Sequence record: NC_055781.1
Direction: 5' to 3' (one strand)
DNA from: Escherichia phage p000v
Length of the DNA stretch: 64,000 nucleotides
Shown: one piece after another, positions 1 through 64,000 of the stretch
Position numbering within the stretch: the first letter of the stretch is position 1
Layout: every line of letters starts with the position of its first letter
The notes under the pieces: generated by a model
Told to the model about the DNA's origin: nothing
Databases searched by the model: none
Seen by the model: only the letters and a program-made list of their open reading frames with translations
Translations under genes and position numbers: made by a program

Positions 1-489
1 GTCTATTGCTTCTATTACTTGGATTTGGTTCTCTTCAGTCAAATCATTCCATGGGTACCATTCATCATTATAATATATTTCTTTTATGTTTTCACTTATC
101 ATTAATGCTTTATTGTCATAAAACTTTTCAGGGAAAGAAAAACGTATTTTTATACCAGCAACATCAAGTTCAGGTTCGACTAGTTCTTTTTGATATATCT
201 CAAATGGTGCAGTTTTTTCTTTAGAGCATTTAGGGCAAGTGAAAATAACGGGAACTTTTGTTTTGCCTATAGATCCTGCAAAAACTTGCAGGAATATAAA
301 TGGTTGCCATGTTTTAGGGTACTCGCCAAAATAATCATCAATCAGATCGGCAATTATTTCTTTTTGTTCTTGCGGCGAACGATGTTCGATATCATTTCTA
401 ACTAGTAAAAAGTCTCTATAATCCGCCACAGTGAACGGCTTAAAACGATGAACACCATCCGGTAATTTACAACGAATTATATTAGCCAT
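1..489 (-). CDS. Baseplate hub protein, paralogue of gp26, at the position of T4 gene 51 (N-terminal 163 codons; gene continues beyond window start)
   Basis: ATG at 487-489 on minus strand, open in frame to position 1 with no stop (so absent from ORF track). Translation [28 protein letters not shown]...TCPKCSKE...[28 protein letters not shown] aligns by eye with gp26 (537-1163). Gene-51 assignment is by position only. Confidence 0.55.
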
Positions 490-506
490 AATTACTCCTT
501 TTCTAT

Positions 507-518
507 TATTTATAAATA
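507..518. promoter_or_regulatory. Overlapping divergent late promoters (TATAAATA on both strands within TATTTATAAATA)
   Basis: Plus-strand TATAAATA at 511-518, about 19 nt upstream of gp26 ATG (537); minus-strand TATAAATA at 507-514 upstream of the divergent ORF ATG (489). T4 late promoter consensus. Confidence 0.6.
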
Positions 519-536
519 CACAATAAAGGAGTTAAC

Positions 537-1163
537 ATGTACAAATATACGTTTACCGTACGTTTAGGCGATAAAGAAGTGAATTGTAGGGCCTTTACTT
601 TAAAAGAATATTTAGGGCTCATAGGTGCTCGGGCTACTGGTACTATTGAATCAGCAGTGAACAATATTATCACTAATTGCTCTAATGCTAAAAACTTGAC
701 TAAACAAGAAGCCGAGTTATTGTTGGTAAATCTGTGGGCACATTCATTAGGTGAAGTGAATCAAGAACACACCTGGAATTGTTCCTGTGGGCATTCATTT
801 CAAGTCTATATGAATTTATTGCACACTCAATTAGATGAACAGGCCGATCCCTGGTATTCGTTCAGCGGTATTAAAATTAAGTTCCGTCAACCTAAATTAT
901 TTGATGATAAAAATATCGCATTAATGATTGCTTCATGTATTGAGGCTGTTTTTGTCAATGGAGAGTCCATCCCTGTTGAAGATTTAACTGAAGCAGAAAT
1001 AAACGACCTTTATGGCCTTATAACGGAAGATGACATGATCAATATTAAAAATCTTTTAGTATCACCATCAATTTATCTAGCAACCCCTATTAAATGTCCC
1101 AAATGTGGGGCGTCACACGTTCACACAATACGAGGCCTCAAAGAATTCTTTGAGTTACTATAA
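537..1163 (+). CDS. 26: Baseplate hub subunit gp26
   Basis: 208 aa, same length as T4 gp26; directly upstream of gene 25 with TAATG overlap; SD AAAGGAG; late promoter upstream. Confidence 0.8.
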   Translation: MYKYTFTVRLGDKEVNCRAFTLKEYLGLIGARATGTIESAVNNIITNCSNAKNLTKQEAELLLVNLWAHSLGEVNQEHTWNCSCGHSFQVYMNLLHTQLDEQADPWYSFSGIKIKFRQPKLFDDKNIALMIASCIEAVFVNGESIPVEDLTEAEINDLYGLITEDDMINIKNLLVSPSIYLATPIKCPKCGASHVHTIRGLKEFFELL

Positions 1164-1561
1164 TGTCTAATATCAATAAACTTTATTCAGATATCGACCC
1201 AGAAATGCGTATGGATTGGAATAAGGACGTTGCTCGTTCTGTAGGACTTCGTTCTATTAAAAATAGTCTTCTTGGCATAGTGACAACTAGAAAAGGCTCA
1301 CGCCCCTTCGACCCTGAATTTGGATGCGATTTGGTTGATGAACTTTTCGAGAACATGACACCACTTACAGCCGATACTATTGAGCGTAATATCCAGGCAG
1401 CTGTTCGTAACTATGAGCCACGCATCGACAAACTTTCTGTAAGTGTAACGCCAGTATATGATGACTATACAGTTATAGTAGAGATTAGATTTTCAGTCGT
1501 AGACAACCCTGATGATATCGAACAAATCAAACTTCAGTTAGCATCAAGCAATAGAGTGTAA
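1163..1561 (+). CDS. 25: Baseplate wedge / sheath initiator gp25
   Basis: 132 aa, T4 gp25 length; conserved gp25 (GPW/lysozyme-like fold) sequence character; position between 26 and uvsY. Confidence 0.88.
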   Translation: MSNINKLYSDIDPEMRMDWNKDVARSVGLRSIKNSLLGIVTTRKGSRPFDPEFGCDLVDELFENMTPLTADTIERNIQAAVRNYEPRIDKLSVSVTPVYDDYTVIVEIRFSVVDNPDDIEQIKLQLASSNRV

Positions 1562-1641
1562 TGCTTCAAGGCAACCTATGTATAATGGTTTTAGGTCCTT
1601 CCGATACAGCCGGGAGATTATTAGTTAAAAGAGAGAACATT

Positions 1642-2055
1642 ATGAAGCTGGAAGATTTACAGGAAGAGTTAGACGCAGACTTAGCTATTGATATGACAAA
1701 GTTGCAATATGAGACGGCGAATAATGTTAAGTTATACAGCAAATGGCTACGTAAGCACTCATTTATTCGTAAAGAAATGTTGCGTATAGAGACTCAGAAG
1801 AAAACTGCTCTAAAAGCAAGATTAGACTACTACTCGGGACGAGGTGATGGTGATGAATTCAGTATGGACCGATACGAAAAATCTGAAATGAAAACTGTCC
1901 TGGCCGCAGATAAAGATGTGCTTAAAATAGAGACTACTTTACAATACTGGGGAATTTTACTTGAGTTCTGTAGTGGTGCACTTGACGCAGTTAAGTCTCG
2001 TAGTTTTGCACTTAAACATATCCAGGATATGCGAGAATTTGAAGCGGGGCAATAA
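1642..2055 (+). CDS. uvsY: Recombination mediator protein UvsY
   Basis: Start taken at M28 of the 1561-2055 ORF (MKLEDLQEELDADLAIDMTKLQ...), giving 137 aa as in T4 UvsY. Confidence 0.85.
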   Translation: MKLEDLQEELDADLAIDMTKLQYETANNVKLYSKWLRKHSFIRKEMLRIETQKKTALKARLDYYSGRGDGDEFSMDRYEKSEMKTVLAADKDVLKIETTLQYWGILLEFCSGALDAVKSRSFALKHIQDMREFEAGQ

Positions 2056-2279
2056 TGCGTTATTCAATTGAAGATGCCTTTAATAATGATGAAGAATTTG
2101 AAACAGAAATTAAATTCTTAATGGAAAAGTATCGTCTACGACGTCAGGATATTCGTATCCTGGCAGACCACCCTTGTGGTGAAGACGTCCTTTATATTAA
2201 AGGGAAGTTTGCTGGGTATATCGACGAGTATTTTTATACAAAAGATATGGGTATCGATATGTGCATGCGAGTGGTATAA
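2055..2279 (+). CDS. Conserved hypothetical protein (T4 uvsY.-1 position)
   Basis: 74 aa ORF, ATG overlapping uvsY stop (ATAATG); same strand and order as T4. Confidence 0.6.
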   Translation: MRYSIEDAFNNDEEFETEIKFLMEKYRLRRQDIRILADHPCGEDVLYIKGKFAGYIDEYFYTKDMGIDMCMRVV

Positions 2280-2311
2280 ATAGATATGTAATTTCAACTT
2301 AGGAGGCAATC

Positions 2312-2479
2312 ATGTCAGATAAGATTTGTGTTGTCTGTAAAACTCCAATCGATTCTGCATTGGTTGTTGAAACAGACAAAGGTCCAGCACATCCTGGTCC
2401 TTGTTATAATTATGTCCAACAATTGCCGGTTTCAGAAAGTTCAGAAGAGCAATTGAACGAAACCCAACTTTTACTATAG
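2312..2479 (+). CDS. Small Cys-containing protein (T4 uvsY.-2 position), 55 aa
   Basis: Not in ORF track (<60 aa). Perfect SD AGGAGG 6 nt before ATG 2312; MSDKICVVCKTP...HPGPCYNY (CxxC plus a third Cys, zinc-ribbon-like); stop TAG 2477-2479; followed by a terminator hairpin. Confidence 0.5.
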   Translation: MSDKICVVCKTPIDSALVVETDKGPAHPGPCYNYVQQLPVSESSEEQLNETQLLL

Positions 2480-2505
2480 TGTTACCTTTTTTGCCTATGG
2501 TTTTT

Positions 2506-2534
2506 GGCCCTTCCAAAAAGGTCGGGCCTTTTTT
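2506..2534 (+). terminator. Rho-independent terminator after the uvsY operon
   Basis: GGCCC-loop-GGGCC hairpin followed by TTTTTT. Confidence 0.5.
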
Positions 2535-2536
2535 AA

Positions 2537-2770
2537 TTAGAAGTCTTCTTCCTCATCCTCATCATCGTCGCCTTCAAGTTCGGCACGCTTACCTGCTAAG
2601 GCATCCCTGACAGAAATATCATCTGTATCTTTTAATTCCGTTTCTTTTATACGTTTCTTATAATAAGCTTCCAATTCTTCAAGCCCTTCTAAGGTATGAC
2701 AACTAGCAATTTTACCCATGAATTCGTCAATAGATGCTTCGTATAAAAATTGTTTAAATTCAAGTACCAT
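2537..2770 (-). CDS. uvsW.1: UvsW.1 (small acidic protein downstream of UvsW)
   Basis: 77 aa, acidic C-terminus, immediately 3' of uvsW on the same strand as in T4. Confidence 0.75.
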   Translation of the reverse strand: MVLEFKQFLYEASIDEFMGKIASCHTLEGLEELEAYYKKRIKETELKDTDDISVRDALAGKRAELEGDDDEDEEEDF

Positions 2771-2795
2771 TTTTATCTCCTAAGGGCCGAAGCCC

Positions 2796-4310
2796 TTATA
2801 AATTAATTGTTTTCATTACATAGTTAAATTTCTCATCAGCGTAACGCTGGATACGATCAATACCGTGTTTTAACAAGTAATTAAGATGAGTATACTTCTT
2901 TTTAGTATTTAATGATTTAGGTTTTACACCTGCGTCATCGATGAGATCCCAAACTGTAGCAACGGCTTTAGAACCATGCTTACGAAGCACACGACCTACT
3001 GTTTGAAGTACGATAATTTTTGATTTAACACCATGGGCAAAAATAACATGATGAAGATTCTTGACTGAAATACCGGTAGAGAATACTCCATATGATGCGA
3101 CAATAATAATGCCTTTACCATTTTCTGCCATGACTTTAAGCGCGTTACGTGTTTCAGTATCAACTTCACCTGATACGTAATAAACTTTTTCGTATCCAAG
3201 CTCTTTAATAGCTTCAAATATTTCTTTACCATGTGTAACATGTTTAAACATTACAAAGGCGTTCTCGTCTTTCTTAGCCAATTTGACCGAAAGTTGAGCA
3301 ATCCACTTTGTACGACGTTTTAGTCCGGTAATAATTTTAACTTCTTCTTGGTATGTTTTACCTTTTAATTTAACGGTGAATTCGTCCGGATAACGAAGGA
3401 AAATACTATTAATCTTAAGCTCAGTTACTTGACCGTCTTCCATTAATTTAGACGTGCTAACAGGACGGAAGATTTCGCCGAACATACCTACGTACTGCAT
3501 TACATTGGCTTTTCCGTCTCTTAATGAGCCGGATAAACCGAATTTAAACATACAATTATTTAATCCTGAGATGATTGAAGAAATACTTTTGCCTGTTGCT
3601 AAGTGGCATTCATCGTTCATCATCATACCGAACTGAGAGAACCATTCTTTAGGCTGCTTAACTACCGTTTGCCATGTGCCAACAATAATTGGAGCGTCGT
3701 TTTTAGATTTGTCCGCTTTATCGGCACCACCGCCAATTTTCTTAATCATCGAATGACTAAACAAGCGATAATCAACAAAATCATTAGCCATCTGGGTTGT
3801 CAATGCTGTTGTAGGGACGATAATGAGAATTTTACCTTCATAGTTCTCTAGATAATATCGAGCTAAAAGTGCTTGGATGAGTGATTTACCTGCTGATGTC
3901 GGAAGGTTTAAAATTCGACGACGATTAACTAGACCTTCATATACTGCATCTTTTTGATACCAATGTGGTTCGATTTTGGCGTTGCCTGAATAAATTTCTT
4001 GTTTAGAAAGCCATGCGTCAAAATCTTCCCTGGTAAGGTCTTCAGTCTCAAAGATTTTAGGGTCAATCCATACAGAATAACTCATATTGTTACAGAACTT
4101 TTTTATTTGTCCTACAAGTCCATATGGTAACAAACGATTGTAATCTAAAAGTCGAATTCTACCATCCCATTGCCCATAGCGATATTTTGGGTTAAATTTA
4201 TACCCGTCGGCTTCAAAGCTAAAAAAGTCACGAAGTTCGTAAAACGTACTTTCGTCGCATTCAATGCGCACGTGACTAAAATCATAAAAATGTACTTTAA
4301 TGTCAGTCAT
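2796..4310 (-). CDS. uvsW: UvsW SF2 helicase (RNA-DNA / DNA-DNA helicase)
   Basis: 504 aa; Walker A LPTSAGKS, DECH box (MMNDECHLA), helicase C-terminal motifs; T4 UvsW length about 503 aa. Confidence 0.9.
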   Translation of the reverse strand: MTDIKVHFYDFSHVRIECDESTFYELRDFFSFEADGYKFNPKYRYGQWDGRIRLLDYNRLLPYGLVGQIKKFCNNMSYSVWIDPKIFETEDLTREDFDAWLSKQEIYSGNAKIEPHWYQKDAVYEGLVNRRRILNLPTSAGKSLIQALLARYYLENYEGKILIIVPTTALTTQMANDFVDYRLFSHSMIKKIGGGADKADKSKNDAPIIVGTWQTVVKQPKEWFSQFGMMMNDECHLATGKSISSIISGLNNCMFKFGLSGSLRDGKANVMQYVGMFGEIFRPVSTSKLMEDGQVTELKINSIFLRYPDEFTVKLKGKTYQEEVKIITGLKRRTKWIAQLSVKLAKKDENAFVMFKHVTHGKEIFEAIKELGYEKVYYVSGEVDTETRNALKVMAENGKGIIIVASYGVFSTGISVKNLHHVIFAHGVKSKIIVLQTVGRVLRKHGSKAVATVWDLIDDAGVKPKSLNTKKKYTHLNYLLKHGIDRIQRYADEKFNYVMKTINL

Positions 4311-4339
4311 GTCAAATTACCATGTAATAAATATAGTTA

Positions 4340-4347
4340 TATTTATA
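4340..4347 (-). promoter_or_regulatory. Late promoter (TATAAATA) for uvsW
   Basis: Minus-strand TATAAATA about 30 nt upstream of uvsW ATG (4310). Confidence 0.6.
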
Positions 4348-4360
4348 ATGAGGAAATACC

Positions 4361-5029
4361 ATGATCGATAAAGACTATATTGAAGAGTTACGTGCTCTTT
4401 CTGATAAAAAGGAAGCCAAAGCTAAACTGTTTGAATATGCGGAACAATTTGGCATTAGTGTTAAGAAAACAAAATCATTCGATAATATTGTTATTGATAT
4501 CGAAGAAGCTCTTAACGCACTGGCTGATGAACCGTTACCTGAAACTGATGGATTATCTATCACCGATTTAATTACTGCCGCAGATGATGTGGACGGTGTT
4601 AATTTCACCAACGAAGAAGTTAAAGAAGAAGCTATTCTGTTGTTTGATTCTCCAACAGACCAAGTTGAAGTATTAGAAGTTGTCGAACAAGAAAAAGAAT
4701 TCGACCATGATAAATTCGAAGAAGCAATTACTCAGGTTGTTGAATCTGAAAAAGAGCCTGAGTCAGAGGTAAATAAAGAAGTAAAATTTGTTCTGCCTGA
4801 AAATTTTAGTCCTACACTCATTAAATTAGGCAAAGGCCCAGGGTATGTTACTGTTCCTTGGTGGATTTATCAATGGATAGCCGAAACCCCAGATTGGAAA
4901 TCTCGCCCAACTAGTTTTGTGCACGCTTCTGCCCACCAAACATTATTTAGCTTAATTTATTATATTAATCGCGATGGATCAGTTCTAATTCGTGAAACTC
5001 GTAATTCTTCTTTTGTAACATTAAAATAA
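4361..5029 (+). CDS. inh: Inh-like protein (inhibitor of prohead protease), acidic
   Basis: 222 aa; acidic central region; located between uvsW and hoc as T4 inh. Assignment by position and composition. Confidence 0.6.
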   Translation: MIDKDYIEELRALSDKKEAKAKLFEYAEQFGISVKKTKSFDNIVIDIEEALNALADEPLPETDGLSITDLITAADDVDGVNFTNEEVKEEAILLFDSPTDQVEVLEVVEQEKEFDHDKFEEAITQVVESEKEPESEVNKEVKFVLPENFSPTLIKLGKGPGYVTVPWWIYQWIAETPDWKSRPTSFVHASAHQTLFSLIYYINRDGSVLIRETRNSSFVTLK

Positions 5030-5038
5030 GGATAACTT

Positions 5039-6169
5039 ATGGCTTTTACAGTTGATATAACTCCTAAAACACCTACTGGAGTTATAGATGAGACTAAGCA
5101 GTTTACTGCTACTCCCAGTGGTGAAACTGGAGGTGGAACTATTACCTATGCATGGAGTGTAGACGATGCTCCTCAAGTAGGATCGGCAGAAACTTTTGAT
5201 TACGTGTTAAAAGGACCCGCTGGAACAAAAACAATTAAAGTTGTTGCAACAAATACTATTCCTGATACTGATGCCGAAACGGCAGAAATTACTACGACTA
5301 TCACGGTTAAAAATAAAACTCAGTCAACTACTTTGGCAGTAACTCCCGATAGTCCTTCAGCTGGAGTAATTGGAACCCCAGTTCAATTTACTGCTGCCTT
5401 AGCTTCTCAACCGGCTGGAGCGTCTGCTACGTATCAGTGGTATGTAGATGATTCACAGGTTGGTGGAGAAACTAACTCTACATTTAGCTATACTCCAACT
5501 ACAAGTGGAGTAAAAAGAATTAAATGTGTAGCTCAAGTAACTGCGACAGATTATGATGCAAAGGAAGTTACTTCGAATGAAGTATCATTAACGGTTAATA
5601 AGAAGACAATGAATCCACAGGTTACATTGACTCCTCCTTCTATTAACGTTCAACAAGATGCTTCGGCTACATTTACTGCTAATGTGACTGATGCTCCGGA
5701 AGAAGCGCAAATTGCGTATTCATGGAAGAAAGATTCTTCTCCTGTAGAAGGGTCAACTAATGTATATACCGTTGATACTTCATCTGTTGGAAGTCAAACT
5801 ATTGAAGTGACTGCCATCGTTACTGCAGATGACTATGATAGCAAAACTATTACAGCAGAAGGTCAAGTTCAAGTGACTGATAAAGTTGCTCCGGAACCAG
5901 AAGGTGAATTACCTTATGTTCATCCTCTTCCACATCGTACTTCAGCTTACATCTGGTGCGGTTGGTGGGTTATGGATGAAATCCAAAAAATGACTGAAGA
6001 AGGTAAAGATTGGAAAACTGAAGATCCAGATAGTAAATACTACCTGCATCGTTACACTCTTCAGAAGATGATGAAAGACTATCCGGAAGTTGATGTTCAA
6101 GAATCACGTAATGGATACATCATCCATAAAACTGCTTTGGAAACTGGTATCATCTATACATATCCATAA
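5039..6169 (+). CDS. hoc: Hoc, highly immunogenic outer capsid protein (Ig-like repeats)
   Basis: 376 aa (T4 Hoc length); three or four repeated Thr/Val-rich Ig-like segments and a conserved C-terminal capsid-binding region (WCGWWVMDEIQKM...). Confidence 0.85.
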   Translation: MAFTVDITPKTPTGVIDETKQFTATPSGETGGGTITYAWSVDDAPQVGSAETFDYVLKGPAGTKTIKVVATNTIPDTDAETAEITTTITVKNKTQSTTLAVTPDSPSAGVIGTPVQFTAALASQPAGASATYQWYVDDSQVGGETNSTFSYTPTTSGVKRIKCVAQVTATDYDAKEVTSNEVSLTVNKKTMNPQVTLTPPSINVQQDASATFTANVTDAPEEAQIAYSWKKDSSPVEGSTNVYTVDTSSVGSQTIEVTAIVTADDYDSKTITAEGQVQVTDKVAPEPEGELPYVHPLPHRTSAYIWCGWWVMDEIQKMTEEGKDWKTEDPDSKYYLHRYTLQKMMKDYPEVDVQESRNGYIIHKTALETGIIYTYP

Positions 6170-6173
6170 TCGT

Positions 6174-6200
6174 AAGGGGCTTCGGCCCCTTTCTTCGTTT
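6174..6200 (+). terminator. Rho-independent terminator after hoc
   Basis: AGGGGC-TTCG-GCCCCT hairpin followed by a T-rich run. Confidence 0.6.
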
Positions 6201-6270
6201 TTAAAGCATACAAAACACAACTTGAGATTGATGTATATAATGGCACAAACCAAATAATACGGGATTGATT

Positions 6271-6465
6271 ATGAGAGCTGAAGTTGAAGTTTATACATTA
6301 CATGAGGCGGGATTTTCATTCGTAGAAATTGCTCAAAAAATTGGTTTACAACCTAAAGAAGTTGGATTACTATGGACTAAAGCCGAGACAGCTCGGTCAA
6401 AGTTTAAAGCAAAAGAAAAAGTTGTATACCGTAAACGTTTGATTAACAAAAAGGTGAAGAAATGA
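6271..6465 (+). CDS. Small basic protein with putative helix-turn-helix
   Basis: ATG at M3 of the 6265 ORF (track start is TTG); 64 aa; FSFVEIAQKIGLQPKEVGLLWTKA resembles an HTH; Lys-rich C-terminus. Confidence 0.45.
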   Translation: MRAEVEVYTLHEAGFSFVEIAQKIGLQPKEVGLLWTKAETARSKFKAKEKVVYRKRLINKKVKK

Positions 6466-6713
6466 GTTTTGCACAGGAATTAAGAGAAAGGGCTCTGGCC
6501 ACTAAAGCCAATTTGTTGAGTGATTTTATTACTAACTTCTCTGTGATGGCAGAGAAAGCCGCTGACAAAGGCCAGACACAATTCACGTACTATCCATCAA
6601 AGAATGATTTAACTATCACCGAGCAAGTCGGTCAATGGCTTCGTGATAACGGCTTTCAGTACAAAATTAATCACGACCAACGTGATGGTCATTGGATAGA
6701 AATCAAGTTCTAA
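6462..6713 (+). CDS. Hypothetical protein
   Basis: 83 aa ORF, ATGA start/stop overlap with upstream ORF. Confidence 0.5.
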   Translation: MSFAQELRERALATKANLLSDFITNFSVMAEKAADKGQTQFTYYPSKNDLTITEQVGQWLRDNGFQYKINHDQRDGHWIEIKF

Positions 6714-6742
6714 TATGCTTTACATTTTTTGATGGTATAATG
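6714..6742 (+). promoter_or_regulatory. Candidate MotA-dependent middle promoter for rnlB
   Basis: ATGCTTTA (MotA box) followed about 13 nt later by TATAAT with an upstream TG; about 90 nt upstream of rnlB ATG. Confidence 0.4.
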
Positions 6743-6832
6743 AATCTAGGTTCTATCCATTCAAATTAAACATCTGGTCAGAGACAGAGTCTCTGCTAAT
6801 TATTTTGATATTATTATTTATAATGGTGATTT

Positions 6833-7840
6833 ATGTTTAAGAAATACAGCAGTCTTGAAAACCACTACAACTCTAAGTTTATTGAAAAACTCTACACTAA
6901 TGGTTTGACTACTGGTGTTTGGGTAGCACGTGAGAAAATCCATGGGACTAACTTCTCGTTAATAATTGAACGTGACAACGTCACATGCGCCAAGCGCACA
7001 GGCCCTATTCTTCCAGCAGAAGATTTTTATGGTTATGAAATCGTACTCAAGAAGTATGATAAGGCTATTAAAGGTGTTCAAGAAGTCATGGGCAGTATTT
7101 CAACTTCAGTGCCAGTGACATATCAAATCTTTGGTGAATTCGCTGGTGGTGGAATTCAGAAAGGTGTTGACTACGGTGAAAAAGATTTCTATGTATTCGA
7201 TATCATCATAAACACGGAAAGCGGTGATACTTATTACATGAGTGATTACGAAATGCAAGATTTCTGTAATGAATTCGGTTTTAAAATGGCACCAATGCTT
7301 GGTCGTGGAACATTTGATTCTCTTATCATGATTCCAAATGACCTTGATTCCGTCTTAGCCGCTTATAACGCTACGGCATCGGAAGACCTTGTCGAAGCAA
7401 ATAATTGTGTATTTGATGCTAATGTTATTGGTGATAATACGGCAGAAGGATATGTTCTGAAGCCTTGTTTCCCTAAATGGCTGCCAAACGGTACTCGTGT
7501 AGCTATTAAGTGCAAGAACTCTAAATTCAGTGAAAAGAAAAAGTCTGATAAGCCTATTAAAACTCAGGTTCCATTAACTGAAATTGACAAAAACTTGCTT
7601 GATGTTCTAGCTTGTTATGTTACATTAAATCGTGTTAACAATGTGATTTCTAAGATTGGGACTGTAACGCCAAAAGATTTTGGCAAAGTGATGGGATTGA
7701 CTGTTCAAGATATTCTGGAAGAAACTTCTCGTGAAGGTATTGTATTAACATCATCTGATAATCCAAATCTTGTTAAGAAAGAATTAGTCCGAATGGTGCA
7801 AGATGTTCTGCGTCCTGCATGGATTGAATTAGTATCATAA
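6833..7840 (+). CDS. rnlB: RNA ligase 2 (Rnl2)
   Basis: 335 aa (T4 Rnl2 334 aa); nucleotidyltransferase motif I KIHGTN with the active-site Lys; ligase motifs downstream. Confidence 0.9.
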
Positions 7841-7850
7841 CAAAAAAAAA

Positions 7851-7875
7851 AGGGACCTTACGGTCCCTTTTTAGT
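7851..7875. terminator. Bidirectional rho-independent terminator (rnlB on plus, gene 24 on minus)
   Basis: GGGACC-TTAC-GGTCCC hairpin flanked by an A-run upstream and a T-run downstream. Confidence 0.7.
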
Positions 7876-9159
7876 TTATTCATCTATAATAATTTTAGGC
7901 AATTTAACACCGAGTAAAACAGACAAGTCTGAACGTCCTGCCATTTTATCCATGTCCCCGCCATCAATTACTCTCGCTTCTTTTTCATCTTTTGCTACTG
8001 TGTAAGGATTTGCTGATAAAGCATATCTAACCAATAAACCTATAGACGGTTGTAAGCTTTCCGGATCAACTACAACTTTAAATGCACCGACATGTTCCGG
8101 GTCGTCTAAATCCATTCCTTCAGTGTATGGAGCATAAAAGATGGACCCTACAATCTCTTTTTCGCCGATATTTTCTACAACACCCACAATAACATAATCT
8201 AACGGACTGTTGGTATCGCAGTAAAGAGGTAATCCATTTGCCAAGAATCCATAAGCATTTTGTGAAAGATACTTGTCATCTTCTGGCTTATGTTTTAACC
8301 AACCAGAAGCAGCAAGAATAGCAGCTGCACGAGCTGAAGCTACGCAAAACGTTGCAGTATAAGTTGACTCTTTTTGGATATGCGAAACCATTTCACACAC
8401 CATTCGATATAACGAACGACCTGCTTCCGGAGCGGATGCATAGCTCAAGTCAATAAATCCGGTGTCAGTAATTCCAGTAACTTTATAACGTTTCGATACA
8501 GTAATTAAAGACTGAAGAATATCTTTATTAATTTCATCAGCCATTTCAGTAGCAAGCAAATCTTCTAAGAAGTTAGGGGCATCAAATCCATTCGCTTCCA
8601 AATCTTGCGCTAATTCAACCGTGAGGCCGGTTTTAAGTTTACGAGATTTGACTGAAGTTTGCCATTTATTAATCTGGAATCTTGCATCAGAAATTTCGCT
8701 ACCAGAGCTTTCAAATTTGCTTGTTACCGCTGCATCTGAAAATAACCGTACCTTTAAATGAACGACCGCAATCTGAAGAGCTAATTCTAGATCACTTTCC
8801 TGAATATCTGCAAACGGTGTATCTTCTAACACTTTATAGACTATATTATTATATTTGAAAAAATCACCTTTATTTAGTGTGGCTTTTGATTCTTCTGTGA
8901 GCTCGGTAATTTTTTCTCGGTCTACATATCCAGCTTCACCTGCATAAGTAGCACCAGTTTTAAATGTTAATTCGTTGTCTGGGTTAAGATATTTAATACC
9001 ATAAAAAGCAGCAACAGGTTGATTAGTTCTTTGTGTTGCCACAATGTCAGAATATATTAATTTAGTCGTAGCGCGAGTCAAAGCAACGAGATTTGGGCGA
9101 CCGATTGAGTTGCTAGTAGACGTTGTAGATTCACGCAATAATTTTTGGATTTTACTCAT
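7876..9159 (-). CDS. 24: Capsid vertex protein gp24
   Basis: 427 aa (T4 gp24 length); gp23-like fold; position upstream of gene 23. Confidence 0.93.
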   Translation of the reverse strand: MSKIQKLLRESTTSTSNSIGRPNLVALTRATTKLIYSDIVATQRTNQPVAAFYGIKYLNPDNELTFKTGATYAGEAGYVDREKITELTEESKATLNKGDFFKYNNIVYKVLEDTPFADIQESDLELALQIAVVHLKVRLFSDAAVTSKFESSGSEISDARFQINKWQTSVKSRKLKTGLTVELAQDLEANGFDAPNFLEDLLATEMADEINKDILQSLITVSKRYKVTGITDTGFIDLSYASAPEAGRSLYRMVCEMVSHIQKESTYTATFCVASARAAAILAASGWLKHKPEDDKYLSQNAYGFLANGLPLYCDTNSPLDYVIVGVVENIGEKEIVGSIFYAPYTEGMDLDDPEHVGAFKVVVDPESLQPSIGLLVRYALSANPYTVAKDEKEARVIDGGDMDKMAGRSDLSVLLGVKLPKIIIDE

Positions 9160-9185
9160 TGCATTTTTCCTTATGTGATATAGAT

Positions 9186-9193
9186 TATTTATA
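9186..9193 (-). promoter_or_regulatory. Late promoter (TATAAATA) for gene 24
   Basis: Minus-strand TATAAATA about 27 nt upstream of gp24 ATG. Confidence 0.65.
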
Positions 9194-9199
9194 AAGATT

Positions 9200-9259
9200 G
9201 TTTACAACGTATTTGGTATGTGATACTATAGACTTATCAACTACAGAGGAGTAAACAAA
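9200..9259 (+). promoter_or_regulatory. Early promoter plus leader cassette (PeSL-like)
   Basis: GTTTAC -35 (9200-9205), TGATACTAT extended -10, CTATCAA leader, SD GAGGAG; the last 45 nt are identical to the leader at about 46950-46995. Confidence 0.6.
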
Positions 9260-9529
9260 ATGACTAAAGCACGTTTCTTAAGAGATACTTTAAAAGTTCT
9301 AGAAGCTGAAGAAGTTAAGTTAGTAGAAAAATATGGTGCAAAAGTTAACGGTAATGCCTTCAACAAAGTATGGATGAAAGTTGATTCTGAAGCTCGAGCT
9401 AAAGGTTATTGGGCCACTGATAAACTTGCATCATTCAAAAACAAAGACGGTTCTCCGGCATATGTCCAAGAAGGTATGCCTAATTGGCAAAATATTTTGA
9501 AAACTTACATCGAAATTGCACAGAAATAA
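9260..9529 (+). CDS. Hypothetical early protein (89 aa) between genes 24 and 23
   Basis: ORF on the opposite strand to the late genes, driven by the PeSL-like promoter; occupies the slot where T4 has segD. Confidence 0.6.
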   Translation: MTKARFLRDTLKVLEAEEVKLVEKYGAKVNGNAFNKVWMKVDSEARAKGYWATDKLASFKNKDGSPAYVQEGMPNWQNILKTYIEIAQK

Positions 9530-9537
9530 AACCAAAA

Positions 9538-9562
9538 AATGGGAGACCGAAGTCTCCCAAAA
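9538..9562 (-). terminator. Rho-independent terminator after gene 23
   Basis: GGGAGAC-CGAA-GTCTCCC hairpin followed on the minus strand by a T-run. Confidence 0.6.
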
Positions 9563-9582
9563 TAAGATTTAATCAATTAAGA

Positions 9583-11151
9583 TTAGATGCCTTTTACATA
9601 TACACGGCGGAAGTAAGCGTTCTTACCAAGGCTGTTCAGGATAGACGGCATACCGGACTGGATGCGAGCACCTGGAGCCTGCAGGGAACTTTCAGCAAAC
9701 GGGTTAACACCGATACCGTAACGAGTTTTAAAGCCCATTACCGGCTGGAAGTTCTTAGGATCGGAACCACGCAGTGGGGTAAGTGCAACGTAAGGAGCAT
9801 AGTAAATACCTGCATCCATTTCGTTAGCGCCTTTGTAACCAACGGTGAAGTAATCCTGTTTAGCATACTGGTCGATGTATACGCGGTATTTACCACCAAG
9901 TACACCGGCAAATACAGACTTAGTAGTGTCGGTATTAAAACCAGAAGCCAGACCCTGTGCAGCGTAAGAAATACCAGTATCAACTGAAGCCAGTACGTTA
10001 ACTACGTTACGGGAAGCGATAATGAAGTTACCTTCACCACGGCCGGTTTGACGAGCAATTTCAACTGCTTCTTTATCAATCTGGAACAATAGAGATTTAA
10101 AGCTTTCACCGGCCCAACGAGCACCACGGATATCAATCGGGTCCTGGAAGTCAAATACACCAGCTTTAGAACCCGGAGTCAGGGTCATACCAGATTTACC
10201 AACCTGTGCTGAGTAGTTAATCCAATCAACAACTTCACGGTTGATTTCTAGCATAATTTCTGTAGCCAGAATACCGCTCAGTTCAGCATCAGCATCCATA
10301 CCGTGTACTGCACGGAGGTCTTGTGCTAATTCGATAGAGTAAGCAGCTTTCAGCTGGCGAGATTTAGCTTCGATAACTTGTTTATCGATACGGAAGCCCA
10401 TTTCATTCCATGGGTTATCGGTAGAACCGTTGAAACCTTCCTGGAGTTCAGCGATAGAAGTAGCCATACCTTCAGCGATTTCTACCAGTGCACCAGCTTC
10501 CATTTGTTTCTTAACTTCTGCATCTAATTTAGCAGCATCAGTTGCACCGGCATCGATTGTTACTTGAACAGAAGCTTGCAGATATACAGTACCAGTTTCC
10601 TGGAAGAAGTGAGTATAGATATCACCTACTGTGGTTTGTGTGCTAGCAGCCAGAGCTGGGAATTTCTTAGCAGCACCCTGACCAGAGAACATTGCATCCG
10701 GAGCATACATCGGATGGAAAGCTTCTTTAGCGCCAGCAGCGATAGGGTCTTTACCATATACTGCACGGAGAGCAAATACCTGACCGGTCGGGCTGTTCAT
10801 AGGCTGAACACCACAAATATCAAAAGCGATCAGATTAGGAATAGCACGACGAACCATACCCATAACTGCAGGCCCAATTTGGGTTACTGCACCAGAGGTT
10901 TGACCTGCTGCGATGTTCTGAGCATTATAACCATGGTCACCACCAATTTCAGCTTCGGTCAAGAAAGAACCAAATGCCTGAGCGATTTTCTCGTCTTTAT
11001 ATTCAGGGGATACTTCGAAATCTTTTTCCTGGTTTTCGAAGATTTTAGCGATAATAGCCTGCTTGCTATTAGCGATTTCCGGCAGGCCTTCACCTTCCAG
11101 CAGTTCTTTCCATTTGTCTACGAGCTGAGCTTTAGTTTTGATAGTAGTCAT
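9583..11151 (-). CDS. 23: Major capsid protein gp23
   Basis: 522 aa; N-terminal propeptide MTTIKTKAQLVDKWKELLEGEG... with LxE protease sites; unmistakable T4 gp23 sequence. Confidence 0.97.
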   Translation of the reverse strand: MTTIKTKAQLVDKWKELLEGEGLPEIANSKQAIIAKIFENQEKDFEVSPEYKDEKIAQAFGSFLTEAEIGGDHGYNAQNIAAGQTSGAVTQIGPAVMGMVRRAIPNLIAFDICGVQPMNSPTGQVFALRAVYGKDPIAAGAKEAFHPMYAPDAMFSGQGAAKKFPALAASTQTTVGDIYTHFFQETGTVYLQASVQVTIDAGATDAAKLDAEVKKQMEAGALVEIAEGMATSIAELQEGFNGSTDNPWNEMGFRIDKQVIEAKSRQLKAAYSIELAQDLRAVHGMDADAELSGILATEIMLEINREVVDWINYSAQVGKSGMTLTPGSKAGVFDFQDPIDIRGARWAGESFKSLLFQIDKEAVEIARQTGRGEGNFIIASRNVVNVLASVDTGISYAAQGLASGFNTDTTKSVFAGVLGGKYRVYIDQYAKQDYFTVGYKGANEMDAGIYYAPYVALTPLRGSDPKNFQPVMGFKTRYGIGVNPFAESSLQAPGARIQSGMPSILNSLGKNAYFRRVYVKGI

Positions 11152-11168
11152 TTGTGTTAACCTTTAAA

Positions 11169-11981
11169 TTAGAAACGAGATGCGACTTTCGCATATAAAC
11201 TTACATTAGAATTCTGTTCTACCTGAGTTGTGGTAGTGTCAACTGCTTCGGCAACAAAATTAAGACCGGCAGCGTCATTGTCAACTGTATTTATACTTTC
11301 GGTAATAGCGGCTTCTTCTTTAGTAGAACCTTTAACCATTTCTACAATAGCAGTTAACTTAGTACCAAATGCGTCAGAATAATCCATACCTTCAACCAGG
11401 CCAATAACTTTTTCTTTCTGAGATTCAGTCAGGTCTTTTACGCTTTCATTAATAGCGGTTTCACGCTGAACGTAATTGATATATGCATCACGTTTGGTAA
11501 CTTCTTCGAACAAACGAGCGGTTTCTTCTTTATGTTCGGCCAGCTCTTCTTCCATTTCTGCTACAACATCTACAGATTCTTCTGGAACAACAACGTTATG
11601 TTCAACAAACAGTTCTTTCAGACCACCAAGCATGGATTCAAACAAATCAGCTTTAATGCCTTTATCAACTGCGATTTGGTTTTCTGCGAGCCATTCTTTT
11701 GCAAGATGGTCCATGAATTTAGAAGCTTGTTCAGCCAATTTTTTATCAGCTTTCTCTTCAGCATCTTCTTTAGCCTTTTCAACTTCTTCTTCGGCTTTTT
11801 CGGCGATAGCTTTGATATGAGATTCAGCTAGTTTGACTGCTTCCTGCTTAACGGTGGCTTCGAATACAGTGCTGAAATTAGCTTTAACGTCCGGAGACAG
11901 TTCTACTGATTCGAAAACACTATTAAGAGCAACTGAAGTCTCGATATTCTGAGCTTCTTTCAAAAGTTGTTCTTTGATCAT
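11169..11981 (-). CDS. 22: Prohead core scaffold protein gp22
   Basis: 270 aa, highly acidic/helical, between genes 21 and 23. Confidence 0.9.
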   Translation of the reverse strand: MIKEQLLKEAQNIETSVALNSVFESVELSPDVKANFSTVFEATVKQEAVKLAESHIKAIAEKAEEEVEKAKEDAEEKADKKLAEQASKFMDHLAKEWLAENQIAVDKGIKADLFESMLGGLKELFVEHNVVVPEESVDVVAEMEEELAEHKEETARLFEEVTKRDAYINYVQRETAINESVKDLTESQKEKVIGLVEGMDYSDAFGTKLTAIVEMVKGSTKEEAAITESINTVDNDAAGLNFVAEAVDTTTTQVEQNSNVSLYAKVASRF

Positions 11982-12011
11982 TTTAGTGTCCTGTGGTTTA
12001 GATTACATTAT

Positions 12012-12019
12012 TATTTATA
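12012..12019 (-). promoter_or_regulatory. Late promoter (TATAAATA) for gene 22
   Basis: Minus-strand TATAAATA about 30 nt upstream of gp22 ATG, overlapping the 3' end of gene 21. Confidence 0.65.
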
Positions 12020-12656
12020 ATGCTTTTAAACTCTCTGCGAGAGCTTTAAATGCTTCATCAGCACTGTTTTTGGTGATTTCCACCGAATTTTCTGATTCTG
12101 ATATTTGTTTAGGAGTAACCCAAGCATCTGGAGCAGAAGGTCCCCATACGGCATCTACGCCGACGGTTAATTTAAATCCTTCGTTCACGATACGGTACCC
12201 TTTATTGGTGTCGGTTAAAGAACCAAGACCACGAGAGGAAACACCTGGAATCCAACCAGCTCGTATATTAGCAGCTAATTTATCGCCGGGACCATGGTCG
12301 CCTTCAATAATTCTAGCGCGTCCATATACATCGTTTCCTTTCCACCACATATCTTCAATAATGATAGCGGCTTGCATAGGGTCAACATTTGCGCGAGGTG
12401 GATGGTTTAATTCTCCAAGGGCTTGTTTGGTTGCGACTTGTTCTTTAATATAGTCACTTACTGCTTTTTCCAAAACGCGTTTAGGATATAAACGTTTATT
12501 TCGGTTAACAACCTCTGCCTGAAGAAAAATACCTTCTATATAAAGCCCTGGTTTTAAGCCAGAATCTTTTCCATCATGAGATTCCAACATTGGAACGCCA
12601 TCAATAATCTCACCGGGTTGACCCCAAGTTTCAATAAGTAACTCGGGTTTATTCAT
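12015..12656 (-). CDS. 21: Prohead core protease gp21
   Basis: 213 aa; [20 protein letters not shown]...; T4 gp21 length and sequence character. Confidence 0.93.
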   Translation of the reverse strand: MNKPELLIETWGQPGEIIDGVPMLESHDGKDSGLKPGLYIEGIFLQAEVVNRNKRLYPKRVLEKAVSDYIKEQVATKQALGELNHPPRANVDPMQAAIIIEDMWWKGNDVYGRARIIEGDHGPGDKLAANIRAGWIPGVSSRGLGSLTDTNKGYRIVNEGFKLTVGVDAVWGPSAPDAWVTPKQISESENSVEITKNSADEAFKALAESLKAL

Positions 12657-13081
12657 TAGCTTAATCCTAATGCTTTACGACGTTTAAGAGCTTTTTTACG
12701 CTTACGCATGCCTTTAACTTGGCCTGAAGGGTTAGCTTTTTTAGCTTTAACGACCTTACGAGCGATTTGTCTACGTTTTGCTTTAGAAAGACCGGTTGTT
12801 TGGAACGCGTTACGTTCACGAGTTTTACGGTCTTTAGTGCGGGTGACTTCACCACGAGAAGAAACATGTTTAACGATAAACTCATTTAACTGTTCTTCAT
12901 TAATAATGGAAGCCATTGCAACAGCTAAATCCGTTTCAGTTTCAAGCATGTTCTCGATAATAGTATTTATATCGTCAATATCGAGAGCAGAAGACAATGC
13001 ATCGATTCGGCCCTGTGCTTCAGGAATAAGTGCTTCGACATTTTCGAGTACCAATTCATAAGATTCAGGGATAAGATACAT
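12656..13081 (-). CDS. 68: Prohead core protein gp68
   Basis: 141 aa, basic C-terminus; same size and position as T4 gp68. Confidence 0.85.
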
Positions 13082-13317
13082 TATTCATCGTCCTCATCAT
13101 CTTCGTCTTCGTCGTCATCGCCTTCATCAGCGTCGTCTTCTGAAGCTTTAGCTTTCTTTTCTTCTTCAGGTTCTTCGCCTTCAATCAAAAATTGAGAAGC
13201 GATTTCTGCTTTGCGTGCTTCAATCAAACGAACCGTTTTTTCTGCCATTGCACTTTCAAAAAACTTTCGAGTAGCAACGAGGTCGTTTGATTTAATAGCT
13301 TGAATTAAATCGTCCAT
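13081..13317 (-). CDS. 67: Prohead core protein gp67
   Basis: 78 aa with poly-acidic C-terminus ([15 protein letters not shown]), between genes 20 and 68. Confidence 0.85.
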
Positions 13318-14888
13318 TAAAAATCCTCTTGTTCTTGGTCGGGGTCTTGGAAACGAGCCTCTTTCGACTCTTCTTCAATTTGCTTAGCCTCTTGTTCAAT
13401 TTCCTCGTCAGACATCTGAAGAATATCTTTCATAGCTGTTCTGTGAGAAATATATTTACCAATAAATGGTTCGGCCATCTGAAGCATATTAATGCGACGC
13501 TCCAGAATCTCAGCATCCTTTAATTCCGAGAAATAACTATCCCGATGAAATTTTATCTTAATATTATTTATTTCATCATTCCACTCATCTTCTGTAATAA
13601 TTCCTTTAAGAATTAAATTAGTTTTAAGCGGGTCTAGGAATATCTCTTCAAATTTATGTTGCAGCTCACGAATAAATTTACCAAATGACAATTCATCTCG
13701 TGTAATAGAAGTACCAGCATCAAACTGTATACCACCTTGGTCGCTTGGAATACGGGTAATAGGAATACGTAAAGCCATATAAAGCGCATTACGGAACCAA
13801 CGTACATCTTCCATATTTCCAGTATTATCTGCACCCGGTAATGTATCAACTTCTGTTACTGCTTTACCATCACGTCGTTGTAACCAATAATCTTCGGTCA
13901 TCGACATAATATGCTGCTGGTTTTTAATCTTGCCTGTAGTGGCATCATATGCAATACGGTTTTTCATCGTATTCATAACATGTTGCATATGTTCTGCTGC
14001 TTTTCTTGAAGGCATATTACCTGTATCAACGTACCATACACGACGATCGGGAGCACGAGTAATACGATAAATTACAACAGCATCTTCAAGAAGTTTTAAT
14101 TGGTTTGCCGGCTTAATAGCCCGATGCAAATAACCAATGATATTTTTACCACAACAATCAACTAAACCAGAATGGGCATAAACAATCGCGGCTTTAGGGA
14201 TTTTTATTTTTGTGCCAGCTTCATATATGCGACCATCACAAGCATAAGATTCGTGTGATGTGTCATAAATGAAATATTCCTTATAACCCTTGACTATTTT
14301 AACACCAGCTTCAGTGGTTGTAATAACTTCACGGACATATTGAACTTGACGTGGGTCTAAACGACGAAGCTCTTTAATACCTTCTTTAGGGCGTTTAGGG
14401 TCAATAATTTTATGGAAGAAAATTCGAGAATCTACGTACCAACGTCTAAAATGGTCTGAACCTTTACGTTGGAAAGATAAATGATTTAACACTTCGTTAA
14501 ATTCATCCAATATCATTGATTTGATATTTGGACTAAATTTTGTGTTGTCTAAATTTATAGAAACGACTTCTGTATCATCTTCATATACGATAGCATCGGA
14601 AACTATTTCAGAGACTGCATTATCCACTTCATAGTTCGTCATCAAATTTCGATACGTATCGATTAATTCACGCGTTGATTTGAGCCCTGGTTCTTGGCTA
14701 CCGAACATTCTCTGAAACATAGCATTATATGTTTGCTGTGCTTCATTTTCAGATACTTCGTATTCTTTAGCGCCGTCGTCTAATTTTGGTGTGGTGATCG
14801 ATTCTAAATTTTCTTTTTCTTGGTCTTTGTAATCACGTTCGTCCATTTTTGCCCATGGAGCAAACAAACTTAAGATATTAAATTTCAT
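13317..14888 (-). CDS. 20: Portal vertex protein gp20
   Basis: 523 aa; T4 gp20 length and sequence character. Confidence 0.95.
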
Positions 14889-14916
14889 TGTATTCTCCGA
14901 ATGGGAATTATAGTTA

Positions 14917-14924
14917 TATTTATA
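14917..14924 (-). promoter_or_regulatory. Late promoter (TATAAATA) for gene 20
   Basis: Minus-strand TATAAATA about 30 nt upstream of gp20 ATG. Confidence 0.65.
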
Positions 14925-14972
14925 TGGACTTCTCCGTCATCACGGGAAGCTGGGGATTTCTCCCCAACCAGA

Positions 14973-15464
14973 TTATTCCCACCAATCAAGAGCAAGAGTT
15001 ACTTCGAACGTTTCAATCTCGTTATTGCTGTCCCAGTCAAGAGATACTTCGCCAACGTTAGTAGGCCACAAGCCGACAATTTCAACTTCTTTAGTGACCG
15101 TTTTAGCATCACGAGCAAATTGACGAACGATAGCAGTCTTTTTATATTCAGCAGGTTTACCACCAGTAATTTCATTACCTTGTCCTGCTGCAATACCTTG
15201 CCAATCAACAAATTTCTGACGAATGCTATGAGCATCATCGTTCATTACTGTAATAGTCCAATCATCAAATGTACGATCACCGGCCACGTTAATTTTACGG
15301 TTCATATAAGAAACAGGAACCTTTTCAACGATTGCAGCAGGAAGAGCCGTAGCACGACACTGGAAGCTAAAGTTTTGCCCAAGATAAGAGATTTCTACTT
15401 CGAACAGGTTAGGGCGAGCGAAATCACCAGATTCGAAGGCACGAGTTACGTCATCTACAAACAT
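14973..15464 (-). CDS. 19: Tail tube protein gp19
   Basis: 163 aa, T4 gp19 length; follows gene 18. Confidence 0.95.
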   Translation of the reverse strand: MFVDDVTRAFESGDFARPNLFEVEISYLGQNFSFQCRATALPAAIVEKVPVSYMNRKINVAGDRTFDDWTITVMNDDAHSIRQKFVDWQGIAAGQGNEITGGKPAEYKKTAIVRQFARDAKTVTKEVEIVGLWPTNVGEVSLDWDSNNEIETFEVTLALDWWE

Positions 15465-15536
15465 ATTAGCCTCTGTAGTAATATGGGCTTAGGATTAACC
15501 GGACGCCCATAGAATTAATTTTTAAACGATATAGTA

Positions 15537-15544
15537 TATTTATA
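15537..15544 (-). promoter_or_regulatory. Late promoter (TATAAATA) for gene 19
   Basis: Minus-strand TATAAATA about 73 nt upstream of gp19 ATG. Confidence 0.55.
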
Positions 15545-15565
15545 TGGGCTACCGAAATAGCCCAT
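15544..15565 (-). terminator. Stem-loop after gene 18 (attenuating terminator / RNA stability element)
   Basis: ATGGGCTA-CCGAAA-TAGCCCAT inverted repeat immediately 3' of the gp18 stop, abutting the gp19 promoter. Confidence 0.45.
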
Positions 15566-15576
15566 CAGGCGTCTTA

Positions 15577-17559
15577 TTAACCACCTACAGCACCAATCAG
15601 TTCGTCGAAATCGGCACCAGTTGCTGTTGCTACAAAGTTCAACGTAATATAATTTATCGAGCGGGCAGGTTGTAAGTAGAAAGTAGCTACAAATTCATTA
15701 CGGTCGATAACTGCTGGGGTGTTATTGGTAGTATCACAAACAACTTTAAAGTTATATACACCACCGAGAGCTTTAATACCCTGTAGATATTGAGAAGTCT
15801 CTGTACGGAAAGAAGAACGGGTAAATGCGTTGTTCAATTCAAACAGGCGATATTTAGATGCTGAACCAATGTTCGTTTTAACCATATTGAACAAACGACG
15901 AACGTTAATACGGTCAAATGGCGAAGGAACGGAAGTGGCAGTTTTATCACCATACAGAACATATCCATCACCACCGGTACCAGTAACAGGGTTAATAGCT
16001 TCCTGATACAAACGATCACGTTGTGGTTGACGAGTTTCAATTGCAAGCTTAATAACGTTAAGAATTTGTCCACGGTTATAACCGGCTGGAGACATCCAAG
16101 GCTGAGAAATATTGTCTGTGCGAGCACAAAGACCAGCGATATCAGCAGCTAATGGAACCCAACGATTCACGTCATTATATTTGTCATATTGATATTTATA
16201 GTTACCGTCAATAGCAGCATAAGTAGAACTTACATTAAAGTTATTATCAGTGTAAGTTCCTGACGCAGTACGCCAATCAACCAGATTATCAACTGCACGA
16301 TTAACAGGAATACCAACTATAGTTGAACGCGGTGGTGAGCAAAGAACCAAGCAATCTTGACGAGAATCACCAATTGCTACAACATGTTTCTGAACCGTGG
16401 AAGCAACTTCTAAAGATTCACCTGCACAAGAACCGGCAATAAACAACTGCGCATTAACAGATTCGCGGTCGGCAAACAAATCCCAAGCTTCCATTAAATC
16501 ACCAGCGTCAACCGTTTCATTAGATGATAAGCCACCACCCAGTTTGATTACGCCAGAGAAACCTTTTGGCCAACCTTGTGCCGTAGCGAAAATATAATTG
16601 CTTGCGCCTTTAGCAAAGAAATCATCAATGAAGATATTGCTACCATAAATATCTCGTTCACCGCGTTTAGTAGAAAGAACTACGCTCTGGACTACAGCAT
16701 CGTTACGACGAACGATAATTGCATATTGGTCATCAGTTTGTGGGCCATATCCAAAGATTGCTTTAGCAGTAGATGCACGAGTACCGCCATCAGGATAAAT
16801 TTTTAACTGAGCTGAAGCACCTTTGTCATAGTCTGCTTTAGATACGATTTCAATTTCGAGCTGGTCGCCAAGTTCACCAGGATAAAGAGCAACTACGCCT
16901 GGGACACCATATTTTTTAATAGATTCTTGGAAAGTTAGAGAAGTAATAGCTTCTTCTGAAGTTTCAACTTCAGTCAACAGAATACCTGAATCGGTTACGA
17001 TAGAACCAATTGTAATAACGCCAGAGAGTCCAGAAGAAGAACTGGCAACTTCGGCGGTCCAGTTAGAACCCAATGCCGGATATTCATTAATTTCTTTTGC
17101 ACGAGCAATAATTTTACCGGTCGGGATATAAATGTTAAGAATTTTACCATCGACATCAACTGAAGTGACATAACCATCTGCTTCAACAGTTTCGGTCAAA
17201 TACTTAACGATAATTTTATCACCAACTGCATAGTTACTACCAGCAGCAGAGATTGTGAATTCAATATTGCCTGCTACAGGAGATGAGTTCTTAGCAGTAT
17301 CACGATCAACTGCGCGTACAACACGAAGGTCATTACCGTATTGAAGGAAGTTCATAGCAGACATGAAATAATCTGCTGTATCCGTATTAGGAGTACCAAA
17401 CATATCAACTAATGCAACTTCATCAGTGATTTGTTTAATCTGGAATGCAGGTCCCCATTGGAATTTTCCAGCCAGGGCAGCAGTACCAGTGGAGTTATTA
17501 ACTACAGTACTCTGTACGGTAGTTTCTTTGAGCTCAACGCCCGGAGAGAGAAGTGCCAT
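15577..17559 (-). CDS. 18: Tail sheath protein gp18
   Basis: 660 aa; T4 gp18-like throughout. Confidence 0.97.
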   Translation of the reverse strand: MALLSPGVELKETTVQSTVVNNSTGTAALAGKFQWGPAFQIKQITDEVALVDMFGTPNTDTADYFMSAMNFLQYGNDLRVVRAVDRDTAKNSSPVAGNIEFTISAAGSNYAVGDKIIVKYLTETVEADGYVTSVDVDGKILNIYIPTGKIIARAKEINEYPALGSNWTAEVASSSSGLSGVITIGSIVTDSGILLTEVETSEEAITSLTFQESIKKYGVPGVVALYPGELGDQLEIEIVSKADYDKGASAQLKIYPDGGTRASTAKAIFGYGPQTDDQYAIIVRRNDAVVQSVVLSTKRGERDIYGSNIFIDDFFAKGASNYIFATAQGWPKGFSGVIKLGGGLSSNETVDAGDLMEAWDLFADRESVNAQLFIAGSCAGESLEVASTVQKHVVAIGDSRQDCLVLCSPPRSTIVGIPVNRAVDNLVDWRTASGTYTDNNFNVSSTYAAIDGNYKYQYDKYNDVNRWVPLAADIAGLCARTDNISQPWMSPAGYNRGQILNVIKLAIETRQPQRDRLYQEAINPVTGTGGDGYVLYGDKTATSVPSPFDRINVRRLFNMVKTNIGSASKYRLFELNNAFTRSSFRTETSQYLQGIKALGGVYNFKVVCDTTNNTPAVIDRNEFVATFYLQPARSINYITLNFVATATGADFDELIGAVGG

Positions 17560-17586
17560 TTTAATTCCTCTTAATTTGCTTTATTT

Positions 17587-19912
<2,326 letters not shown>

Positions 19913-20734
19913 TTATTGTTTTCTAGGACCAGGAGGGGTTGGTGGAGTCGGGATTGGAATATCATGAGTATAAGTTTGTTCAACTTCACCATTCCAATCT
20001 TGTGCTTCAACGTCTCTCGGTTTAATTTCTGTATCAACTGATTCAAAAACACTGGCGGCTGTTTGAAGGTCTCGTTCATTAGCATGAAAATCAAGATAAG
20101 TCGTTTTAATAAGGCCTTCAGCTGCGCCTACCGGAGGATACATCCATCCATTTACTTCAAATGTTAATGACCACTCTAAACGTCGACGGGATAAATTATC
20201 ACCGTCTATTTGTTCATCCATTGCTGCTGCCATCCATACGACTTTAATATCCCTTTCAAATGGAATATCCTGCCCATACTGCTCAATCATAGTCGTATTA
20301 AAATGCGGCTGAAAATATGGAATAATTTGCTCAACAATTTGGAACATATCATCTTCATAACGAGTAAAGATGCTCAGTTCAAAAATCATTTTAATTGGTG
20401 ATGGGTTGTATTGGTCTACAATATCCTTAGTCGATTTACTCAAAAGAGAGTTATTCAATATATTCGTTTTAAACGTTGGGTTATAAACGAAATCTACCAT
20501 TTGGAGATTTATACGTGGTAGAATAGTTTCGACTTTAGCCACATCTTCTTGTGAGTTTATAGAGGTCCATTTATTAAGTTTCATCATAAAGTGCTCTTTA
20601 GATGCATACGTAATAGGAACTCTAATTAATTTATTGCCTGTAGACAATTGACGGTTAACTTGGATATTTGAAAACAAATCGCCCATCATTGTGATATATC
20701 GCCTGAACGACGAGTTGTAAAAATAGCCAAACAT
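19913..20734 (-). CDS. 15: Tail sheath stabilizer / tail completion protein gp15
   Basis: Start at second Met of the track ORF (MFGYFYNSSFRRY...); about 273 aa. Confidence 0.9.
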   Translation of the reverse strand: MFGYFYNSSFRRYITMMGDLFSNIQVNRQLSTGNKLIRVPITYASKEHFMMKLNKWTSINSQEDVAKVETILPRINLQMVDFVYNPTFKTNILNNSLLSKSTKDIVDQYNPSPIKMIFELSIFTRYEDDMFQIVEQIIPYFQPHFNTTMIEQYGQDIPFERDIKVVWMAAAMDEQIDGDNLSRRRLEWSLTFEVNGWMYPPVGAAEGLIKTTYLDFHANERDLQTAASVFESVDTEIKPRDVEAQDWNGEVEQTYTHDIPIPTPPTPPGPRKQ

Positions 20735-20786
20735 CATTTCTCCTAACCGGCCTTTCGACCGGTGTTTGCTTTATCTTATCTATTTA

Positions 20787-21551
20787 TTAATTCATAAACC
20801 CATCGTCAAACGGTGAATTTTGTCTACCACGGTTGTTAACTACTACGTACGGTTCAATGTATTCACTTGCCTCTGAATTGATTTGCTCAACTTCAGAATA
20901 TTCATCGATATTAATGTCATGGATACCGTCAAGATTTCTAACAGGGTTAAGTTCCAAGTCACTAAATTCAGGTATATTGATACCTTCATTTTTCTGAAGC
21001 ACCGGATTGATTTCTTCGCCAGAGTAAATAAACTTGCCTGCAGTAATTTTACGAATCGCATTTTTACCTACTTGATAGAATGGGTCATATGGTTCAACCC
21101 AGTTAATCTCAAACAAACTGTTGTCCATTGGGAAGTATATTAAATCACCTTCCTTAGGCTCCTGATTGTTGACCTGGTGTTTGAAAAGACCTGGGTTAAT
21201 AGATAATGTAACTTCGTCTTGAACTTGCATTCCGAAGTTGCTGAAGAACGATTTCGCTCCTTCATAACCTTCAAAAGAGTTCAGATATGCAGCAAATTTC
21301 CATGCTTTAGTAAATTTATTTTTAAGGTCCTCACCAAAGATAAGGTCCACAGCAACATATTCACGTGGAACATAAAAACATTCAATGCCGCGCATCTGTA
21401 TGCTTTCTGCCACTAGAACATCGGCTAATGTCTGACCATTCTCATAATTATTAAAATTGACAAATGGATTGAGGATTTCGGTCTCATTTGTCTGAGAATA
21501 CCCACCACGATTTTCTAGTTTGGCGAAAAGATTTTTATCATAAGTTGCCAT
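20787..21551 (-). CDS. 14: Neck protein gp14
   Basis: 254 aa, T4 gp14-like, between genes 13 and 15. Confidence 0.9.
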
Positions 21552-21552
21552 A

Positions 21553-22479
21553 TTAACCTACCAAAATACCTGCAGGAGGGTCCAGTAAATATAACTCTTC
21601 TCGTAAAGCTTCTTTCTCTAAACGAGCCTCTTCAATTAATCGAACACCGTCAACAGTGACACCACCAGGTAACATCATACCTTGATGTTTAGCAAGAATT
21701 TGTCCATTAAGCTCTTTAGCTAATGCAGTTGCGTAATCTTTAACCCAGCGGTTGTTATATGCGCCTTGTTTGGTTGCAGGATCTTCACCGACTCGTCGTC
21801 CGACCAAATTATGGTCTGGGTTGTCATAACGTTCAGAAATAGACCATGAATCACGAGGACCGACCTGACCATACCCTACTGTATTTCCTACCATCTTATG
21901 GGTCTCGATATAAGAGCGAACATACGATTCAACGATAATGACATCTTTCTGTCTAAAGTTACCCATTACTTTTAATTGCTCGTTTGCAGAGTTAAACCAA
22001 AAATCTGGAAGAGGAGCAATCATATCTTGAAGCATACCCATATAAGATACTAATTGAGAATAATACCCGAGGTCGGCGCCAAAAGCGTTCGGGCCGTAGA
22101 ATTTACCACAATTACTACCCATACCACCTGAAACGCCAGCCATTCCTAAAAGGAAATCAGTGAACCATGGATAAGTTGCATTACCATCCATTGAAGTAAT
22201 AGAGCCAACGTTTGTTCTTATAATTCTTGTTACAGCAAATACATTAGAACCACGCATATCAAATACGCCATGACGGTATTTTTCTTCGTCATCAACAAAA
22301 AATACATGGAAACCTTTATTCAACCCGTCAAAATGGTATTCGCCGTAAAGTTCTAACGCTCGTGAAATACAATCGTAAATTTGGTCTGTAGTTAATTCAA
22401 CATTTACAATAGGAGCGCCTAAACGACGTAATATTACATCCTTTAATTCTTTAGGGTTTTGTGCATTATAACCTGACAT
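21553..22479 (-). CDS. 13: Neck protein gp13
   Basis: 308 aa, T4 gp13-like. Confidence 0.9.
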
Positions 22480-22511
22480 ATAAATCCTTTAGGGCCCGAA
22501 GGCCCTTTTCA

Positions 22512-23960
22512 TTAAGCTGTAGGAAGTTCAACCCAGGCACCATCTTTGCGAACATAGAATTTACCATCTGAAGGAGCATCTTCAATATATCCAGCTTCCT
22601 TAAGAGTTTGGATTTCAGCTTCTGCAGCGGCCAAATCAGTTTCAAGAGTAGCAATTCTAGAAGTTAAACTATTAATTGTCGTATCATGACTTTTAACTGT
22701 AGGCAATATACCACGTTCTTCAACGGTCGAACCATTTGGGTTGGTGCCATTTATAAGAGTATTTAATGTGTTTACAGAACCCTTAATTCCTGTGGAATTA
22801 GTCCCAACATCAGTTTGAATATTCTGAATGTCATTACTCATCCCACTGATAGTTCCTTCAAGCTCTCGAGTACGATAAAGCAAAGAGCCGTCTGGTTCTG
22901 GTTTACCGCCTGAAGCGTCAACACCAACTACGTTATTTAACCACGACACATTAAAACGCAGTCCTGATGAAGAATCAGAGCCGACAACGGTGTTCAATGC
23001 TCCGATAGCATCAGTATTGAGTTTAATACGACCTTGGATTGTAGTAGGCAAATCATCAGCGCCAATGGCAGTTTCTACTGTGGTCAAACGAGGTTTAATA
23101 CCGCCTGATTGATTGAGCTCAAGATTAATGTCGTTTATTGCTGAACTATTCGCATTAGTTGTAGTAATAATAGAAGTCGTATTAGGATACCCAATAGACT
23201 GTTTAATGCCATCCAAGTCAGCATTTTGACGCGACAAAGTTAAATCAATACCGGAAAGACGACTAAACACTGGAGTAGTGAAAGAAGTACGAGGTCCCAT
23301 TTCTTCGCGCAAGTGTTCAACTTCAATAGTTAAAGAGCCGACGTCAGAATCAGCAAATTTAGTTTCTAAATCTGTTAAACGAACACCATGGTCGACAATT
23401 ACAGAGCTATTGGTCATAATACGGCGTTTCATACCGGTGCTATCATTTCCTGGAGTAGGAACCCCATTAATATCTTGACCAGTATATTGTCCTAATTCGT
23501 TTTTAATCCAAAGTAGGTCATTACGAACCGTTCTATAAACTGAATCTGTTTCCTGATTATAAACACCAATATCAGCAGTATTCGCATCAATATGTTCATT
23601 CAAATCATTCAATTCACTAGCATGGGTTTGAACTGTGACTTTAATGACATCGATATCTTGGGTGTTCTGGCCTATCTGTGCAAGAGCATCAACATCCCCA
23701 GAAACATCTAAAATACCTTGAATAACTTTAATATCTTCATTGGCCGTATTCAAAGAAGATGCTATAGTTTTAATATTAACATCTAACGCTTCTACGTTAC
23801 GTTGAACTTCAACAATAGGACGGTTCATTACACCTTCAGAACCGTATTTTGTGTCAGCACCTGTTATTTCTTCATCGTTTTTAATCCATTCAATACGACT
23901 CTGACCCGCGTCTGGCGGGCCGTCAACATATGGTAAATCTACCAGAGTTATATCAGCCAT
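22512..23960 (-). CDS. wac: Fibritin (whisker antigen control, Wac)
   Basis: 482 aa; coiled-coil segments and conserved C-terminal foldon GYIEDAPSDGKFYVRKDGAWVELPTA. Confidence 0.92.
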   Translation of the reverse strand: MADITLVDLPYVDGPPDAGQSRIEWIKNDEEITGADTKYGSEGVMNRPIVEVQRNVEALDVNIKTIASSLNTANEDIKVIQGILDVSGDVDALAQIGQNTQDIDVIKVTVQTHASELNDLNEHIDANTADIGVYNQETDSVYRTVRNDLLWIKNELGQYTGQDINGVPTPGNDSTGMKRRIMTNSSVIVDHGVRLTDLETKFADSDVGSLTIEVEHLREEMGPRTSFTTPVFSRLSGIDLTLSRQNADLDGIKQSIGYPNTTSIITTTNANSSAINDINLELNQSGGIKPRLTTVETAIGADDLPTTIQGRIKLNTDAIGALNTVVGSDSSSGLRFNVSWLNNVVGVDASGGKPEPDGSLLYRTRELEGTISGMSNDIQNIQTDVGTNSTGIKGSVNTLNTLINGTNPNGSTVEERGILPTVKSHDTTINSLTSRIATLETDLAAAEAEIQTLKEAGYIEDAPSDGKFYVRKDGAWVELPTA

Positions 23961-25543
23961 TATTTTACCTTAATGATATAGTTTAAAGAAATATTCCATG
24001 GGCGAGTTTCATTTCCAATTAATTCTGGACGATTCATGGTATATCTAGAGTTACGTTGAGACGCTGGATCAATTTCATATCCATCGTTAGTAAAATATGA
24101 ACGGTTATCCCAGTCAAGTCCTTTACGAGTACCAACAAAGTTTGAACGACGAGTATTACCAAATGCACCGGAATCATCATGTTCGCCAAAACCACCAGCA
24201 TGCTTATGATATGACATCTGTTGTTTTTGCACTTCACCGACATATCCACCAGTACAACCTACCGCCAGACGAGGCTTACCAAATTGGTCATTACCATTAA
24301 CATTAGGGTTAGTTAAATGGTTACCACGACCTGAGCCGCGAACAAATAATCCACGCATATCAGGCAAGCCTGGGTTAGAAGAACTACCACCATATCGTGT
24401 CCCAATTCTGGAAGCATATACCGGACATTCTGAAGCAGAAACGGTCCCGCCGTGACAGAAGCGCCAGTCCGAACTCGGTAAACTATCTGCTGCCCACATT
24501 GTAATAGCACCGACTGGAAGAATTCGGTCTAATTCATTTTGAGTCACAATACGATTGCCTTGAATATAACCACCGGTCATATTGACATTACCAGTTATAT
24601 TAGCACCACCAGAACCAACCGTCAACGTATTATTAATGCGAAGCGTGCCATTAATAGTTTGTCCGCCTCGTTGGTGGATAACATCAGCATTCCAAGCAAG
24701 GGCAGAAGAACCATCACCACCTGATTGACTACCTGCTTGTGTAGTTAAACGAACAACTCCACGTAAAGAAGTTGTAGCGCCGCGACCATTTAATGTTGCG
24801 CCGGTCACTACAACTGAAGAGTTGTTACTATTTACTTCAGTCTGTGTCCCTAGTTTAACGACGCCTTTATTAGTTTCTGATGCTACTGAATTCATAAAGG
24901 TATAAGGTGAAATTGCATAGCCTTCACGCAGGGTGCCTTGTTGTGCTTGTGCAACTGTAGCTAAACGAACAACACCGGTAATAGATTCGGTGGCGTCACT
25001 ATTATTTGGAGCAATTTGTGAAATAAGTTTAATTGCTAATTGTTGCGTTTTTAACGGAGTCATTGCCGTTGTATCGTCAGAACCAGCTAATGCCGCAGCA
25101 GAAGTTGAAATTTTAATTACACCATTTGTTGCTTCTGTTGACACTTTTGTCTGAAATACATTGTCTATTTTTTGATTCAATTTAAGCGGAGTAATTGATG
25201 CATCGTCAATTACTCCGGCTACTGCTTCATCTTCAGTAGCATAACGAGTTAAACCATATTGAGTTTCTGTCGCATTAGGATATTGTAGTCGAGCATTAAG
25301 TGTGGCTGGAGTAACAGCTTTACTATTATCTAATCCATCAATAACTTCTTGAGGAGTAGCTATTTGAATAATTCCTGGTGTAGTAGTTGTTGCTTCTGGT
25401 ACACCATTAACACCTGAAGGAGAAATAGCAGCTAATGCGGCTTGGACATTAGTGACTGTATCTGGAAAATTCGACCCAGTAGGGTCGAATTCAACGTAAA
25501 CGGATTCGTTTGAAACGTGTTGGTATGTATTGTTATTACTCAT
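23960..25543 (-). CDS. 12: Short tail fiber protein gp12
   Basis: 527 aa, T4 gp12 length; N-terminus [14 protein letters not shown]... Confidence 0.95.
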
Positions 25544-26199
25544 GAGGCTCTCACAAAGTGGTAGAAAACGGTAGGAGTATCATGGTTATCAAGAGTAACC
25601 GTTTGGGCACCCAATAAATTCCATGTTCCGTATCCGGATTTTGCTTCAGACAAAATTTCTTGCGAAATTGTTACACCAAACGAAGCATATGTTGGCAACA
25701 CATGACGTTGGTTATCTAAATATGTCACCTGAAGTTTATTACCTTCGGACGGATGGTCTTTATAAGAAGAAATAGCGATTTGATTAGCAATGGCTTCTTG
25801 TAAAGCTATACGAACTTGTGCAGTTAATTCGTTATCAGTCATACCAACTGTTGCTTTAACAGCAAGTCCAAATACGTTAATAACGACCGGCGTTCCAGGG
25901 GCCAAAGTATCGTCGAGAACATCACCAGAAAAAGTCCAATAATCAACTTGTGCTGTACCTTCAGGCGATATGCCTGAAGTGTTTGTGACAACAGTACCAA
26001 TATCAGCTCGTGCCATATTATGGACATCATTTATTGCAGATTCTACGTTATCATCATAAAAACCGCGAGCTAACTGAGAAATAGTCACGGAACCTACAGC
26101 TTGGTTGTTTAAAACATCAATTTGAGCTGGATTTTTTCTGTAATTCAAAAAATCAGCATGGCGGGAAATAACTCCCGCCTTTGTATTAAGTACAGTCAT
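25540..26199 (-). CDS. 11: Baseplate wedge protein gp11
   Basis: Start set at M7 of the track ORF ([18 protein letters not shown]...), giving 219 aa and an ATGA-type overlap with the gp10 stop. Confidence 0.9.
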
Positions 26200-28004
26200 T
26201 ATGCAATCCTTACCCAACGGTATACAGTTATAGATGGCTGAATATTAGTTATAGAACGCGCTGGAACATGAGATCCGTTAGTCTTTGCATGGTCTTCACG
26301 ATATTTAGTGTAAATAGGACCTTCTGCATCCGGGTCATATTGGCAACCGCCTATAATTACTGTACCATTATCATCAGAAATAAGAACCTTTTCATCGGTT
26401 TGTGTAGCTGGTAAATCAGCATTTTCTAATGTGATAGTTGTTACGCCAACAGTACCACCTGCGGTATGAGTAGGGTTACCATTGACGTCAAGGTCATTAT
26501 TATTTAATGCAAAATTAGGATCGGATGCGTCGTCATTCCAACCTGCTAATACTTTGCCTTGTCCCCAAATTTTCCACGAACCAAAACCTAAATAAGTGGC
26601 CGGATTATTAGGGTTAACCGCATTTTCGTAAATAGTCCCGACAGGATAAATTGTATCAAATATTGCTGAGATAGTCGAGAATTCACGTTCATACTTAGGA
26701 ACAGGTTCTACGTTAGGCCATCCAATTTTATCGAAATCAGTTAACGCAACGTCGCCAGTAATTTCAATGTTAGACCCTTGAGAAACATATTTCTCATCAG
26801 CGACATCAAGGATTTCTTCCATTTCAAGAAGAGTTCCTAAATCGTTATTAAACCATGTGATGGTAATAATGTCCTGGTCTTCAAATTGACGGTCAAACAG
26901 AATTGCGCTAGGGATATTATCAGTATATTCAATCGCATAATCTGTATATGATTGAGTCCATGTCCCACCGAGATTAGCGCATGACTCTTCAGAATCAGCA
27001 TCCACACCTTCACAACGGAAAATAGGAGTTCCAACAGTACCAGCTAATTCTTGGAGAATACCGTTGAAGCGAACTTCTAATGAATTCGGGTTAGGTGGTT
27101 CTGTAGGATTAATACCAAATGCTGTAAATGGAATAGACCGGAACGTACTCAAATCAGTGACGTAAATACTTCCGTCAATAGACTTTTTAGCAGTCAATTT
27201 ACTATCTAAAATGCGAACTTGGCGACGTGTATATGAACTACGCCACTGAGAAACACCGTCTAGGAATGTCTCAATTTGTACAGTGTCCCCAACATTACAC
27301 GGTTGACGTAATCTAATATTAAATCCATCAAGTGCAACCAGTTCACCAGGATTAGCGCCTGGAGAACCAAAATCACTATTATCACTGAATACATCACCAT
27401 AATACAATTCGTTGCCACGATGTTTTACGCGAATATTGTTAACGTTATAAGAGGTTCCATTAAAAACATCCATGAAATCGGTCTGACCTTGGGTTTCAAC
27501 CAGATATTCTCTACGAGCAACATTACTAATGTCAGAGCTAACTATTTTGTCGATTTGTTTGTTCTTGATGTATTCCCAACGTCCAGGAGCACAATAAACT
27601 AATTCTAAATCAGAGAACTGGACGTTAATTTCTACCGGAGATGAAGAACCTTTAATCGTGTCCCCGTTTGCCGGAATTAAAGTAACAGGGTTGATGTTCC
27701 AAGTTGCAAATACGTCACGAGCACGAATAACTTTATTATAGTCTGCAATTGTCCCTTTAGGAAGATTTACCGAAACTCGCCCAGAAGTAGTATTAATTGC
27801 ATAAGATTTACCCCAAGCAGCCTTAAGATTAAGACCATCAGCCGCATCATAGGTCTTCCATGCACCAGCGGCATAAGGAACTTCACCGTCACCTAATTCA
27901 TAATAGATTTCGTCAAAGTTCTCATTTATCTTTTCACCACCTCGACGAAGGTAATCGCCTTGTCCGTCATCAACGACGTTACCAATTTTAATATTTTGTT
28001 TCAT
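26199..28004 (-). CDS. 10: Baseplate wedge protein gp10
   Basis: 601 aa, T4 gp10-like. Confidence 0.95.
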
Positions 28005-28876
28005 TATTGAGCGACCCCAATTTTCTGAGTTGAGATAATTTTAACTGCTGAACGTAATCCAATAATATCGGATGTAATCGTCATAGTAGCAAAGTTGTTA
28101 ATAATACTAAAGCTAATATTAGCAATCTCGTCGGTTTCATCTACATTACCAACTCGCATTACTGCAAATTCGGTAGAAAGAACTTCTGAGTTAATTGTAT
28201 CTATTAGAATATTTATTTCGCATGTTTTTATTTTTCTACCGTCGGCGGATTGGCATGTAACAAGCAATTTAGCCATGTTATAATCCGTGCGATAAAACAG
28301 AGGAATAGAAACTGTGTTTCCTGTAAGACTCCAAGTCCCATCTACAGGAGATTCTTTCTGTCCAAACATGCTATCAGTAGAATAATTCCATACTGAAGTC
28401 GGCCCATTAATTTCAACACAACGAAGAACAACATGGGTATAAGGTGTGGAAATAACAAGATTATTAAGAACACCTTTAATCGAACCATCGGTTACTTGGA
28501 TACTTAAAGGATTGTTAACAGAAATAGACCCATTAGAGTTTATGAATTCTACAGAGTCACCTAATTCAGGACGGTCAATAATAACAATCACACCACCATC
28601 AGAAGCATCAATATCATGCATGGTGCCTGGTTTAATAGGAGTTTGATAATCGGCCGCCTTTCCTTTTTGATAATAACCTGTGGCATGAATAGTTTGACCT
28701 GTAGGTCCGGTTCCATCTGCTACGGCCATTTTACGTTGATCGCCAAATGCATTGTAAATAGCGTTGATATCGTCATTTATTTTATTACCACCGTCGAATA
28801 AGATATCACCTGTTGAGGCATTACCAATTTCGCCGGTATCGATTAATTGTTTAGGAGTTTGCTTAAAAAATGCCAT
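28004..28876 (-). CDS. 9: Baseplate wedge protein gp9 (long tail fiber socket)
   Basis: 290 aa, T4 gp9-like. Confidence 0.95.
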   Translation of the reverse strand: MAFFKQTPKQLIDTGEIGNASTGDILFDGGNKINDDINAIYNAFGDQRKMAVADGTGPTGQTIHATGYYQKGKAADYQTPIKPGTMHDIDASDGGVIVIIDRPELGDSVEFINSNGSISVNNPLSIQVTDGSIKGVLNNLVISTPYTHVVLRCVEINGPTSVWNYSTDSMFGQKESPVDGTWSLTGNTVSIPLFYRTDYNMAKLLVTCQSADGRKIKTCEINILIDTINSEVLSTEFAVMRVGNVDETDEIANISFSIINNFATMTITSDIIGLRSAVKIISTQKIGVAQ

Positions 28877-28908
28877 AATTCTGCCTTTTGTTGTCCGATA
28901 TTATATTC

Positions 28909-28916
28909 TATTTATA
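28909..28916 (-). promoter_or_regulatory. Late promoter (TATAAATA) for gene 9
   Basis: Minus-strand TATAAATA about 33 nt upstream of gp9 ATG. Confidence 0.65.
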
Positions 28917-28927
28917 GATACAAAAAT

Positions 28928-28945
28928 GGGAGCCCGAAGGCTCCC
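28928..28945 (-). terminator. Rho-independent terminator after gene 8
   Basis: GGGAGCC-TTCG-GGCTCCC hairpin followed on the minus strand by ATTTTTG. Confidence 0.6.
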
Positions 28946-28948
28946 TAA

Positions 28949-29953
28949 TTAAAACATAAACAAAATGTTAATTTCTTCTGTTTGGTCCATTGCCATAATA
29001 ACAGGTGGTCGGTTTTCCATATAAATCATTTCACCGGAATGACGTTGCAGGTCTCTAGGGTCGTAATAATCCTTTTCTGCTTTAACATTAGGGTCATTTG
29101 GATTTTTCTTAGCTTCTAATGGGTTTGTGATAATTGATATCTGTCTAAAACCCTTGTTACCAGGCAAAGCTGCCTCAGGGAAATAAACAGAATCAAAATA
29201 TGCTTTAAACCGCATCGTATTGGCTTTAACACGGTAAATCAAGCCGTAGTCATCTTGTTGCCAAGTTAAGTTATTTTCATATCCCCAACGCGTAGGGTCT
29301 TCTTTAATTTCTTCCGGCCATGGAACTACAAGATATTCGTTAGTGCAACGGTTAATTGACACATCGGCAGGAATCTCATAAAGATATTCCCAAATATATC
29401 CATCACCGGTTTCGATAACCCCATTAGCATCGCCTCTGCCTTCAGGAGGAGACATAGAACGAACAGACGGGGTCCATTTACCACCTAATTTAAGACATTC
29501 ATCTTTATTATCTAAAGATTCTATTGAACAGAGCCCTACGTCAGGGACGTCTAAACAACGGTAAATTAACCAACCAGCTCCAACTTCTGTCGCGTTGTAC
29601 GGAGCAGTATTACACGCGACTATATCGTTAATTCTAAACGTGTAAGGGTCTGGATATCGCACATCTCCCCAATCACGCCTAGGAATAACAGAATCTAACA
29701 TTGAAGGTAAAACTTTAACGGTACCCATCATATGGGTCCACATATCAGTAACACCAAGAACAGAATCTGTAGGATAAGGTGGGGCGAAGCCCACCTCATT
29801 TTCATTTGACGCCCAAGGCTCTGAACGTCCAAACGTAATATAAATGGAGTTCTTATCATCTCCATCCCCAACTGAATTATAAAAATTCAGCATTTTCTCT
29901 GTTCTAAATTTTGATGTAACTATTGCACGATAGATAACACTTGAATCATTCAT
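28949..29953 (-). CDS. 8: Baseplate wedge protein gp8
   Basis: 334 aa, T4 gp8 length. Confidence 0.95.
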   Translation of the reverse strand: MNDSSVIYRAIVTSKFRTEKMLNFYNSVGDGDDKNSIYITFGRSEPWASNENEVGFAPPYPTDSVLGVTDMWTHMMGTVKVLPSMLDSVIPRRDWGDVRYPDPYTFRINDIVACNTAPYNATEVGAGWLIYRCLDVPDVGLCSIESLDNKDECLKLGGKWTPSVRSMSPPEGRGDANGVIETGDGYIWEYLYEIPADVSINRCTNEYLVVPWPEEIKEDPTRWGYENNLTWQQDDYGLIYRVKANTMRFKAYFDSVYFPEAALPGNKGFRQISIITNPLEAKKNPNDPNVKAEKDYYDPRDLQRHSGEMIYMENRPPVIMAMDQTEEINILFMF

Positions 29954-32900
29954 CTAATTTAACCTGTGGTGGATTCACGGGGTCTCTTGGATTTCCTACA
30001 TTATCGATTAACCGTTGTTCAACCAAATCTCTAAATCTAGAGAATGTTGTTCCGGACGCATCAAATAATGGGCTCATCAGTTTACGTCGTTCCGATGGAA
30101 GTTGACCTTGAAATATGGAGTTATTGTTTTCAGCGTTATAATCTTCAGGCAATGGATAATCTTGACCCGCCATAGGGCCTATTTCATATATCGCTTTACC
30201 TGTAATAGGGTCAAACTCAACATTTCCTTGTGGGTCTAATTTAGCCACTCGGTCTGCATATTTAGTCGGTAATCCAGAATCCCACTTATAGTTTTTGTAT
30301 TTATTAATAATGGTTTCAACATGTTTAAGTGTTAATCCGGTGTTAATAAACATTGTGAGAAGGGTGATTGCGATAAATCCAAATCCAACCGGATGAACAA
30401 AACGTAATACGTCTGATTTCCAACGAGATGATGGAAGTTTAGATTTAATCTTCATTACGTAGTATGCTCTACCACGATTTATGTAATCGATGTTGTTCTG
30501 AGAAAGCTCTTTACCTTTAATACCACGAACAATTTCACCTTCAAAGCCAGGGAGTCTTTCAGCTTTAACTTCCTGTCCTTGGATTAAACGACCTAAGAGG
30601 TTGTGAATTGTTACGGTCCATTGTAATTTACCTTTAGAGTAACTTCTCTCGATATACGTCACATTACAACGTCCTGTCGCGGTGTATATGGTTTGTCCGA
30701 CCAAATCTTCTGACAACGAATCAGATTCAATGATGATATCATATTCGGTCCCAGAACTAGATTCAATTTCAATTTCAACATCTTCGTTATAAAGCACTTT
30801 AAACAAGAATTTATATGATGCTTCAGTTCCTTTAGTTGAATAGAAGTCATAACTTCTTGATTCAAAGAAACGAGACACTAAATCGCGTTTTTCGGCGTTT
30901 AAGTAAATGTTTCTTTTATAAATCTCAGACCATAAGTATTCCCACGCATGTTCTTCGCGTGGATATTGATTTTTAATAAGATTTAAAAGATTGTTATAAT
31001 GGGTCCCATAGCCGTCAGAAAGATACTGAATATAAGCCTCACAGAACGCTTCGAAGTTTGTATTATCTAAAAGATAAGACTCTGGCATCATTGTAGTGAG
31101 CAACGGACGTAAATCCGGGTCTGCAATACCGTTCTCTTCCACAGGAGTCCATGTGGTATCTTTTTCTTGGTTTTGTAATGATGCTGTTAAGAATATATTA
31201 GTAGGCTTCCAAATTATAGAAACATTATCTCTAACACGATAACTAAAATCATAATAAGAAATAATCTCACCTGATGATTTATAGAAAATCATGCCGGATG
31301 CATATTTTTTAAATCCGGTGAAATCTACGTTAGGCATCACTATTGTACAGTCACCGTCCTTCCAATATTCATGAACTTCACGGTCTGAAGAACTAAGTGG
31401 ATGATTCTCAATAACCTTAGTGTAAAGTAAATCAGAATAAATTACAACGGCCTTGTCTGAGTTATTAATCCAACAACGAGTACCAGACTTTCTAGAATAA
31501 CTAAAGAATGGCTCAGCGTAGTATTCCATTGGTTGAGGAGTGAACGATTCCCATTGAGAGTCTTCAGTTGAAATAAATGCCATCATATGATAATGTTTAT
31601 CAGCCAGCCATTCACGAGGATACTCATATTTGACAGCACCGATTAAACCGTACTTGACTTGTGTTTTTTGGTCATCAACAATATCTGATTCTAGAAATTT
31701 AAAATTACTAGATGAAATAGATAACTCAACACCATCAGTAGACATACTGGTGTACCCTGGTTCAATACGACGGCGTTCTTCTTCAGTATTACCAAACACA
31801 CGTTTAAATGTGCCAGCATCATGGTCTAGAACGTAAACACCCTTATCGGCAGAATCAACAATAGGAGTGGTCCTCGGGTCGTCATTAAGATTAACAACTT
31901 CGCCGATAATCAGTGCAAATATTTTACCACCGACAGAATCCATTTTATAGCAAACTGCCTTAGGGTTGCCTGTGATGTTAAATGTTTCTTGTTCAAACAA
32001 ACGTTCGGAATATGTCGGAGATAACGGGTCTGAATCAATAGGGGCATTACTAGTTTTAATAAAACGAACTTTATCTCGAGCAGCAACATATACATAATCG
32101 TCATTGCAAACGATAGCTTCTGCAATACGTGATACGTTAGCAGGTAATGATGCGTAGTTACCAAATATTTCTACATCAAATCCTAAATTTAGTTGGTCAC
32201 CAATTTTAGCAAATGTTATATCTTGAGAACTAAATCTCACATCATCAGCAGACCAACGAACGTCAGATGATTTACGGCCGTAAAATAATTTATCATACCC
32301 AAGAACATACGTGGTGTAATCTGTCTGGTAATACACTGTTCTTGATACAGGGTACCCTACACGGTCATTAAACAATTTAACCGATTTCCAGGTTTGTCCC
32401 TTATCATTAGAGACTTTAACCACAGGCTGATACCGTTCAAACAAATAAAGAATTCCTTCAGATTCCATCAAATAAACACGGTTTATATCATGACACACCT
32501 GTTGAATCGAACCTTGAATTTCATGATACTCATTTTCGCCAATAATGAAATTTTTAATAGATGAAATATCCGCATAAGCAGGGCTAAATTGGAACGATTC
32601 ATTCATTAGAGCTGCCATTATAGTGTCGTTATTAAAATCGACATAAGCCATGTTGTTATTTGTAAATTTTTCTCTAATAAAAGTGTTAGCCAATTGCATT
32701 TCAATCATATGTTGAAATGTATACGCGTTAGTCTGAAATGATTCAAATATTTCGGTATATACCCAATCGGATCTCTCGAAGCCTTCGGCGGCAGTTGATA
32801 CACGAATAATATAAGAAGTTAATGGGTCTAAGCTACTTTCGAACCAGTTGCTATTAGGAGTATATCCTAAATTTATCCATCTGTAGCTGGCAGGGGGAAT

Positions 32901-33044
32901 TATTTCCCCGTCTTCCGTTTTAGTCTCAGCGATTTCTACGAAATAGTAGAAATTAGCACCAACGTCATCCCAGCGTATTTGAACTTGGTTAGCGGACAAC
33001 TTGGATATTCTGAGACTTGTGACTGCTGGCGCTTTTACTGTCAT
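29946..33044 (-). CDS. 7: Baseplate wedge protein gp7
   Basis: 1032 aa, exactly T4 gp7 length. Confidence 0.95.
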   Translation of the reverse strand: MTVKAPAVTSLRISKLSANQVQIRWDDVGANFYYFVEIAETKTEDGEIIPPASYRWINLGYTPNSNWFESSLDPLTSYIIRVSTAAEGFERSDWVYTEIFESFQTNAYTFQHMIEMQLANTFIREKFTNNNMAYVDFNNDTIMAALMNESFQFSPAYADISSIKNFIIGENEYHEIQGSIQQVCHDINRVYLMESEGILYLFERYQPVVKVSNDKGQTWKSVKLFNDRVGYPVSRTVYYQTDYTTYVLGYDKLFYGRKSSDVRWSADDVRFSSQDITFAKIGDQLNLGFDVEIFGNYASLPANVSRIAEAIVCNDDYVYVAARDKVRFIKTSNAPIDSDPLSPTYSERLFEQETFNITGNPKAVCYKMDSVGGKIFALIIGEVVNLNDDPRTTPIVDSADKGVYVLDHDAGTFKRVFGNTEEERRRIEPGYTSMSTDGVELSISSSNFKFLESDIVDDQKTQVKYGLIGAVKYEYPREWLADKHYHMMAFISTEDSQWESFTPQPMEYYAEPFFSYSRKSGTRCWINNSDKAVVIYSDLLYTKVIENHPLSSSDREVHEYWKDGDCTIVMPNVDFTGFKKYASGMIFYKSSGEIISYYDFSYRVRDNVSIIWKPTNIFLTASLQNQEKDTTWTPVEENGIADPDLRPLLTTMMPESYLLDNTNFEAFCEAYIQYLSDGYGTHYNNLLNLIKNQYPREEHAWEYLWSEIYKRNIYLNAEKRDLVSRFFESRSYDFYSTKGTEASYKFLFKVLYNEDVEIEIESSSGTEYDIIIESDSLSEDLVGQTIYTATGRCNVTYIERSYSKGKLQWTVTIHNLLGRLIQGQEVKAERLPGFEGEIVRGIKGKELSQNNIDYINRGRAYYVMKIKSKLPSSRWKSDVLRFVHPVGFGFIAITLLTMFINTGLTLKHVETIINKYKNYKWDSGLPTKYADRVAKLDPQGNVEFDPITGKAIYEIGPMAGQDYPLPEDYNAENNNSIFQGQLPSERRKLMSPLFDASGTTFSRFRDLVEQRLIDNVGNPRDPVNPPQVKLDE

Positions 33045-35014
33045 TGTGAAATAGGCTCCAAATCTATAGTTAAGTACTGAGGACGTAAGTCATTTTCAAA
33101 TACGATTAAAGAACCATCCTTTGTAAAAATAATATCATCTGCAGGGTCGGAATAAAGTTCAATTGTTTGAACTTCAAAACGGTCTGAAGTGAGGTCAATT
33201 TTAGCAATGTTCCAATAAATCGAATCGGCAGGATAATTCACTTCACCAATTGAATAGTATTTGTTTCGTCCGTCAGTAACAGCAAGTTTATTAAAATCAT
33301 TACCTGTATAAGGTTGTATATTTTCGTTTTCAACAACATCGCCGTCTGCAAATGGGCCAATAATAACTTGACCTATGCCACGGTCATTACGGTCAGAAGA
33401 TACTATGCGAACACCGTATTTAATAGTTTCGTTTGCATTTTCTGGATTAGGTCTGTGCGAATCAAACGAGAATATATTAGATTCCATCGATCTATCTTTA
33501 ATCTGATTATTGTATTTAATACCGGCCTCAGGCGTTTTATAAAAGTTCTGTACTTCGCGAACCATTTGAATAGTAGCCGAAGAACCAATAATAGAAATAT
33601 CTGCATCATCGACATAAGTTAGCATTTTAGATTTTGCAAACGATGAGTTAAAAATTTCTACATCTTCAATATAATATCGGTCAATTTTATTAATAATCTG
33701 TCCTTCAAGGTATTGCTCTGATTCTTGAAGTTTATTCAACGCGTATGTAACTTTGATATTCATTTTGATAAACAAATAATCAGGCGAAATAACAACAGGT
33801 GTAATAGTCCCTAAGTTATAATCATTTAAATAGTTTTTGATGTCGTCGCGTTGAACAGAAGTCAAATACAATCCAGATTTAGGCTTAGCAGCAATATATG
33901 CGTACCCGGGTTTAGACGAATCTGTGAATGTTTGAACTGCTTGAATAATAGAACCAAACCGCTCAGAGACGAATGTGTCATAGTCGGAAGCGGTTACACA
34001 ACGTTGTTGAGTTTCACGTTTAATTGTGCCTAATTCTCGAATACGTTCAATATCTTCAGGGTCACCGCCACCATCAGCCCCGACAAAGTCTGGGTTATTG
34101 CTAGGGTTCTCGTTAATATCGATTACAGTGATATTAGCTAATGTATCAGCATAAGAAAATCCTACAGCACCGTTAGCATCTGCGCCATTAGTAGAAATAT
34201 ACTCAATTACGATTTTAGAACCCTGAACAGGCTTAAGGCCACCAATATAGTTGGATGTTAACGCGCCTTCTGATGTGTTAATAGAGATTTCGCCTTCACC
34301 AAAATAAAATTCGGTGTTCCCATCAACAGTTTCACGCATATAATAGATTGTTGACGTAGAACCAGCGTGAACCATCGACTTACGAGTCCAGTTAATCCAT
34401 TCTGCTCCGTCAACATACAACTTAACCAAATTACGGTCAATATTCTTATCACGAATAATGATAGGTTTTAATTTATCAAATGTTAATTCAGTGCGAACAA
34501 TACGACCCTGAGCTAATCGAAGACGTGGGAAATATTGATTATTTTTGTCTTTAACTACAATGACATCTTCAGTAGAAACAAAGTTATACGGGTTAACAGA
34601 AGTATCTTTAGCATATGCTAAGAAACGAGTGCCACGTGGAATGGTGATATAGTTTCTATTTAATGCATCTGTACATGTGAGCATAATTTCTGTTTGTGCC
34701 GCTGATTTAGATGAAGGCAGATATCCGTTATCTTGAGCCGCTTGTACAACAGAGCTACGCAAGTTTGCAGTGCGCATAAAACTTTCATACACTGCGCTAT
34801 TACTAAACTGTTGGATGTAAAGAGTGTTATATGCTAAAAGGTCGCACAATACGTTTAAGCGTGAACCTTCAAAATCATAATCAAGAAATTCATTCTGTCC
34901 ATGGAGCCATTCGATAATGTTTTGTTTGATTTCGGCAAATGTGCCCCCGATAAAAATCTCGGGAATAGCATTCGCTGTTCGGGTTAATTGATAATTTACA
35001 GGAGTGTTTGCCAT
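33041..35014 (-). CDS. 6: Baseplate wedge protein gp6
   Basis: Start set at M20 of the track ORF (MANTPVNYQLTRTANAIPEIF...); 657 aa. Confidence 0.93.
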   Translation of the reverse strand: MANTPVNYQLTRTANAIPEIFIGGTFAEIKQNIIEWLHGQNEFLDYDFEGSRLNVLCDLLAYNTLYIQQFSNSAVYESFMRTANLRSSVVQAAQDNGYLPSSKSAAQTEIMLTCTDALNRNYITIPRGTRFLAYAKDTSVNPYNFVSTEDVIVVKDKNNQYFPRLRLAQGRIVRTELTFDKLKPIIIRDKNIDRNLVKLYVDGAEWINWTRKSMVHAGSTSTIYYMRETVDGNTEFYFGEGEISINTSEGALTSNYIGGLKPVQGSKIVIEYISTNGADANGAVGFSYADTLANITVIDINENPSNNPDFVGADGGGDPEDIERIRELGTIKRETQQRCVTASDYDTFVSERFGSIIQAVQTFTDSSKPGYAYIAAKPKSGLYLTSVQRDDIKNYLNDYNLGTITPVVISPDYLFIKMNIKVTYALNKLQESEQYLEGQIINKIDRYYIEDVEIFNSSFAKSKMLTYVDDADISIIGSSATIQMVREVQNFYKTPEAGIKYNNQIKDRSMESNIFSFDSHRPNPENANETIKYGVRIVSSDRNDRGIGQVIIGPFADGDVVENENIQPYTGNDFNKLAVTDGRNKYYSIGEVNYPADSIYWNIAKIDLTSDRFEVQTIELYSDPADDIIFTKDGSLIVFENDLRPQYLTIDLEPISQ

Positions 35015-35022
35015 TTTAATTC

Positions 35023-35316
35023 CTATTTGATAAAGACTTTTGACGAGGCCTGAGAAACAGTATCCCCGCATGAAATTGGGTCAGCCATTTGAACGGCCTT
35101 TTTACCGGTGACGTATACTTTAGATGTACGAGGTTCAGTAACACCTCCATGAGTCTCGTATGGTTTTTTAATTTCTGTATGAGGTGTTATTTGGTCTCCT
35201 GCTACAAGAACAGGAATACCGCCGGTGAACACTTTAGATTGGGAAGCATTTATTACAGTAGGAGGCCATGCTTCATGACCTGTTGTAACGCACTTGTCGT
35301 AACTTAAGCCAGACAT
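35023..35316 (-). CDS. 5.4: PAAR-repeat spike tip protein gp5.4
   Basis: Start at M19 of the track ORF gives 97 aa (T4 gp5.4 length); sits between genes 5 and 6; Gly-rich beta-type sequence. Confidence 0.75.
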
Positions 35317-35318
35317 TT

Positions 35319-35834
35319 TTATGGCCTCGCATAAACATAGTTTCGTAATTGTTGAGCCCATTTGCTCCAATTTCCTACTATAGTTTTTGTATAAACCTTA
35401 GTAAGAGTTTTTTGTACTGGAGCCGGTGGAGGTTCTGTACCAGAGTCACTTCTAGAGCCGCCTGATGAACTTTCTTCTTGGTAGTTATAAATCATTTCAA
35501 CCGTATAACTAAACACTTTACGAAGATTCTGAGGAGCTCTCCACAAATATAACTGTGTGGATTCATCTTTTGGTAAATCATCCCATGAAGATGCAGTTTT
35601 AAAATCATCATTTAATCGATATTTCAATGCATCCGAAGAAAAGCTAAACACACTTTCATATGTTCCATATAAATGATTACCATCAACAGTAATGCCTTGT
35701 GTCGGTTCATAATCTATTATATTTATTGACACTAAAGTTTCGGACGTTTCTAACTGTGGAGTAAAAAGGACGTCAATAGACGCCCCTTCCATGTCTTCTC
35801 CTAAGTCGGTATTTAAAGGAAGTATTTGTGCCAT
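35319..35834 (-). CDS. Conserved hypothetical protein (T4 gene 5.1 position)
   Basis: 171 aa ORF directly 3' of gene 5 on the same strand. Confidence 0.6.
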
Positions 35835-35837
35835 ATA

Positions 35838-37571
35838 TTACCCAATATCAATACGAGATCCGTCAACAGTGTATTGTCCTGAAGCTACTGAGCTCATTGT
35901 AGACATCGTTTCTGCCCAATCCCCGGCAACAGTCATATCAACATTACCATTAACAGTCCATTTAACGTTTCCGTTGACGGTGTAATCATGATTCCCTTCG
36001 ACCTGAGTTTTAGCATCACCTTTAACAAGAATATCTGCATTTCCGTCAACAACTATTTTGATATTACCCTTAACGTAAAGAGTTCCATCGCCTTCAACAG
36101 TTTTAGTTTGGTTACCACGAATAAAGATTGTGTCATTGCCGTCTATTTGATGGAGGCGATCTGCCATGTTATAATATATTTCATTAGCACCAACGTTAAC
36201 AAGCTTATCACCAGAAATCAAGAAGTTCCCATCGCCATTAGTGATGTCAAAAAGGTCTTCTACAGTTTTACGAGTACGACGCCCGGATGGAGAAACTTCC
36301 TCATATGACCCTGTTGGATGAACTAAGCGATAACGTTCATTACCTGGAGTGTCATCAAATTCTTGGATATGACCACTTTCTGTTTCCATAGCATGAACAT
36401 ATGGATACTCACCACGATAACTTGATTCCGGTTCTTTAAAAAGGATGCGTGAATCTAATGGAACAGGAGGACCGGCCGGGTCTTCTGAATCGGTATTTCT
36501 AGTAACTAAATCGGCACCAACTCCTGGTGAAGGTGGTGTTTTAACAGGAACACCGTACGATTCCATGTTACCAGTTAAAATAATTGTTGTTACGCGTGAA
36601 GCACGTCCTTTAGTCTGTTGGAACCATAATGAATCACGCCCGGATTTGTATGCAGTTTTCCAATCACCTGTGGCCATTGCTTTAAGCATAGTATTGAATT
36701 TTGCTACGCCACCAACGCCCATTTGGAAGCACATGTTTTCTAATGCCATTTGACGAGACCTGTTCATTTTAGCATAAACAGGACCTACTTTGGAATTAGA
36801 ACGAATGTCTTTCTGCATCTTAGCAAGGTCTTTCTCAAATAACGCTGTTGCTTCTTCTAATGTAATAGTTCCCGGATTTCCTGTTACTTCACGCCCTACT
36901 TGATCGGATAACAATTTATTAATTCGAGACATATCTCGGGTCTTTTCCATTACGATAAGGTGTCCAATACCTACTGTAGGATATCCGAGATGGTCCCAAT
37001 ACACTTTATCACGAAGTCCTTCGTCACGACGTAACATTTCCGTTATTGTAAAATTAGGGTCATCATCTTCTGGAATATTTGCTAAATCTGTATCGTCTGG
37101 GTTTATACCATAATCCAAGTTGTTATCTTGAATTACGTTAGAGTTTGAATAATAACCGGCTTCACCACCTTGGTTTAATACGTTAGTATCATTACCTAAA
37201 CGTCGTGGATATTGGCCTGTCGGGTCTGAAAAACCTTCAAGTCTATTAGGCTTTTCACGTACGATTCCGCCGTATGTACCAAGTACAATCCCGTTTGTTT
37301 TCCATTTGTCTAAGAAATGACCATATACTCGAGTTCCTTCAACAGGACCTGTAACAGAACCACCAATACCTGACATTGATGCGGACGTAATAGGTTGAAT
37401 AACAGTCATCCATGGAAGTTTTTCTGTAGGAATACCTTGCACATCACCTTGTGCTCTCTGTGCTGGATGAAGACCAACGACTCGAACTCGAACTCGCCCT
37501 TGTTTTAATGGGTCCATTCTGTCCTCGACAACACCCACGAACCAATTAAGGCTACTGCTAATCATTTCCAT
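35838..37571 (-). CDS. 5: Baseplate hub + tail lysozyme gp5 (cell-puncturing device)
   Basis: 577 aa; OB-fold N-terminus, central T4-lysozyme-like domain (EGLRDKVYWDHLGYPTVGIGHLI...), C-terminal VxGxxxxx beta-helix repeats. Confidence 0.95.
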   Translation of the reverse strand: MEMISSSLNWFVGVVEDRMDPLKQGRVRVRVVGLHPAQRAQGDVQGIPTEKLPWMTVIQPITSASMSGIGGSVTGPVEGTRVYGHFLDKWKTNGIVLGTYGGIVREKPNRLEGFSDPTGQYPRRLGNDTNVLNQGGEAGYYSNSNVIQDNNLDYGINPDDTDLANIPEDDDPNFTITEMLRRDEGLRDKVYWDHLGYPTVGIGHLIVMEKTRDMSRINKLLSDQVGREVTGNPGTITLEEATALFEKDLAKMQKDIRSNSKVGPVYAKMNRSRQMALENMCFQMGVGGVAKFNTMLKAMATGDWKTAYKSGRDSLWFQQTKGRASRVTTIILTGNMESYGVPVKTPPSPGVGADLVTRNTDSEDPAGPPVPLDSRILFKEPESSYRGEYPYVHAMETESGHIQEFDDTPGNERYRLVHPTGSYEEVSPSGRRTRKTVEDLFDITNGDGNFLISGDKLVNVGANEIYYNMADRLHQIDGNDTIFIRGNQTKTVEGDGTLYVKGNIKIVVDGNADILVKGDAKTQVEGNHDYTVNGNVKWTVNGNVDMTVAGDWAETMSTMSSVASGQYTVDGSRIDIG

Positions 37572-38146
37572 TATGCAATCTCCATCTCACGAATCAAATC
37601 AGTAATAAACGAGTTTATATCTTCTTTTGCAACAATTTTTATTTTACGAAGTTTTTCATTATCTAATACTGCCGCTTCATAAGTATCTACTGCAGCTAAA
37701 GGTCCTTTATATTGCGGATACTTACGAGCTTCGTCACCTTTGTCATACCACACTAAAGGCTCATCCGGATATGAAACTAAATTGTAAAATTTCTCACGGT
37801 TCTCGTTAATATGGTAAAGAATTTGGTCTCCGCCAGCATTTGCATATTTCTGAATAGACGCTTGATACGCTGCTTCCTGAGATGTAATCCAACCATAATA
37901 TGGGTCATAGTTATCATTGCACATCAAAAGGACCCAGTATAATTGAGGGTTGCCATAAATTATGTTTGCTAGTTCTTCAGGACGCGGAGAGCCTTTAATA
38001 TAATAAGAACGTAATCTATAATTAGCAGCAACACGCTTAAAGTACTCTTTATAGTTACGAAATATGTCTGTCATAGGAATAGTAGGTGCATTCTTATCAA
38101 CTGTTTTAGCACTATATCCTATTGGGTCGAAGAATGTAAATAACAA
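37571..38146 (-). CDS. 53: Baseplate wedge protein gp53
   Basis: 191 aa; (M)LFTFFDPIGYSAK...; first codon at 38144-38146 reads TTG on the minus strand, with SD AAGGAG 6 nt upstream. Confidence 0.88.
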   Translation of the reverse strand: MLFTFFDPIGYSAKTVDKNAPTIPMTDIFRNYKEYFKRVAANYRLRSYYIKGSPRPEELANIIYGNPQLYWVLLMCNDNYDPYYGWITSQEAAYQASIQKYANAGGDQILYHINENREKFYNLVSYPDEPLVWYDKGDEARKYPQYKGPLAAVDTYEAAVLDNEKLRKIKIVAKEDINSFITDLIREMEIA

Positions 38147-38173
38147 AATAGTCTCCTTCCAATATGAAATTGG

Positions 38174-38181
38174 TATAAATA
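38174..38181 (+). promoter_or_regulatory. Late promoter (TATAAATA) for gene 4
   Basis: Plus-strand TATAAATA about 27 nt upstream of gp4 ATG (38208). Confidence 0.6.
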
Positions 38182-38188
38182 ATAATAC

Positions 38189-38196
38189 TATTTATA
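38189..38196 (-). promoter_or_regulatory. Late promoter (TATAAATA) for gene 53 and the baseplate operon
   Basis: Minus-strand TATAAATA about 43 nt upstream of the gp53 start. Confidence 0.6.
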
Positions 38197-38207
38197 AGGA
38201 GGACAAC

Positions 38208-38657
38208 ATGGCCTACTCTGGTAAATGGGTCCCAAAAAATTTAAAAAAATACCGTGGAGACCATACCAAAATAACGTATCGTTCAAACTGGGAAAAATTC
38301 TTTTTCGAATGGTTAGATAAAAATCCAGAAATTATTGCATGGGGCAGCGAAACGGCAGTAATTCCATATTTCTGTAACGCAGAAGGTAAAAAACGTCGAT
38401 ACTTTATGGATATATGGATGAAAGATGCATCAGGTCAAGAGTTCTTTGTAGAAATAAAACCAAAGAAAGAAACTCAACCACCTATTAAGCCTGCAAATCT
38501 TACGACCGCAGCAAAGAAACGTTATATGAATGAAATCTACGTGTGGTCTGTGAACTGCGACAAATGGAAAGCTGCGTCAGCATTAGCGGCTAAAAGAAAT
38601 ATTAAATTCAGAATTCTCACAGAAGACGGTTTACGTCGTTTAGGATATAAGGGATGA
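38208..38657 (+). CDS. 4: Head completion protein gp4
   Basis: Start at M49 of the track ORF (SD AAGGAGG, ATG 38208) gives 149 aa (T4 gp4 about 150 aa); position next to genes 53 and 2. Confidence 0.75.
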   Translation: MAYSGKWVPKNLKKYRGDHTKITYRSNWEKFFFEWLDKNPEIIAWGSETAVIPYFCNAEGKKRRYFMDIWMKDASGQEFFVEIKPKKETQPPIKPANLTTAAKKRYMNEIYVWSVNCDKWKAASALAAKRNIKFRILTEDGLRRLGYKG

Positions 38658-38658
38658 T

Positions 38659-39309
38659 ATGTATACTGTATATAAAATAACTAACATCGTAAATAATAAA
38701 ATTTATATAGGTGTTCATAAAACTAATAACCCGGATGATTCTTATAAAGGAACAGGTAAAATTATCTTAAAAGCCCATGCTAAATACGGATTAGATAATT
38801 TTGTAAAAGAAGTATTATATGTGTATGATACCGGTGACGAATTACTAAATGAAGAAATGGCTTTCCAAAAGGAAGCAGAATTAGTTGATCAATCTTTTGT
38901 GGATAGAGAAGATACATATAATATAGACCTAGGAGGAAAGGGAGGACGAGGCCGTTCTATTGATGTGCGAAAAAGAATAGGCGATTCATCCAGAGGTAGA
39001 AAATTAGGTCCTATTTCCGAAGAATCTAAAAAGAAAATGAGTTTAGCTAAGAAGGGTAAGAAATTATCCGAAGAGCATAAAGCTAAAATAGGTAAAGCAG
39101 GCCGAGGCAGGATAATGCCTAAAGAGATTAGAGACAAAATAAAAAATACTCTTACGGGACGAAATAGAACTCCTGAAGAAAAGGAAAACATGAGATTAGG
39201 ATACTTAAATACTCCTAATAAGATATGCCAATACTGCGGTATAGAATGTAAACCTGCGCCTTATAAACGTTGGCATGGTGATAATTGTAAAATGAGGAAA
39301 GTTGAATGA
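38659..39309 (+). mobile_element. Free-standing GIY-YIG homing endonuclease gene (Seg-like) inserted between genes 4 and 2
   Basis: 216 aa; N-terminal GIY-YIG module (VYKITN...KIYIGVHKT), several NUMOD3-like repeats (KKMSLAKKGKKLSEEHKAKIG..., KEIRDKIKNTLTGRNRTPEEKENM), C-terminal Cys pair; ATGA-type overlaps at both ends. Confidence 0.8.
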
Positions 39310-40127
39310 GCATATTCCAAATTATATCTGAAGGCGTACAAGCCCCTAAGATTGCTCAGTCTATTAACGAAAGAAAATGGATTAAGGTGGGATTAGAGTA
39401 CAAGAAAGCTAAAGAGAAAGGAATCACTGCAAAAGCATTTGCAGAATCAAAAGGAATAAAATACTCGACGTTTAAGTCTGCAATGTCTAAATATGCATCG
39501 GCTATTAAAACTGAACAGAAAATTGAAACACTTGAATCTAAACCTAAAAATAAACTCAATAAGCAAGAACGTCAACTTCTGATGATAAACTCGTTTCGCA
39601 GTTCAATACGAGAAAAGATTAGAAATGAAGGCGCAGCAGTAAACAACAAATCATCTAAGTGGTTTGTTGAAACAATTAAGAAAAGTGTAAAAGGTCATAA
39701 AGTAGTCAAGCCTACGCCAGGCAAAATTTATACTTACGTGTATGATGCTAAACATAAAGATACTCTGCCATACTGGGACAGATATCCTTTGATTATTTAT
39801 TTAGGATTAGGTAAACATAATTTGTTGTATGGGTTAAACTTGCACTATATCCCACCTAAAGCACGACAACAGTTTCTTGAAGAATTGCTGAAGCAATATG
39901 CTAGCACAACTACTATTACTAATAACACAAAGTTGAAGATAGACTGGAGCAAGGTGAAAGGATTTCAAGGTGCTGACAAAATGATTAAAGCATACCTGCC
40001 AGGCCACATTAGAGGAACAATAACAGAAATCGCTCCTAAAGACTGGGCTAACATAATCATGTTACCTACTCAGCAGTTTATGTCAAAAGGAAAACGTTTC
40101 TCTGCGAATACTGTTTGGAAATCTTAA
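39306..40127 (+). CDS. 2: DNA end protector protein gp2
   Basis: 273 aa (T4 gp2 274 aa); position between genes 4 and 3. Confidence 0.88.
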
Positions 40128-40229
40128 TTCTATTCTCTTCCGTTCTTCTGATATTCTGTTGAACCAGATTAATGGAAGAGACCTAAAACCATTATACTGC
40201 ATTTTTATTAAAGCGTTTTTGAGGTGCTT

Positions 40230-40814
40230 ATGACTCGTCCAACGAGACAGATTTTTAACCAAACAAATATAACAAACTTTGTTGTGGATATCCCGGATAG
40301 TACACGAACTTCAGGTTTTGTGCTCAATGCCCAAACGGCACCATTGCCAGGTGTGAGAATTCCTGTTGTTGAAACTGTGACAGGCACAATGGGGTTAGGA
40401 CGTGCAATGCGTGCAGGCACCACATTTGAATACGACCCTTTTGTTGTACGATTTATAGTTGATGAAGACATGACGTCCTGGATGAACATGTATAAATGGA
40501 TGCTCAGCACTAATAACTATATAACCGGACATAATACAGCCCACTCCGATGGTCCTGAGTTTGTTACTTTGCACATTTTAAATAACAATAAGACAGAAGT
40601 AGTTTTGACGGCAAATTTCTATAAACCATGGATTTCTGATTTGAGTGAAATTGAATTTAGTTACACTGAAGACTCTGACCCTGCCGTTACGTGCGTAGCA
40701 ACTATTCACTATGCGTATATGACGATAGAAAAGGATGGTGAAGTCATTGTATCTCAACAACCGCGTCAAGCGGTCGAATCTAAATCCATTTCTAGACACC
40801 CTTCCTTGCGTTAA
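40230..40814 (+). CDS. 3: Tail tube terminator / tail completion protein gp3
   Basis: ATG at M3 of the track ORF; about 194 aa; position between genes 2 and 1. Confidence 0.8.
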   Translation: MTRPTRQIFNQTNITNFVVDIPDSTRTSGFVLNAQTAPLPGVRIPVVETVTGTMGLGRAMRAGTTFEYDPFVVRFIVDEDMTSWMNMYKWMLSTNNYITGHNTAHSDGPEFVTLHILNNNKTEVVLTANFYKPWISDLSEIEFSYTEDSDPAVTCVATIHYAYMTIEKDGEVIVSQQPRQAVESKSISRHPSLR

Positions 40815-40867
40815 TCGCTTCTAGCTCCGTATGTTATAATCACTTATAAATTATATGAGGAAAACCT

Positions 40868-41602
40868 ATGGAGCTAATCTTTTTAAGTGGCATCAAACGT
40901 AGTGGTAAAGACACTACTGCTGATTACATCAATTCAAACTTTAAATCCGTAAAATACCAATTAGCATATCCAATTAAAGACGCTCTAGCAATAGCCTGGG
41001 GACGTAGGCATGCTGAAAATCCTGATGTATTCACAGAGTTGAAATACGAATACTTTGAAGGCATTGGATACGACCGTGAAACACCATTAAATCTCAATAA
41101 GTTGGATGTTATTGAATTATTGGAAGAAGCGCTAATTTATTTGCAAAGTCAATATTTACCAATTAATAATGTTAAAGTATTATCATCGTTAGAAGGTGGA
41201 TATTCATATCTAGATATTAAACCATATGAAGCCCTGCGTGAAGCTATAAATAATATCAACGACACATGGTCAATCCGCCGTCTTATGCAAGCCCTCGGTA
41301 CGGATGTTGTCGTTAATTTATTTGACCGTATGTATTGGGTTAAGCTTTTTGCATTAAACTATATGGATTATATTGGAAGTGATTTCGATTACTATGTCGT
41401 AACCGATACACGCCAAGTCCATGAAATGGAAACCGCTAGAGCGATGGGTGCCACAGTTATTCATGTGGTTCGCTCTGGTACGGAATCCACCGATAAACAT
41501 ATTACAGAAGCTGGGTTGCCTATTGAAGAAGGTGATTTAGTTATTACAAACGACGGCTCTTTAGAAGAGCTTTATTCTAAAATTGAAACAATCTTAAGGT
41601 AA
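40868..41602 (+). CDS. 1: Deoxynucleoside monophosphate kinase gp1
   Basis: 244 aa; P-loop SGIKRSGKDT; T4 gp1-like. Confidence 0.9.
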   Translation: MELIFLSGIKRSGKDTTADYINSNFKSVKYQLAYPIKDALAIAWGRRHAENPDVFTELKYEYFEGIGYDRETPLNLNKLDVIELLEEALIYLQSQYLPINNVKVLSSLEGGYSYLDIKPYEALREAINNINDTWSIRRLMQALGTDVVVNLFDRMYWVKLFALNYMDYIGSDFDYYVVTDTRQVHEMETARAMGATVIHVVRSGTESTDKHITEAGLPIEEGDLVITNDGSLEELYSKIETILR

Positions 41603-41606
41603 TAAA

Positions 41607-42292
<686 letters not shown>

Positions 42293-42304
42293 TTTCACAA
42301 AACA

Positions 42305-42368
42305 GTTTACATAAGGATGATGGTGTGTTACTATCATCCTATCAAATAAACAACCTCAAGGAAATAAA
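42305..42368 (+). promoter_or_regulatory. Early promoter + stem-loop cassette (PeSL-like) upstream of ipI-like gene
   Basis: GTTTAC (42305-42310), TGTTACTAT -10 inside the inverted repeat AGGATGATGG...CTATCATCCT, CTATCAA leader, SD AAGGAA. Confidence 0.6.
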
Positions 42369-42680
42369 ATGAAAACGTATCAAGAGTTTATCGCAGAAGC
42401 TACTAAAGCCGATAAAAATTTTATTATTAACACCACCGGTCCGTTAGATGATGAATACGCTAATGCTATTATTAAGTCAATTTCTAATCAAGGCGTTGAA
42501 GTAACAAATTTCGAATATAAGAAAAATGATACTTATATGGTAATTAGTATCAAAAAAGGTTCAAAGGCTAAAATTAAATCTGCATTTGGTGTTATGCGAG
42601 TCGACCAAATCGATAACCACGATTTTTCACAAACAGGGGTCAAACGCCAGAATACTATTTCATCTAAAGGCATAAAATAG
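42369..42680 (+). CDS. Internal protein (IPI locus) with capsid targeting sequence
   Basis: 103 aa; N-terminus MKTYQEFIAE|A matches the T4 internal-protein CTS with IxE protease site; located next to 57B as T4 ipI. Confidence 0.7.
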   Translation: MKTYQEFIAEATKADKNFIINTTGPLDDEYANAIIKSISNQGVEVTNFEYKKNDTYMVISIKKGSKAKIKSAFGVMRVDQIDNHDFSQTGVKRQNTISSKGIK

Positions 42681-42746
42681 TTTACATGCTGATAGGACTA
42701 TGTTATAGTAGTCCTATCAAAACAAATGAGTAAATGGAGAAATAAA
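42680..42746 (+). promoter_or_regulatory. Early promoter + stem-loop cassette (PeSL-like)
   Basis: GTTTAC (42680-42685), TGTTATAGT -10 inside the inverted repeat ATAGGACTA...TAGTCCTAT, leader CTATCAAAACAA, SD GGAG. Confidence 0.6.
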
Positions 42747-42932
42747 ATGAAACGCGCTGAACTGATTCGTAATGTTGCTGTAGTAATTGCTTCAATGGCT
42801 TTTAGTTTTTCGATGTTTGTAGGATTCATTTGTGGACTACTGACAACAACTGAAAATTCTATCTCATTGGTAGTAGCATTTCTAATCGGCTTAATCGCTA
42901 TCGTTATGGATAAAATTGCAAAAGGTGAGTAA
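42747..42932 (+). CDS. Small membrane protein (two predicted TM helices)
   Basis: Start at M8 of the track ORF (SD GGAGA 7 nt upstream); 61 aa; hydrophobic segments VAVVIASMAFSFSMFVGFICGLL and ISLVVAFLIGLIAIVM. Confidence 0.55.
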   Translation: MKRAELIRNVAVVIASMAFSFSMFVGFICGLLTTTENSISLVVAFLIGLIAIVMDKIAKGE

Positions 42933-43295
42933 ATGAAATATCATGTATATGCGGATTTTGAAGCAAATCCTTCTAAAGACCCTGATTGTCGTTTGATACG
43001 CAGACCATTTGATTCGGCAGCTCAAGCCTGGGCCTGGATTAAATCTAAATCGCCTGGTTATATGTTCTTTGAAGTAGTCGATGACAATGGTACACTGCAT
43101 CCGGCCCCTACAGAAACTATTAATTTCCTTCTGTTTGCTGGTTATGAATATTATCCTTATGGCGGTATTGACGACTTATACGCTAAAGGAAAAACTGTTG
43201 AGGCTCTTCGCGAAATTTATAAAAACGCTGAAGAAAATTTTGACTGGTATCATATTGTTGATGCTCACACCTTTGAAGTGGTGGAACATTCATGA
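42933..43295 (+). CDS. Hypothetical protein
   Basis: 120 aa ORF; SD GGTGAG; tight packing with neighbours. Confidence 0.55.
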   Translation: MKYHVYADFEANPSKDPDCRLIRRPFDSAAQAWAWIKSKSPGYMFFEVVDDNGTLHPAPTETINFLLFAGYEYYPYGGIDDLYAKGKTVEALREIYKNAEENFDWYHIVDAHTFEVVEHS

Positions 43296-43582
43296 TTCTT
43301 TATGCTAAAGTATCATCCGTCAAGAACGGTTATGAAAGCGACCAACGTGCAGCTAAAGCACTAGTTGATGACTACGGTATTCTGACCCTCTTTGAAGTTG
43401 AAAAGGTTTATATTGACCGTTCATCTTCACAGGTTAAATTACTCTGGGAAGACCGTAAATTTAATAGTGTGAACTTTGATTTCTTTATTGAAACAGAAAA
43501 AGGCCCTCTTGAATATGATATTTTCAAGAATCCTTTAAATCTTGAATGTATTGAGTATACTTACATTAATATGGTACGGTGA
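43292..43582 (+). CDS. Hypothetical protein
   Basis: 96 aa ORF with ATGA overlap. Confidence 0.55.
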   Translation: MILYAKVSSVKNGYESDQRAAKALVDDYGILTLFEVEKVYIDRSSSQVKLLWEDRKFNSVNFDFFIETEKGPLEYDIFKNPLNLECIEYTYINMVR

Positions 43583-43586
43583 GTAA

Positions 43587-44102
43587 ATGAATATTCGTTT
43601 AGGCAGTACAATTACTAAGGGCTACGTAATTGATGTCACTACCTATGAAAATGATGGTGACAACTATAAAACCAAAACATTGTTTGAAGTGGAAGAACAT
43701 GAGCTCCAACAGTTTAAATATCTCTTGAAGAAATTTAAGAGCCGTCATTCTAGCACCAAAGCCGAACGCTATTGCGGTAATACACCATTCAGTGATTGCT
43801 CGCTTATTATCTACGAATATCTGGTTGAAGGACTGTTCTCAGACCAACTCCAACCGGAATTTATTAAAAAGGTCTTTGGTATCGAAGTAGACCTTGGTGA
43901 TAAATCTGAAGAAGACGAAGCCCGCGTATTCGACCTGTTCTTTGTGAAAGGCGATGAGATATCTCAAGGACTTATTGATATTCTTGGCTATGCTTCTGAA
44001 TACTATGATTACGATTTCTTGCGTGTAGTTGAACGTGTCGAATTTGCTTATATTGAAAAAGAAATTGTTTTGCCAACAGTTAAAATGGTTGATTTGCTTT
44101 AA
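43587..44102 (+). CDS. Hypothetical protein
   Basis: 171 aa ORF; SD GGTGAG identical in context to the 42933 start. Confidence 0.55.
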   Translation: MNIRLGSTITKGYVIDVTTYENDGDNYKTKTLFEVEEHELQQFKYLLKKFKSRHSSTKAERYCGNTPFSDCSLIIYEYLVEGLFSDQLQPEFIKKVFGIEVDLGDKSEEDEARVFDLFFVKGDEISQGLIDILGYASEYYDYDFLRVVERVEFAYIEKEIVLPTVKMVDLL

Positions 44103-44181
44103 GAATTATGTGTTATTATTAATTCATACCCTCTATTACCAAAGGTGCTCTAAAGTGCCTTTCATAATAGAAAGTTATTAA

Positions 44182-44253
44182 GGCCCTGTAGCTCAATGGG
44201 AGAGCTGTCAGCTCATAACTGATAGGTAGCTGGATCGAAACCAGCCAGGGCCA
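44182..44253 (+). tRNA. tRNA with anticodon CAU (Met, or Ile if C34 is modified)
   Basis: Cloverleaf folded by hand: acceptor GGCCCTG/CAGGGCC (7 bp), D-stem GCTC/GAGC, anticodon stem GTCAG/CTGAT with loop CTCATAA (anticodon CAT at 44214-44216), 5-nt variable loop, T-stem GCTGG/CCAGC with loop ATCGAAA, discriminator A. No encoded CCA. Confidence 0.8.
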
Positions 44254-44294
44254 TATTTTGGGAACATAAATACTCTTAGAAATAGGAGATATTT

Positions 44295-44963
44295 ATGTTC
44301 CATTACACTTATAAAATAACAAATAAAATTAATAATAAAATCTATATAGGCGCTCATTCTACCGAAAATTTAGATGATGGATATATGGGTTCTGGTAAAT
44401 TATTAAAAAGAGCCCAAGACAAGTATGGTATAGAAAATTTTAATAAAGAAATTTTAGAATTCTTTGACACTAAAGAGCAGATGTTTGAAGCCGAGAAAAA
44501 TATCGTAAACGAAGAATTTTTGAATCGTTCTGACGTATATAATTTAAAACTTGGTGGCGAAGGTGGTTGGGACCATTTAAATACTTACGAATTTAATTAT
44601 AAAAAGAAAGAAGCCTCTATTAAAGGAGCCAAAGCTTTTAAAGAGAGATTTGATTCTGATGAAGTGCTTCAAGAAAAATATCGTAAAATGGGTTCAGAGA
44701 AATTAAAGCATCTGTGGACTTTACCTGAATACAGAGAAAAATTCTCTAGCACTAAGTCGTTTTTAAATAAAAATCATACTTCCGAAACTATTGCTAAAAT
44801 GAAAGATACCCACGCCAGGAACAAACACCAACAAGGCGAGAAAAATTCCCAGTTTGGTACTATGTGGATTCATTCATTAGAAGAAAAGAAATCTAAGAAA
44901 ATTAAGAAAACCGATCCTATTCCGGAAGGTTGGATTAAAGGCTATAAACTAAAATTTAAGTGA
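44295..44963 (+). mobile_element. GIY-YIG homing endonuclease gene, SegB-like (adjacent to tRNA)
   Basis: 222 aa (T4 SegB 221 aa); N-terminal GIY-YIG module YTYKITNKINNKIYIGAHST; basic C-terminal DNA-binding region; located beside the tRNA gene as T4 segB. Confidence 0.75.
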
Positions 44964-44970
44964 GGAAAAT

Positions 44971-45316
44971 ATGAAAGGTAATATTTATCTGGTAGTTCAT
45001 GATTTAACGTTTTATTTTAACGAACAGGATACAGTTATTTCGCGACCGGTTGATTAATTCATTATATCAACACGCTGATTACGTTTATTTCCAAAATGAA
45101 TTTGGCCATTGGAAGTTCCTTAAAAATCGTTCCGGGTTAACTAGTTTTGAATACTTTGACCGTAAAGACCTTTTAAACGAAATTCCATTGCAACATCGGT
45201 TCCAGAAACGCGAATCATTATATTATTGCCGTCATATACCAAACGCAGAATGTGCCAATGAAGCGATTAATCTATGGCGTAGACGTAGAGAACAAATTGA
45301 TGATATGCCAAAATAA
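44971..45316 (+). pseudogene. Possible frameshift-split gene (28-codon ATG ORF followed by an 88-codon ORF lacking an ATG start)
   Basis: ATG 44971 with SD GAGGAAAAT opens a 28-codon ORF ending at 45057; the 45050-45316 track ORF is in another frame and has only a TTG start with no internal Met until the last residues. Confidence 0.3.
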
Positions 45317-45484
45317 GAAGCCGGGTCGCTACCGGCAAGACGTCGGACTGATGTTCCCTGGGTAAGGACTGGTCTTAATAAATCTTTACGATTTGTTAAT
45401 ATCCCCTTACATCACAGCAGAAACGGCGCGCAGAATTATCGATTCGAGGAAATATCTTTGCCGTAAGCCGAGTAGCGTTTTTGA

Positions 45485-45576
45485 CGGAACGTTCGGATAT
45501 GGTCGAGATATGGCCTTTTAAAAATATTGAGTAGCGTCAACTGCTTAATAACCGGGTTCGAATCCCGGCGTTTCGT
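45485..45576 (+). ncRNA. tRNA-like element (canonical T-arm and acceptor pairing; D/anticodon arms do not fold convincingly)
   Basis: CCGGG-TTCGAAT-CCCGG T-arm followed by CGTTTCG, which can pair with CGGAACG about 85 nt upstream; could be a degenerate tRNA or a small stable RNA as in the T4 tRNA region. Confidence 0.25.
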
Positions 45577-45617
45577 ACAAACACTTACCTAGTAGGTGGA
45601 AACCCCGACAAGGTATA

Positions 45618-45648
45618 AAGCCCCTTCCGAAAGGTTGGGGCTTTTTTG
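45618..45648 (+). terminator. Rho-independent terminator
   Basis: AAGCCCC-TTCCGAAAGGTT-GGGGCTT hairpin followed by TTTTTTG; near-identical copy at about 61579-61608. Confidence 0.7.
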
Positions 45649-45656
45649 TATAAATA
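45649..45656 (+). promoter_or_regulatory. Late promoter (TATAAATA)
   Basis: Plus-strand TATAAATA about 36 nt upstream of ATG 45692, immediately after the terminator. Confidence 0.6.
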
Positions 45657-45691
45657 TAGTAAACAATAAACCTACTTTCTAAGGACCATCG

Positions 45692-46318
45692 ATGTATACT
45701 TTTAATGAATTTTTAGCCGAAACGGAAGTAATCACCGAAGCCGGTGTACGTATGACAAAAGAGAAATGGCAAGCTGCTTACGATGCTATTTCTGGTACAA
45801 AAACTAGTACAGAGTTTTTCAAAAACGTTCAAGCCATGTACGGTATCGACACTTCCAGCCAAAAAGAATATTACAGAGCTTCTAAAGCATTCAAAGATAT
45901 TGTTAGTGGTGGTGTTTCTGCTAAATCTGGTTCGCCTAAAGTAAAACCTGCTCCTACCATTCCTAAACCTGCGACCCCTAAAGCAATAGCAAAACCTGAG
46001 CCTAAGCCTGAAGTAAAAGCAACTCCTAAAGCTCCTGCTCTTAAGTTTGATACTTCTAGCCTGGAAAAAAAATATAGACAACTATCTTCGCTTGTTCGTG
46101 ATATTGAATCCGATACATCTTCACTCGTTCGTGAATTCAATAGTCTTCGTAATGGCCAACATATCAACAACCTTGATACCCCAGACCTTTATCGTCTTTA
46201 TTTGACTATCGAAGGTTTGAAGTATACTCAACCACTTCATGATGAGATTAAAGAAAAACTTCGACAAGCAGGTCGTTTGGCTGCTGACGCTGCTCAGTAT
46301 GCAAAAACTCGTAAGTAA
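45692..46318 (+). CDS. Late-expressed protein with CTS-like N-terminus (candidate capsid internal protein) and Pro/Lys-rich linker
   Basis: 208 aa; N-terminus MYTFNEFLAE|T resembles the internal-protein CTS (LxE site at residues 8-10); central PKVKPAPTIPKPATPKAIAKPEPKPEVKATPKAP; late promoter upstream. Confidence 0.55.
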   Translation: MYTFNEFLAETEVITEAGVRMTKEKWQAAYDAISGTKTSTEFFKNVQAMYGIDTSSQKEYYRASKAFKDIVSGGVSAKSGSPKVKPAPTIPKPATPKAIAKPEPKPEVKATPKAPALKFDTSSLEKKYRQLSSLVRDIESDTSSLVREFNSLRNGQHINNLDTPDLYRLYLTIEGLKYTQPLHDEIKEKLRQAGRLAADAAQYAKTRK

Positions 46319-46320
46319 AG

Positions 46321-46342
46321 AATGGGGACTTCGGTCCCCATT
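46321..46342 (+). terminator. Stem-loop (possible terminator or RNA processing site)
   Basis: AATGGGGA-CTTCGG-TCCCCATT hairpin after the 45692 gene; no strong T-run. Confidence 0.35.
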
Positions 46343-46370
46343 AGGGGGTCTATAACTTACTGAAAAAGTT

Positions 46371-46429
46371 GTTTACTTCTTCCCTAGATGTGTTACTATA
46401 GAACCTATCAACAACATGAGGAAAATGTT
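46371..46429 (+). promoter_or_regulatory. Early promoter + leader cassette (PeSL-like)
   Basis: GTTTAC (46371-46376), TGTTACTAT -10, CTATCAACAA leader, SD GAGGA. Confidence 0.55.
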
Positions 46430-46933
46430 ATGAGTCTTTACACTGAACTGAATAAAAAATCTGAAGAATCTGCTGAAACTATTTTTAAAAACGTGCAAAA
46501 GCGTATTTTAGAAAAGATGTATAACGCTGCATCTAAAGGTGAAAAATCTTGCCAGTTTCCGATGAGGTGTTCTTCTGATTTATGCGCAAATACTATTGAA
46601 TGGTTGGAAAGTGAAGGTCTTACAGTAGAGAAAAACCCGGCGACTTCTATTGACAGTGAATCATATATTAGTATTTCTTGGGATAAATCAAGGGTAGAAG
46701 AGAAAGATGGTGATTGGGTTGTAGATGTTAAAACTTCTGATGGTGGACGTTCTGTTGAAGTTTCAGCTGTAGTTAAAGGTACCCACGAACAAAGGACTTG
46801 GGGCTGGGGTGGTGAAGAAAAAGAAATTGTTCTTAGTGTGATTGCCAGGTCAACTAGTAATAAAATTGCACAAAGCATCATTGACGCTGCAATTGCTGAA
46901 GCAGAAAAAATTTGCAAAATTAAAAATAAATGA
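46430..46933 (+). CDS. Hypothetical protein
   Basis: Start at M15 of the track ORF (SD GAGGA); 167 aa. Confidence 0.55.
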   Translation: MSLYTELNKKSEESAETIFKNVQKRILEKMYNAASKGEKSCQFPMRCSSDLCANTIEWLESEGLTVEKNPATSIDSESYISISWDKSRVEEKDGDWVVDVKTSDGGRSVEVSAVVKGTHEQRTWGWGGEEKEIVLSVIARSTSNKIAQSIIDAAIAEAEKICKIKNK

Positions 46934-46992
46934 TGTACAATCACCAAGGATGGTGATACTATAGACTTATCAACTACAGAGGAGTAAACAAA

Positions 46993-47157
46993 ATGACTAC
47001 TTTAATTATTTGGTTCGATGAAAATGAAGAAACATACTGTGTGAATATTGGTGAAAGCCCAATGCCTGAATTTGAATCCTCAGATAAAAACTCTGTTGTA
47101 TCTTGGGCTGAAGGTTATAAAGCAGCTAAAGGTGACGTTGAAATAATTTACATCTAA
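46993..47157 (+). CDS. Small hypothetical protein (54 aa), not in ORF track
   Basis: ATG 46993 preceded by the duplicated 45-nt leader with SD GAGGAG; MTTLIIWFDENEETYCVNIG...; stop TAA 47155-47157. Confidence 0.5.
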   Translation: MTTLIIWFDENEETYCVNIGESPMPEFESSDKNSVVSWAEGYKAAKGDVEIIYI

Positions 47158-47203
47158 GTAAGTTTATGTTATAGTAGTTCTATCAAAACAAGAGGAAAAC
47201 AAA
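47147..47203 (+). promoter_or_regulatory. Decayed early promoter cassette (TTTACA-17-TGtTATAGT) + leader
   Basis: TTTACA at 47147-47152, 17-nt spacer, TATAGT preceded by TG; leader CTATCAAAACAAGAGGAAAACAAA-ATG; upstream IR arm missing compared with the full cassettes. Confidence 0.5.
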
Positions 47204-47431
47204 ATGGCTAAAGTTAGTATTGATGTCGTTGATTATGAATACACAGAAGAAGTTATTCGCAACCGTCACCCTGAAGTTCGTATCGATTCAGTACAAGATT
47301 CCAAGTTCTGGACAACTGAGCTTAATCTGAGTGGTCCTTATGAAGCTGTTAAGAAGTTCATGGTTGAAGAATACTGCGAAGGCATGCACCCCGAAGACGC
47401 CAAGTTTTATGTCAATTTGATTAAAAAATAA
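47204..47431 (+). CDS. Hypothetical protein
   Basis: 75 aa ORF with cassette leader and SD GAGGA. Confidence 0.55.
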   Translation: MAKVSIDVVDYEYTEEVIRNRHPEVRIDSVQDSKFWTTELNLSGPYEAVKKFMVEEYCEGMHPEDAKFYVNLIKK

Positions 47432-47432
47432 T

Positions 47433-47501
47433 TTACAAACTCTTGAGAGCAGAGTATAATGCTCTCGTTGGATAATAAACCACCAATTGAAAGGTAATAA
47501 T
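47433..47501 (+). promoter_or_regulatory. Sigma70-type promoter (TTTACA-17-TATAAT) with inverted repeat flanking the -10
   Basis: TTTACA, 17-nt spacer, TATAAT; GAGAGCA...TGCTCTC inverted repeat around the -10; SD GAAAGG before ATG 47502. Confidence 0.55.
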
Positions 47502-48095
47502 ATGAACACACTGAAGAAACTTGTTGAATTCATCCGCACTAAACTGGGTACTGCTATGGCTAAAAATCTGACTGTAGAAGAACAGTATAACGCAGCTGCA
47601 GATAAGTTGATTACCCAAATCAAAGAACTAAAAACGGCTTCTGTTAAATCTATTAACGAAGAAAAACGTATTCGCGAACTTGTTAATGAAAAGAACAAGC
47701 AAGCCGCTTCTAAGGAACGTGAAATTCGTAAGCTCCTGGCTGAAGGACAAGATGTTACCATGCATGCTAAGCTTGGTCTTCTGTATCGTCGAACTGCCGA
47801 ACAACTTAATACAAAAGCTGACGGTTATGCCGCTATGCGAATTGAAATTGCTCGTAAGGTGGTTGAACTTGATGATGCTCGTCAGAACCTGGCAATCAAA
47901 CTCGAATACATTCGTGAAACTCGAGCAGCCAATGCCCTTGGTATCTCTACGGCTGATGATGTGATTGAAATTGCTGCACTGACTAAGGTTGATATCGAAG
48001 ACACTCTGACTCGTGTCGAAACATTCAATGGCACTCCAGCCGGTGTCGAAACCACTTCTGCTGATGTACAAGAATATATTAACTCTTTGAAATAA
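47502..48095 (+). CDS. PspA/IM30-like coiled-coil protein
   Basis: Start at M6 of the track ORF; 197 aa, almost entirely helical with heptad-like charge pattern ([33 protein letters not shown]...[14 protein letters not shown]) resembling phage-shock protein A. Confidence 0.45.
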
Positions 48096-48103
48096 AATAA
48101 TAC

Positions 48104-48126
48104 GGAGGACTCCGGTCCTCCTTTTG
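48104..48126 (+). terminator. Rho-independent terminator
   Basis: GGAGGAC-TCCG-GTCCTCC hairpin followed by TTTTGG. Confidence 0.6.
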
Positions 48127-48144
48127 GATAATAAAGGAGTTAAC

Positions 48145-48747
48145 ATGCGAAACCAAAATAATGATATTGACTCAATGTTCGAAGAGTTCCGAGATAAGGT
48201 AAATCCACCTACGTCTTTAGTTGATTCATTACGATATGTTGCAACTGGGCGTAAATGGTACTGGTCGTCTTCTTATGAGACCACCGAGAAAACAGCTAGC
48301 CATAGCAGAAAATCTTTATTGGCCCCGGGTATTATGATTCATGATATCGGAGCTATTGCTAAACTAGTTGCAGACCATGATATTAGATTCACTGATTTCG
48401 TTGCTCCTACGTGGTCTGTTTGTTGTTTAAACACTGAATGGGAATATATCAGCGAACGCTCTGAAGATTATTATGGTTTTAGAGATAAGCTTCTGAGGTC
48501 TAATATGTTTTATATCGATACAGAAGTTCTAGTCGATAATAAAAAATATTACTTTACGTTAATCATCGATTCTGAAACTATGTATGAAGGCAAGCCTTTG
48601 CTTAAAAGAGTTGATGCTTTAAGTGCTATTGATGCGCTTTATGAAACTATGGTTGTTAGTCCTAATTTCACTAACAATTTAATCCTTGAGCAATTTATTA
48701 TGGAATGTAGAGAATATGTCAAAGCCAACCCTATACATGCCAAGTAA
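48145..48747 (+). CDS. Hypothetical protein with C-terminal QFIMECR motif
   Basis: Start at M8 of the track ORF (SD AAAGGAG); 200 aa; C-terminus ...LILEQFIMECREYVKANPIHAK shares a motif with 48716, 51356 and 52349. Confidence 0.55.
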   Translation: MRNQNNDIDSMFEEFRDKVNPPTSLVDSLRYVATGRKWYWSSSYETTEKTASHSRKSLLAPGIMIHDIGAIAKLVADHDIRFTDFVAPTWSVCCLNTEWEYISERSEDYYGFRDKLLRSNMFYIDTEVLVDNKKYYFTLIIDSETMYEGKPLLKRVDALSAIDALYETMVVSPNFTNNLILEQFIMECREYVKANPIHAK

Positions 48748-49108
48748 GCCCTGGGCGTATGAATACAAGCGTAAATTAATCCCAAATGAAGTACTATTTG
48801 GCCCTATTTTAGCTTTAGCATTTTTAATCTTTATGATTATAGGAGCTGTTTTAGATTCTAGTGAAGTTATATCGTCTGATGCAGCATTTTCATTAATGTT
48901 CGTCGCACCACTTATTATACCGTTTTTATTAATGCCTATTAACTGGATGGGATATTGGTACCAAGGACGTCATCACAGAGCCCGATTAAGAGAATGGAAA
49001 GTTCAGTGCGCAAAAGCCCAAGCTCAGTATGATGAAGCTGTTAAAAAGTATGAATATGAAGAAGCTATGGAATTCGTTAAGGAAATAAGATGCAAAAGCC
49101 TTAACTGA
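48716..49108 (+). CDS. Membrane protein (two TM helices) with C-terminal EFVKEIRCK tail
   Basis: Start uncertain (ATG 48716 or 48737; track ORF begins with TTG at 48686); TM segments ILALAFLIFMIIGAVL and FSLMFVAPLIIPFLLMPI; helical C-terminal tail. Confidence 0.5.
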   Translation: MSKPTLYMPSKPWAYEYKRKLIPNEVLFGPILALAFLIFMIIGAVLDSSEVISSDAAFSLMFVAPLIIPFLLMPINWMGYWYQGRHHRARLREWKVQCAKAQAQYDEAVKKYEYEEAMEFVKEIRCKSLN

Positions 49109-49206
49109 ATTTATGCTGTTTACGCTTCTCAAATGATTAGTTATAATGAACTCCTAGCTAAACGTGAAAATGAAACAATCGAAAACTTTATTAAGGAATG
49201 TAGAAA

Positions 49207-49512
49207 ATGAGTAAGATTATTGAAATTAAAGTACCAGAGTTTAATGATGCCAAATCCGCTTCAGATGCAATTTATAAACTTCTGAATCAAGCTGAACGTA
49301 TCGAAGAAGAAGCAACAAAGATCGCAGACCAATACGCTGTATCGTTTTCTGTAGGTGATTATGGTAGCGGTCGTACTTATTATCCTAAGGGTGAAATCGT
49401 ATCCCAGTGGATGAAAAATGAAATTGAAAATAATGGTGGCGACGTTAAGCGTGAAGGTAATGGTTACGTTATTACTGAAGGTGCTTGGGTTTCGTCTTCT
49501 GCGTTGTGCTAA
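49207..49512 (+). CDS. Small protein, member A of tandem triplicated family (C-terminal GAWVSSSALC)
   Basis: 101 aa; shares helical N-terminus and C-terminal G-W-V-S/A-S-S-x-x-C motif with 49522 and 49804. Confidence 0.6.
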   Translation: MSKIIEIKVPEFNDAKSASDAIYKLLNQAERIEEEATKIADQYAVSFSVGDYGSGRTYYPKGEIVSQWMKNEIENNGGDVKREGNGYVITEGAWVSSSALC

Positions 49513-49521
49513 GGAATCATT

Positions 49522-49794
49522 ATGTCTAAAGAACAAACCGAACTGGCTGAAGCCGTAGCAAAAATCTATGCAGCTATTGAGGCTGCCAAAGAAATTGCTA
49601 ATAAACAAAACACAACATTCGACTTGTATCCAGCTTATGGCATGGGTGGAACCTATCATTCACCAGGACATCTTAAAGCCGATCTTGAACGTTGTACAAA
49701 AAACGGCTATGCTGAATGGGCTGACGTTTACCAATACGACTACAACTTGAGCCTTGAAGATGGCGGTTGGGTTGCATCTTCTCACACTTGTTAA
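49522..49794 (+). CDS. Small protein, member B of tandem triplicated family (C-terminal GGWVASSHTC)
   Basis: 90 aa; paralogue of 49207 and 49804. Confidence 0.6.
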   Translation: MSKEQTELAEAVAKIYAAIEAAKEIANKQNTTFDLYPAYGMGGTYHSPGHLKADLERCTKNGYAEWADVYQYDYNLSLEDGGWVASSHTC

Positions 49795-49803
49795 GGAAAT
49801 CAT

Positions 49804-50001
49804 ATGTCTCGTGAATTAGATTGTGCTGTACGTACAGCAGTAGCTGCCCTAGAAAACCTGTTCCAGATTGCAACCGAAGAGCGTGAAGAAGTTACATTGT
49901 GGATTGAAGATAACGCAGGTCTGAATCTCCAGGACGCAATCTCGTTATCAAATAATAGTATTACTGTTCAAGGCTGGGTATCATCTAGTTATTCTTGCTA
50001 A
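49804..50001 (+). CDS. Small protein, member C of tandem triplicated family (C-terminal QGWVSSSYSC)
   Basis: 65 aa; paralogue of 49207 and 49522. Confidence 0.6.
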   Translation: MSRELDCAVRTAVAALENLFQIATEEREEVTLWIEDNAGLNLQDAISLSNNSITVQGWVSSSYSC

Positions 50002-50005
50002 AACA

Positions 50006-50063
50006 GTTTACAACAAGATAGGGCTATGTTATAGTAGTCCTATCAAATTAAATGGAGTCTACA
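50006..50063 (+). promoter_or_regulatory. Early promoter + stem-loop cassette (PeSL-like)
   Basis: GTTTAC (50006-50011), TGTTATAGT inside the inverted repeat ATAGGGCTA...TAGTCCTAT, leader CTATCAAATTAAA, SD GGAG. Confidence 0.6.
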
Positions 50064-50303
50064 ATGATTTATTATGAAAGTATCGGAACCGAAGTAGTTG
50101 CTAAAACTATTACTCGTGAAAAGTTTGCAAAGATATTCGATATGCGTTATAAAAAATCTGAACACAAAGGCATCCGATTCGAAGATGCGCACTGTACAAT
50201 TTGCCCTTATAATGAAGACATAAACGGTACAATCGTTCCATTGGTAGAGGCTTCACATGATGACCTCTGGGATGAATATAATATCGCATGTCGCGAAATT
50301 TAA
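50064..50303 (+). CDS. Hypothetical protein
   Basis: Start at M5 of the track ORF (SD GGAG 6 nt upstream); 79 aa. Confidence 0.5.
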   Translation: MIYYESIGTEVVAKTITREKFAKIFDMRYKKSEHKGIRFEDAHCTICPYNEDINGTIVPLVEASHDDLWDEYNIACREI

Positions 50304-50328
50304 GTAATCTAAATTCGAGGAAATTATT

Positions 50329-51285
50329 ATGATGTTAGTTATTGGTTCTCGTGCACTTCACTATCACGGCCTTATTGATTCTAGCGCTATCAAAAATAGT
50401 GATTGGGACTTTATTGCGGACCAAGGTTCTTGGAATGTATTCAAAAATCAAATGATGGGCGTATATGTTCACCAAGATAACCCTGATGTCCAAGTTTTCA
50501 AATGCTTCCATAATGGACGCGAAACTCATTTTGAAGCATACATTGTTCCGGCAATCACTAATGTCCGTGAATTAGTCGGTGAACTCACTCCTGAAGATTT
50601 CACGTCTTCTTATGACCTTTTAAAATACGCCAAGAAAAATTTGACTAAAGACCGTTTGAACGGGTTTTACTGGGCAACTCCTGAGATGTGTCTTGCAATT
50701 AAGATGTCTCATCGTTTCAAGAAAAATAATCCATTCTTTTTAAAGACTATGAACCATATTCAGTATCTTCGTGGTAAAGGTGTTACACTGAACGATGAAC
50801 TTACTGAAATTATGCTGAAACGCCAGAAAGAAACCTTGAATTATGCTCACCCGGTTCTTGACACTTCTAAAAGCGCATTCTTTAAAGATGACATCTACAC
50901 ATACGATCATGATACTATTCACGAAGCCATTGCACTAACAGACCGTCCAGCGTATACATTTTATATGAAAGATGGTTCTGAAGTCATGACCTCACGCGAG
51001 AAGTTCGAATCATTACCGGAAATGGTCAAATTGGCCGGCGTATACGAAGAATCATGTGTACTAGCATTAGAACGTTCTCAGATTCCTAATAACTTTGAAA
51101 TCCATCCACGTGATAGTTTTATGATAGCTCTTGAAAAGGTCTGTACTTCAATCACGTCAGGCTGGTTCCGTGAGTATGCCTGGGAGAACTATGGCAAAGT
51201 AGTAAGTATGTATCAAAGCTTAGGACATGACGATTATGTCAAACGTTTCAAACAAAATTTCCATATGGTAAAACCTTTCAAATAA
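50329..51285 (+). CDS. Hypothetical protein with Pol-beta-type nucleotidyltransferase-like motif
   Basis: 318 aa; N-terminal LVIGSRALHYHGL...NSDWDFIAD (GS...SDxDF pattern similar to the 63423 protein); rest alpha-helical. Confidence 0.4.
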   Translation: MMLVIGSRALHYHGLIDSSAIKNSDWDFIADQGSWNVFKNQMMGVYVHQDNPDVQVFKCFHNGRETHFEAYIVPAITNVRELVGELTPEDFTSSYDLLKYAKKNLTKDRLNGFYWATPEMCLAIKMSHRFKKNNPFFLKTMNHIQYLRGKGVTLNDELTEIMLKRQKETLNYAHPVLDTSKSAFFKDDIYTYDHDTIHEAIALTDRPAYTFYMKDGSEVMTSREKFESLPEMVKLAGVYEESCVLALERSQIPNNFEIHPRDSFMIALEKVCTSITSGWFREYAWENYGKVVSMYQSLGHDDYVKRFKQNFHMVKPFK

Positions 51286-51297
51286 CTTCACAAAACT

Positions 51298-51355
51298 GTT
51301 TACAACAAGATAGGACTATGTTATAGTAGTCCTATTAAAACACGAGGAGAATATT
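51298..51355 (+). promoter_or_regulatory. Early promoter + stem-loop cassette (PeSL-like)
   Basis: GTTTAC (51298-51303), TGTTATAGT inside the inverted repeat ATAGGACTA...TAGTCCTAT, SD GAGGAG. Confidence 0.6.
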
Positions 51356-51661
51356 ATGAAATTAGGCGAAACCAACCGAATTGGTCTTTTAACAATATTT
51401 GCATCACCTTTTTACGCAGCTCTTTCTGTTGCAGTATTACAAAAGGCTTACGATATGGATGGTGTTCCTGGTTGTATATTCTTATCACCATTTTTGTTAT
51501 TCGTTGGAGCACTGCTATTATACGCCACGACTAGTTTCGACCATAATGTCTGGGTTAATTATAAATGTAAATTGTCTGAAGAAGAACACGCAGAAGCTCG
51601 TAAAAAAGCTATTGAATCTACCAATCTAGAAAATTTCATTAAAGAATGTCGAGGAAAATAA
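51356..51661 (+). CDS. Membrane protein with C-terminal ENFIKECR tail
   Basis: 101 aa; two hydrophobic segments (IGLLTIFASPFYAALSVAVL, CIFLSPFLLFVGALLLYA); C-terminus ...NLENFIKECRGK. Confidence 0.55.
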   Translation: MKLGETNRIGLLTIFASPFYAALSVAVLQKAYDMDGVPGCIFLSPFLLFVGALLLYATTSFDHNVWVNYKCKLSEEEHAEARKKAIESTNLENFIKECRGK

Positions 51662-51662
51662 T

Positions 51663-52349
51663 ATGAATAGTTCTAAAGTGTTTAATAGTCAAGCTCGTGC
51701 AGTAGGTGGTTTCGCTGGCCGTATCAGTAATGATAAAATTAAAAATGAGCCTATGTTCTTCAACTGCGACCTGAAGTTTGCTTTTGATAACGGCGGTCCT
51801 ATCACTCGTTCTTTCATCATGAATCTGCCTGATGACTGGAACACTAATGAAGTAGTATTCGATTCACGTGTTCATATGCTTATGCCTGGCTGGTATCCTG
51901 CTATTCCTGGATACCACCATGACGATGTTCCTCGCCCTGATATTCCAGTCGGCCAACACTTTATTACTGCAGGACAACCTGACTATGATAACCCTCGTTA
52001 CCATTCTGAACATATTCTTGGTCTTGTTAACGCTGACGTGTGTCCTACTCATTTTGCAACAGGAACTGCAGAGTTCAGTCAGATTCCTGATGGCGAACTT
52101 ATCTATCGCCAGTGGCACAAAGAAGTCCTCGAAAAAATCGAAAAAGGCGAACTAGAGAAATGGGAAGCTCCAGACCGTACTCTTCTTCAGTTTGATTGGC
52201 AAACATGGCACACTGGTTCTCGTGCAATTAGTAATGGATGGCGTTGGTTCGGGCGTGTATCTCGTAATACAGACCGAGTTAAAAAGATTACCAATGAAAT
52301 TCGTGTCAACGCTCAAGTTTATCTAGAATTCCCTATGGAAGGCTGGTAA
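51663..52349 (+). CDS. Hypothetical protein
   Basis: 228 aa ORF tightly packed after 51356; His/Asp-rich segment (YHHDDVPRPD...HSEH). Confidence 0.5.
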   Translation: MNSSKVFNSQARAVGGFAGRISNDKIKNEPMFFNCDLKFAFDNGGPITRSFIMNLPDDWNTNEVVFDSRVHMLMPGWYPAIPGYHHDDVPRPDIPVGQHFITAGQPDYDNPRYHSEHILGLVNADVCPTHFATGTAEFSQIPDGELIYRQWHKEVLEKIEKGELEKWEAPDRTLLQFDWQTWHTGSRAISNGWRWFGRVSRNTDRVKKITNEIRVNAQVYLEFPMEGW

Positions 52350-52840
52350 TGATTAACAAAACATATTGGTCTAATATTGACGACGGCAATGAAGGTATTT
52401 CGTACTATTCAGTGGATTGGACAGGATGTCCATCCTACTTAGTGAAACGTATTTGCCAAGAATTTAAAATCGACCAGCCAGCAGGTATTATCGTGAACAG
52501 ATACATTAATGGATATCAACCTATCGATGAAGTAATACGAACAACTCAAGCTGATCTTGAAAAGTTTTTCAATAAGTGCCAATGGATAACAGGATGGATT
52601 ATATTTGTACCGTCGGTATGGTTTTTTAGTACTAAGGTGAGTTCTTTCGGTTTTGTTGATATTATTGCTATCTTATTAGCATCTACTATCGTAAGTATAA
52701 TTGGTGGTATAATTGGTGGAGGTACTATAGGCATCATTATTAATCTTGTTAAAAGTAGTTTACAGGAACGTAAAGACAAGATAAAGGCCAAGAATAACGA
52801 AGTTGAACGTTTTATTACCGAATGCAGGAATTTGAGATGA
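52349..52840 (+). CDS. Membrane protein with C-terminal ERFITECR tail
   Basis: 163 aa; soluble N-domain, two TM segments (WIIFVPSVWFF, FVDIIAILLASTIVSIIGGIIGGGTIGIIINLV), C-terminus ...NNEVERFITECRNLR. Confidence 0.55.
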   Translation: MINKTYWSNIDDGNEGISYYSVDWTGCPSYLVKRICQEFKIDQPAGIIVNRYINGYQPIDEVIRTTQADLEKFFNKCQWITGWIIFVPSVWFFSTKVSSFGFVDIIAILLASTIVSIIGGIIGGGTIGIIINLVKSSLQERKDKIKAKNNEVERFITECRNLR

Positions 52841-53073
52841 GTATAGCAATTTACATTAAATCAGAATCATGCGATAGTTATCTGTACACGTATGATAAAG
52901 ATGTGTCAGAAGAAAAAATCAAAGACGATCTTAATATGGACCTTGATATGTTCTGTCCTATTGCAGATTACAAACTTGCGGTCTCTAATAGTGAAAGTCC
53001 ATCTAAAGAAACGCGTATTGAAGAATTTATGTCCGAATTAATGGCCAAATCATGGGACCGAGATGATGAGTAA
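52837..53073 (+). CDS. Hypothetical protein
   Basis: Start at M6 of the track ORF (ATGA overlap with 52349 stop); 78 aa. Confidence 0.5.
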   Translation: MSIAIYIKSESCDSYLYTYDKDVSEEKIKDDLNMDLDMFCPIADYKLAVSNSESPSKETRIEEFMSELMAKSWDRDDE

Positions 53074-53521
53074 GAAAAATAAAGTGAAAGAACTATCAGC
53101 CGGTATTATCTTCATGACAAAAGATAAAGAATTATTCATGGGACGTGTAACTGGTTCTCGTCCTAAAGGTTCTTTAGCTCATCGGTGGGATATTCCTAAA
53201 GGACGTGTCGAGCCCGGTGAATCGCCTATTGAAGCTGCTATTCGTGAATGCGAAGAAGAAACTGGGTTTACACAATATGACCCTGCCTTCCTGAAAGACC
53301 TAGGTGAACATCATTACTCAGACAATAAGAATATTCATCTGTTCCTATATACCATCCCTGTAGAGCACGAGCAATTCAGAAACAGTGTTTGTAATTCCTA
53401 TCATACATTCCAAGACGGACGACAGATTCCTGAATTTGATGCATTCGCTTTAATTAAACCTTCTCAATGGGAATATGTGATGGGCAAATCATTATATAAG
53501 GTGCTCACTACCATCCTATAA
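53063..53521 (+). CDS. nudE: Nudix hydrolase (NudE / e.1)
   Basis: 152 aa; Nudix box GRVEPGESPIEAAIRECEEETGF; immediately upstream of lysozyme e as in T4. Confidence 0.88.
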   Translation: MMSKKNKVKELSAGIIFMTKDKELFMGRVTGSRPKGSLAHRWDIPKGRVEPGESPIEAAIRECEEETGFTQYDPAFLKDLGEHHYSDNKNIHLFLYTIPVEHEQFRNSVCNSYHTFQDGRQIPEFDAFALIKPSQWEYVMGKSLYKVLTTIL

Positions 53522-53555
53522 GTAATAAATACCTCCTATAAACGTGGGAGGTATT

Positions 53556-54044
53556 ATGAATATATTTGAAATGCTTCGTAATGACGAAGGTCTTAGACTG
53601 ACTTTATACAAAGACACCGAAGGCTTTTGGACGATTGGCATAGGCCATTTGGTAACAAAGAACCCGTCTTTAGCCGTAGCTAAAGCTGAACTTGACAGAA
53701 TGATCGGTCGTAAATGCAACGGCACAATTACCCTTGATGAGGCTGAAAAGCTATTTAATGAAGACGTTGATAAAGCCGTTCGTGGAATCTTGGGTAATGC
53801 TAAACTTAAACCAGTGTATGATTCTTTAGACGCGGTTCGTCGATGTGCATTAGTCAATATGGTCTTCCAAATGGGTGTAGCAGGCGTCGCAGGTTTTACT
53901 AATTCTCTTCGTATGCTTCAACAGAAACGTTGGGATGAAGCGGCAGTAAATCTAGCCCAATCTAAATGGTATCGTCAGACACCTAATCGCGCGAAACGCG
54001 TAATCTCAACATTTAAAACAGGAACTTGGAAAGCGTATATATGA
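53556..54044 (+). CDS. e: Endolysin, T4 lysozyme (gene e)
   Basis: Start at M5 of the track ORF (SD GGGAGG); 162 aa; [32 protein letters not shown]... essentially T4 lysozyme with catalytic Glu11/Asp20/Thr26 context. Confidence 0.95.
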
Positions 54045-54322
54045 AAACATATAGTGAATTTTTATCAGAATCTATTCTTAACGAAGCTACCGACACATTT
54101 GCAACTAAGCTAGGTGCAGCTTTGGTTGAAGCGGAAAGTCTATTAGCACGTATTTCTGAACTTGCCAGTAAGATAGATACTCGCAAATTTGAACGTACCA
54201 GTGATATCGTTAAGCTTGAAGCCTTGTTGCGTATGTGCGATAAACCGGAAGAAATCGCTAAGAACGGCTCGTTAATGAAACAACGTCTTGAAAAATATAT
54301 TTCAGGCGCTTCAGAAAAATAG
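54041..54322 (+). CDS. Small protein with CTS-like N-terminus (candidate internal protein)
   Basis: Start at M6 of the track ORF, ATGA overlap with the e stop; 93 aa; N-terminus [10 protein letters not shown]|S (LxE site). Confidence 0.55.
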
Positions 54323-54323
54323 T

Positions 54324-54380
54324 GTTTACTTCCTCCAAGGACTTTGATACTATACATTCATCAACTACTTGGAGGAAATT
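54324..54380 (+). promoter_or_regulatory. Early promoter + stem-loop cassette (PeSL-like) upstream of denV
   Basis: GTTTAC (54324-54329), TGATACTAT -10; inverted repeat TTCCTCCAAG...CTTGGAGGAA pairs the region after -35 with the SD. Confidence 0.6.
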
Positions 54381-54794
54381 ATGACTCGTATCAATTTAAC
54401 ACTTGTTTCTGAACTGACCGACCAACATCTTATGGCTGAGTATCGTGAATTACCACGCGTATTTGGTGCAGTCCGTAAACATGTTCAAAATGGTAAACGT
54501 GTAAAGGATTTTAAAATCTCTCCAACATTTATCTTAGGCACAGGTCACGTAACATTCTTTTACGACAAACTTGAATTTTTACGTTTACGTCAAATCGAGC
54601 TAATCGTGGAATGTTTAAAACGCGGTTTCAAAATCAAGGACACGACAGTCCAGGATATTTCCGACATTCCTGTAGAATTTCGTAATAATTATGTCCCGTC
54701 CGAAGCGTCCATTGCGATAAGTCAAGCACGCTTAGATGAAAAAATTGCTCAACGTCCGACTTGGTACAAATACTATGGTAAATCAATTTACTAA
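54381..54794 (+). CDS. denV: Endonuclease V, pyrimidine dimer DNA glycosylase (DenV)
   Basis: Start at M5 of the track ORF; 137 aa; [34 protein letters not shown]... near-identical in character to T4 endo V. Confidence 0.93.
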
Positions 54795-54806
54795 GGAAAA
54801 ACGAAA

Positions 54807-55061
54807 ATGTATCAAGAATTTACCGCTGAAGCAGATGCCAAAGGCCCAAAGTTTAAAGTTAAAGCTTTCATTGGTGATGCGGAAGACTTTGGCTCATTAA
54901 AATGTAATGGGTATTCTTTCTTAGGTGGCGATGGTAAAGAAATCAACACCTATGCAAAACGTAGTGAAATTGCTTATGTTGTAGCAAGTCCTAAAGTAGA
55001 TGTTGACGATATTGAATACGATTTTAACAACTTCGGAATTATTTCTGGCGGTAAAGCTTAA
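54807..55061 (+). CDS. Hypothetical protein with degenerate CTS-like N-terminus
   Basis: 84 aa; N-terminus MYQEFTAEA resembles MKTYQEFIAEA lacking two residues. Confidence 0.5.
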   Translation: MYQEFTAEADAKGPKFKVKAFIGDAEDFGSLKCNGYSFLGGDGKEINTYAKRSEIAYVVASPKVDVDDIEYDFNNFGIISGGKA

Positions 55062-55065
55062 AATT

Positions 55066-55125
55066 GTTTACGCTTAAGTATTAATATGGTATAATTACTC
55101 TATCAAAACAAACAAGGAAACAAAA
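55066..55125 (+). promoter_or_regulatory. Early promoter + leader cassette (PeSL-like)
   Basis: GTTTAC (55066-55071), TGGTATAAT extended -10, leader CTATCAAAACAAACAAGGAAACAAAA. Confidence 0.6.
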
Positions 55126-55440
55126 ATGAAAACGTATAAAGAATTTATTGCAGAATCCGCCAACCAACGCGTTGAAGGTGGTTATATTTGGATTGAACAA
55201 GTTGAGCCACCGAGCCGCACTTCTACAGGTAAATGGAAAATTACCGTTGATGGTCCTGGTGGTAAACGTAGGACTCTTAAAGAAATTAACGGGTACTATG
55301 AAGAAGCTCTTTCGGATGCAGGAACTTACATGATGCAAATCATGATTAAAAACCCTGAAAACCGTTTTGCAGCTAAAGTCTTCCGCCGCATCGGTAATAA
55401 ACTTTATGATGCATACTCTAAAAACTTCCCTAAAGAATAA
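55126..55440 (+). CDS. Internal protein (IPII-like) with capsid targeting sequence
   Basis: 104 aa; N-terminus MKTYKEFIAE|S; basic; size close to T4 IPII (100 aa). Confidence 0.65.
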   Translation: MKTYKEFIAESANQRVEGGYIWIEQVEPPSRTSTGKWKITVDGPGGKRRTLKEINGYYEEALSDAGTYMMQIMIKNPENRFAAKVFRRIGNKLYDAYSKNFPKE

Positions 55441-55465
55441 CATAAATTAAAACAATAGGAACAAA

Positions 55466-56044
55466 ATGAAAACTTATAAAGAATTTATCGCCGAGGCCTT
55501 TGCAGGAAAAGCTCAAGGCATTAATAAGGACGAGTGGAATTATCGTGGCGGAAACGGCTTTGACCCTAAAACTGCTCCACTTGAACGATATCTAGCCACA
55601 AAAGCTTCTGATTTTAAAGCATTCGCTTGGGAAGGACTTCGCTGGCGTAACGATCTAAATATTGAAGTTGACGGACTCAAATTTGCTCATATTGAAGATG
55701 TTGTTGCTAGTAACTTAGATGCAGCTTTTGTTAAAGCCGACAGCGACCTTCGTCGCTGGAATTTAAAACTGTTCTCTAAACAAAAAGGCCCGAAGTTTGT
55801 GCCTAAAGCAGGTAAATGGGTTATTGATAATAAATTGGCTAAAGCTGTCAACTACGCTGGGCTTGAATTTGCCAAGCATAAATCATCATGGAAAGGTCTT
55901 GATGCAATGACTTTCCGTAAAGAATTTGCCGATGTTATGGCTAAAGGCGGCTTTAAGGCAGAAATAGATACCTCTAAAGGTACGTTTAAAGACGCTAATG
56001 TTCAGTACGCTTACGCCGTTGCTAATGCAGCCCGTGGTAATTAA
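55466..56044 (+). CDS. Internal protein (IPIII-like) with capsid targeting sequence
   Basis: 192 aa; N-terminus MKTYKEFIAE|A; size close to T4 IPIII (194 aa). Confidence 0.65.
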   Translation: MKTYKEFIAEAFAGKAQGINKDEWNYRGGNGFDPKTAPLERYLATKASDFKAFAWEGLRWRNDLNIEVDGLKFAHIEDVVASNLDAAFVKADSDLRRWNLKLFSKQKGPKFVPKAGKWVIDNKLAKAVNYAGLEFAKHKSSWKGLDAMTFRKEFADVMAKGGFKAEIDTSKGTFKDANVQYAYAVANAARGN

Positions 56045-56222
56045 TAAGGCCTAAGTATAGGCCTATTTACATTTAAATAAAATGGGAACAACCTGGACCT
56101 CATGATTCTATGAGGGATTCCCGCCAACCTGTAATAAGGTCGAGCCCAAGTGCGGTAATGGGTAAATACAGAAATGGACAATTCATGCGCCACGGAATGG
56201 CCCAAACCTTAAGAGAAATAAT

Positions 56223-56762
56223 ATGAGAACATTTTTAACTGGACCTTATCTATCCCTGATGAATGCTTTTACACACCATTCTGATGCTAGAGTAGAAGAA
56301 ATTTGTAAGAACGGTTATATCCCACCGTTTGAAGACGTACTCAAGCAGTACTGTACACTTCGTTTAGACGGCGGCCGACAATCAGGTAAATCAATTGCTG
56401 TGACTAACTTTGCTGCTAATTGGCTGTATGATGGTGGAACAGTTATTGTTCTTTCTAATACTTCAGCTTATGCTAAAATTTCTGCTGGCAACATTGAAAA
56501 AGAATTTTCTCGTTATTCTAGCGACGATATTCGATTCCGTTTATTTACTGATTCTGTCCGTAGTTTTATTGGCAATGAAGGTTCTAAATTCCGTGGATTA
56601 ACGCTTTCTCGTATTCTGTACATAATTGACGAGCCTATTAAAGCTCCTGATATGGATAAGATTTACGACATACATATTAAAACAGTCCAACACTGTTGCA
56701 AAAGCAAATATTGCAACGGCGGTAATGCTCGTCCTCAATTTTTTGTGATTGGAATGCAATGA
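56223..56762 (+). CDS. Predicted P-loop NTPase
   Basis: 179 aa; Walker A GGRQSGKS and Walker B-like ILYIIDEP. Confidence 0.5.
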   Translation: MRTFLTGPYLSLMNAFTHHSDARVEEICKNGYIPPFEDVLKQYCTLRLDGGRQSGKSIAVTNFAANWLYDGGTVIVLSNTSAYAKISAGNIEKEFSRYSSDDIRFRLFTDSVRSFIGNEGSKFRGLTLSRILYIIDEPIKAPDMDKIYDIHIKTVQHCCKSKYCNGGNARPQFFVIGMQ

Positions 56763-57067
56763 TGACCACTATTGAAGTTTTTGAGTATTGTTATAACAGC
56801 TCAGTATGCAATAAAAGGGCTCTTGTAGAAAATTACGAGATTTACCATTTTAAACCTAAACGATATCGTTTGACTAAAGGTCCGTTCGCAGGGCAGCAGG
56901 TTCTTTGTACTGCTCCTAATGCACGACTGATGACTAGTATTCCGCATTTCAAAATGGAATTTATTGATGGACCATTTAAGGGATTAATCACTCAAAGTTT
57001 AATGGCGTTTAATTCTGACCCATTTTTGATTAAAGAAAAAACTTGGATAAATTTATTTTCTAATTGA
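56759..57067 (+). CDS. Hypothetical protein
   Basis: 102 aa ORF with ATGATG overlap. Confidence 0.5.
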   Translation: MMTTIEVFEYCYNSSVCNKRALVENYEIYHFKPKRYRLTKGPFAGQQVLCTAPNARLMTSIPHFKMEFIDGPFKGLITQSLMAFNSDPFLIKEKTWINLFSN

Positions 57068-57073
57068 GGTTAT

Positions 57074-57436
57074 ATGAAAGCATATCAAATTCTTGAAGGT
57101 GTACATAAAGGCACTATTTATTTTGAAGACGGTACTCAAGCCCGGATTATTGTCTCTAAGACTTTTAAAGAAGACACTATTGTAGACCCTGAAATTTTCT
57201 ACGGTTTGAATGCCCGTGAAATTGAAATTGAACATCAACCTAAAGTTAAAATTGAAGGTGGTCAACATTTGAACGTTAACGTTCTGCGTCGTGAAACTCT
57301 GGAAGATGCAGTTAAGCATCCGGAAAAATATCCGCAGCTGACCATCCGTGTATCCGGTTATGCAGTTCGCTTTAACTCTCTGACTCCAGAACAGCAACGC
57401 GACGTTATCGCTCGTACCTTTACTGAGAGCCTATAA
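57074..57436 (+). CDS. Autonomous glycyl radical cofactor (GrcA/YfiD-like; T4 Y06I-like)
   Basis: 120 aa; C-terminal half [61 protein letters not shown] carries the glycyl-radical RVSGY motif and matches E. coli GrcA as I recall it. Confidence 0.8.
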
Positions 57437-57660
57437 TGGCTAAATTGATTATAGAAGGGTCTGAAGATGTTTTAAAATGTTTTGCCGCCTGGTTTAGTTG
57501 CTCAGGCGAGCAATCATTCATTGAAGCATTTAGAATGGGTGATATTACTGGAAGCTATCCGACAACTGATATCACTGTACGTGGATATGGTATTAATGAG
57601 CCTATCCAATTGGTCGAATATGACCTTGCCACTGATGAGGAAATTCCTTATGTCGATTGA
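57436..57660 (+). CDS. Hypothetical protein
   Basis: 74 aa ORF, TAATG overlap with the grcA-like stop. Confidence 0.5.
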   Translation: MAKLIIEGSEDVLKCFAAWFSCSGEQSFIEAFRMGDITGSYPTTDITVRGYGINEPIQLVEYDLATDEEIPYVD

Positions 57661-57916
57661 AGACATCAAAGGCTACAAGCCGCATACCGATGATAAAATC
57701 GGTAAAGTGAACGCTATTAAAGATGCAGAAGTCCGTCTTGGATTGTTGTTTGATGCTCTGATTGAAGAAGCCTATATCTTGAAAGAAAATGAAACAGAGC
57801 AACAAACCAAAGAAGATATGGATGCAGTGCAGGCTCTTAAGTACGCTAAGCAACATTTAAAAGAAGCCAGCATGTGGGCCTGTCGTGCAGTATTTCGACC
57901 TGAGGAAAAATACTAA
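57650..57916 (+). CDS. Hypothetical protein
   Basis: Start at M57 of the track ORF (ATG 57650 overlapping the upstream stop); 88 aa. Confidence 0.45.
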   Translation: MSIEDIKGYKPHTDDKIGKVNAIKDAEVRLGLLFDALIEEAYILKENETEQQTKEDMDAVQALKYAKQHLKEASMWACRAVFRPEEKY

Positions 57917-58131
57917 TGGCTTCTACTATTACTGGGTTATTGGACTTTCAAGAAAAGGTCAACAAAATTTGTAGTGAATACTTAAAGTATCTTGAAGAAG
58001 ACCTTGAAGATTGTAAGGAAGAAGGCGAAGAAGATTATGCTGACCAGCGTCGTCGCCAAATCGAAGAGATGAGGCATTTTGCCAATATGGTATCTAAAGA
58101 ATCTTGGGCTTTAACTCCATTTTATCAATAA
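57916..58131 (+). CDS. Hypothetical acidic protein
   Basis: 71 aa ORF, TAATG overlap. Confidence 0.5.
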   Translation: MASTITGLLDFQEKVNKICSEYLKYLEEDLEDCKEEGEEDYADQRRRQIEEMRHFANMVSKESWALTPFYQ

Positions 58132-58135
58132 AGTA

Positions 58136-58192
58136 GTTTACTTCTCCTCTAGTTGTGTTACTATAGACCTGTCAACTAGAGGAGAAATCAAA
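58136..58192 (+). promoter_or_regulatory. Early promoter + stem-loop cassette (PeSL-like) upstream of regB-like gene
   Basis: GTTTAC (58136-58141), TGTTACTAT -10 within the inverted repeat CTCTAGTTG...CAACTAGAG, SD GAGGAG. Confidence 0.6.
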
Positions 58193-58651
58193 ATGACTAT
58201 CAATTCGGAAGTTTTTATCCGTCGCAATAAACTCCGTCGAATCTTTGAAACGGAGTTTCGTCAAATCAACGCCAGTATAAAAGATGCTGCAAAGTCTCTT
58301 GGACTACCAGGCTTTCATATAAAGTATTCTCAACATCTCTTAGATCGTGCCATCCAGAGAGAAATAGATGAGAATTACGTTTTTGAATTATTTCATAAAG
58401 TAAAAAATCATGTTAAAGAAGTTGCAGAATTTTTATCAATGCCGGCACGTCCAGATGTTGATGAAGATTTTGTCGAAGGTGTCGAATATCGCCCAGGCCG
58501 TTTAGAAATAACTGACGGAAATCTTTGGTTAGGACTTACAGTCTGTCGCGAAAATCCAGCATTCAAAATGAAGACTCTTCAATGCAGAATGGCTATTATT
58601 AACAGTAAACGACTACCAGGAAAAGCTTCTAAAGCAGTGATTAAAATCTAG
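58193..58651 (+). CDS. regB: RegB-like endoribonuclease
   Basis: 152 aa (T4 RegB 153 aa); MTINSEVFIRRNKLRR... matches my recollection of the RegB N-terminus; location between denV and tk. Confidence 0.55.
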   Translation: MTINSEVFIRRNKLRRIFETEFRQINASIKDAAKSLGLPGFHIKYSQHLLDRAIQREIDENYVFELFHKVKNHVKEVAEFLSMPARPDVDEDFVEGVEYRPGRLEITDGNLWLGLTVCRENPAFKMKTLQCRMAIINSKRLPGKASKAVIKI

Positions 58652-58659
58652 AGGTAAAC

Positions 58660-59202
58660 ATGAGAAAAGCACTACTCGCTGGTCTATTTGCTCTTTCGTT
58701 ATCAGCACATAGCTCCGAGCATACTTTTAGTAATGTCCAACTCGATAACTTGAATTATGCTTATCAGTTTGGGGAACAGTTTTCTAAGGATGGAAAATTT
58801 AAAACGCATGAAAATATGCATAAGAAAGGACTTGGATACATAATGGCCGCAATACTATGGCAGGAATCATCTGCCGGTATTAATCTTAAAGATAAGAAAG
58901 GTCACCATGCGTATGGAATGTTCCAAAACTATCTACCAACAATGAGGGCAAGAATTAACCAGCTCGGTTATAATATGACTGATGCCCAAATTAAGAAAAT
59001 GCTATCTAAGCGGTCTAATTCAGCAAGATGGGCTTATATCGAATTTTCTTATTGGTTAAATATACATAACGGGGATATAAGAAAAGCTATATCCTCATAT
59101 AATGCGGGATGGAAGACAAGTGCTGGAAGTAAATATGCTTCTGAAGTCCTAGAAAAGGCTAATTACCTTAAATCAAATAAACTACTGGAAATAAAAGAAT
59201 GA
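58660..59202 (+). CDS. Secreted lytic transglycosylase (SLT-domain protein with signal peptide)
   Basis: 180 aa; signal peptide MRKALLAGLFALSLSAHS; SLT motifs ILWQESSAG (catalytic Glu-Ser), GMFQ, SYNAGW. Confidence 0.7.
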   Translation: MRKALLAGLFALSLSAHSSEHTFSNVQLDNLNYAYQFGEQFSKDGKFKTHENMHKKGLGYIMAAILWQESSAGINLKDKKGHHAYGMFQNYLPTMRARINQLGYNMTDAQIKKMLSKRSNSARWAYIEFSYWLNIHNGDIRKAISSYNAGWKTSAGSKYASEVLEKANYLKSNKLLEIKE

Positions 59203-59546
59203 CCAAAATGTTGGCTTTAATAGTTGGCTTGGTTTCATTTAACGCTCTTGCTAATACTACATATACTGATGTAACGGAGTATACAAACAGAACGGCGTCT
59301 GATTATTGTGGTAAAAGTCAAGAGTGTAAAGTAGATTTTTCACAAAAATTGTTATATGCATATAAAGACGGAGAAAAAGATGGGGCGTCTAGTAGGTTCA
59401 AGGCGTCTACCTTAATTAAAAGATACTATAAAAAATGGCAAATATTAGAATGCTCGGTGGCGGAACCTAAAGATAAGGCAGCATGCAATTCTATGGTGGA
59501 CCGTCTAGTTGACTCTTATACTAGAGGACTTGCAGCAAGTGATTAA
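59199..59546 (+). CDS. Secreted Cys-rich protein (115 aa) with signal peptide
   Basis: Signal peptide MTKMLALIVGLVSFNALA; six Cys in the mature part; 115 aa corresponds by position and size to T4 vs, but the signal peptide makes that identity uncertain. Confidence 0.5.
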   Translation: MTKMLALIVGLVSFNALANTTYTDVTEYTNRTASDYCGKSQECKVDFSQKLLYAYKDGEKDGASSRFKASTLIKRYYKKWQILECSVAEPKDKAACNSMVDRLVDSYTRGLAASD

Positions 59547-60006
59547 AAACTATATCAAGGGCGATATTGTCGCCCTGTTTTCTGAAGGTAAAAATGTTGC
59601 TCATGGTTGTAACTGTTTCCATACAATGGGCGCAGGAGTAGCCGGGCAATTAGCGAAGGCCTTTCCAAAGATTTTAGAAGCCGATAAACTTCAAACCGAA
59701 TTCGGAGACGAGTCTAAACTTGGGTCTTATTCGGTTTATGAAAAATATTTTAAGACCCATAAAGCTTATTGCTTTAATCTTTATACACAGTTTGAGCCGG
59801 GACCTAATTTTGAGTACTCTGCTTTAATGAATTGTATAATAGAATTAAATGAATTCGGAAAAAATAAGATAACAAAGCCTGTAATTTATATGCCAAGAAT
59901 TGGTGTAGGTATAGGTGGTGGAAACTGGGATATCATTGAAGAAATTCTTGATACATATTCCACTAAACTAGAAATTGTGATTGTTGATTGGGAACCATTG
60001 CTATGA
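59539..60006 (+). CDS. Macro-domain-like protein (putative ADP-ribose binding / hydrolase)
   Basis: Track ORF starts with TTG at 59509 and has no ATG; GTG 59539 with SD GAGGA 10 nt upstream proposed. Motifs GDIVALFSEGKNVAHGCNC...GAGVAG and IGVGIGGGNWD resemble macro domain glycine-rich loops. Confidence 0.45.
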   Translation: MIKNYIKGDIVALFSEGKNVAHGCNCFHTMGAGVAGQLAKAFPKILEADKLQTEFGDESKLGSYSVYEKYFKTHKAYCFNLYTQFEPGPNFEYSALMNCIIELNEFGKNKITKPVIYMPRIGVGIGGGNWDIIEEILDTYSTKLEIVIVDWEPLL

Positions 60007-60215
60007 AAGTACATTACCCACATCCGTTTGATCCTAAAAATAAAGCAGTAATTATTCGTCAATGGGAACGCATTTGTCGTACTAAATGTCCAATTAATAG
60101 TCCACATGACGTAGATAAAGACTACATCGGAACATTCGTTGAATATACCTTTATTGATAAGAAAGGTCGTAAACAACATGTAGAAGAATATTGCTTAAAG
60201 GTGACATGGTTATGA
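60003..60215 (+). CDS. Hypothetical protein
   Basis: Start at M6 of the track ORF (ATGA overlap); 70 aa; CxxC...C...H pattern. Confidence 0.5.
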   Translation: MKVHYPHPFDPKNKAVIIRQWERICRTKCPINSPHDVDKDYIGTFVEYTFIDKKGRKQHVEEYCLKVTWL

Positions 60216-60243
60216 GTCAAACAAAAATTCTTACAGGTGCTAA

Positions 60244-60426
60244 ATGAAATTGACTAAAGAAGAGAAAACTAAACTGTTCGAACTTATCCATGACCTATTG
60301 GATGAGCAAGCAGCCACCAATGCGTACGATGAATATGCTCCTTTAACAGATGAAGAATATCAAGCATTGTTGGAATCATTTGACAGGAAAGAACAAGAAC
60401 TCATTGACTACGTGAATTCACTATAA
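60244..60426 (+). CDS. Hypothetical acidic protein
   Basis: 60 aa ORF just upstream of tk. Confidence 0.5.
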   Translation: MKLTKEEKTKLFELIHDLLDEQAATNAYDEYAPLTDEEYQALLESFDRKEQELIDYVNSL

Positions 60427-60435
60427 GGGACTCTT

Positions 60436-61017
60436 ATGGCTAGTTTAATTTTTACCTATGCCGCTATGAACGCTGGTAAGTCTGCTTCATTACTTACTGC
60501 CGCACATAACTATAAAGAACGTGGCATGGGTGTATTAGTTCTTAAACCGGCTATTGATACTCGCGATTCAAAAGGTGAAATAGTCTCTCGTATCGGTATT
60601 CGTCAGGATGCCAATATAATTACAAAAGACATGGATATCTTTGAATTTTATAAATGGGCAGCAGCACAAAAGGATATTCATTGTGTATTTGTTGACGAAG
60701 CTCAGTTCTTAACTACTGAAAAGGTGTATCAACTTAGTCGTATTGTTGACGTATACAATGTGCCAGTAATGGCATATGGACTACGAACAGATTTTAAAGG
60801 TAATCTATTTGAAGGTTCTCAAGCATTAATGGCTATTGCCGATAAGCTTGTTGAACTTAAAGGTGTCTGTCATTGCGGTAAAAAAGCCACAATGGTAGCT
60901 AGAGTCACGGAAGACGGACTTCCAATTACAGATGGCAGTCAAATTGAAATTGGTGATACCGATAGATACGTGTCATTATGCCGGAAGCATTGGAATGATT
61001 TGACAGGGTTGTTATAA
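60436..61017 (+). CDS. tk: Thymidine kinase
   Basis: 193 aa (T4 Tk 193 aa); P-loop MNAGKS, VDEAQF, zinc-binding CHCG...C...C motif. Confidence 0.93.
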   Translation: MASLIFTYAAMNAGKSASLLTAAHNYKERGMGVLVLKPAIDTRDSKGEIVSRIGIRQDANIITKDMDIFEFYKWAAAQKDIHCVFVDEAQFLTTEKVYQLSRIVDVYNVPVMAYGLRTDFKGNLFEGSQALMAIADKLVELKGVCHCGKKATMVARVTEDGLPITDGSQIEIGDTDRYVSLCRKHWNDLTGLL

Positions 61018-61044
61018 ATACTAATATCTAACCAAGAGGTATAT

Positions 61045-61257
61045 ATGCAGCAATTAAACGAAAGACAACTTCGTAATCTTACTGTAACCCAATTGGATGA
61101 AATCCGAAGAGAATTAGGACATTCTATTTCTCATTTAAACGAGGATATCCGTCAAACTGGTTCTAAAGCTGATTATACACGCAAGCGCAAGCTGGAAAAA
61201 TACCTCACAGATGTTAAGGCCGTCCAAAGGCGAAAAATAAATACTGGCCAAAATTAA
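61045..61257 (+). CDS. Hypothetical protein
   Basis: 70 aa basic helical ORF downstream of tk. Confidence 0.5.
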
Positions 61258-61269
61258 CAGGAGGCCTAT

Positions 61270-61572
61270 ATGGCCTTAAGAGCGATAGCTGTCATGGCGA
61301 TGCTGGGTTTTTTTGCAGCAACAACTCCTATCGTTGGTACTGCACGTATTGACCCATATTTTGATAACTTTATGGAATCAGGGATTAAAAACGTATATAC
61401 TTTGTTCGAAATTCAAAATGTTGAGAATTCTGAAAAATTCTATAAGTATATGGCAAAGCATTACAAAAATAGCCCCTGTGATGATGCATTTGAATGTCAT
61501 GAACAAGGCATAAAAACTGCCAGACAATTTGCTGAGTTCATGAAAATAAAATTAGAGCCTACATCTATCTAA
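61270..61572 (+). CDS. rI: RI-like lysis inhibition regulator (antiholin), membrane-anchored/periplasmic
   Basis: 100 aa; N-terminal signal-anchor MALRAIAVMAMLGFFAAT; resembles T4 RI (97 aa) in size, N-terminus and position next to tk. Confidence 0.6.
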   Translation: MALRAIAVMAMLGFFAATTPIVGTARIDPYFDNFMESGIKNVYTLFEIQNVENSEKFYKYMAKHYKNSPCDDAFECHEQGIKTARQFAEFMKIKLEPTSI

Positions 61573-61578
61573 TTTACT

Positions 61579-61608
61579 AGCCCCTTCCTTATGGTTGGGG
61601 CTTTTTTG
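61579..61608 (+). terminator. Rho-independent terminator (copy of the 45618 hairpin)
   Basis: AGCCCC-TTCCTTATGGTT-GGGGCT followed by TTTTTTG; same stem sequence as at 45618. Confidence 0.7.
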
Positions 61609-61617
61609 TATCTATCA

Positions 61618-61673
61618 GTTTACTTCTCCGCAGGTTGTGTTATAGTAGTCTTTACTTACTAGAGGAGAACGTT
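61618..61673 (+). promoter_or_regulatory. Early promoter + stem-loop cassette (PeSL-like)
   Basis: GTTTAC (61618-61623), TGTTATAGT -10, inverted repeat TTCTCC...GGAGAA pairing with the SD. Confidence 0.6.
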
Positions 61674-61853
61674 ATGTCACGTAAAGAAAAAATTTCTAAG
61701 TTAATGTTTTTGATTGAAGAGTACGCTAATGCCGTATCTGATTGGGAGAATGCCCACGGGTGCGAAGATGGCGATATTGATATCAATAAGGCAATGAAAA
61801 AGATGGCTGACGCCCACACCGAATTGCAAATGTATGTTAACGAGATTATGTGA
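61674..61853 (+). CDS. Hypothetical protein
   Basis: Start at M14 of the track ORF (SD GAGGAG); 59 aa. Confidence 0.5.
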   Translation: MSRKEKISKLMFLIEEYANAVSDWENAHGCEDGDIDINKAMKKMADAHTELQMYVNEIM

Positions 61854-61860
61854 GGACATT

Positions 61861-62067
61861 ATGCTTTACGATTATACTGGAAAATCTGAAGACGGTGTAC
61901 TTGAACTTTTACCTGAAAGCGCTGAAGATGATGATACGGTGGTGATGTTTTGTAAAAATGGTCCTGGGGATAAGGGATGGATTTATCTTCGTCAAGAAAA
62001 TGATCTAATTGTTTTGGACCCAAAACAAGTTGAAGAACTTTATCAACATTTAAAACATAATCGGTAG
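61861..62067 (+). CDS. Hypothetical protein
   Basis: Start at M10 of the track ORF (SD GAGGA); 68 aa. Confidence 0.5.
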   Translation: MLYDYTGKSEDGVLELLPESAEDDDTVVMFCKNGPGDKGWIYLRQENDLIVLDPKQVEELYQHLKHNR

Positions 62068-62124
62068 TTTACATCTTGGTAGGATTATGTTATAGTAGTC
62101 CTACCAAAACGAACGGAGAACAAA
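62067..62124 (+). promoter_or_regulatory. Early promoter + stem-loop cassette (PeSL-like)
   Basis: GTTTAC (about 62067-62072), TGTTATAGT inside the inverted repeat TGGTAGGA...TCCTACCA, SD GGAGAA. Confidence 0.6.
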
Positions 62125-62235
62125 ATGAAACTTTTGCTTATCGCTTATGTTGTAGTACAATACAATTATCCGATGTTTACTTATAACATGGTAAACGGCA
62201 TAGTGAATCTTATTGAAACGAGTATGGTAAAATGA
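62125..62235 (+). CDS. Small hydrophobic peptide (36 aa), not in ORF track
   Basis: ATG 62125 after the cassette leader; MKLLLIAYVVVQYNYPMFTYNMVNGIVNLIETSMVK; stop TGA overlaps the next ATG. Confidence 0.4.
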   Translation: MKLLLIAYVVVQYNYPMFTYNMVNGIVNLIETSMVK

Positions 62236-62411
62236 CCCGTGAACAAGCTATTAAATTGATGGAACTTATCCGTAACTTACGTGAAGCCGATTCAGATTTG
62301 AATGATGTAGCTTATCATGCAGTAAATGATAACGAAGACTTTTATGAAAAACAGGTTGATGCTTGTCTGAATGATTTGGTGAATTTTGTTGAAACTTTAA
62401 TTGGTGAATAA
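62232..62411 (+). CDS. Small acidic protein (59 aa), not in ORF track
   Basis: ATG 62232 (ATGA overlap); MTREQAIKLMELIRNLREADSDLNDV...; stop TAA 62409-62411. Confidence 0.45.
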   Translation: MTREQAIKLMELIRNLREADSDLNDVAYHAVNDNEDFYEKQVDACLNDLVNFVETLIGE

Positions 62412-62412
62412 T

Positions 62413-62943
62413 ATGAAAATTGTAATTGAAACAACCGAGTTGTTTGGTGATTTATGTATCGAAAAACGTGGTTATGTGTATGTTCTGACACAAGAAGATG
62501 ATTCTGTTACTATTCTTCCTATGGAACTGGACAAGATTTTGAAACTCAATCCGCCTGGCCATGCATCTGTAATTAACATCGATGAAGACCTTCAAGTTCG
62601 TTTTTATCACGGTCTTTATAGTGGGGTTAATATCGAAACAGAAGATGAATGCCTTTCTATTAATAATTGGAAAACATTCGTCACTAAGGTGAAAGAATTA
62701 ATGGAATCTGAAACAGCCAAAAAGGCCAAACTTCAATGGGCTAAATGCCGTAATGCTTTTATTACAAATCAGGACCGCCCTGACTATACAACAGTCCTAG
62801 GTGTTAATCCTTCTTATGAAGATGGCGATGTTGTAGTTATTCGTCAAATTGATGACCTTCGTCAGCATATCGTTACATTAGACAAAGATGAAGCAGTTGC
62901 TCTTAAAGCTTATCTCGATTCTATTATCCCAACTTTGAAATAA
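62413..62943 (+). CDS. Hypothetical protein
   Basis: Start at M5 of the track ORF; 176 aa. Confidence 0.55.
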   Translation: MKIVIETTELFGDLCIEKRGYVYVLTQEDDSVTILPMELDKILKLNPPGHASVINIDEDLQVRFYHGLYSGVNIETEDECLSINNWKTFVTKVKELMESETAKKAKLQWAKCRNAFITNQDRPDYTTVLGVNPSYEDGDVVVIRQIDDLRQHIVTLDKDEAVALKAYLDSIIPTLK

Positions 62944-62952
62944 GGAATTATT

Positions 62953-63426
62953 ATGATTATCAATGAAAACTCTTGGCACTTTAAAATTTATGCCGCGTTT
63001 AATAGTACATGGAATCGCCCGAAAACGTTGTGTGCTTATTTTTGGAAAACGTTAATCCCGGTATTGGCTGTTTCAATTATTGGATTTGCGATTTTAGCCG
63101 CAGTCACAATCATTGGCCAGGAAATTTTAACTAAATTCTTTGTTTTTAGCAGTCTATGGACATTAGTTCCAGCCTCAATTGGTGTAGGTGTTTTATTCAT
63201 TGCATTATGTGTTGGTATTTCTATAGTTTTAGTATTAGGCATACCGTGGCTAATCGACTTATACAGAGAGCGGAAGTATTATAAAGAAGTTGAGCTCATT
63301 GCACAAAACCAAGAACGAATTAAAAATGGACTTGAGCCTATTGAACGTAAGAAATCATTAATAGGTGAATACCTTAAAGCTCGTAAAGAAAAAGTCTGTC
63401 CTACTCTTGAATATAAGGCTAAATGA
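62953..63426 (+). CDS. Membrane protein (three or four predicted TM helices)
   Basis: 157 aa; hydrophobic segments LIPVLAVSIIGFAILAAVTII, LVPASIGVGVLFIALCVGISIVLVLGIPWLI; basic C-terminal tail. Confidence 0.55.
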   Translation: MIINENSWHFKIYAAFNSTWNRPKTLCAYFWKTLIPVLAVSIIGFAILAAVTIIGQEILTKFFVFSSLWTLVPASIGVGVLFIALCVGISIVLVLGIPWLIDLYRERKYYKEVELIAQNQERIKNGLEPIERKKSLIGEYLKARKEKVCPTLEYKAK

Positions 63427-64000
63427 TGAAAACGATTGTTAAGGCTTACTTTGGTAGCCACCTTTATGGAACGTCTACTCCTGAATCTGACGTCGATTTT
63501 AAAGAAATTTATGTCCCTCATGCTCGTGATATCTTGACCGGTAACGTTAAAGAACACATGAGCAAGAACACGAATAACACATCTTCTAAGAACACAAAAG
63601 ACGACGTGGACCATGAGTTGTATAGTCTCAAATATTTCTTTAAACTAGCTGCGGATGGTGAAACCGTCGCATTAGACATGCTTCACACTCCACCAAGTCT
63701 AGTAGTTAAATCTGATTTGCCTGATGTATGGAAGTATATTCAAGATAACAGGTCTCGTTTCTATACCACTAACATGAAATCTTATTTAGGGTACGTCCGT
63801 AAGCAAGCTTCTAAATACGGTGTCAAGGGTTCTCGACTGGCTGTTCTTCGTCAAGCCCTTAAACGTTCTAATGAATGGGGACAATACTTTGATAACGGTG
63901 CAGTAATTCGTTTATCACATATGAAGAATGTTCTGCCTGTAGGTGAATTTGCTTCGTGGGTTGAAACCGAAAACGAGAAAACAGGTAAGCAAACATTCTA
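63423..64000 (+). CDS. Predicted nucleotidyltransferase (Pol-beta superfamily motif), truncated at window end
   Basis: ATG 63423 (ATGA overlap); no stop within window; N-terminus YFGSHLYGTSTPESDVDF fits the hG[GS]x(9-13)DhDh minimal nucleotidyltransferase signature. Confidence 0.55.
   Translation, partial: MMKTIVKAYFGSHLYGTSTPESDVDFKEIYVPHARDILTGNVKEHMSKNTNNTSSKNTKDDVDHELYSLKYFFKLAADGETVALDMLHTPPSLVVKSDLPDVWKYIQDNRSRFYTTNMKSYLGYVRKQASKYGVKGSRLAVLRQALKRSNEWGQYFDNGAVIRLSHMKNVLPVGEFASWVETENEKTGKQTF

Follow-up and report, generated by a model that had tools for sequence, protein, structure and literature searches.

The gene for a 318-aa protein in Escherichia phage p000v (NC_055781.1) raises the question of whether its product is a nucleotidyltransferase (NTase) and, if so, with which proteins it acts. 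It lies in the window, by which we mean the whole analyzed stretch of 64,000 nt, and is an early gene of this RB69-like T4-type phage. A sequence-only reading had tentatively recognized a Pol-beta-superfamily signature in the protein, and had placed the gene at the head of a membrane-protein cluster.

Family, fold, and active site of the 318-aa protein

The ORF (Table 1) is preceded by a GAGG ribosome-binding site 8–9 nt 5′ of its ATG and is a real gene. Its product matched both Pfam DUF7277 and DUF7275 (95.5 and 262.3 bits, respectively, against a cut-off of 27) and, over its full length, PHROG 2141 (E-value 1.8e−149). These entries record no function, NTase assignment, or partner, and no published mention of DUF7277 or DUF7275 was found in a literature search on the DUF names. 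When 39 family members were compared with Pfam at E-values up to 10, only the two DUFs and no known NTase family were matched; NCBIfam and PADLOC gave nothing meaningful (PADLOC only a marginal, chance-level match), and the family profile, run against PDB sequences, retrieved no genuine match, only PsaB (E-value 0.8). The family is widespread among phages and uncharacterized: it is present in ~1.4% of sequenced phage genomes (732 of 50,697 records), falls into 1,585 clusters when grouped at 50% identity, and is carried by T4-like, jumbo, Otagovirus, and other phage groups.

Table 1. Positions of the genes, domains, and sequence elements discussed in the text (numbering of the window)
Feature	Position	Strand	Basis or remark
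Early-promoter-like site TTTACG-17-TATAAT, 5′ of three small ORFs	49119..49147	+	Consensus match only
Tail-tagged small acidic protein 1, 101 aa (RB69ORF139c, PHROG 899)	49207..49512	+	Tail WVSSSALC at 49486-49509
Tail-tagged small acidic protein 2, 90 aa	49522..49794	+	Tail WVASSHTC at 49768-49791
Tail-tagged small acidic protein 3, 65 aa (PHROG 4882)	49804..50001	+	Tail WVSSSYSC at 49975-49998
68-nt direct repeat, copy 1	50000..50067	+	With early-promoter-like site and stem-loop
Early-promoter-like site TTTACA-17-TATAGT with TG, in repeat copy 1	50007-50035	+	
83-aa ORF (PHROG 3723)	50052..50303	+	
NTase gene, 318 aa (DUF7277 + DUF7275, PHROG 2141)	50329..51285	+	ATG ORF
N-terminal catalytic NTase domain, aa 2-101 (DUF7277)	50332..50631	+	Residue invariance in 261 homologues; strand/helix placement in model
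G6-S7 codons	50344-50349	+	
D25-x-D27 codons	50401-50409	+	
E69 codon	50533-50535	+	
Helical C-terminal domain, aa 120-305 (DUF7275)	50686..51243	+	Most conserved part of the NTase
68-nt repeat, copy 2, 82% identical	51292..51359	+	
Promoter-like site in repeat copy 2	51299-51327	+	
101-aa ORF, two hydrophobic segments	51356-51661	+	
228-aa ORF, no hydrophobic segment	51663-52349	+	3.9% His, 7.0% Asp
163-aa ORF, hydrophobic segment at about residues 92-135	52349-52840	+	
RlaP-type ORF, runs off window end	from 63423		Carries YFGSHLYGTSTPESDVDF; Pfam RlaP (PF10127), E-value 6e−11

The N-terminus of the protein, MMLVIGSRALHYHGLIDSSAIKNSDWDFI, consists of G6-S7, 17 residues, and then D25-W-D27-F. 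Among 261 diverse homologues, G6 was conserved in 260, S7 in 256 (otherwise T or G, giving S/T/G in 260), D25 in 258 (otherwise E), and D27 in 260, and a third acidic residue, E69, was E or D in 257. Because it is near-invariant across these homologues, the GS/DxD motif is not a chance resemblance. In an AlphaFold model of the protein (pLDDT 91.7), VIG6S7 follows strand 2–5 and opens helix 7–12, the beta1-turn-helix arrangement of an hG[GS] motif; D25-x-D27 lies at the start of strand 26–31 (beta2), as a metal-binding pair should, and E69 is on strand 64–73, in the place of the third carboxylate. Structure comparison detected three-dimensional similarity to solved NTases, the neighbors being the tRNA-end NTases MenT1/3/4 and the antibiotic NTases ANT(2″) and LnuA. 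On predicted fold and conserved catalytic residues, the 318-aa protein is classed as a Pol-beta-superfamily nucleotidyltransferase, and the assignment made from sequence was borne out by the two observations that could have overturned it, the conservation of the acidic pair and the fold. The doubt attached to the spacing between GS and DxD was justified as to its length in this protein, but the spacer ranges from ~10 to 22 residues across the family and is within the canonical 9–13 in shorter-loop relatives; the wider gap in the window protein is just a longer loop. The DUF7277 domain would thus provide the NTP/Mg2+ site (G6-S7, D25, D27, and E69) of a putatively active enzyme, with lysines K125 and K139, in the first helices of the C-terminal domain, probably completing the NTP site.

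The universal residues of the DUF7275 domain are K125, H128, K139, H194-D195-x-x-H198, E240-E241, and E248-R249. A SITSGWFRE motif (aa 274–282) marks the core NTase family, that is, the members associated with the partners described below. The cysteines at 243 and 272 were considered as residues that might track a Cys-ended partner through a disulfide or a shared metal, but this idea was discarded, because position 243 is Y in many partner-associated members and C272 is found as well in phage G and DSS3_VP1, which have no such partner.

Some database records name homologues capsid or scaffold proteins, and these names are without support in this analysis. That the protein is a catalytically dead member of the NTase fold with only a structural or binding role, as such labels might imply, is scarcely credible: dead enzymes do not maintain metal- and NTP-binding residues that are near-invariant in 261 homologues, and the gene lies in the early-gene region, behind an early-promoter-like site.

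Linkage of the NTase to tail-tagged small acidic proteins

Directly 5′ of the NTase unit, the window contains exactly three ORFs whose products end in the consensus W-x-x-S-S-(x-x)-C, and there are none elsewhere in its 64 kb. The 90-aa ORF is joined to the preceding ORF by a TAAGGAA stop/Shine-Dalgarno junction. The 101-aa protein RB69ORF139c has a pI of 4.7 (median of the tail-tagged proteins, 4.4), and its AF2 model (pLDDT 89), which opens with a long helix (residues 15–43), found no fold match in the structure comparison. The bodies of the small proteins show a mean column identity of only 18%, whereas the tail tag is invariant; its serines are encoded by both TCN and AGY codons, indicating selection on the tail at the protein level. 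A locus holds as many as four copies with the strict motif, a number that rises if double-motif and variant-tail relatives are counted too; in loci that the strict motif missed, the tails are variants, for example WYNSSESC, WYPSSC, and WDSSTC. The Cys is at Trp+5 or Trp+7, and some paralogues have no terminal Cys (Kimel …WSPSSESY). The variable Ser-Cys spacing and the paralogues ending in Tyr weaken the idea of a lanthionine-type Ser/Cys ring in the tail. A word-indexed search for homologues of these proteins gave no more than 6 and 24 matches, and the size of the family was therefore judged from the loci.

We sampled the neighborhoods of 80 viral NTase loci, representing 20 lineages at 60% identity. 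The small acidic family was found in 18 of the 20 lineages (73 of the 80 loci), always on the same strand as the NTase, at a median of 866 nt upstream, and in one to several tandem copies, whereas any other neighbor cluster occurred in at most three lineages. Among 10,257 ORFs, 139 end in W.[SAT][SAT][SAT]..C, compared with a chance expectation of ~0.05 (a rough estimate from residue frequencies for the same number of ORFs). Reciprocally, when all IMG/VR contigs were scanned blindly at the DNA level for the pattern W-V-S-S-S-x-x-C-stop, 27 genuine tail ORFs emerged; five were followed directly by an NTase homologue, 21 were on contigs already listed with an NTase (those mapped were within ~2 kb upstream of it), and one was cut by the contig end. 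The constant partner of the NTase is therefore the group of tail-tagged small acidic proteins encoded upstream, and the gene linkage is strict in both directions. Outside phages the NTase family is almost missing: a search of 185,579 species genomes of bacteria and archaea gave five matches, each on a MAG contig, and on three of these contigs tail ORFs adjoin the NTase.

No tail-tagged neighbor was found within 2.5–4 kb of the NTase in the distant relatives from Gordonia ClubL, Streptomyces Circinus, and Vibrio K406, or in those from PVA23 (Vibrio), Bacillus phage G, and DSS3_VP1. The catalytic set is retained in distant relatives of ~255 aa, and its retention in partner-less ones indicates that the basic chemistry needs no partner. 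This would suit an NTase that works alone, in repair or tailing of RNA or tRNA 3′ ends or in adenylylation of a small molecule (aminoglycoside or lincosamide), with the small proteins as mere syntenic neighbors. The structural neighbors point the same way, as do the surroundings of partner-less genes in DSS3_VP1 (near RNA ligase 2 and a phosphoesterase), Circinus (near a polynucleotide kinase), and ClubL (near a tRNA cluster). Even so, we consider such a solitary role rather improbable. The RNA-repair contexts are anecdotal (3–4 loci), synteny alone cannot account for a linkage that spans unrelated phage groups and holds in 18 of 20 lineages, 26 of the 27 scanned tail ORFs are tied to an NTase, and the same phage already has an RlaP-type RNA-repair NTase at 63423. 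ANT(2″)-Ia (AadB) and LnuA, moreover, are single-domain resistance enzymes of 158–175 aa with no partner protein and no sequence-family match with the phage NTase, and nothing in this analysis suggests that the substrate is an antibiotic.

A tentative mechanism and its alternatives

Our preferred reading, which we put forward tentatively, is that the NTase and the small acidic proteins form an early-expressed two-part module in which the enzyme docks the tail and nucleotidylylates its serine. The helical DUF7275 domain would bind the W-x-x-S-S-(x-x)-C-COOH tag, and the enzyme would move a nucleoside monophosphate from NTP to the invariant serine at Trp+3; the resulting Ser-O-NMP may modify or activate diversified phage effector proteins. 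We infer the contact between tail and enzyme, the serine as acceptor, the nucleotide used, and the role of the modified proteins. The tag is invariant across lineages despite the diverged bodies and paralogues, and in this respect it reads like a substrate. Counting against tail modification, the H194-D195-x-x-H198/E240-E241/E248-R249 set is not accounted for, some paralogues lack the terminal Cys, partner-less distant relatives keep the catalytic set, and the nearest structural relatives work on tRNA 3′ ends (MenT) or antibiotics (ANT, Lnu) rather than on a protein serine. Also unfavorable is that, to our knowledge, the characterized Pol-beta-fold protein modifiers GlnE, GlnD, DrrA, and MntA target tyrosine, not serine.

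There are precedents for an NTase-fold enzyme that places a nucleotide, or a group derived from one, on the hydroxyl of a specific partner protein, namely MntA-HepT, GlnE/GlnD, DrrA, and CitX/MdcG. These enzymes have one dedicated substrate each rather than a tag-marked family, and most act on tyrosine, CitX/MdcG being serine-directed. Between the phage NTase and these enzymes, no detectable similarity in sequence and no specific one in structure was found.

In a broader form of the proposal, which is possible but doubtful, the phage would possess its own post-translational tagging system, in which a dedicated NTase, guided by the C-terminal tag, covalently attaches nucleotides to a rapidly diversifying set of small acidic effectors or processes them further. 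The tag would then be comparable to a CaaX-type modification signal for anti-host proteins. One idea that takes this further is that, once the tail is modified, the H-D-x-x-H/EE/ER site of DUF7275 acts on it in another reaction step.

The closest comparison among known systems is with MenT/AbiEii (DUF1814), especially MenT1-MenA1 of M. tuberculosis, which resembles the phage locus in Pol-beta motifs I and II, in the lysines of the following helices, and in the small long-helix protein encoded immediately upstream (PMC10435456). MenT1 is neutralized by its antitoxin MenA1, a 68-aa upstream-encoded protein whose long helix blocks the active sites (PMC10435456). By analogy, the phage NTase could shut off the host by extending the 3′ ends of its tRNAs, or other RNA, with nucleotides. 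The small proteins would then be inhibitors in the manner of MenA1, or pseudo-substrates, and would adjust the activity by blocking the active site with their tail. The upstream position and opening long helix of the small proteins fit this, as does their strong acidity, which nucleic-acid mimics often share. Nevertheless, we regard it as unlikely. Toxin–antitoxin interfaces normally diverge, and a tag that is invariant between lineages and among paralogues of the same genome is the opposite of what is seen in insulated pairs; several tandem, highly diverged copies are atypical for an antitoxin, and copy number, acidity, and the one invariant C-terminal tag distinguish the phage partners from MenA proteins. 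The NTase family is also absent from bacterial chromosomes and plasmids, and from bacterial toxin–antitoxin or Abi loci. Compared with MenT, the phage enzyme has an extra helical domain of ~150 residues with the invariant H-D-x-x-H/EE/ER residues. The DUF1814 profile matched none of 39 family members at E-values up to 10; motifs I and II are present, and the K…R…K helix resembles DUF1814 motif III only visually.

The constant tail could instead be an anchor that attaches each small protein to DUF7275, while its variable acidic body binds a different host protein or nucleic acid that the NTase nucleotidylylates. The strict two-way linkage would be the same as for tail modification, and hypervariable bodies with a constant tag in several paralogues per genome fit an arms-race diversification of target-binding modules. 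We nonetheless judge this improbable: the invariant S-S hydroxyl pair beside the Trp resembles an acceptor site more than an anchor, and we know of no Pol-beta NTase that works through such adaptors.

Literature searches on the DUF names, phage MenT-like enzymes, and phage protein AMPylation found no description of the NTase/tail-protein module, and the paper on the RB69 arabinosyl-hmC pathway does not concern the NTase gene. A family without an assigned function and a set of “hypothetical proteins” become a testable enzyme–partner system, namely an early, phage-only NTase locked to tail-tagged proteins. If the tail serves as substrate, the module would represent a novel type of viral protein modification, and the small proteins a novel effector class, for which acidity, paralogy, and rapid divergence would make a role in anti-defense or host takeover plausible. 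If the small proteins are inhibitors, phages would carry their own equivalent of the MenT/AbiE toxin systems with which bacteria fight them. On either reading, the annotations of the downstream cluster and the capsid/scaffold names should change.

Transcription units, downstream genes, and the second nucleotidyltransferase

Early-type promoter-like sites precede both the unit of small tail-tagged ORFs and the NTase unit, in keeping with co-expression of the two. The latter is headed by copy 1 of the 68-nt repeat and consists of the 83-aa ORF and the NTase, which are probably on one transcript; the 83-aa ORF was near the NTase in only 15 of the 80 loci and is not a conserved partner. Copy 2 of the repeat, which holds an early-promoter-like site, lies between the NTase cassette and the membrane, 228-aa, and NudE genes that follow it; the NTase is therefore not the head of the transcription unit of these downstream ORFs.

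The ORF starting at 63423, to which the sequence-only reading had likened the 318-aa protein, is of the RlaP type, an RNA-ligase-associated Pol-beta NTase (PMC7824862). The two are both phage-encoded and share the GS…DxD superfamily signature, and to that extent the kinship stands; beyond the superfamily it does not, since the 318-aa protein has no RlaP match (hhalign probability 0.1%) and its family is linked to tail-tagged small proteins, whereas RlaP goes with RNA ligases. Neither in sequence nor in structure was a specific similarity to cGAS/DncV-like (CD-NTase) or OAS-type signaling enzymes found.

The two membrane-protein ORFs and the 228-aa ORF said to follow the NTase do exist, in the order 101 aa, 228 aa, and 163 aa, and the 228-aa protein, described as His/Asp-rich, is only mildly enriched in these residues. 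That the NTase heads an operon with them, or that it disturbs a nucleotide second-messenger defense, is very improbable. The genes are adjoining and co-directional in the window, and in T-even-like phages, as in some that infect Aeromonas, the 228-aa gene is within ~2–3 kb 3′ of the NTase. However, the downstream ORFs have an early-promoter-like site of their own, the 68-nt repeat brackets the NTase cassette, and no meaningful similarity to CD-NTases was found. Across the sampled neighborhoods, none of the downstream genes accompanied the NTase in more than 2 of the 20 lineages; the 228-aa protein reached that number, and the two membrane proteins were seen in 14 and 1 of the 80 loci. The downstream membrane cluster is unrelated to the NTase module. 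The 228-aa protein had no Pfam, PDB, or PADLOC match, and a relationship to DSS3_VP1 gp038 was not significant (E-value 0.068). In Aeromonas phage 31 and Yersinia phage phiR1-RT its gene is not linked to that of the NTase. It is also present in phages of Mycobacterium, Gordonia, and Bacillus, and reaches phage groups missing from the ten most frequent NTase-bearing organism names.

Fold, family, and distribution of the 318-aa protein

The 318-aa ORF is a real gene with a ribosome-binding site. Its product matched the Pfam domains DUF7277 (residues 2–101, E-value 3e−27) and DUF7275 (residues 120–305, E-value 3.5e−78), as well as, along its entire length, PHROG 2141; all three are listed as entries of "unknown function," and by these profile matches the protein is a full member of DUF7277/DUF7275. 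The sequence-only reading had recognized a nucleotidyltransferase (NTase) motif in it, and the family bears this out. Among 261 diverse homologues, G6 and D27 were each conserved in 260, D25 in 258, and S7 in 256 (with T or G in the rest), and the position of E69 was occupied by E or D in 257. In the AlphaFold model (pLDDT 91.7, pTM 0.86), the GS lies at the turn between strand 1 and helix 1, the DxD starts strand 2, and E69 falls in a later strand, a predicted placement that is the classic Pol-beta NTase arrangement. Conservation and model together indicate that, by fold and active site, the protein is an NTase, a conserved and presumably active one. The GS–DxD spacing, previously a reason for doubt, is no obstacle: the spacer ranges from about 10 to 22 residues across the family, and the longer stretch is a loop insertion.

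No Pfam match to DUF1814, NTP_transf_2, or RlaP was obtained even at E-values up to 10, and likeness to cGAS/OAS-type enzymes was at noise level only; by sequence, the protein falls outside all of the named NTase families. In fold, and presumably in the way it works, it resembles the MenT/AbiEii-ANT/Lnu branch of Pol-beta NTases, but sequence and genomic context place it outside that branch. The proposed resemblance to the protein at 63423 does not extend beyond the superfamily: that ORF, which leaves the window at its end, encodes an RlaP-family (PF10127, PHROG 388) Pol-beta NTase with the canonical GS-x10-DxD motif, whereas the 318-aa protein has no RlaP match. The RlaP-family protein is a second NTase of this phage genome. 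RlaP has been proposed to put back lost nucleotides in phage RNA repair (PMC7824862).

Homologues occurred in 732 of 50,697 phage records, namely in T4-like phages of Escherichia, Klebsiella, Enterobacter, Aeromonas, and Acinetobacter, and also in Pseudomonas Otagovirus and phages of Stenotrophomonas, Vibrio, Gordonia, and Streptomyces. At 50% identity, an exhaustive profile search yielded 1,585 clusters, almost all of them about 300 aa long with both domains. Only five matches came from 185,579 species genomes of bacteria and archaea, every one on a MAG contig, and the family is essentially phage-specific. Homologues are labelled "prohead assembly scaffold protein" in the Klebsiella phage vB_KpnM-VAC36 record and "major capsid protein" in that of Escherichia phage vB_EcoM_JQD51; these names, which no analysis backed, look like annotation errors.

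Tail-tagged small acidic proteins upstream of the NTase gene

When every ORF within 4 kb of the NTase gene was clustered at 80 viral loci from 20 lineages, one family of small proteins was found in 18 lineages and 73 loci, always on the NTase strand and a median of 866 nt upstream, and every other neighbour cluster reached at most 3 of the 20 lineages. The real partner of the NTase is this upstream family, not the downstream membrane cluster. The proteins are mostly 50–160 aa long, strongly acidic (median pI 4.4), and arranged as tandem paralogues, with as many as four copies of the strict-motif type at one locus and more if two-motif or variant-tail relatives are counted. With a mean column identity of 18%, they have in common an N-terminal helix, often a YG-x-G-x-x-Y-Y motif, and the invariant end W-x-x-S-S-(x-x)-C-COOH (the tail). 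The strict tail pattern was found in 139 of 10,257 ORFs, with about 0.05 expected by chance (a rough estimate from residue frequencies). The tail serines are coded by both TCN and AGY, so selection acts at the protein level. Variant tails were present at loci missed by the strict pattern (WYNSSESC and WSPSSESY in Acinetobacter phages; WDSSTC and WYPSSC elsewhere), the constants being the Trp, a Ser at Trp+3, and a Cys that ends the protein at Trp+5 or Trp+7. Some members have an internal tail copy besides the terminal one: a double-tag sub-family (loci L006–L034 and others) has an internal DW(L/N)(N/S)SSC, then YGEE.G..F and a terminal W(Y/Q)(P/S)SSC, a sequence layout suggesting that the unit was duplicated and that a free C-terminus is not needed for every copy. 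Pfam contains no family for these proteins, and the confident model of a 101-aa member (pLDDT 89) matched no solved fold.

The 64 kb hold three tail ORFs and no others. An early-promoter-like site lies ahead of them, and, judging from their TAAGGAA stop/Shine-Dalgarno junctions, they are translationally coupled; the NTase gene itself, in the early-gene region, also follows a site of this kind.

A reciprocal scan of all IMG/VR contigs for DNA coding W-V-S-S-S-x-x-C-stop, blind to the NTase, returned 30 loci. Three were chance matches and 27 were genuine tail ORFs: 21 of these were on contigs where the NTase had already been identified, 5 had an NTase homologue directly downstream, and 1 was on a 3.6-kb contig ending just past the small ORFs. 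The association is two-way, with no exception found among the 27, and three of the five MAG contigs with an NTase match also have tail ORFs adjoining it. The NTase and the tail-tagged proteins form a strict two-gene module. An NTase alone would be unsurprising; the new element is the obligate tail-tagged partner family, and the literature searched yielded no mention of DUF7277/DUF7275 or of such a module.

Features of the window (p000v) and of compared viral loci (locus-internal coordinates)
Feature	Position	Strand	Details
tRNA-Met (CAT)	44182-44253	+	
Small membrane protein	48686-49108	+	ends ...EFVKEIRCKSLN
Tail ORF	49207-49512	+	RB69ORF139c
Tail ORF	49522-49794	+	
Tail ORF	49804-50001	+	
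68-nt direct repeat	50000-50067; 51292-51359	+	copies 82% identical, near-identical ~45-nt core
NTase	50329-51285	+	318 aa
Small membrane protein	51356-51661	+	101 aa; ends ...NFIKECRGK
228-aa protein	51663-52349	+	PHROG 1843
Small membrane protein	52349-52840	+	163 aa; ends ...RFITECRNLR
MKTY(S/K)EF..E ORFs	54026-54322; 55126-55440; 55466-56044	+	
RlaP-family NTase	63423-64000	+	leaves window
Double-tag protein, L007	6893-7117		
Double-tag protein, L016	6709-6933		
Gordonia ClubL (L090)	5847-7984		tRNA cluster
DSS3_VP1 (L091)	1265-2810; 8185-8837		neighbours of partner-less NTase
Vibrio phage K406 (L092)	216-3169		Prs-like, phosphatase, Nampt-like genes
Streptomyces phage Circinus (L095)	1-293		polynucleotide kinase

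Possible roles of the tail

We infer that the invariant tail docks on the invariant DUF7275/active-site region; in the reading that we tentatively favour, its serine would receive the nucleotidyl group. An unchanging tag on several paralogues, fast-diverging bodies, and the constancy of the tag from lineage to lineage fit one enzyme with many tagged substrates. The same features fit an insulated toxin–antitoxin interface less well, which counts against a main rival, namely that the small proteins inhibit the NTase as MenA1, a small helix protein encoded upstream, blocks MenT1 (PMC10435456). In a second rival reading, the small proteins are adaptors that bring host targets to the NTase.

A third rival is a stand-alone NTase acting on RNA ends or small molecules; it draws support from the structural neighbours of the NTase and from the genes for RNA repair or tRNAs that lie close to some relatives lacking the partner. 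Distant, shorter relatives had no tail-tagged neighbour within 2.5–4 kb; they comprise proteins of about 250–265 aa (Gordonia ClubL, Streptomyces Circinus, and Vibrio K406 and PVA23) and of about 300–335 aa (Bacillus phage G, DSS3_VP1). The 315-aa NTase of Stenotrophomonas phage IME-SM1 has a core SITSGWFR motif, and the sole small-protein-profile matches there are weak and located downstream. Genes of NAD-salvage type are encoded near the NTases of K406 (Prs-like, phosphatase, and Nampt-like) and DSS3_VP1 (Nampt); RNA ligase 2 and a phosphoesterase are also encoded near the latter. Such anecdotal cases hint at an anti-defence or RNA-repair neighbourhood for the partner-less relatives.

Downstream genes and phage setting

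The membrane-protein cluster that the NTase was said to head exists insofar as downstream ORFs are present and two of them (101 and 163 aa) contain hydrophobic segments, but its linkage to the NTase fails: the 101-aa protein accompanied the NTase in 1/80 related loci, the 163-aa protein in 14/80, and the 228-aa protein in 24/80, the last from 2 of 20 lineages. In Aeromonas phage 31 and Yersinia phage phiR1-RT, the genes for the 228-aa protein and the NTase lie far apart, and the 228-aa protein is also found in Mycobacterium, Gordonia, and Bacillus phages. The 68-nt repeat copies, each with a T4-early-type promoter-like site and a stem-loop (inverted repeat), flank a cassette of an 83-aa ORF and the NTase gene, so the genes downstream appear to have their own promoter. 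We take the repeat to resemble the boundaries of promoter-early stem-loop cassettes in T4-type phages; this would account for why the cassette is patchily distributed. The downstream cluster with the 228-aa protein is a module independent of the NTase. This soluble protein, described as His/Asp-rich, is only mildly enriched (His 3.9%, Asp 7.0%); it is Trp-rich (3.9%), present in 471 phage records, and better conserved than the NTase (74–95% identity where the NTase has 64–75%), and it had no match in Pfam, PDB sequences, or PADLOC. The 101-aa and 163-aa proteins both matched PHROG 2203, and the three small membrane proteins, with their similar amphipathic tails, look like a paralogous family scattered in the early region.

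The window comes from an RB69-like (Mosigvirus-like) T4-type phage: RB69-group coliphages were the top database matches, and the + strand encodes homologues of T4 e lysozyme, NudE, DenV, internal proteins, and thymidine kinase. T4 has other genes (e.2–e.8) at the corresponding position, which places the NTase locus in a variable early-gene region. The window has a single tRNA gene, and T4 carries a cluster of eight tRNAs at the equivalent place. Three ORFs start with MKTY(S/K)EF..E, presumably recalling the N-terminal capsid-targeting sequence of the T4 internal proteins (IPII/IPIII).

Follow-up and report, generated by a model that had tools for sequence, protein, structure and literature searches.

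Comparisons with phage and host genes support the conclusion that 57 codons of the phage gene vs.6 have been overwritten by Escherichia coli grcA via gene conversion, thereby giving rise to a phage/host mosaic. The open reading frame lies in the window (the whole 64-kb stretch of DNA that was analyzed) and very probably represents the vs.6 gene, which codes for Y06I in T4, of an RB69-like Mosigvirus, with a host-converted 3′ tract and a predicted function in the repair of pyruvate formate-lyase (PFL). We further consider it rather probable that vs.6 is a 'self-updating' gene, the C-terminal module of which is repeatedly reset by the host chromosome while the N-terminal half evolves independently; the module would then be reset to the allele of the host genus that is exploited, namely to that of E. 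coli in Tequatrovirus and Mosigvirus and to that of K. pneumoniae in Jiaodavirus. The gene and its biochemical role are already known from T4, and finding it in an RB69-like phage is nothing unusual.

Gene context and assignment of vs.6

The region is 97% identical to RB69, and the source phage was therefore assigned to the RB69-like genus Mosigvirus. Annotation and BLAST comparisons revealed a gene order collinear with that of RB69 and T4 (denV, vs.8, vs.7, vs.6, vs.5, regB, vs.1, vs and tk). The nucleotide sequence of vs.6 shares 97-98% identity with RB69-group phages, in which the gene is annotated as vs.6 or often as 'autonomous glycyl radical cofactor'. At the protein level, 113 of 120 residues (94%) are identical to T4 Y06I, and all seven substitutions are located within the first 57 residues. 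Being 120 aa long and bounded by vs.7 and vs.5, Vs.6 is a stand-alone small protein and not a full glycyl-radical enzyme, and a motif search of the 64-kb window for a second glycyl-radical gene (nrdD) found none. The Shine-Dalgarno sequence of vs.6 overlaps the stop codon of vs.7 (TGA, 57065-57067), and the vs.6 stop codon overlaps the vs.5 start codon (TAATG). Unlike the adjoining vs.6 tract, vs.5 is only around 70% identical to T4. A conserved stretch at 56084-56222, which looks non-coding, was also considered as an RNA; it has no Rfam match and a fold z-score of -0.04, and proved to belong to vs.8, as its detached 5′ part.

Table 1. Features of vs.6 and its immediate neighborhood in the 64-kb window.
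Feature	Position	Strand	Evidence and remarks
vs.7, upstream neighbor	56759..57067	+	RB69/T4 synteny; PHROG 2049
Shine-Dalgarno sequence GAGG	57066..57069	+	4 nt 5′ of the vs.6 ATG; read from sequence
vs.6 (T4 Y06I orthologue) CDS, phage-encoded autonomous glycyl radical cofactor	57074..57436	+	120 aa + stop, ATG start; ORF list
N-terminal 60 codons, phage-lineage half, diverged homologue of the disordered GrcA N-terminal half	57074..57253	+	composition, hhalign
Host-derived tract attributed to gene conversion, 57 codons (EGGQHL...RTFT)	57254..57424	+	167/171 nt identical to E. coli grcA (97.7%); codon alignments
RVSGY motif, residues 92-96	57347-57361	+	sequence
Gly95 codon in RVSGY, predicted glycyl radical site (= GrcA Gly102, PflB Gly734)	57356..57358	+	motif position; GrcA/PflB alignment; equivalence to PflB Gly734 per PMC8683613
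Last three codons + stop (GAG AGC CTA TAA)	57425..57436	+	alignments
vs.5, downstream neighbor, translationally coupled	57436..57660	+	RB69 synteny; PHROG 1986

Vs.6 matches the Pfam family Gly_radical (PF01228) with residues 60-101 (E = 2.1e-18, 67 bits at a cut-off of 22), PHROG 1209 from end to end (residues 1-120 aligned to profile positions 1-121, E = 1.1e-62) and PDB 6OWR, the NMR structure of E. coli GrcA (E = 2e-42). For the GrcA family (InterPro IPR011140), the NCBIfam model TIGR04365 is matched over profile positions 23-126 of 126 (E = 9.3e-47); however, with 158.4 bits, Vs.6 misses the equivalog cut-off of 170 bits because its N-terminal half is divergent, whereas E. coli GrcA reaches 233.9 bits.

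Conservation of the C-terminal domain

In the first-pass annotation, the C-terminal 60 or so residues, including RVSGY, were described as matching both E. coli GrcA (YfiD) and the C-terminus of PFL essentially residue for residue. This description is exact for GrcA, as the last 60 residues of Vs.6 (EGGQHL...TESL, residues 61-120) are identical to GrcA residues 68-127 at 60 of 60 positions, but it was overstated for PflB, with 48 of 60 identical residues. The first 60 residues do differ from GrcA, as had been noted; with around 28% identity, they are nevertheless homologous to it.

Identity at the amino acid level was rejected as a sign of recent transfer, because these 60 residues are nearly invariant in the hosts and in several phage genera and are therefore uninformative in this respect. 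Among grcA genes gathered from 80 species, the same 60 residues are encoded by Erwinia, Serratia and Edwardsiella, and one A is replaced by T in Aggregatibacter; across Erwinia, Serratia, Yersinia, Edwardsiella and the Pasteurellaceae, the GrcA segment is either the same or has one to two changes. Among phages, T4 and the Pseudotevenvirus representatives of Enterobacter and Cronobacter likewise have the 60 residues unchanged, and RB69 has one V-to-I change. The underlying codons of the Pseudotevenvirus phages nevertheless show 27 differences from E. coli in 171 nt. The C-terminal domain is thus under extreme constraint and is nearly invariant across the Enterobacterales and Pasteurellaceae that were compared.

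A host-derived tract in the 3′ half of vs.6

The run of identity with E. coli grcA begins at position 57252. Within the tract of 57 codons (Table 1), vs.6 deviates from E. coli at four sites (57268 C>T, 57269 C>T, 57388 G>A and 57397 G>A), all of which are synonymous and replace G/C by A/T, and the exact run shared with E. coli grcA extends over 118 nt in the window and 176 nt in T4. Replacement of G/C by A/T is also the direction of the phage's own composition bias. A search for an E. coli allele that would be closer to the four private changes gave none among 5,426 complete genomes, all of which match the tract at 95-97%, the best one at 96.8%; the four changes are therefore considered to be the phage's own. 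As a control, the whole 64 kb were compared with all E. coli genomes using megablast, and the only match covers positions 57252-57444 and corresponds to grcA (and, weakly, to pflB). PflB and TdcE were rejected as donors of the tract, as their nucleotide identity is 78-79%.

Per 171 nt, the window tract differs from E. coli at 4, from Citrobacter at 17, from K. pneumoniae and Yersinia at 25 each, from Enterobacter at 25-27 and from Salmonella at 31 sites. The tract of RB69 differs from E. coli grcA at two sites, and those of T4 and phage OES_C-2 do not differ from it at all. Since the E. coli gene is separated from grcA of Citrobacter, K. pneumoniae and Salmonella by 13, 21 and 29 differences in the tract, respectively, the phage tract is deduced to be younger than the split of Escherichia from its nearest genera.

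The switch from phage-type to host-type sequence is sharp. Directly before the tract, the phage codons AAA GTT AAA ATT stand opposite GAA GTT CGC GTT in the host, and both sequences are the same from GAA GGT GGT (57254) onwards. In an informative-site triplet test of the window, E. coli and the Klebsiella phage KSKp, which served as the 'phage-type' parent, the ratio of host-like to phage-like sites was 15:64 before the EGG codon and 26:3 after it (p = 2e-11); the corresponding test for T4 gave p = 6e-15. The maximum chi2 breakpoint (chi2 45-55) is located between alignment columns 83 and 86, just before EGGQHL.

Codon choice follows the same pattern. Among codons for the same amino acid, vs.6 and E. 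coli grcA agree in 54 of 60 cases in the C-terminal part compared to 9 of 17 in the N-terminal part, whereas phage lineages without recent transfer share only 23-35 of around 51-60 comparable C-terminal codons with E. coli. Phage ECF2, which encodes the same 60 residues, has 32 of 60 codons in common with E. coli, and with a baseline of 53%, the chance of at least 54 identical codons out of 60 is around 8e-10. GC3 was rejected as a discriminator; it is weak in this case, as E. coli grcA itself has a GC3 of around 0.43 and preferred codons often end with T or A. In its place, we used a codon-preference log-ratio between E. coli pflB and the phage's own long ORFs, which amounts to +0.15 bits per codon for the C-terminal and -1.01 for the N-terminal part, while 168 other 60-codon windows of the phage reach -0.90 +/- 0.29 with a maximum of -0.12. 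A comparison of codon usage between the two halves had been suggested in the first-pass annotation, and only the C-terminal half turned out to be host-like.

These data also bear on the idea that no transfer has occurred and that the identity results from extreme purifying selection combined with convergence on E. coli-preferred codons. The 60 residues are indeed almost invariant from the Enterobacterales to the Pasteurellaceae as well as in several phage genera, and grcA is highly expressed and has a strong codon bias. However, ECF2 and three further phage sequences (L104-L106) encode the same 60 residues with only around 53-58% of the E. coli codons and around 27 differences in 171 nt, whereas the window and T4 have 90-97% of their codons in common with E. 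coli. In addition, the tract is closest to E. coli specifically and not to Citrobacter or any other genus, and codon usage in the N-terminal half of this mRNA is that of an ordinary phage gene, which makes an origin without transfer extremely unlikely.

The proposal made at first sight, namely conversion by the host gene resulting in a mosaic, is thus borne out by the 167 of 171 identical nucleotides, the breakpoint (p = 2e-11) and the restriction of host-like codons to the C-terminal half, and not by the amino acid identity on which it had been based. Two observations had been named that would speak against it, of which one, an identity to GrcA no higher than that of T4 Y06I, was indeed made (no differences in 171 nt in T4), while the other, an even spread of this identity along the protein, was not.

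The N-terminal half is an old homologue of the GrcA N-terminus

The N-terminal half of vs.6 has a GC content of 33%, a GC3 of 22% and a codon log-ratio typical for this phage, and is 88.7% identical to T4. An hhalign comparison of nine phage with seven host N-terminal halves yielded a probability of 97.2% (E = 2.8e-11) over 60 aligned columns with 28% identity, and the two are collinear. Some metagenomic phage sequences, for example L111, stand between the phage-type and host N-terminal halves. Judged from these profiles, the whole of vs.6 is an old phage-lineage homologue of grcA. Capture of a foreign domain was therefore dismissed: as the N-terminal half is also related to GrcA, the event is better described as gene conversion between homologues than as a fusion with an unrelated domain.

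The homology of the N-terminal halves would also be expected if the whole of grcA had been captured recently in a single step and its unconstrained N-terminal half had then diverged very fast, and the GrcA N-terminal half is disordered and less constrained (PMC8683613). However, with an identity of around 28%, synonymous sites in the N-terminal half are saturated, whereas the adjoining tract shows zero to four synonymous changes, and the switch between the two takes place within around 6 nt. Furthermore, the phage-type N-terminal half (with the motif ARxIVSK) is common to Jiaodavirus, Karamvirus, Slopekvirus and Pseudotevenvirus, whose C-terminal halves are not E. coli-like. Capture of the whole gene is therefore regarded as very unlikely.

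Boundaries of the tract

The 5′ edge of the tract is located where the phage and host genes become alignable as DNA, and the 3′ edge lies three codons before the stop codon. Based on the boundary between the disordered (1-60) and structured (61-127) parts of GrcA described in PMC8683613, the 5′ edge is situated a few codons inside this boundary, a position which would make phage/host chimeras functional. Of the terminal codons, GAG and CTA are phage-type and recur in other phage genera, and AGC is the codon present in E. coli. The ribosome-binding site of vs.5 probably lies within these last codons of vs.6, and selection on this site may hold them in place. Past the vs.6 stop codon, alignment with the E. 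coli region downstream of grcA revealed no homology.

Direction of transfer

Identity by itself gives no direction, and a two-way exchange between hosts and phages has been proposed for psbA of cyanophages (PMC1484495); E. coli grcA could thus also have taken its 3′ half from a T-even phage. However, the kinship of grcA among enteric bacteria fits vertical descent in order and degree, and does so similarly in both halves: identities to E. coli grcA in the N- and C-terminal halves are 98.5 and 98.9% for Escherichia sp., 88.6 and 92.8% for Citrobacter, 84.1 and 88.3% for Klebsiella and 84.6 and 83.9% for Salmonella. Neighbor-joining analysis of the tract placed every Tequatrovirus and Mosigvirus sequence inside the Escherichia cluster (bootstrap 263/300, 88%), and the bootstrap value for the grouping of the Jiaodavirus and K. 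pneumoniae tracts is 64%. Since both halves of grcA follow the enteric phylogeny and the phage tracts nest in Escherichia, the direction is concluded to be from host to phage. The presence of the allele in all 5,426 E. coli genomes and the codon usage of the tract, which is foreign to the phage but not to E. coli, likewise make a reverse transfer highly improbable.

Distribution and recurrence among phages

A search with E. coli grcA retrieved 644 phage records at 94-99.5% identity. Among the listed alignments to phages, all start between grcA nucleotides 199 and 205, and nearly all at nucleotide 200. Around 640 Tequatrovirus and Mosigvirus genomes including T4 carry the E. coli-like tract, and the near-identity to the host is thus not special to this phage and is even closer in T4 (0/171). 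That the junction recurs in around 640 phage genomes sequenced independently of each other, T4 and RB69 among them, also speaks against contamination with host DNA or a chimeric assembly. Some 'viral' contigs in IMG/VR do hold plain host grcA or pflB (L122, L162-L171); however, the junction in vs.6 is in frame inside a conserved syntenic gene, and the window has its own private synonymous changes, so that the probability of an artifact is considered negligible.

Fourteen Tequatrovirus and Mosigvirus sequences were compared base by base. Between the two genera, the 177-nt N-terminal half shows 12 fixed and around 20 pairwise differences, whereas the 171-nt tract shows no fixed and around 5 pairwise differences. 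Between T4 and the Mosigvirus sequence L094, 18 of 177 sites differ in the N-terminal half compared to 0 of 171 in the tract (p = 5e-6), and this contrast persists when only codons for the same amino acid are considered (11/54 versus 0/57, p = 2e-4). Because the genera differ in the N-terminal half and have no fixed differences in the tract, the tract is deduced to postdate the divergence of the remainder of vs.6. For the E. coli phages, this could mean either that the tract has been reset repeatedly, or that one converted allele has spread between phages.

According to the latter explanation, a single conversion took place in one T-even lineage and was spread by phage-phage recombination during co-infection, so that conversion by E. 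coli would not be ongoing. T-even genomes are mosaic, with T4-window identities ranging from 33% to 100% along the region, the 5′ boundary is the same in all examined phages, and most have phage-type last codons. On the other hand, the E. coli allele is the majority allele at every variable tract site of the 14 sequences, and members of both genera (T4, OES_C-2, L096 and L094) have zero differences from it, a star-like pattern as expected from repeated resetting by the host. Moreover, the 3′ end varies (GAA in T4, AGC CTG in OES_C-2 and AGC in the window), and a common 5′ boundary is expected anyway if the heteroduplex stops where homology ends. A single event followed by spreading is thus possible, but we consider it unlikely, also in view of an independent conversion in Klebsiella phages, which shows that the process can recur.

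In Jiaodaviruses, the tract differs from K. pneumoniae grcA at 7 (Merci), 10 (RCIP0102) and 11 (KSKp) sites, compared to 20-27 differences from E. coli. Merci matches K. pneumoniae without a single difference in the first 45 or so tract codons, and Jiaodaviruses encode the Klebsiella-type residues L78 and E82 (phage numbering) where E. coli has E and K. The Klebsiella Jiaodaviruses thus represent an independent case of conversion of the same segment, with K. pneumoniae grcA as the donor. As a K. pneumoniae-like tract is present at the same place in these phages, conversion is considered to be recurrent and to have happened more than once. No recent conversion was detected in Slopekvirus, Pseudotevenvirus, Karamvirus, Krischvirus, Biquartavirus and T5-like phages, which have 27-54 differences from every sampled host; this includes the E. 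coli Krischvirus KMB43 with 42 differences. Phage Miro contains a Raoultella-like patch of five codons, which is ambiguous.

Tracking of the isolation host was rejected: Tequatroviruses from Yersinia and Hafnia keep the E. coli tract, and the tract of Merci resembles K. pneumoniae more closely, although this phage was isolated on K. aerogenes. Because the Yersinia and Hafnia isolates keep the E. coli tract, tracking would take place at the level of the main host of a phage lineage.

Proposed mechanism of conversion

T-even phages destroy the DNA of their host and have essentially no DNA identity with E. coli. They recombine avidly with homologous cytosine-containing DNA, and marker rescue from plasmids is routine for T4. 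Phage-type alleles and E. coli grcA share exact runs of 12-32 nt inside the tract, which may suffice to nucleate pairing with host grcA. The heteroduplex would then extend in both directions until homology ends, thereby producing the constant 5′ edge. The host chromosome would thus act as a marker-rescue donor during lytic infection, and the 57 codons of vs.6 would be overwritten. After conversion, the phage of the window has gained its four synonymous G/C-to-A/T changes. With recurrent overwriting, the functional part of Vs.6 would remain the same as its counterpart in the current host.

Predicted function of Vs.6

According to the account of Wagner et al. (2001) given in PMC8683613, PFL-AE activates both T4 Y06I and YfiD of E. 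coli, which then bind to oxygen-cleaved PFL and restore its activity. In GrcA, the structured domain that enters PFL comprises residues 61-127 and carries the radical glycine into the active site, while the disordered residues 1-60 aid binding and activation (PMC8683613). Nolan et al. (PMC1524935) noted only the Gly_radical match of the phage protein and guessed at a role in nucleotide metabolism. By analogy, Vs.6 of this phage would repair oxygen-damaged PFL via Gly95, a function which is expected because the protein is 94% identical to the tested T4 Y06I. Host PflA would install the radical on Gly95, and after cleavage of host PflB at Gly734 by oxygen, the C-terminal domain of Vs.6 would slot in and restore the conversion of pyruvate to acetyl-CoA and formate. 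The fermentative supply of acetyl-CoA, ATP and formate would thereby persist in infections at low or fluctuating oxygen. In addition, Vs.6 probably sustains the supply of formate, the reductant of the anaerobic (class III) ribonucleotide reductase NrdD of the phage, and may thus be linked to this enzyme.

Relation to known systems and implications

The closest known counterpart is T4 Vs.6 (Y06I), which is also encoded between vs.7 and vs.5, has the same length and the same last 60 residues, and displays the same mosaic with an E. coli-like 3′ tract. It differs by the seven substitutions in its N-terminal half, by a tract without differences from E. coli, compared to four synonymous ones in the window, and by its 3′-terminal codons, which are GAA AGT TTG instead of GAG AGC CTA. 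Like Vs.6, E. coli GrcA is a stand-alone glycyl-radical protein of around 14 kDa with a homologous and collinear N-terminal half; however, the N-terminal half of Vs.6 is seven residues shorter and lacks the invariant host motifs NSFWLLD and ARC. Furthermore, Vs.6 is phage-encoded in an early-gene cluster; E. coli grcA is under the anaerobic and acid control of the host. The C-terminal glycyl-radical domain of PflB, which is lost upon cleavage by oxygen, is the same fold element with RVSGY, but PflB is an enzyme of 760 aa, whereas Vs.6 corresponds to the replaceable module only.

A precedent for exchange with a host homologue is known from T4-like cyanophages, in which segments of the auxiliary metabolic genes psbA and psbD have been exchanged (Zeidner 2005; Sullivan 2006, PMC1484495), as detected by patchiness of composition and recombination tests (PMC1484495). 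Both cases represent intragenic host-phage recombination in an auxiliary metabolic gene. In contrast to psbA and psbD, the exchange in vs.6 consists of a single, sharply bounded and near-identical tract at a protein-domain boundary, and it occurs in the classical T-even/E. coli system with a parallel event in Klebsiella phages. A report on a nucleotide mosaic of vs.6 and grcA, or on host tracking by this gene, was not found in the searchable literature; a brief earlier mention elsewhere is possible.

The case also calls for caution, as the age of a transfer cannot be read from amino acid identity alone if hardly any residue of the domain varies. Taken together, vs.6 is a clean and experimentally tractable example of host-to-virulent-phage gene conversion, and illustrates a way for a phage to ensure that a module interacting with the host continues to fit the host enzymes PflB and PflA. 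If vs.6 is indeed a self-updating gene, it would document ongoing conversion from a chromosome to a virulent phage in the T4/E. coli model, and would explain the only E. coli-identical stretch of DNA in this part of the T-even genome.

Host-like sequence in vs.6

Megablast comparison of window positions 1-64000 with 5,426 complete E. coli genomes gave no match outside the 3' tract of vs.6, the orthologue of T4 Y06I. In the Klebsiella Jiaodavirus phages KSKp (positions 1678-1851 of the compared sequence L005), RCIP0102 and Merci (L179 and L180), the corresponding tract is K. pneumoniae-like, with 7-11 differences from K. pneumoniae and 20-27 from E. coli. The tract of Merci is identical to K. 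pneumoniae grcA over approximately 45 codons and phage-type thereafter, which gives it a different 3' boundary. In the Klebsiella phage Miro, a Slopekvirus, codons 78-82 of vs.6 (CTG GAT GCG GTT GAA, encoding LDAVE) are identical to Raoultella grcA and the codons on either side are not host-like; this five-codon patch could have arisen by short-patch conversion or by convergence.

GrcA-like genes in other phages and in sequence collections

Stand-alone GrcA-like genes are widespread outside the T4-like phages and are found in T5-like Demerecviridae (L011, L135-L160), jumbo phages of around 350 kb (L117-L120) and metagenomic phages of around 150 kb (L111-L116). In the metagenomic phages, the N-terminal half (GSIWLIE..ARCLVAKE) is intermediate between the host and T4 types, and the C-terminal half is closest to Pasteurellaceae grcA.

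Several IMG/VR contigs classified as viral (among L122 and L162-L171) contain a complete host-type grcA, which is Yersinia-like (91%), or pflB, which is 100% E. coli in contig L169. Such contigs appear to be host sequence that was binned as viral or that flanks a prophage, and not copies carried by phages. Two records of the plasmid collection, CP125156.1 and LR134122.1, are chromosomal sequence of 5.37 Mb that includes grcA and srmB. A one-base insertion, probably a sequencing error, shortens the annotated grcA coding sequence of LR134122.1.

Other features of the window

In the window, vs.8 is split between 56084-56226 and 56223-56762, and the ORFs of the two pieces are joined by an ATGA overlap, whereas a single ORF of 216 amino acids (2017..2667 of L004) covers both in T4. 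The detached 5' piece shares 98% identity with T4, but its flanks only 70-88%. The split could represent a pair of coupled genes, a single gene with a frameshift, or programmed frameshifting.

Features of the window between the internal-head-protein-like ORFs and vs.8
Feature	Position	Description
Internal-head-protein-like ORF	55126-55440	
IpIII-like ORF	55466-56044	89% identity to the T4 ipIII region
Terminator-like hairpin	56047-56064	AGGCCTAAGTATAGGCCT, then T-rich tail; immediately 3' of the IpIII-like ORF
5' piece of vs.8 (ORF)	56110..56226	38 aa, begins MRDSRQPVIRSS
Main vs.8 ORF	56223-56762	179 aa

The internal head proteins of T4 have a capsid-targeting leader in common, and the same pattern is seen in the two neighbouring internal-head-protein-like ORFs of the window, which share the start MKTYKEFIAE.

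Follow-up and report, generated by a model that had tools for sequence, protein, structure and literature searches.

Does the small T-even phage protein Vs act in the cytoplasm, as its name demands, or in the periplasm, as its sequence suggests? According to classical work cited in later papers, T4 Vs binds the cytoplasmic valyl-tRNA synthetase (ValRS) and modifies it, and the name of ValRS modifier, now sixty years old, is among the oldest functions given to a T4 gene. The named function needs the cytoplasm, whereas the sequence features of the whole Vs family point to export. This conflict was examined for vs and its upstream neighbour, vs.1, in a stretch of 64,000 nucleotides from Escherichia phage p000v (NC_055781.1), referred to here as the window. 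The genes themselves are ordinary: they come from a phage genus that has been sampled well, T4 vs.1 and vs are their orthologues, and a marginal SLT similarity of T4 vs.1 has been in print since 2006 (PMC1524935). The point of real interest is the topology of Vs; the deep conservation of vs.1 and a Vs-like gene as a predicted exported pair also deserves attention. A periplasmic Vs would call for a fresh look at the ValRS story and would make vs.1-vs a conserved early module for envelope remodelling in T-even-like phages, open to experimental test. A cytoplasmic Vs would turn its family into an instructive false positive for reasoning from signal peptides and disulfides.

Genomic context of vs.1 and vs

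The window represents an RB69-like T-even phage (Mosigvirus). The 2-kb stretch around vs.1 and vs shares 97-98% identity with Mosigvirus phages, such as S143_2 and SHSML-52-1, and 60-80% identity with approximately 500 Tequatrovirus records. The two neighbouring ORFs were found where they had been reported, on the same strand and joined by an ATGA overlap. The genes of relevance are as follows:

58193..58651, plus strand: regB endoribonuclease gene, the upstream neighbour (Pfam REGB_T4, 1.6e-69); regB precedes vs.1 in all related loci that were examined
58660..59202, plus strand: vs.1 orthologue, encoding a precursor of 180 aa; the product is predicted to be a GH23/SLT-like enzyme that cleaves peptidoglycan in the periplasm (phrog_600, 3.7e-67)
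59199..59546, plus strand: vs orthologue, encoding a predicted precursor of 115 aa; the protein is small, with four helices and four invariant cysteines (phrog_1256, 5e-35; 67% identity to T4 Vs; AlphaFold pLDDT 86.9)
59539..60006, plus strand: tk.4/adfM macrodomain gene, the downstream neighbour, whose GTG start overlaps the end of vs (Pfam Macro, 7.4e-6; annotation of SHSML-52-1)
60436-61017: tk
61270-61572: rI
53544-54044: endolysin gene e

The gene order in the annotated SHSML-52-1 and T4 records is denV - internal proteins - vs.8...vs.3 - regB - vs.1 - vs - tk.4 - tk.3 - tk.2/1 - tk - rI.-1 - rI. Sequence similarity and the conserved order regB-vs.1-vs-tk.4-tk-rI mark the two ORFs as orthologues, in Mosigvirus, of T4 vs.1 and vs. 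The window Vs.1 is 83% identical to T4 Vs.1 (NP_049725, 'hypothetical 20.7 kDa protein in the vs-regB intergenic region') and shares with it the length class, the motifs, a signal-peptide-like N-terminus (MRKALLAGLLAISMMAHS/SE in T4; the slash marks the predicted cleavage site here and below) and the position after regB, with no material difference between the two. T4 Vs (NP_049724; PHROG 1256; PF26829) is likewise a protein of 115 aa with four cysteines, the C-terminal SMVDRLVDSYxRGL motif and a signal-peptide-like N-terminus (MTKILVLCIGLISFSASASA/DT), encoded between vs.1 and tk.4. T4 tk.4 encodes the macrodomain anti-DarTG2 factor AdfM. Searches of NCBIfam and PADLOC gave no match for either Vs.1 or Vs.

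The original prediction, made from the sequence of the window, was mostly right about this locus, and both genes were already known. The ORFs occupy exactly the T4 vs.1 and vs slots, the rI gene is nearby as stated, and vs.1 is indeed separate from the endolysin gene e. The description of these slots as poorly defined does not suit the second gene, which is the orthologue of T4 vs and thus of a gene classically labelled 'valyl-tRNA synthetase modifier'.

Vs.1 as a putative GH23-type enzyme

The Vs.1 family is large, with occurrences in 2051 phage records, including those of Acinetobacter, Aeromonas, Vibrio, Felixounavirus and Kuttervirus-type phages. The SLT motifs that had been noticed in the first ORF are present as WQE69SS, G86MFQN and Y147NAG, in a protein devoid of cysteines. 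With 18.8 bits against a cutoff of 21.3, the match of Vs.1 to Pfam SLT (PF01464) lies below the gathering threshold. SLT was matched by 39 of 42 diverse homologues (E <= 0.01), the best with an E value of 1.3e-7, and a precomputed PF01464 match is carried by many members of the family. The residues E69, S71, G86, Q89, N90, Y147, N148 and G150 are invariant in 42 Vs.1 sequences, and A149 is conserved in at least 90% of them. A family-specific N-terminal helix contributes five further invariant positions: F23, Q27, N30, A34 and G38. The glutamate of the first motif is encoded as follows:

58864..58866, plus strand: Glu69 codon, predicted catalytic acid of the WQES motif (invariant in 42 homologues; aligned with the RQES glutamate of E. 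coli Slt70)

A catalytic glutamate at the place expected from SLT enzymes had been made a touchstone of the original prediction. In a weak profile alignment to the catalytic domain of Slt70, E69 is paired with the RQES glutamate and GMFQ with GLMQ. PDB sequence searches with Vs.1 alone and with the Vs.1 family profile gave no SLT or otherwise meaningful match.

The alignment-based AlphaFold model of Vs.1 (pLDDT 89.8, pTM 0.83) has a lysozyme-like, all-helical fold. The best Foldseek matches in the PDB were the GH23 chitinase 3w6e from Ralstonia, which ranked first, MltD (8rhi), Slt/Slt70 (5o2n, 6fcq and 1sly), phi6 P5 and T7 gp16, with probabilities of 0.8-1.0, TM scores of about 0.5 and E values of only 1e-2 to 0.5. 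Nearly all of the top matches with E <1 were GH23 or lysozyme-like proteins, many with a probability near 1.0. Family 1 lytic transglycosylases and other GH23 proteins (E. coli Slt70, P. aeruginosa Slt, MltD, phi6 P5 and the SLT domain of T7 gp16) share with Vs.1 the helical fold of the lysozyme type, an E-S motif at a helix end that holds the only catalytic Glu, GLMQ-like and AYNxG-like motifs, and a periplasmic site of action, which for Vs.1 is predicted. Unlike these enzymes, Vs.1 is very divergent and is a free-standing early phage protein, not a component of the virion or of the lysis cassette. On motifs and modelled fold, we accept Vs.1 as a putative divergent GH23/SLT-type enzyme, within which transglycosylase, muramidase and chitinase chemistries are not separable by sequence.

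Predicted signal peptides

The N-termini of both proteins were evaluated with a crude, home-made rule: a net positive charge, followed by an uncharged core of high hydropathy and by small residues at positions -3 and -1. In both, a positively charged n-region is followed by 13-15 uncharged hydrophobic residues that form the core and by small residues at -3/-1. The layout is MRK-ALLAGLFALSLSA-HS/SE in Vs.1, with the site AHS/SE after residue 18, and MTK-MLALIVGLVSFNALA/NT in Vs, with the site ALA/NT, also after residue 18. The corresponding segments are:

58660..58713, plus strand: predicted Sec signal peptide of Vs.1, MRKALLAGLFALSLSAHS/SEHTF (crude rule; pLDDT of about 64 for residues 1-20 versus >90 for the core)
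59199..59252, plus strand: predicted Sec signal peptide of Vs, MTKMLALIVGLVSFNALA/NTTYT (crude rule; residues 1-15 with pLDDT <50 and without secondary structure in the model)

The signal-peptide features claimed for both N-termini were thus recovered, and they recur among homologues: the rule was satisfied by 38 of 42 Vs.1 homologues and 36 of 38 Vs homologues, the remainder being truncated or mis-started gene calls or having sites of the F-A-K type. A stricter version of the rule flagged only four of the 134 window ORFs that start with ATG and have 60 aa or more, and vs.1 and vs were two of these four. Residues 1-18 are the least conserved segment in both the Vs.1 and the Vs family, as signal peptides would be. 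In the AlphaFold models, the N-termini lie outside both folds, residues 1-20 of Vs.1 being modelled with low confidence and residues 1-19 of Vs being unstructured.

Two other types of N-terminus were considered. Processing by signal peptidase II, as in lipoproteins, was rejected: neither signal peptide ends in a lipobox of the form L-[AS]-[GA]-C, Vs.1 lacks cysteines and the first cysteine of Vs is residue 37. SAR-type or membrane-anchoring N-termini were judged less likely, given the short cores (about 13-15 residues) and the presence of AXA-type sites. By these sequence features, both Vs.1 and Vs look built for export to the periplasm by means of Sec-type signal peptides, a location that is to be expected of a cell-wall-cutting enzyme such as Vs.1 is predicted to be. 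The predicted mature form of Vs.1 has about 162 aa, 18.7 kDa and a pI of 9.6; that of Vs has about 97 aa and 11.0 kDa, the same mass as in T4.

Cysteines, fold and remote relatives of Vs

The second ORF had been described as a 115-aa secreted protein with six cysteines. Its length, the occurrence of cysteines and the signal-peptide features stand; the cysteines number four, not six (C37, C43, C85 and C96). The match of Vs to phrog_1256 extends over residues 1-112, and its homologues carry PF26829. The four cysteines and the C-terminal motif SMVDRLVDSYxRGL are invariant in 38 homologues. The AlphaFold model, with pLDDT >93 from about residue 21, consists of helices 20-37, 41-64, 69-85 and 90-114, with Cys37 and Cys43 flanking the turn of the first hairpin and Cys85 and Cys96 that of the second:

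59307..59327, plus strand: Cys37 and Cys43 codons, CX5C across the turn between helices 1 and 2 (both invariant in 38 homologues)
59451..59486, plus strand: Cys85 and Cys96 codons, CX10C across the turn between helices 3 and 4 (both invariant in 38 homologues; spacing of 8-15 residues among relatives)

The distance between the cysteines varies across relatives (CX5-10C and CX8-15C), and such variable loop lengths fit disulfide-closed loops better than metal knuckles.

The close Vs family is narrow, being confined to enterobacterial T-even-like phages. An exhaustive HMMER search retrieved only seven clusters among 1.84 billion representatives, which indicates that a single-sequence search does not reach the remote Vs-like proteins. 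These were found by gene position and then confirmed with hhalign. A Vs-like protein is encoded directly after vs.1 in RB49 (hhalign 89%, E 2e-6) and in an Acinetobacter phage (86%), and in the Pseudotevenvirus Citrobacter phage Miller the Vs-like gene follows vs.1 with one other gene in between (84%); E values for the three ranged from 2e-6 to 8e-6. The Acinetobacter and RB49 proteins also match one another in BLASTP (1e-11). All of these remote relatives have 109-119 aa, a signal peptide and four cysteines. A search for structural relatives of Vs yielded none that were informative, and a PDB sequence search gave no meaningful match.

These features bear on an alternative in which Vs would stay at least partly in the cytoplasm and would bind and change host ValRS. 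Its N-terminus would then serve as a membrane-association or binding helix, its cysteines would bind a metal such as zinc or be structural, and Vs.1 would be an unrelated neighbour. The ValRS function of the T4 orthologue in literature and annotation speaks for this alternative, T-even early genes are tightly packed whatever their function, and in an up-down bundle of four helices, as inferred from the model, one end would carry both the H1-H2 and the H3-H4 loop, so that the four cysteines could be near enough to one another for a single metal site. However, a full n/h/c N-terminus with an AXA-type site occurs in 36 of the 38 homologues as well as in the remote ones, and, at about 15 residues, its hydrophobic stretch falls short of a typical membrane anchor. 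The AlphaFold model leaves the N-terminus unpacked against the fold, the spacings of 5-10 and 8-15 residues are unlike those of metal knuckles, and a signal-less form could not arise from an internal start codon, the only methionines of Vs being those at positions 1, 4 and 99. We therefore regard a cytoplasmic, ValRS-binding Vs as unlikely. Judging from sequence and model, the predictions do not support a cytoplasmic location: the signal peptide is conserved, the four invariant cysteines are combined with loops of variable length, and the N-terminus lies outside the fold. Export of Vs is the favoured and quite probable outcome suggested by these features.

An exported Vs can be compared with other small periplasmic proteins. 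T4 Spackle (Sp) is a small, signal-peptide-bearing early periplasmic protein that inhibits the gp5 tail lysozyme, and the action of Spackle on gp5 may serve as a working analogy for that of Vs on Vs.1. Ivy, MliC/PliC and PliG are small periplasmic proteins, some of them disulfide-bonded, which bind enzymes of the lysozyme fold. Comparison with Spackle revealed no relation to Vs in sequence or fold, and comparison with Ivy, MliC/PliC and PliG revealed no fold similarity to a known inhibitor.

Linkage of vs.1 and vs

A Vs-like protein with a signal peptide and four cysteines is encoded after vs.1 in all 27 IMG/VR loci considered. The order regB-vs.1-vs-tk.4 was found in the same 27 of 27 loci and in all annotated T-even-like loci that have Vs. 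The distance from the vs.1 stop to the vs start in these loci is between -8 and +3 nt. Overlap of stop and start codons was rejected as a sign of functional coupling, since vs overlaps tk.4 in the same way and the function of tk.4 is unrelated.

We lean, with some confidence, towards a reading in which an exported SLT-like enzyme, Vs.1, is accompanied by a disulfide-bonded periplasmic partner or modulator, Vs. The two genes would be transcribed together with regB and translated from the overlapping stop and start codons. Both products would be made as Sec-type precursors and would end in the periplasm of the infected cell. There, mature Vs.1, with its lysozyme-like GH23/SLT fold, would most likely work as a lytic transglycosylase: Glu69 would cut peptidoglycan between MurNAc and GlcNAc, and the motifs GMFQ and YNAG would line the groove. 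Mature Vs would form two helical hairpins, each closed by a disulfide (Cys37-Cys43 and Cys85-Cys96), and would most plausibly serve as a partner to Vs.1, or modulate Vs.1 or the wall remodelling that Vs.1 may cause.

Alternatively, both proteins could be exported and yet work independently. Vs.1 would remodel or recycle peptidoglycan, while the target of Vs in the periplasm would be another one, for example a protein of the host envelope, a defence system, or the machinery of lysis inhibition or superinfection. Consistent with independence, Vs.1 occurs without a Vs-like neighbour in the Aeromonas phage Riv-10 and in the Felixounavirus FelixO1. In Riv-10, vs.1 is followed by a 75-aa ORF and then by an unrelated lipoprotein-like ORF; the latter was considered as a Vs homologue and rejected, as it is not homologous. 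In FelixO1, the vs.1 homologue is located between rIIB and pnk. A terminator and another gene part vs.1 from the Vs-like gene in Citrobacter phage Miller. Vs also evolves faster than Vs.1, with identities of 41-71% versus 62-84% in the same loci. Against independence, a Vs-like gene directly follows vs.1 across very distant Straboviridae, including Acinetobacter phages. Genetic data from T4, given below, fall on both sides, and on the whole we find independent action of two exported proteins rather doubtful.

T4 genetics and the ValRS label

According to a recent HIDEN-SEQ preprint, vs and vs.1 of T4 are both non-essential in LB (10.1101/2025.11.20.689424). Insertion reads in vs and vs.1 were 26.6 and 22.6, roughly 10-fold below those in regB (179), tk.4 (290) and vs.3 (652) (10.1101/2025.11.20.689424). 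On M9 glucose, vs showed the strongest depletion, with a log2FC of -2.19 and an adjusted p reported as 0.00000 (p < 1e-5), and the values for vs.1 were a log2FC of -0.87 and a p of 0.0055, which was not significant after correction (adjusted p 0.155) (10.1101/2025.11.20.689424). The drop of vs.1 in M9 could be due to polarity on vs. A clean vs knockout plaques poorly only on M9 glucose, which confirms the transposon result. The original prediction had suggested that the two exported proteins may take part in lysis inhibition or superinfection exclusion. No M9 effect parallel to that of vs was seen for rI, rIII or sp, the gene of Spackle, so that these genes show no link to vs in the one condition in which vs matters (10.1101/2025.11.20.689424). 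The same 2025 genome-wide study still calls the biological role of vs unknown, although it is the gene most needed on minimal medium.

With regard to independent action of the two proteins, the stronger phenotype of the vs knockout compared with vs.1 speaks for it, whereas the similar under-representation of insertions in vs and vs.1 speaks against it, as does the lack of a medium-dependent effect of rI, rIII and sp that would parallel vs. With regard to a cytoplasmic Vs, it is a point in its favour that the knockout suffers solely on M9 glucose, a medium in which translation is limited by the supply of amino acids. The need for vs on minimal medium fits a role in translation or valine supply at least as well as a role in the envelope.

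Nothing in the sequence of Vs explains the label 'valyl-tRNA synthetase modifier', and the label is topologically at odds with the predicted export features. Full-text searches of the accessible literature returned no paper discussing a signal peptide of Vs or a Vs-ValRS structure. Vs may be exported, its association with ValRS stemming from cell breakage or from another ORF; it may be retained in the cytoplasm; or it may be present in both compartments.

One form of the 'other ORF' explanation holds that vs is mis-assigned. The real ValRS modifier of about 10 kDa would be the product of another small early gene nearby, such as an ORF of the vs.3/vs.4 type, and the vs ORF would be purely periplasmic. 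In favour of this explanation, vs was placed on the genetic map in the 1970s, ahead of any sequence, and the factor was sized at about 10 kDa. In T4 as in the window, the 1.5 kb upstream contain several other ORFs of about 70-100 aa, and the features of the vs ORF point to export. But the predicted mature Vs, at 11.0 kDa in both phages, itself fits a factor of about 10 kDa, and a role in tRNA charging would agree with what the ORF-specific knockout shows on minimal medium. Mis-assignment of vs therefore appears quite improbable.

The fullest version of the exported enzyme-and-partner reading is put forward tentatively, and we do not consider it likely as a whole. According to it, Vs in vivo would be Sec-exported and doubly disulfide-bonded and would form with Vs.1 an ancient module across Straboviridae, including Acinetobacter phages. 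It would act on the cell wall, for instance by restraining or directing Vs.1, and the link to ValRS would reflect post-lysis mixing or the product of another gene.

N-terminally His-tagged T4 Vs, when expressed in the cytoplasm, was recovered in inclusion bodies (PMC8076793). This insolubility is weakly consistent with an exported protein that depends on disulfides.

Vs-like proteins in distant Straboviridae

The neighbour of vs.1 in three distant Straboviridae (MD-2021a, RB49 and Miller) is a remote Vs-like protein with a signal peptide and four cysteines (coordinates internal to each comparison locus):

L035 (Acinetobacter phage MD-2021a), 1959-2288: remote Vs-like protein, adjoins vs.1
L006 (RB49), 2997-3356: remote Vs-like protein, adjoins vs.1
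L036 (Citrobacter phage Miller), 2410-2739: remote Vs-like protein, near vs.1

These proteins were not picked up by a single-sequence HMMER search with Vs. In the examined records, a Vs annotation was present for the Miller protein and absent for the other two of the three. Being missed by HMMER and mostly unannotated, they indicate that the true breadth of the Vs family far exceeds its database coverage. Two further exported-looking ORFs lie between vs.1 and tk.4:

L035 (Acinetobacter phage), 2285-2710: exported-looking 141-aa ORF, signal peptide MKLKAALLSLLLVSPFAAA
L005 (Aeromonas phage Riv-10), 3299-3739: lipoprotein-like 146-aa ORF (…IGMYGC…)

The Riv-10 protein shows no relation to Vs. 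Envelope-targeted proteins seem to accumulate in this slot.

Hairpin at the vs/tk.4 junction and a possible effect of RegB

The junction downstream of vs contains the following features:

59539-60006, +: tk.4/adfM macrodomain gene, T4 tk.4 orthologue
59558-59576, +: G+C-rich hairpin, shortly past the vs stop and within the opening codons of tk.4/adfM

T4 Tk.4 was recently renamed AdfM, a counter-defence factor directed against DarTG2. The hairpin reads AGGGCGAT-ATT-GTCGCCCT, followed by GTTTTCT; its RNA fold reaches -13 kcal/mol (z = -3.3), and none of 200 shuffles folded equally well. Its 20-nt core shows 100% identity between the window, T4, and Gaprivervirus VR26 even though the flanks have diverged, so synonymous sites at the start of tk.4 are conserved. 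The hairpin could be a terminator or attenuator, or a 3'-end stabiliser ending the regB-vs.1-vs transcript.

According to table S8 of the T4 HIDEN-SEQ study, regB insertions were enriched on M9 glucose versus LB (log2FC +1.17, p 0.049, non-significant after correction), whereas insertions in vs.1 and vs, both directly 3' of regB, were depleted (10.1101/2025.11.20.689424). These opposite trends hint that RegB processing may affect vs.1-vs expression.

Other signal-peptide candidates and database labels

Besides vs.1 and vs, only two ORFs in the window passed our crude signal-peptide rule; they are listed with a neighbour of the first:

51356-51661, +: 101-aa protein, conserved, function unknown (phrog_9798)
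52349-52840: predicted membrane protein, neighbour of the former (phrog_2203)
24034-24243, -: antisense ORF, probably spurious

Label drift affects how Vs.1 and Vs homologues are annotated in public databases. Vs.1 homologues are named 'RegB', 'endoribonuclease', 'site-specific RNA endonuclease', or 'C-type lysozyme/alpha-lactalbumin family', and Vs homologues frequently appear as 'valyl-tRNA synthetase' instead of the modifier of this enzyme. Also, tk.4/adfM is still labelled 'phosphatase' in many phage records.

Follow-up and report, generated by a model that had tools for sequence, protein, structure and literature searches.

What kind of protein is encoded at positions 59509-60006 of the Escherichia phage p000v sequence, where does its translation begin, and what would the protein do during infection? 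The window analyzed here is the whole 64,000-nucleotide stretch of p000v DNA (sequence record NC_055781.1), and a frame on its plus strand is open throughout this interval, with the peptides GDIVALFSEGKNVAHGCNC, GAGVAG and IGVGIGGGNWD all encoded within it. Judged by its sequence, the ORF is the Mosigvirus (RB69-like) ortholog of the bacteriophage T4 gene tk.4, alias adfM (anti-DarT factor, macrodomain). In other words, tk.4 of p000v is an already described T-even gene, the ortholog of a known counter-defense gene, and its neighborhood in the window is as follows.

58193-58651, regB
58660-59202, vs.1
59199-59546, plus strand, vs (valyl-tRNA synthetase modifier), whose TAA stop codon (59544-59546) overlaps the tk.4 start
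59539-60006, plus strand, tk.4/adfM coding sequence, 155 amino acids followed by TGA, a predicted stand-alone macrodomain of 17.4 kDa with a pI of 5.4
60003-60215, plus strand, tk.3, the downstream gene, whose own ATG overlaps the tk.4 TGA (ATGA)
60244-60426, tk.2
60436-61017, tk

The gene order regB, vs.1, vs, tk.4, small tk.x ORFs and tk is common to the window, RB69, T4 and O157 typing phage 3 (O157tp3), and the 2.5 kb around tk.4 show 97-98% identity to Mosigvirus RB69-like phages (phiEC1, O157 typing phage 3 and JS09). The p000v Tk.4 protein aligns over its full length and without gaps with Tk.4 of RB69 (NP_861803; 94% identity) and of T4 (NP_049723; 86% identity), and this full-length identity, together with the location of the gene between vs and tk, identifies it as the ortholog of T4 Tk.4/AdfM. 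The p000v and T4 proteins differ at 22 of the 155 residues, with loop 2 of the predicted binding site among the affected regions (GGG in p000v, GKG in T4). The T4 and RB69 loci resemble that of p000v in the length of the product (155 amino acids), the neighboring genes, the Shine-Dalgarno sequence, the overlap with vs, the residues N25 and Q84, the two predicted binding loops, and a hairpin inside the gene. They differ from it in the set of small ORFs downstream of tk.4, and T4 tk.4 begins with ATG, in contrast to the GTG of p000v, RB69 and other Mosigvirus members.

Relatives of tk.4 were detected by tblastn in 2,774 of the 50,697 phage records, spanning many host genera, and the PHROG 335 profile matches p000v Tk.4 with E=2e-65; together with the Pfam Macro score given below, these figures put the feature well outside chance expectation. 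In GenBank records, the gene is variously labeled 'macro domain protein', 'ADP-ribose binding module' and 'phosphatase (A1pp motif)', and the A1pp/macro domain of the tk.4 orthologs was noted in 2006 (PMC1524935). One homolog, P0113, is labeled as a protein from a bacterial MAG, but its contig is phage-like (ligase, SLT, PNKP, Phage_Y01A), which makes it uninformative on a bacterial origin. A scan for sigma-70 sites returned 9, compared with 14.1 +/- 4.0 in shuffled sequence, and no promoter is claimed.

The preliminary description of this DNA, made from the sequence alone, took the glycine-rich motifs of the protein for the ADP-ribose-binding loops of a macrodomain, and this assignment is borne out by sequence profiles and by the fold of the structural model. 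The comparison with macrodomain profiles that it had proposed yields a match to Pfam Macro (PF01661) at 26.6 bits, above the cut-off of 22, over profile positions 2-117 of 118. In a single-sequence search, the closest PDB sequence is BT1257 (3e-11), the other relatives being Poa1p, SCO6735, DarG and TARG1, and the profile of the 85-member family retrieves the same proteins with E-values from 2e-18 to 3e-12. The 15 best of the 16 profile matches at E<=1e-3 are BT1257, TARG1, SCO6735, Poa1p or DarG, and the 16th and weakest is the uncharacterized TTHA0132 (E 1.9e-05). The AlphaFold (AF2) model of Tk.4, which was built on the family alignment, has a mean pLDDT of 96 and a pTM of 0.91, and its six strands and five helices are predicted to adopt the three-layer alpha/beta/alpha macro fold. 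Foldseek finds 141 matches to this model in the PDB at E<=1e-3, and all 50 of those listed are macrodomains or designed proteins on a macro scaffold; at the top are TARG1, Poa1p, DarG, BT1257 and SCO6735, each with a probability of 1.00, and viral Mac1-type domains rank below them. The profile neighbors and the fold neighbors alike place Tk.4 in the ALC1-like class rather than in the MacroD, PARG or viral Mac1 classes. The profiles and the model together confirm the predicted identity of p000v Tk.4 as an ALC1-like (TARG1/DarG-class) macrodomain. The reading from the sequence alone gave both the macrodomain and the role against ADP-ribosylation, and the locus is mainly useful as a positive control for readings of this kind.

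The predicted active site of Tk.4 comprises the following elements.

59602-59646, plus strand, loop 1 of the predicted ADP-ribose site, H22-G36 (HGCNCFHTMGAGVAG), delineated from the family alignment, with the invariant N25 at 59611-59613
59788-59790, plus strand, Q84 (CAG) in the motif N-L-Y-T-Q, aligned with the Lys on which catalysis depends in TARG1 (K84) and DarG (K80)
59893-59928, plus strand, loop 2, the predicted phosphate-binding loop, P119-W130 (PRIGVGIGGGNW), delineated from the family alignment

The residues N25, C26, M30, G33, A35, D49, G62, N80, Y82 and Q84 are invariant across the family alignment, which has 85 members, and P119, I121, G122, G124, G127, G128 and W130 in loop 2 are nearly so. 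Loop 1 aligns with 'HCISEDCRMGAGIA' of TARG1 and 'VNTVNxVGVMGKG' of DarG, and loop 2 aligns with 'MPRIGCGLAGGKW' (BT1257), 'LPRIGCGLAGGTW' (SCO6735) and 'PPLGxGNGGLxW' (DarG). The conservation of the two glycine-rich segments (MGAGVAG and PRIGVGIGGGNW) within the family, along with their alignment to the loops of TARG1, DarG and BT1257, indicates that the motifs singled out in the preliminary description are indeed the two predicted ADP-ribose/diphosphate-binding loops.

Both when the family profile is aligned to TARG1 and in the MAFFT alignment, Q84 falls on the K or Q of TARG1 'LITK', DarG 'FPTK', PhiKZ gp104 'FPTK' and BT1257 'MIGQ', and N25 aligns with a Ser in TARG1 and an Asn in DarG. 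Where TARG1 has K84 and D125, Tk.4 has Q84 and G126, and because a Gln occupies the aligned Lys position, Tk.4 lacks this catalytic lysine. The catalytic center is predicted to be of the Gln type (N25 and Q84), as in SCO6735, and not of the Lys type found in DarG and TARG1. In SCO6735, Gln85 occupies the position of TARG1 K84 and DarG K80 and is positioned by Asn27; with the substitutions Q85A/E and N27S, the enzyme loses all or almost all of its dT-ADPr hydrolysis, for which a water-mediated mechanism has been proposed (PMC9411070). In PhiKZ AdfM, a conserved Asn is needed for activity (construct gp104 N23A; PMC13309987). Tk.4 has both the Gln and the Asn of the SCO6735-like group, with the equivalence of Q84 to Gln85 and of N25 to Asn27 drawn via the TARG1/DarG bridge given in PMC9411070. 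The direct alignment of Tk.4 with SCO6735 (C-terminal-fragment query, match to 5e3b) covers loop 2 only and leaves the Q84 segment uncovered, so that the equation of Q84 with Gln85 rests on the TARG1 bridge.

The role of the T4 ortholog emerges from genetics. When a T4 transposon library was passed through HIDEN-SEQ on a host carrying DarTG2, only tk.4 emerged as significant, and a clean deletion of tk.4 rendered T4 sensitive to DarTG2; the gene was renamed adfM (bioRxiv 10.1101/2025.11.20.689424). The same preprint proposes enzymatic removal of ADP-ribose from DNA, a mechanism that it grades as 'seems likely'. T4 without adfA and adfN still resists DarTG2, which implies a further factor (PMC11825919). 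In time-resolved omics, T4 Tk.4 belongs to the early class by its RNA and to the middle class by its protein (PMC9697503, supplement), and the T2 tk.4 product was seen in the T2 proteome (10.64898/2026.06.19.733364). By analogy with the T4 ortholog, we infer that the p000v allele shares its activity and that this activity is enzymatic. The suggestion in the preliminary description that a phage macrodomain could reverse the ADP-ribosylation employed by a host defense fits the DarTG2 sensitivity caused by deletion of the 86%-identical T4 gene.

The explanation in which, taken as a whole, we have considerable confidence is that the tk.4 ortholog of p000v encodes a GTG-started, Gln-type dT-ADPr hydrolase directed against DarTG2. 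The GTG at 59539 would be translated, with the weak codon probably aided both by the GAGG, which is conserved, and by coupling to the overlapping vs stop, and the 155-amino-acid stand-alone macrodomain would be produced early in infection. The protein would hold the ADP-ribose moiety via its two glycine-rich loops and hydrolyze the ribose-thymine N-glycosidic bond placed by the host DarT2 on phage ssDNA, in TNTC motifs. Removal of dT-ADPr would restore replicable DNA and neutralize the DarTG2 abortive-infection defense. Catalysis would most likely rely on the positioning of the substrate and on an activated water, with no lysine involved.

It is improbable that Tk.4 counters DarTG2 without catalysis, that is, by binding and inhibiting DarT2 or by shielding or sequestering ADP-ribosylated DNA as a binder. 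Consistent with such a mode of action, the catalytically dead variants SCO6735 Q85A, DarG K80A and TARG1 K84A inhibit DarT in vitro by interaction, SCO6735 most of all (PMC9411070), and the enzymatic activity of Tk.4 is only proposed in the preprint (10.1101/2025.11.20.689424). However, PhiKZ AdfM, a different macrodomain in the same role, is enzymatic (PMC13309987), and the 155-amino-acid Tk.4 is devoid of the C-terminal DarT-binding domain of DarG. Furthermore, N25, Q84 and the glycine-rich loops, on which hydrolysis depends in relatives, are invariant across 85 diverged family members, as selection on catalysis would be expected to produce, and the invariance of N25 and Q84 in particular argues for catalysis.

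We assign a similarly low probability to the possibility that the main substrate of Tk.4 is something other than DarT2-modified DNA, namely, the marks left by the phage's own Alt, ModA and ModB, RNAylation, or RNA and protein ADP-ribosylated by other toxins, with the effect on DarTG2 being one of several activities. T-even phages encode three ADP-ribosyltransferases, a fact that favors substrates of this kind, but the marks of Alt, ModA and ModB are arginine-linked, and we know of no macrodomain of the TARG1/DarG class that cleaves the arginine linkage. For reversal of the phage's own marks, the other idea raised in the preliminary description, no support emerged. The spread of relatives over 2,774 phage records and many host genera, possibly beyond the reach of DarTG2, points in the same direction as the three transferases, as does the activity of SCO6735 and TARG1 on protein-linked ADP-ribose (PMC9411070). 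Nevertheless, the T4 screen picked tk.4 specifically with DarTG2 present (10.1101/2025.11.20.689424).

A metabolic role, either as an ADP-ribose-1''-phosphate phosphatase (Poa1p-like, 'A1pp phosphatase') or as an O-acetyl-ADP-ribose deacetylase, is very unlikely. Database names agree with it: the RefSeq name is 'phosphatase; contains A1pp phosphatase motif', 'phosphatase' is likewise the name of PHROG 335, and relatives in JGI are named 'O-acetyl-ADP-ribose deacetylase'. Poa1p is among the closest folds (TM 0.80) and has the H-x-C-N-C motif in common with Tk.4; the N-terminal half, including this motif, aligns well and the C-terminal half poorly. At the position of Q84, however, Poa1p has a Ser rather than a Gln ('lfTSSfgg'; T-S-S as opposed to T-Q-F in Tk.4), and, to our knowledge, the tRNA repair pathway of T4 should not yield Appr-1''-p, which counts against a metabolic function. 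Moreover, the names trace back to the old SMART A1pp domain label (PMC1524935) and not to assays, and sensitivity to DarTG2 is the only known phenotype (10.1101/2025.11.20.689424).

The preferred explanation, that of a dT-ADPr hydrolase acting against DarTG2, includes a start of translation at the GTG in position 59539, and the comparison of related loci supports this codon, not the TTG at 59509, as the start of tk.4. The relevant elements are listed below.

59524-59528, plus strand, Shine-Dalgarno-like GAGGA, with a 10-nt spacer to the GTG at 59539
59539-59541, plus strand, GTG start codon, 3 nt before the vs TAA, giving an 8-nt overlap with vs (GTGATTAA)

The alignment of 4 T-even vs/tk.4 junctions shows that the ATG of T4 is the codon homologous to the GTG of the window, RB69 and O157tp3; in T4, a TAG directly precedes this ATG, and the vs/tk.4 junction reads ATGA. 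Among 40 related loci that match from residue 1 onward, ATG occupies the homologous position in 34, and in 13 of these, the preceding codon is an in-frame stop. GTG is found at this position in five other loci, namely, RB69, O157tp3 and the loci L004, L005 and L025. In L004 (95% identical), a TAG lies 3 nt upstream of its own GTG, a stop that excludes initiation at the TTGs located 9 and 30 nt before the GTG, the equivalents of those at 59530 and 59509. The GAGG is retained, with unchanged spacing, in T4 and in T4-like loci at 55-59% identity, the N-terminus of the family reads M-I-x-x-x-I-x-G-D, and tk.4 of RB69 and O157tp3 is annotated from the homologous GTG. The stop of vs overlaps the start of tk.4, which makes translational coupling of the two genes likely.

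The preliminary description held that the ORF has no ATG and that either the GTG or the TTG at 59509 must serve as the start. The former statement is literally wrong, given the in-frame ATGs at 59626 (codon 30), 59827 and 59890, but all three are internal to the conserved domain, downstream of both its first beta-strand and the HGCNC motif; none of them can be the start, and the non-ATG initiation stands. Of the two codons proposed, the comparative evidence retains the GTG, and the stops upstream in relatives eliminate the TTG; the GAGGA 10 nt before the GTG is present as described. A third in-frame TTG, at 59530, had gone unmentioned; it adjoins the Shine-Dalgarno sequence and is excluded. 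A 165-amino-acid product from the TTG at 59509, or initiation at the TTG at 59530, can practically be dismissed even though no stop interrupts the frame as far back as 59509 in the window, in RB69 or in O157tp3: T4 has a TAG before its ATG and L004 a TAG before its GTG, 34 of the 40 homologs have ATG at the GTG position, the TTG at 59530 is only 1 nt away from GAGGA (59524-59528), and the 10 extra residues encoded from 59509 are vs-gene sequence in another frame.

Shortly downstream of the start, the coding sequence contains a further element.

59558-59583, plus strand, terminator-like hairpin in codons 7-13, AGGGCGAT-ATT-GTCGCCCT followed by GTTTTCT, found in a scan for terminator-like structures

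The hairpin proper (59558-59576) lies 20 nt into tk.4 and has a computed stability of -13.0 kcal/mol (RNAfold), a value that only 0.26% of the synonymous recodings of the hairpin peptide under phage codon usage attain, which is a significant result. T4, RB69 and T4-like loci at 55-59% identity retain the hairpin, with invariant stems and a variable Ile codon in the loop; locus L014 shows compensatory synonymous changes (AAG to AAA along with CTG to TTG), in L025 the same codons form another hairpin and encode a different peptide, and no such hairpin is present in other lineages. Covariation counts exceed those of the controls modestly, and the pairwise synonymous-codon test was not significant, with 6 of 7 codons kept in the hairpin compared to ~55% elsewhere (p=0.08-0.17). 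A search of the T4 RefSeq record for an annotated terminator or promoter returned CDS features only, and the literature, searched for terminators of T4 in the vicinity of regB and vs, yielded nothing specific. The hairpin may be an attenuator or a 3'-end element of the regB-vs.1-vs transcript, or else an mRNA-stability hairpin; its location, with a U-run, just inside tk.4 is a small point for specialists.

Comparison with the known macrodomains helps to define the place of Tk.4 among them. The best Foldseek match, human TARG1/OARD1 (4j5r), acts on Glu/Asp-linked protein ADP-ribose by means of a K84/D125 dyad, where Tk.4 has Q84/G126. The closest solved relative by sequence is BT1257 from Bacteroides thetaiotaomicron (PDB 2fg1, 2afc; profile E=2e-18), which is of the Gln type too and has no known function.

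The macrodomain of DarG (DarG2; PDB 5m31, 5m3e, 5m3i, 7omu) shares with Tk.4 the fold and the two loops and, as would be expected by analogy, the substrate, dT-ADPr made by DarT2 on ssDNA. In DarG, however, the catalytic Lys resides in the motif F-P-T-K (K80 in Thermus aquaticus DarG), at which Tk.4 has T-Q with the invariant Gln84, and DarG contains a C-terminal DarT-binding domain and adjoins darT, neither of which is the case for Tk.4 with its neighbors vs and tk.3. The similarity between single sequences of Tk.4 and DarG is at an E of about 1e-3. With the NCBIfam DarG model (NF048014), whose cut-off is 250 bits, Tk.4 scores 28.4 bits and covers positions 11-146 of 338; with the PADLOC DarG model, it scores 30.8 bits over the macro part only (positions 4-145 of 329). 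Given the 28 bits against 250 and the lack of the catalytic Lys, the DarT-binding domain and an adjacent darT, Tk.4 is not a DarG, though a DarG-like action on the same substrate is plausible.

Gp104 of the chimallivirus PhiKZ, also named AdfM, is, like Tk.4, a stand-alone phage macrodomain that acts against DarTG2; its removal of ADP-ribose from DNA was shown biochemically, and it enters the phage nucleus (PMC13309987). Gp104 is of the Lys type (FPTK) and matches DarG at E=1e-24. Compared with the profile of the Tk.4 family by hhalign, it yields a probability of 96.7% at 17% identity, with a low-confidence register in the Q/K segment that is off by one; MAFFT with both DarG macrodomains, gp104, TARG1 and BT1257 gives the expected register of T-Q against T-K. 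By their sequences, PhiKZ gp104 and the T-even AdfM represent different macrodomain subfamilies despite sharing one name, and the T-even protein should not be conflated with the Lys-type AdfM of PhiKZ.

A further counterpart is SCO6735 of Streptomyces coelicolor (PDB 5e3b), a thymidine-linked DNA ADP-ribosyl hydrolase that protects against DarT (PMC9411070). Like Tk.4, it is a stand-alone ALC1-like protein with a Gln in place of the Lys and with the Asn, and the two have the loop 2 motif PRIGxGxxGGxW in common. The differences are that SCO6735 is only ~21% identical to Tk.4 and is encoded by a bacterial chromosomal gene, that Tk.4 seems to offer no clear match for the two lysines, Lys34 and Lys89, with which SCO6735 contacts DNA, and that the spacing from the Gln to the Gly is Q-x-G in SCO6735 and Q-F-E-P-G in Tk.4. 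A broader reading, which we offer as tentative and on balance doubtful, joins these observations: AdfM of the Tk.4 type would be not a captured DarG but a separate Gln-type lineage (BT1257/SCO6735-like) that removes dT-ADPr by a lysine-independent, water-mediated reaction; two mechanistically different macrodomains, of the Tk.4 type and the PhiKZ gp104 type, would have been recruited by phages to counter the same defense; and expression of tk.4 may be tuned by the hairpin in codons 7-13, the formation of which would depend on how efficiently translation initiates at the weak, vs-coupled start. Because its putative catalytic residue is Gln and not Lys, mechanistic analogies for the T-even AdfM are better drawn to SCO6735 than to DarG.

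The coding sequence of the macrodomain gene tk.4 harbors the following element in the window:

59558-59583, + strand: terminator-like hairpin with a U-run, within tk.4 codons 7-13

This hairpin is kept in T4, RB69 and relatives at 55-59% identity, and equal stability is reached by only 0.26% of synonymous recodings. Among the related loci with Tk.4 homologues, L014 carries compensatory synonymous changes in the hairpin, and in L025 a different hairpin occupies this site; several other T4-like lineages have none. GTG is likewise the corresponding start codon (position 2501) of the distant homologue in L025, which shows 42% identity. In three further loci, L035, L057 and L064, the tblastn match opens at a non-start codon (TTA, ATA, CTG; position 2501), so their actual start codons lie a few codons away from that point.

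One Tk.4 homologue (L084; GCA_051660865.1, contig JBOFQK010000158) is assigned to a bacterial MAG of Culicoidibacterales. The 40-kb contig carries DNA ligase, SLT, PNKP and Phage_Y01A genes beside the homologue, and is probably phage DNA binned into this MAG.

Compared with O157 typing phage 3 (L003), the window is ~175 nt shorter between tk.3 and tk.2 (60213-60247), the interval that in the typing phage contains an additional small ORF:

L003 2113-2319: 207-nt ORF between tk.3 and tk.2 of O157 typing phage 3

The deletion has its endpoints in the short direct repeat GCTAAATG / CCTAAATG, and it left in the window an 11-codon remnant, ATGAGTCAAACAAAAATTCTTACAGGTGCTAAATGA, with a stop overlapping the ATG of tk.2. 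In RB69, tk.3 is absent too, so the group of small ORFs named tk.x makes up a variable cassette. In the T4 RefSeq, the tk.3 product is named 'Tk.2 conserved hypothetical protein'.

The vs.1 orthologue (window 58660-59202; L003 561-1103, KP869101 ECTP3_00294) is an SLT transglycosylase-like protein with a signal peptide. KP869101 labels it 'endoribonuclease RegB', apparently a carry-over from the adjoining gene.

The name AdfM is borne by two distinct phage macrodomain subfamilies, PhiKZ gp104 (PMC13309987) and T-even Tk.4. The PhiKZ protein is Lys-type, with FPTK at the catalytic position, and is near DarG, the DarTG2 antitoxin (E=1e-24), whereas Tk.4 (window 59539-60006) is Gln-type, with YTQ, and is near the bacterial macrodomains BT1257 and SCO6735.
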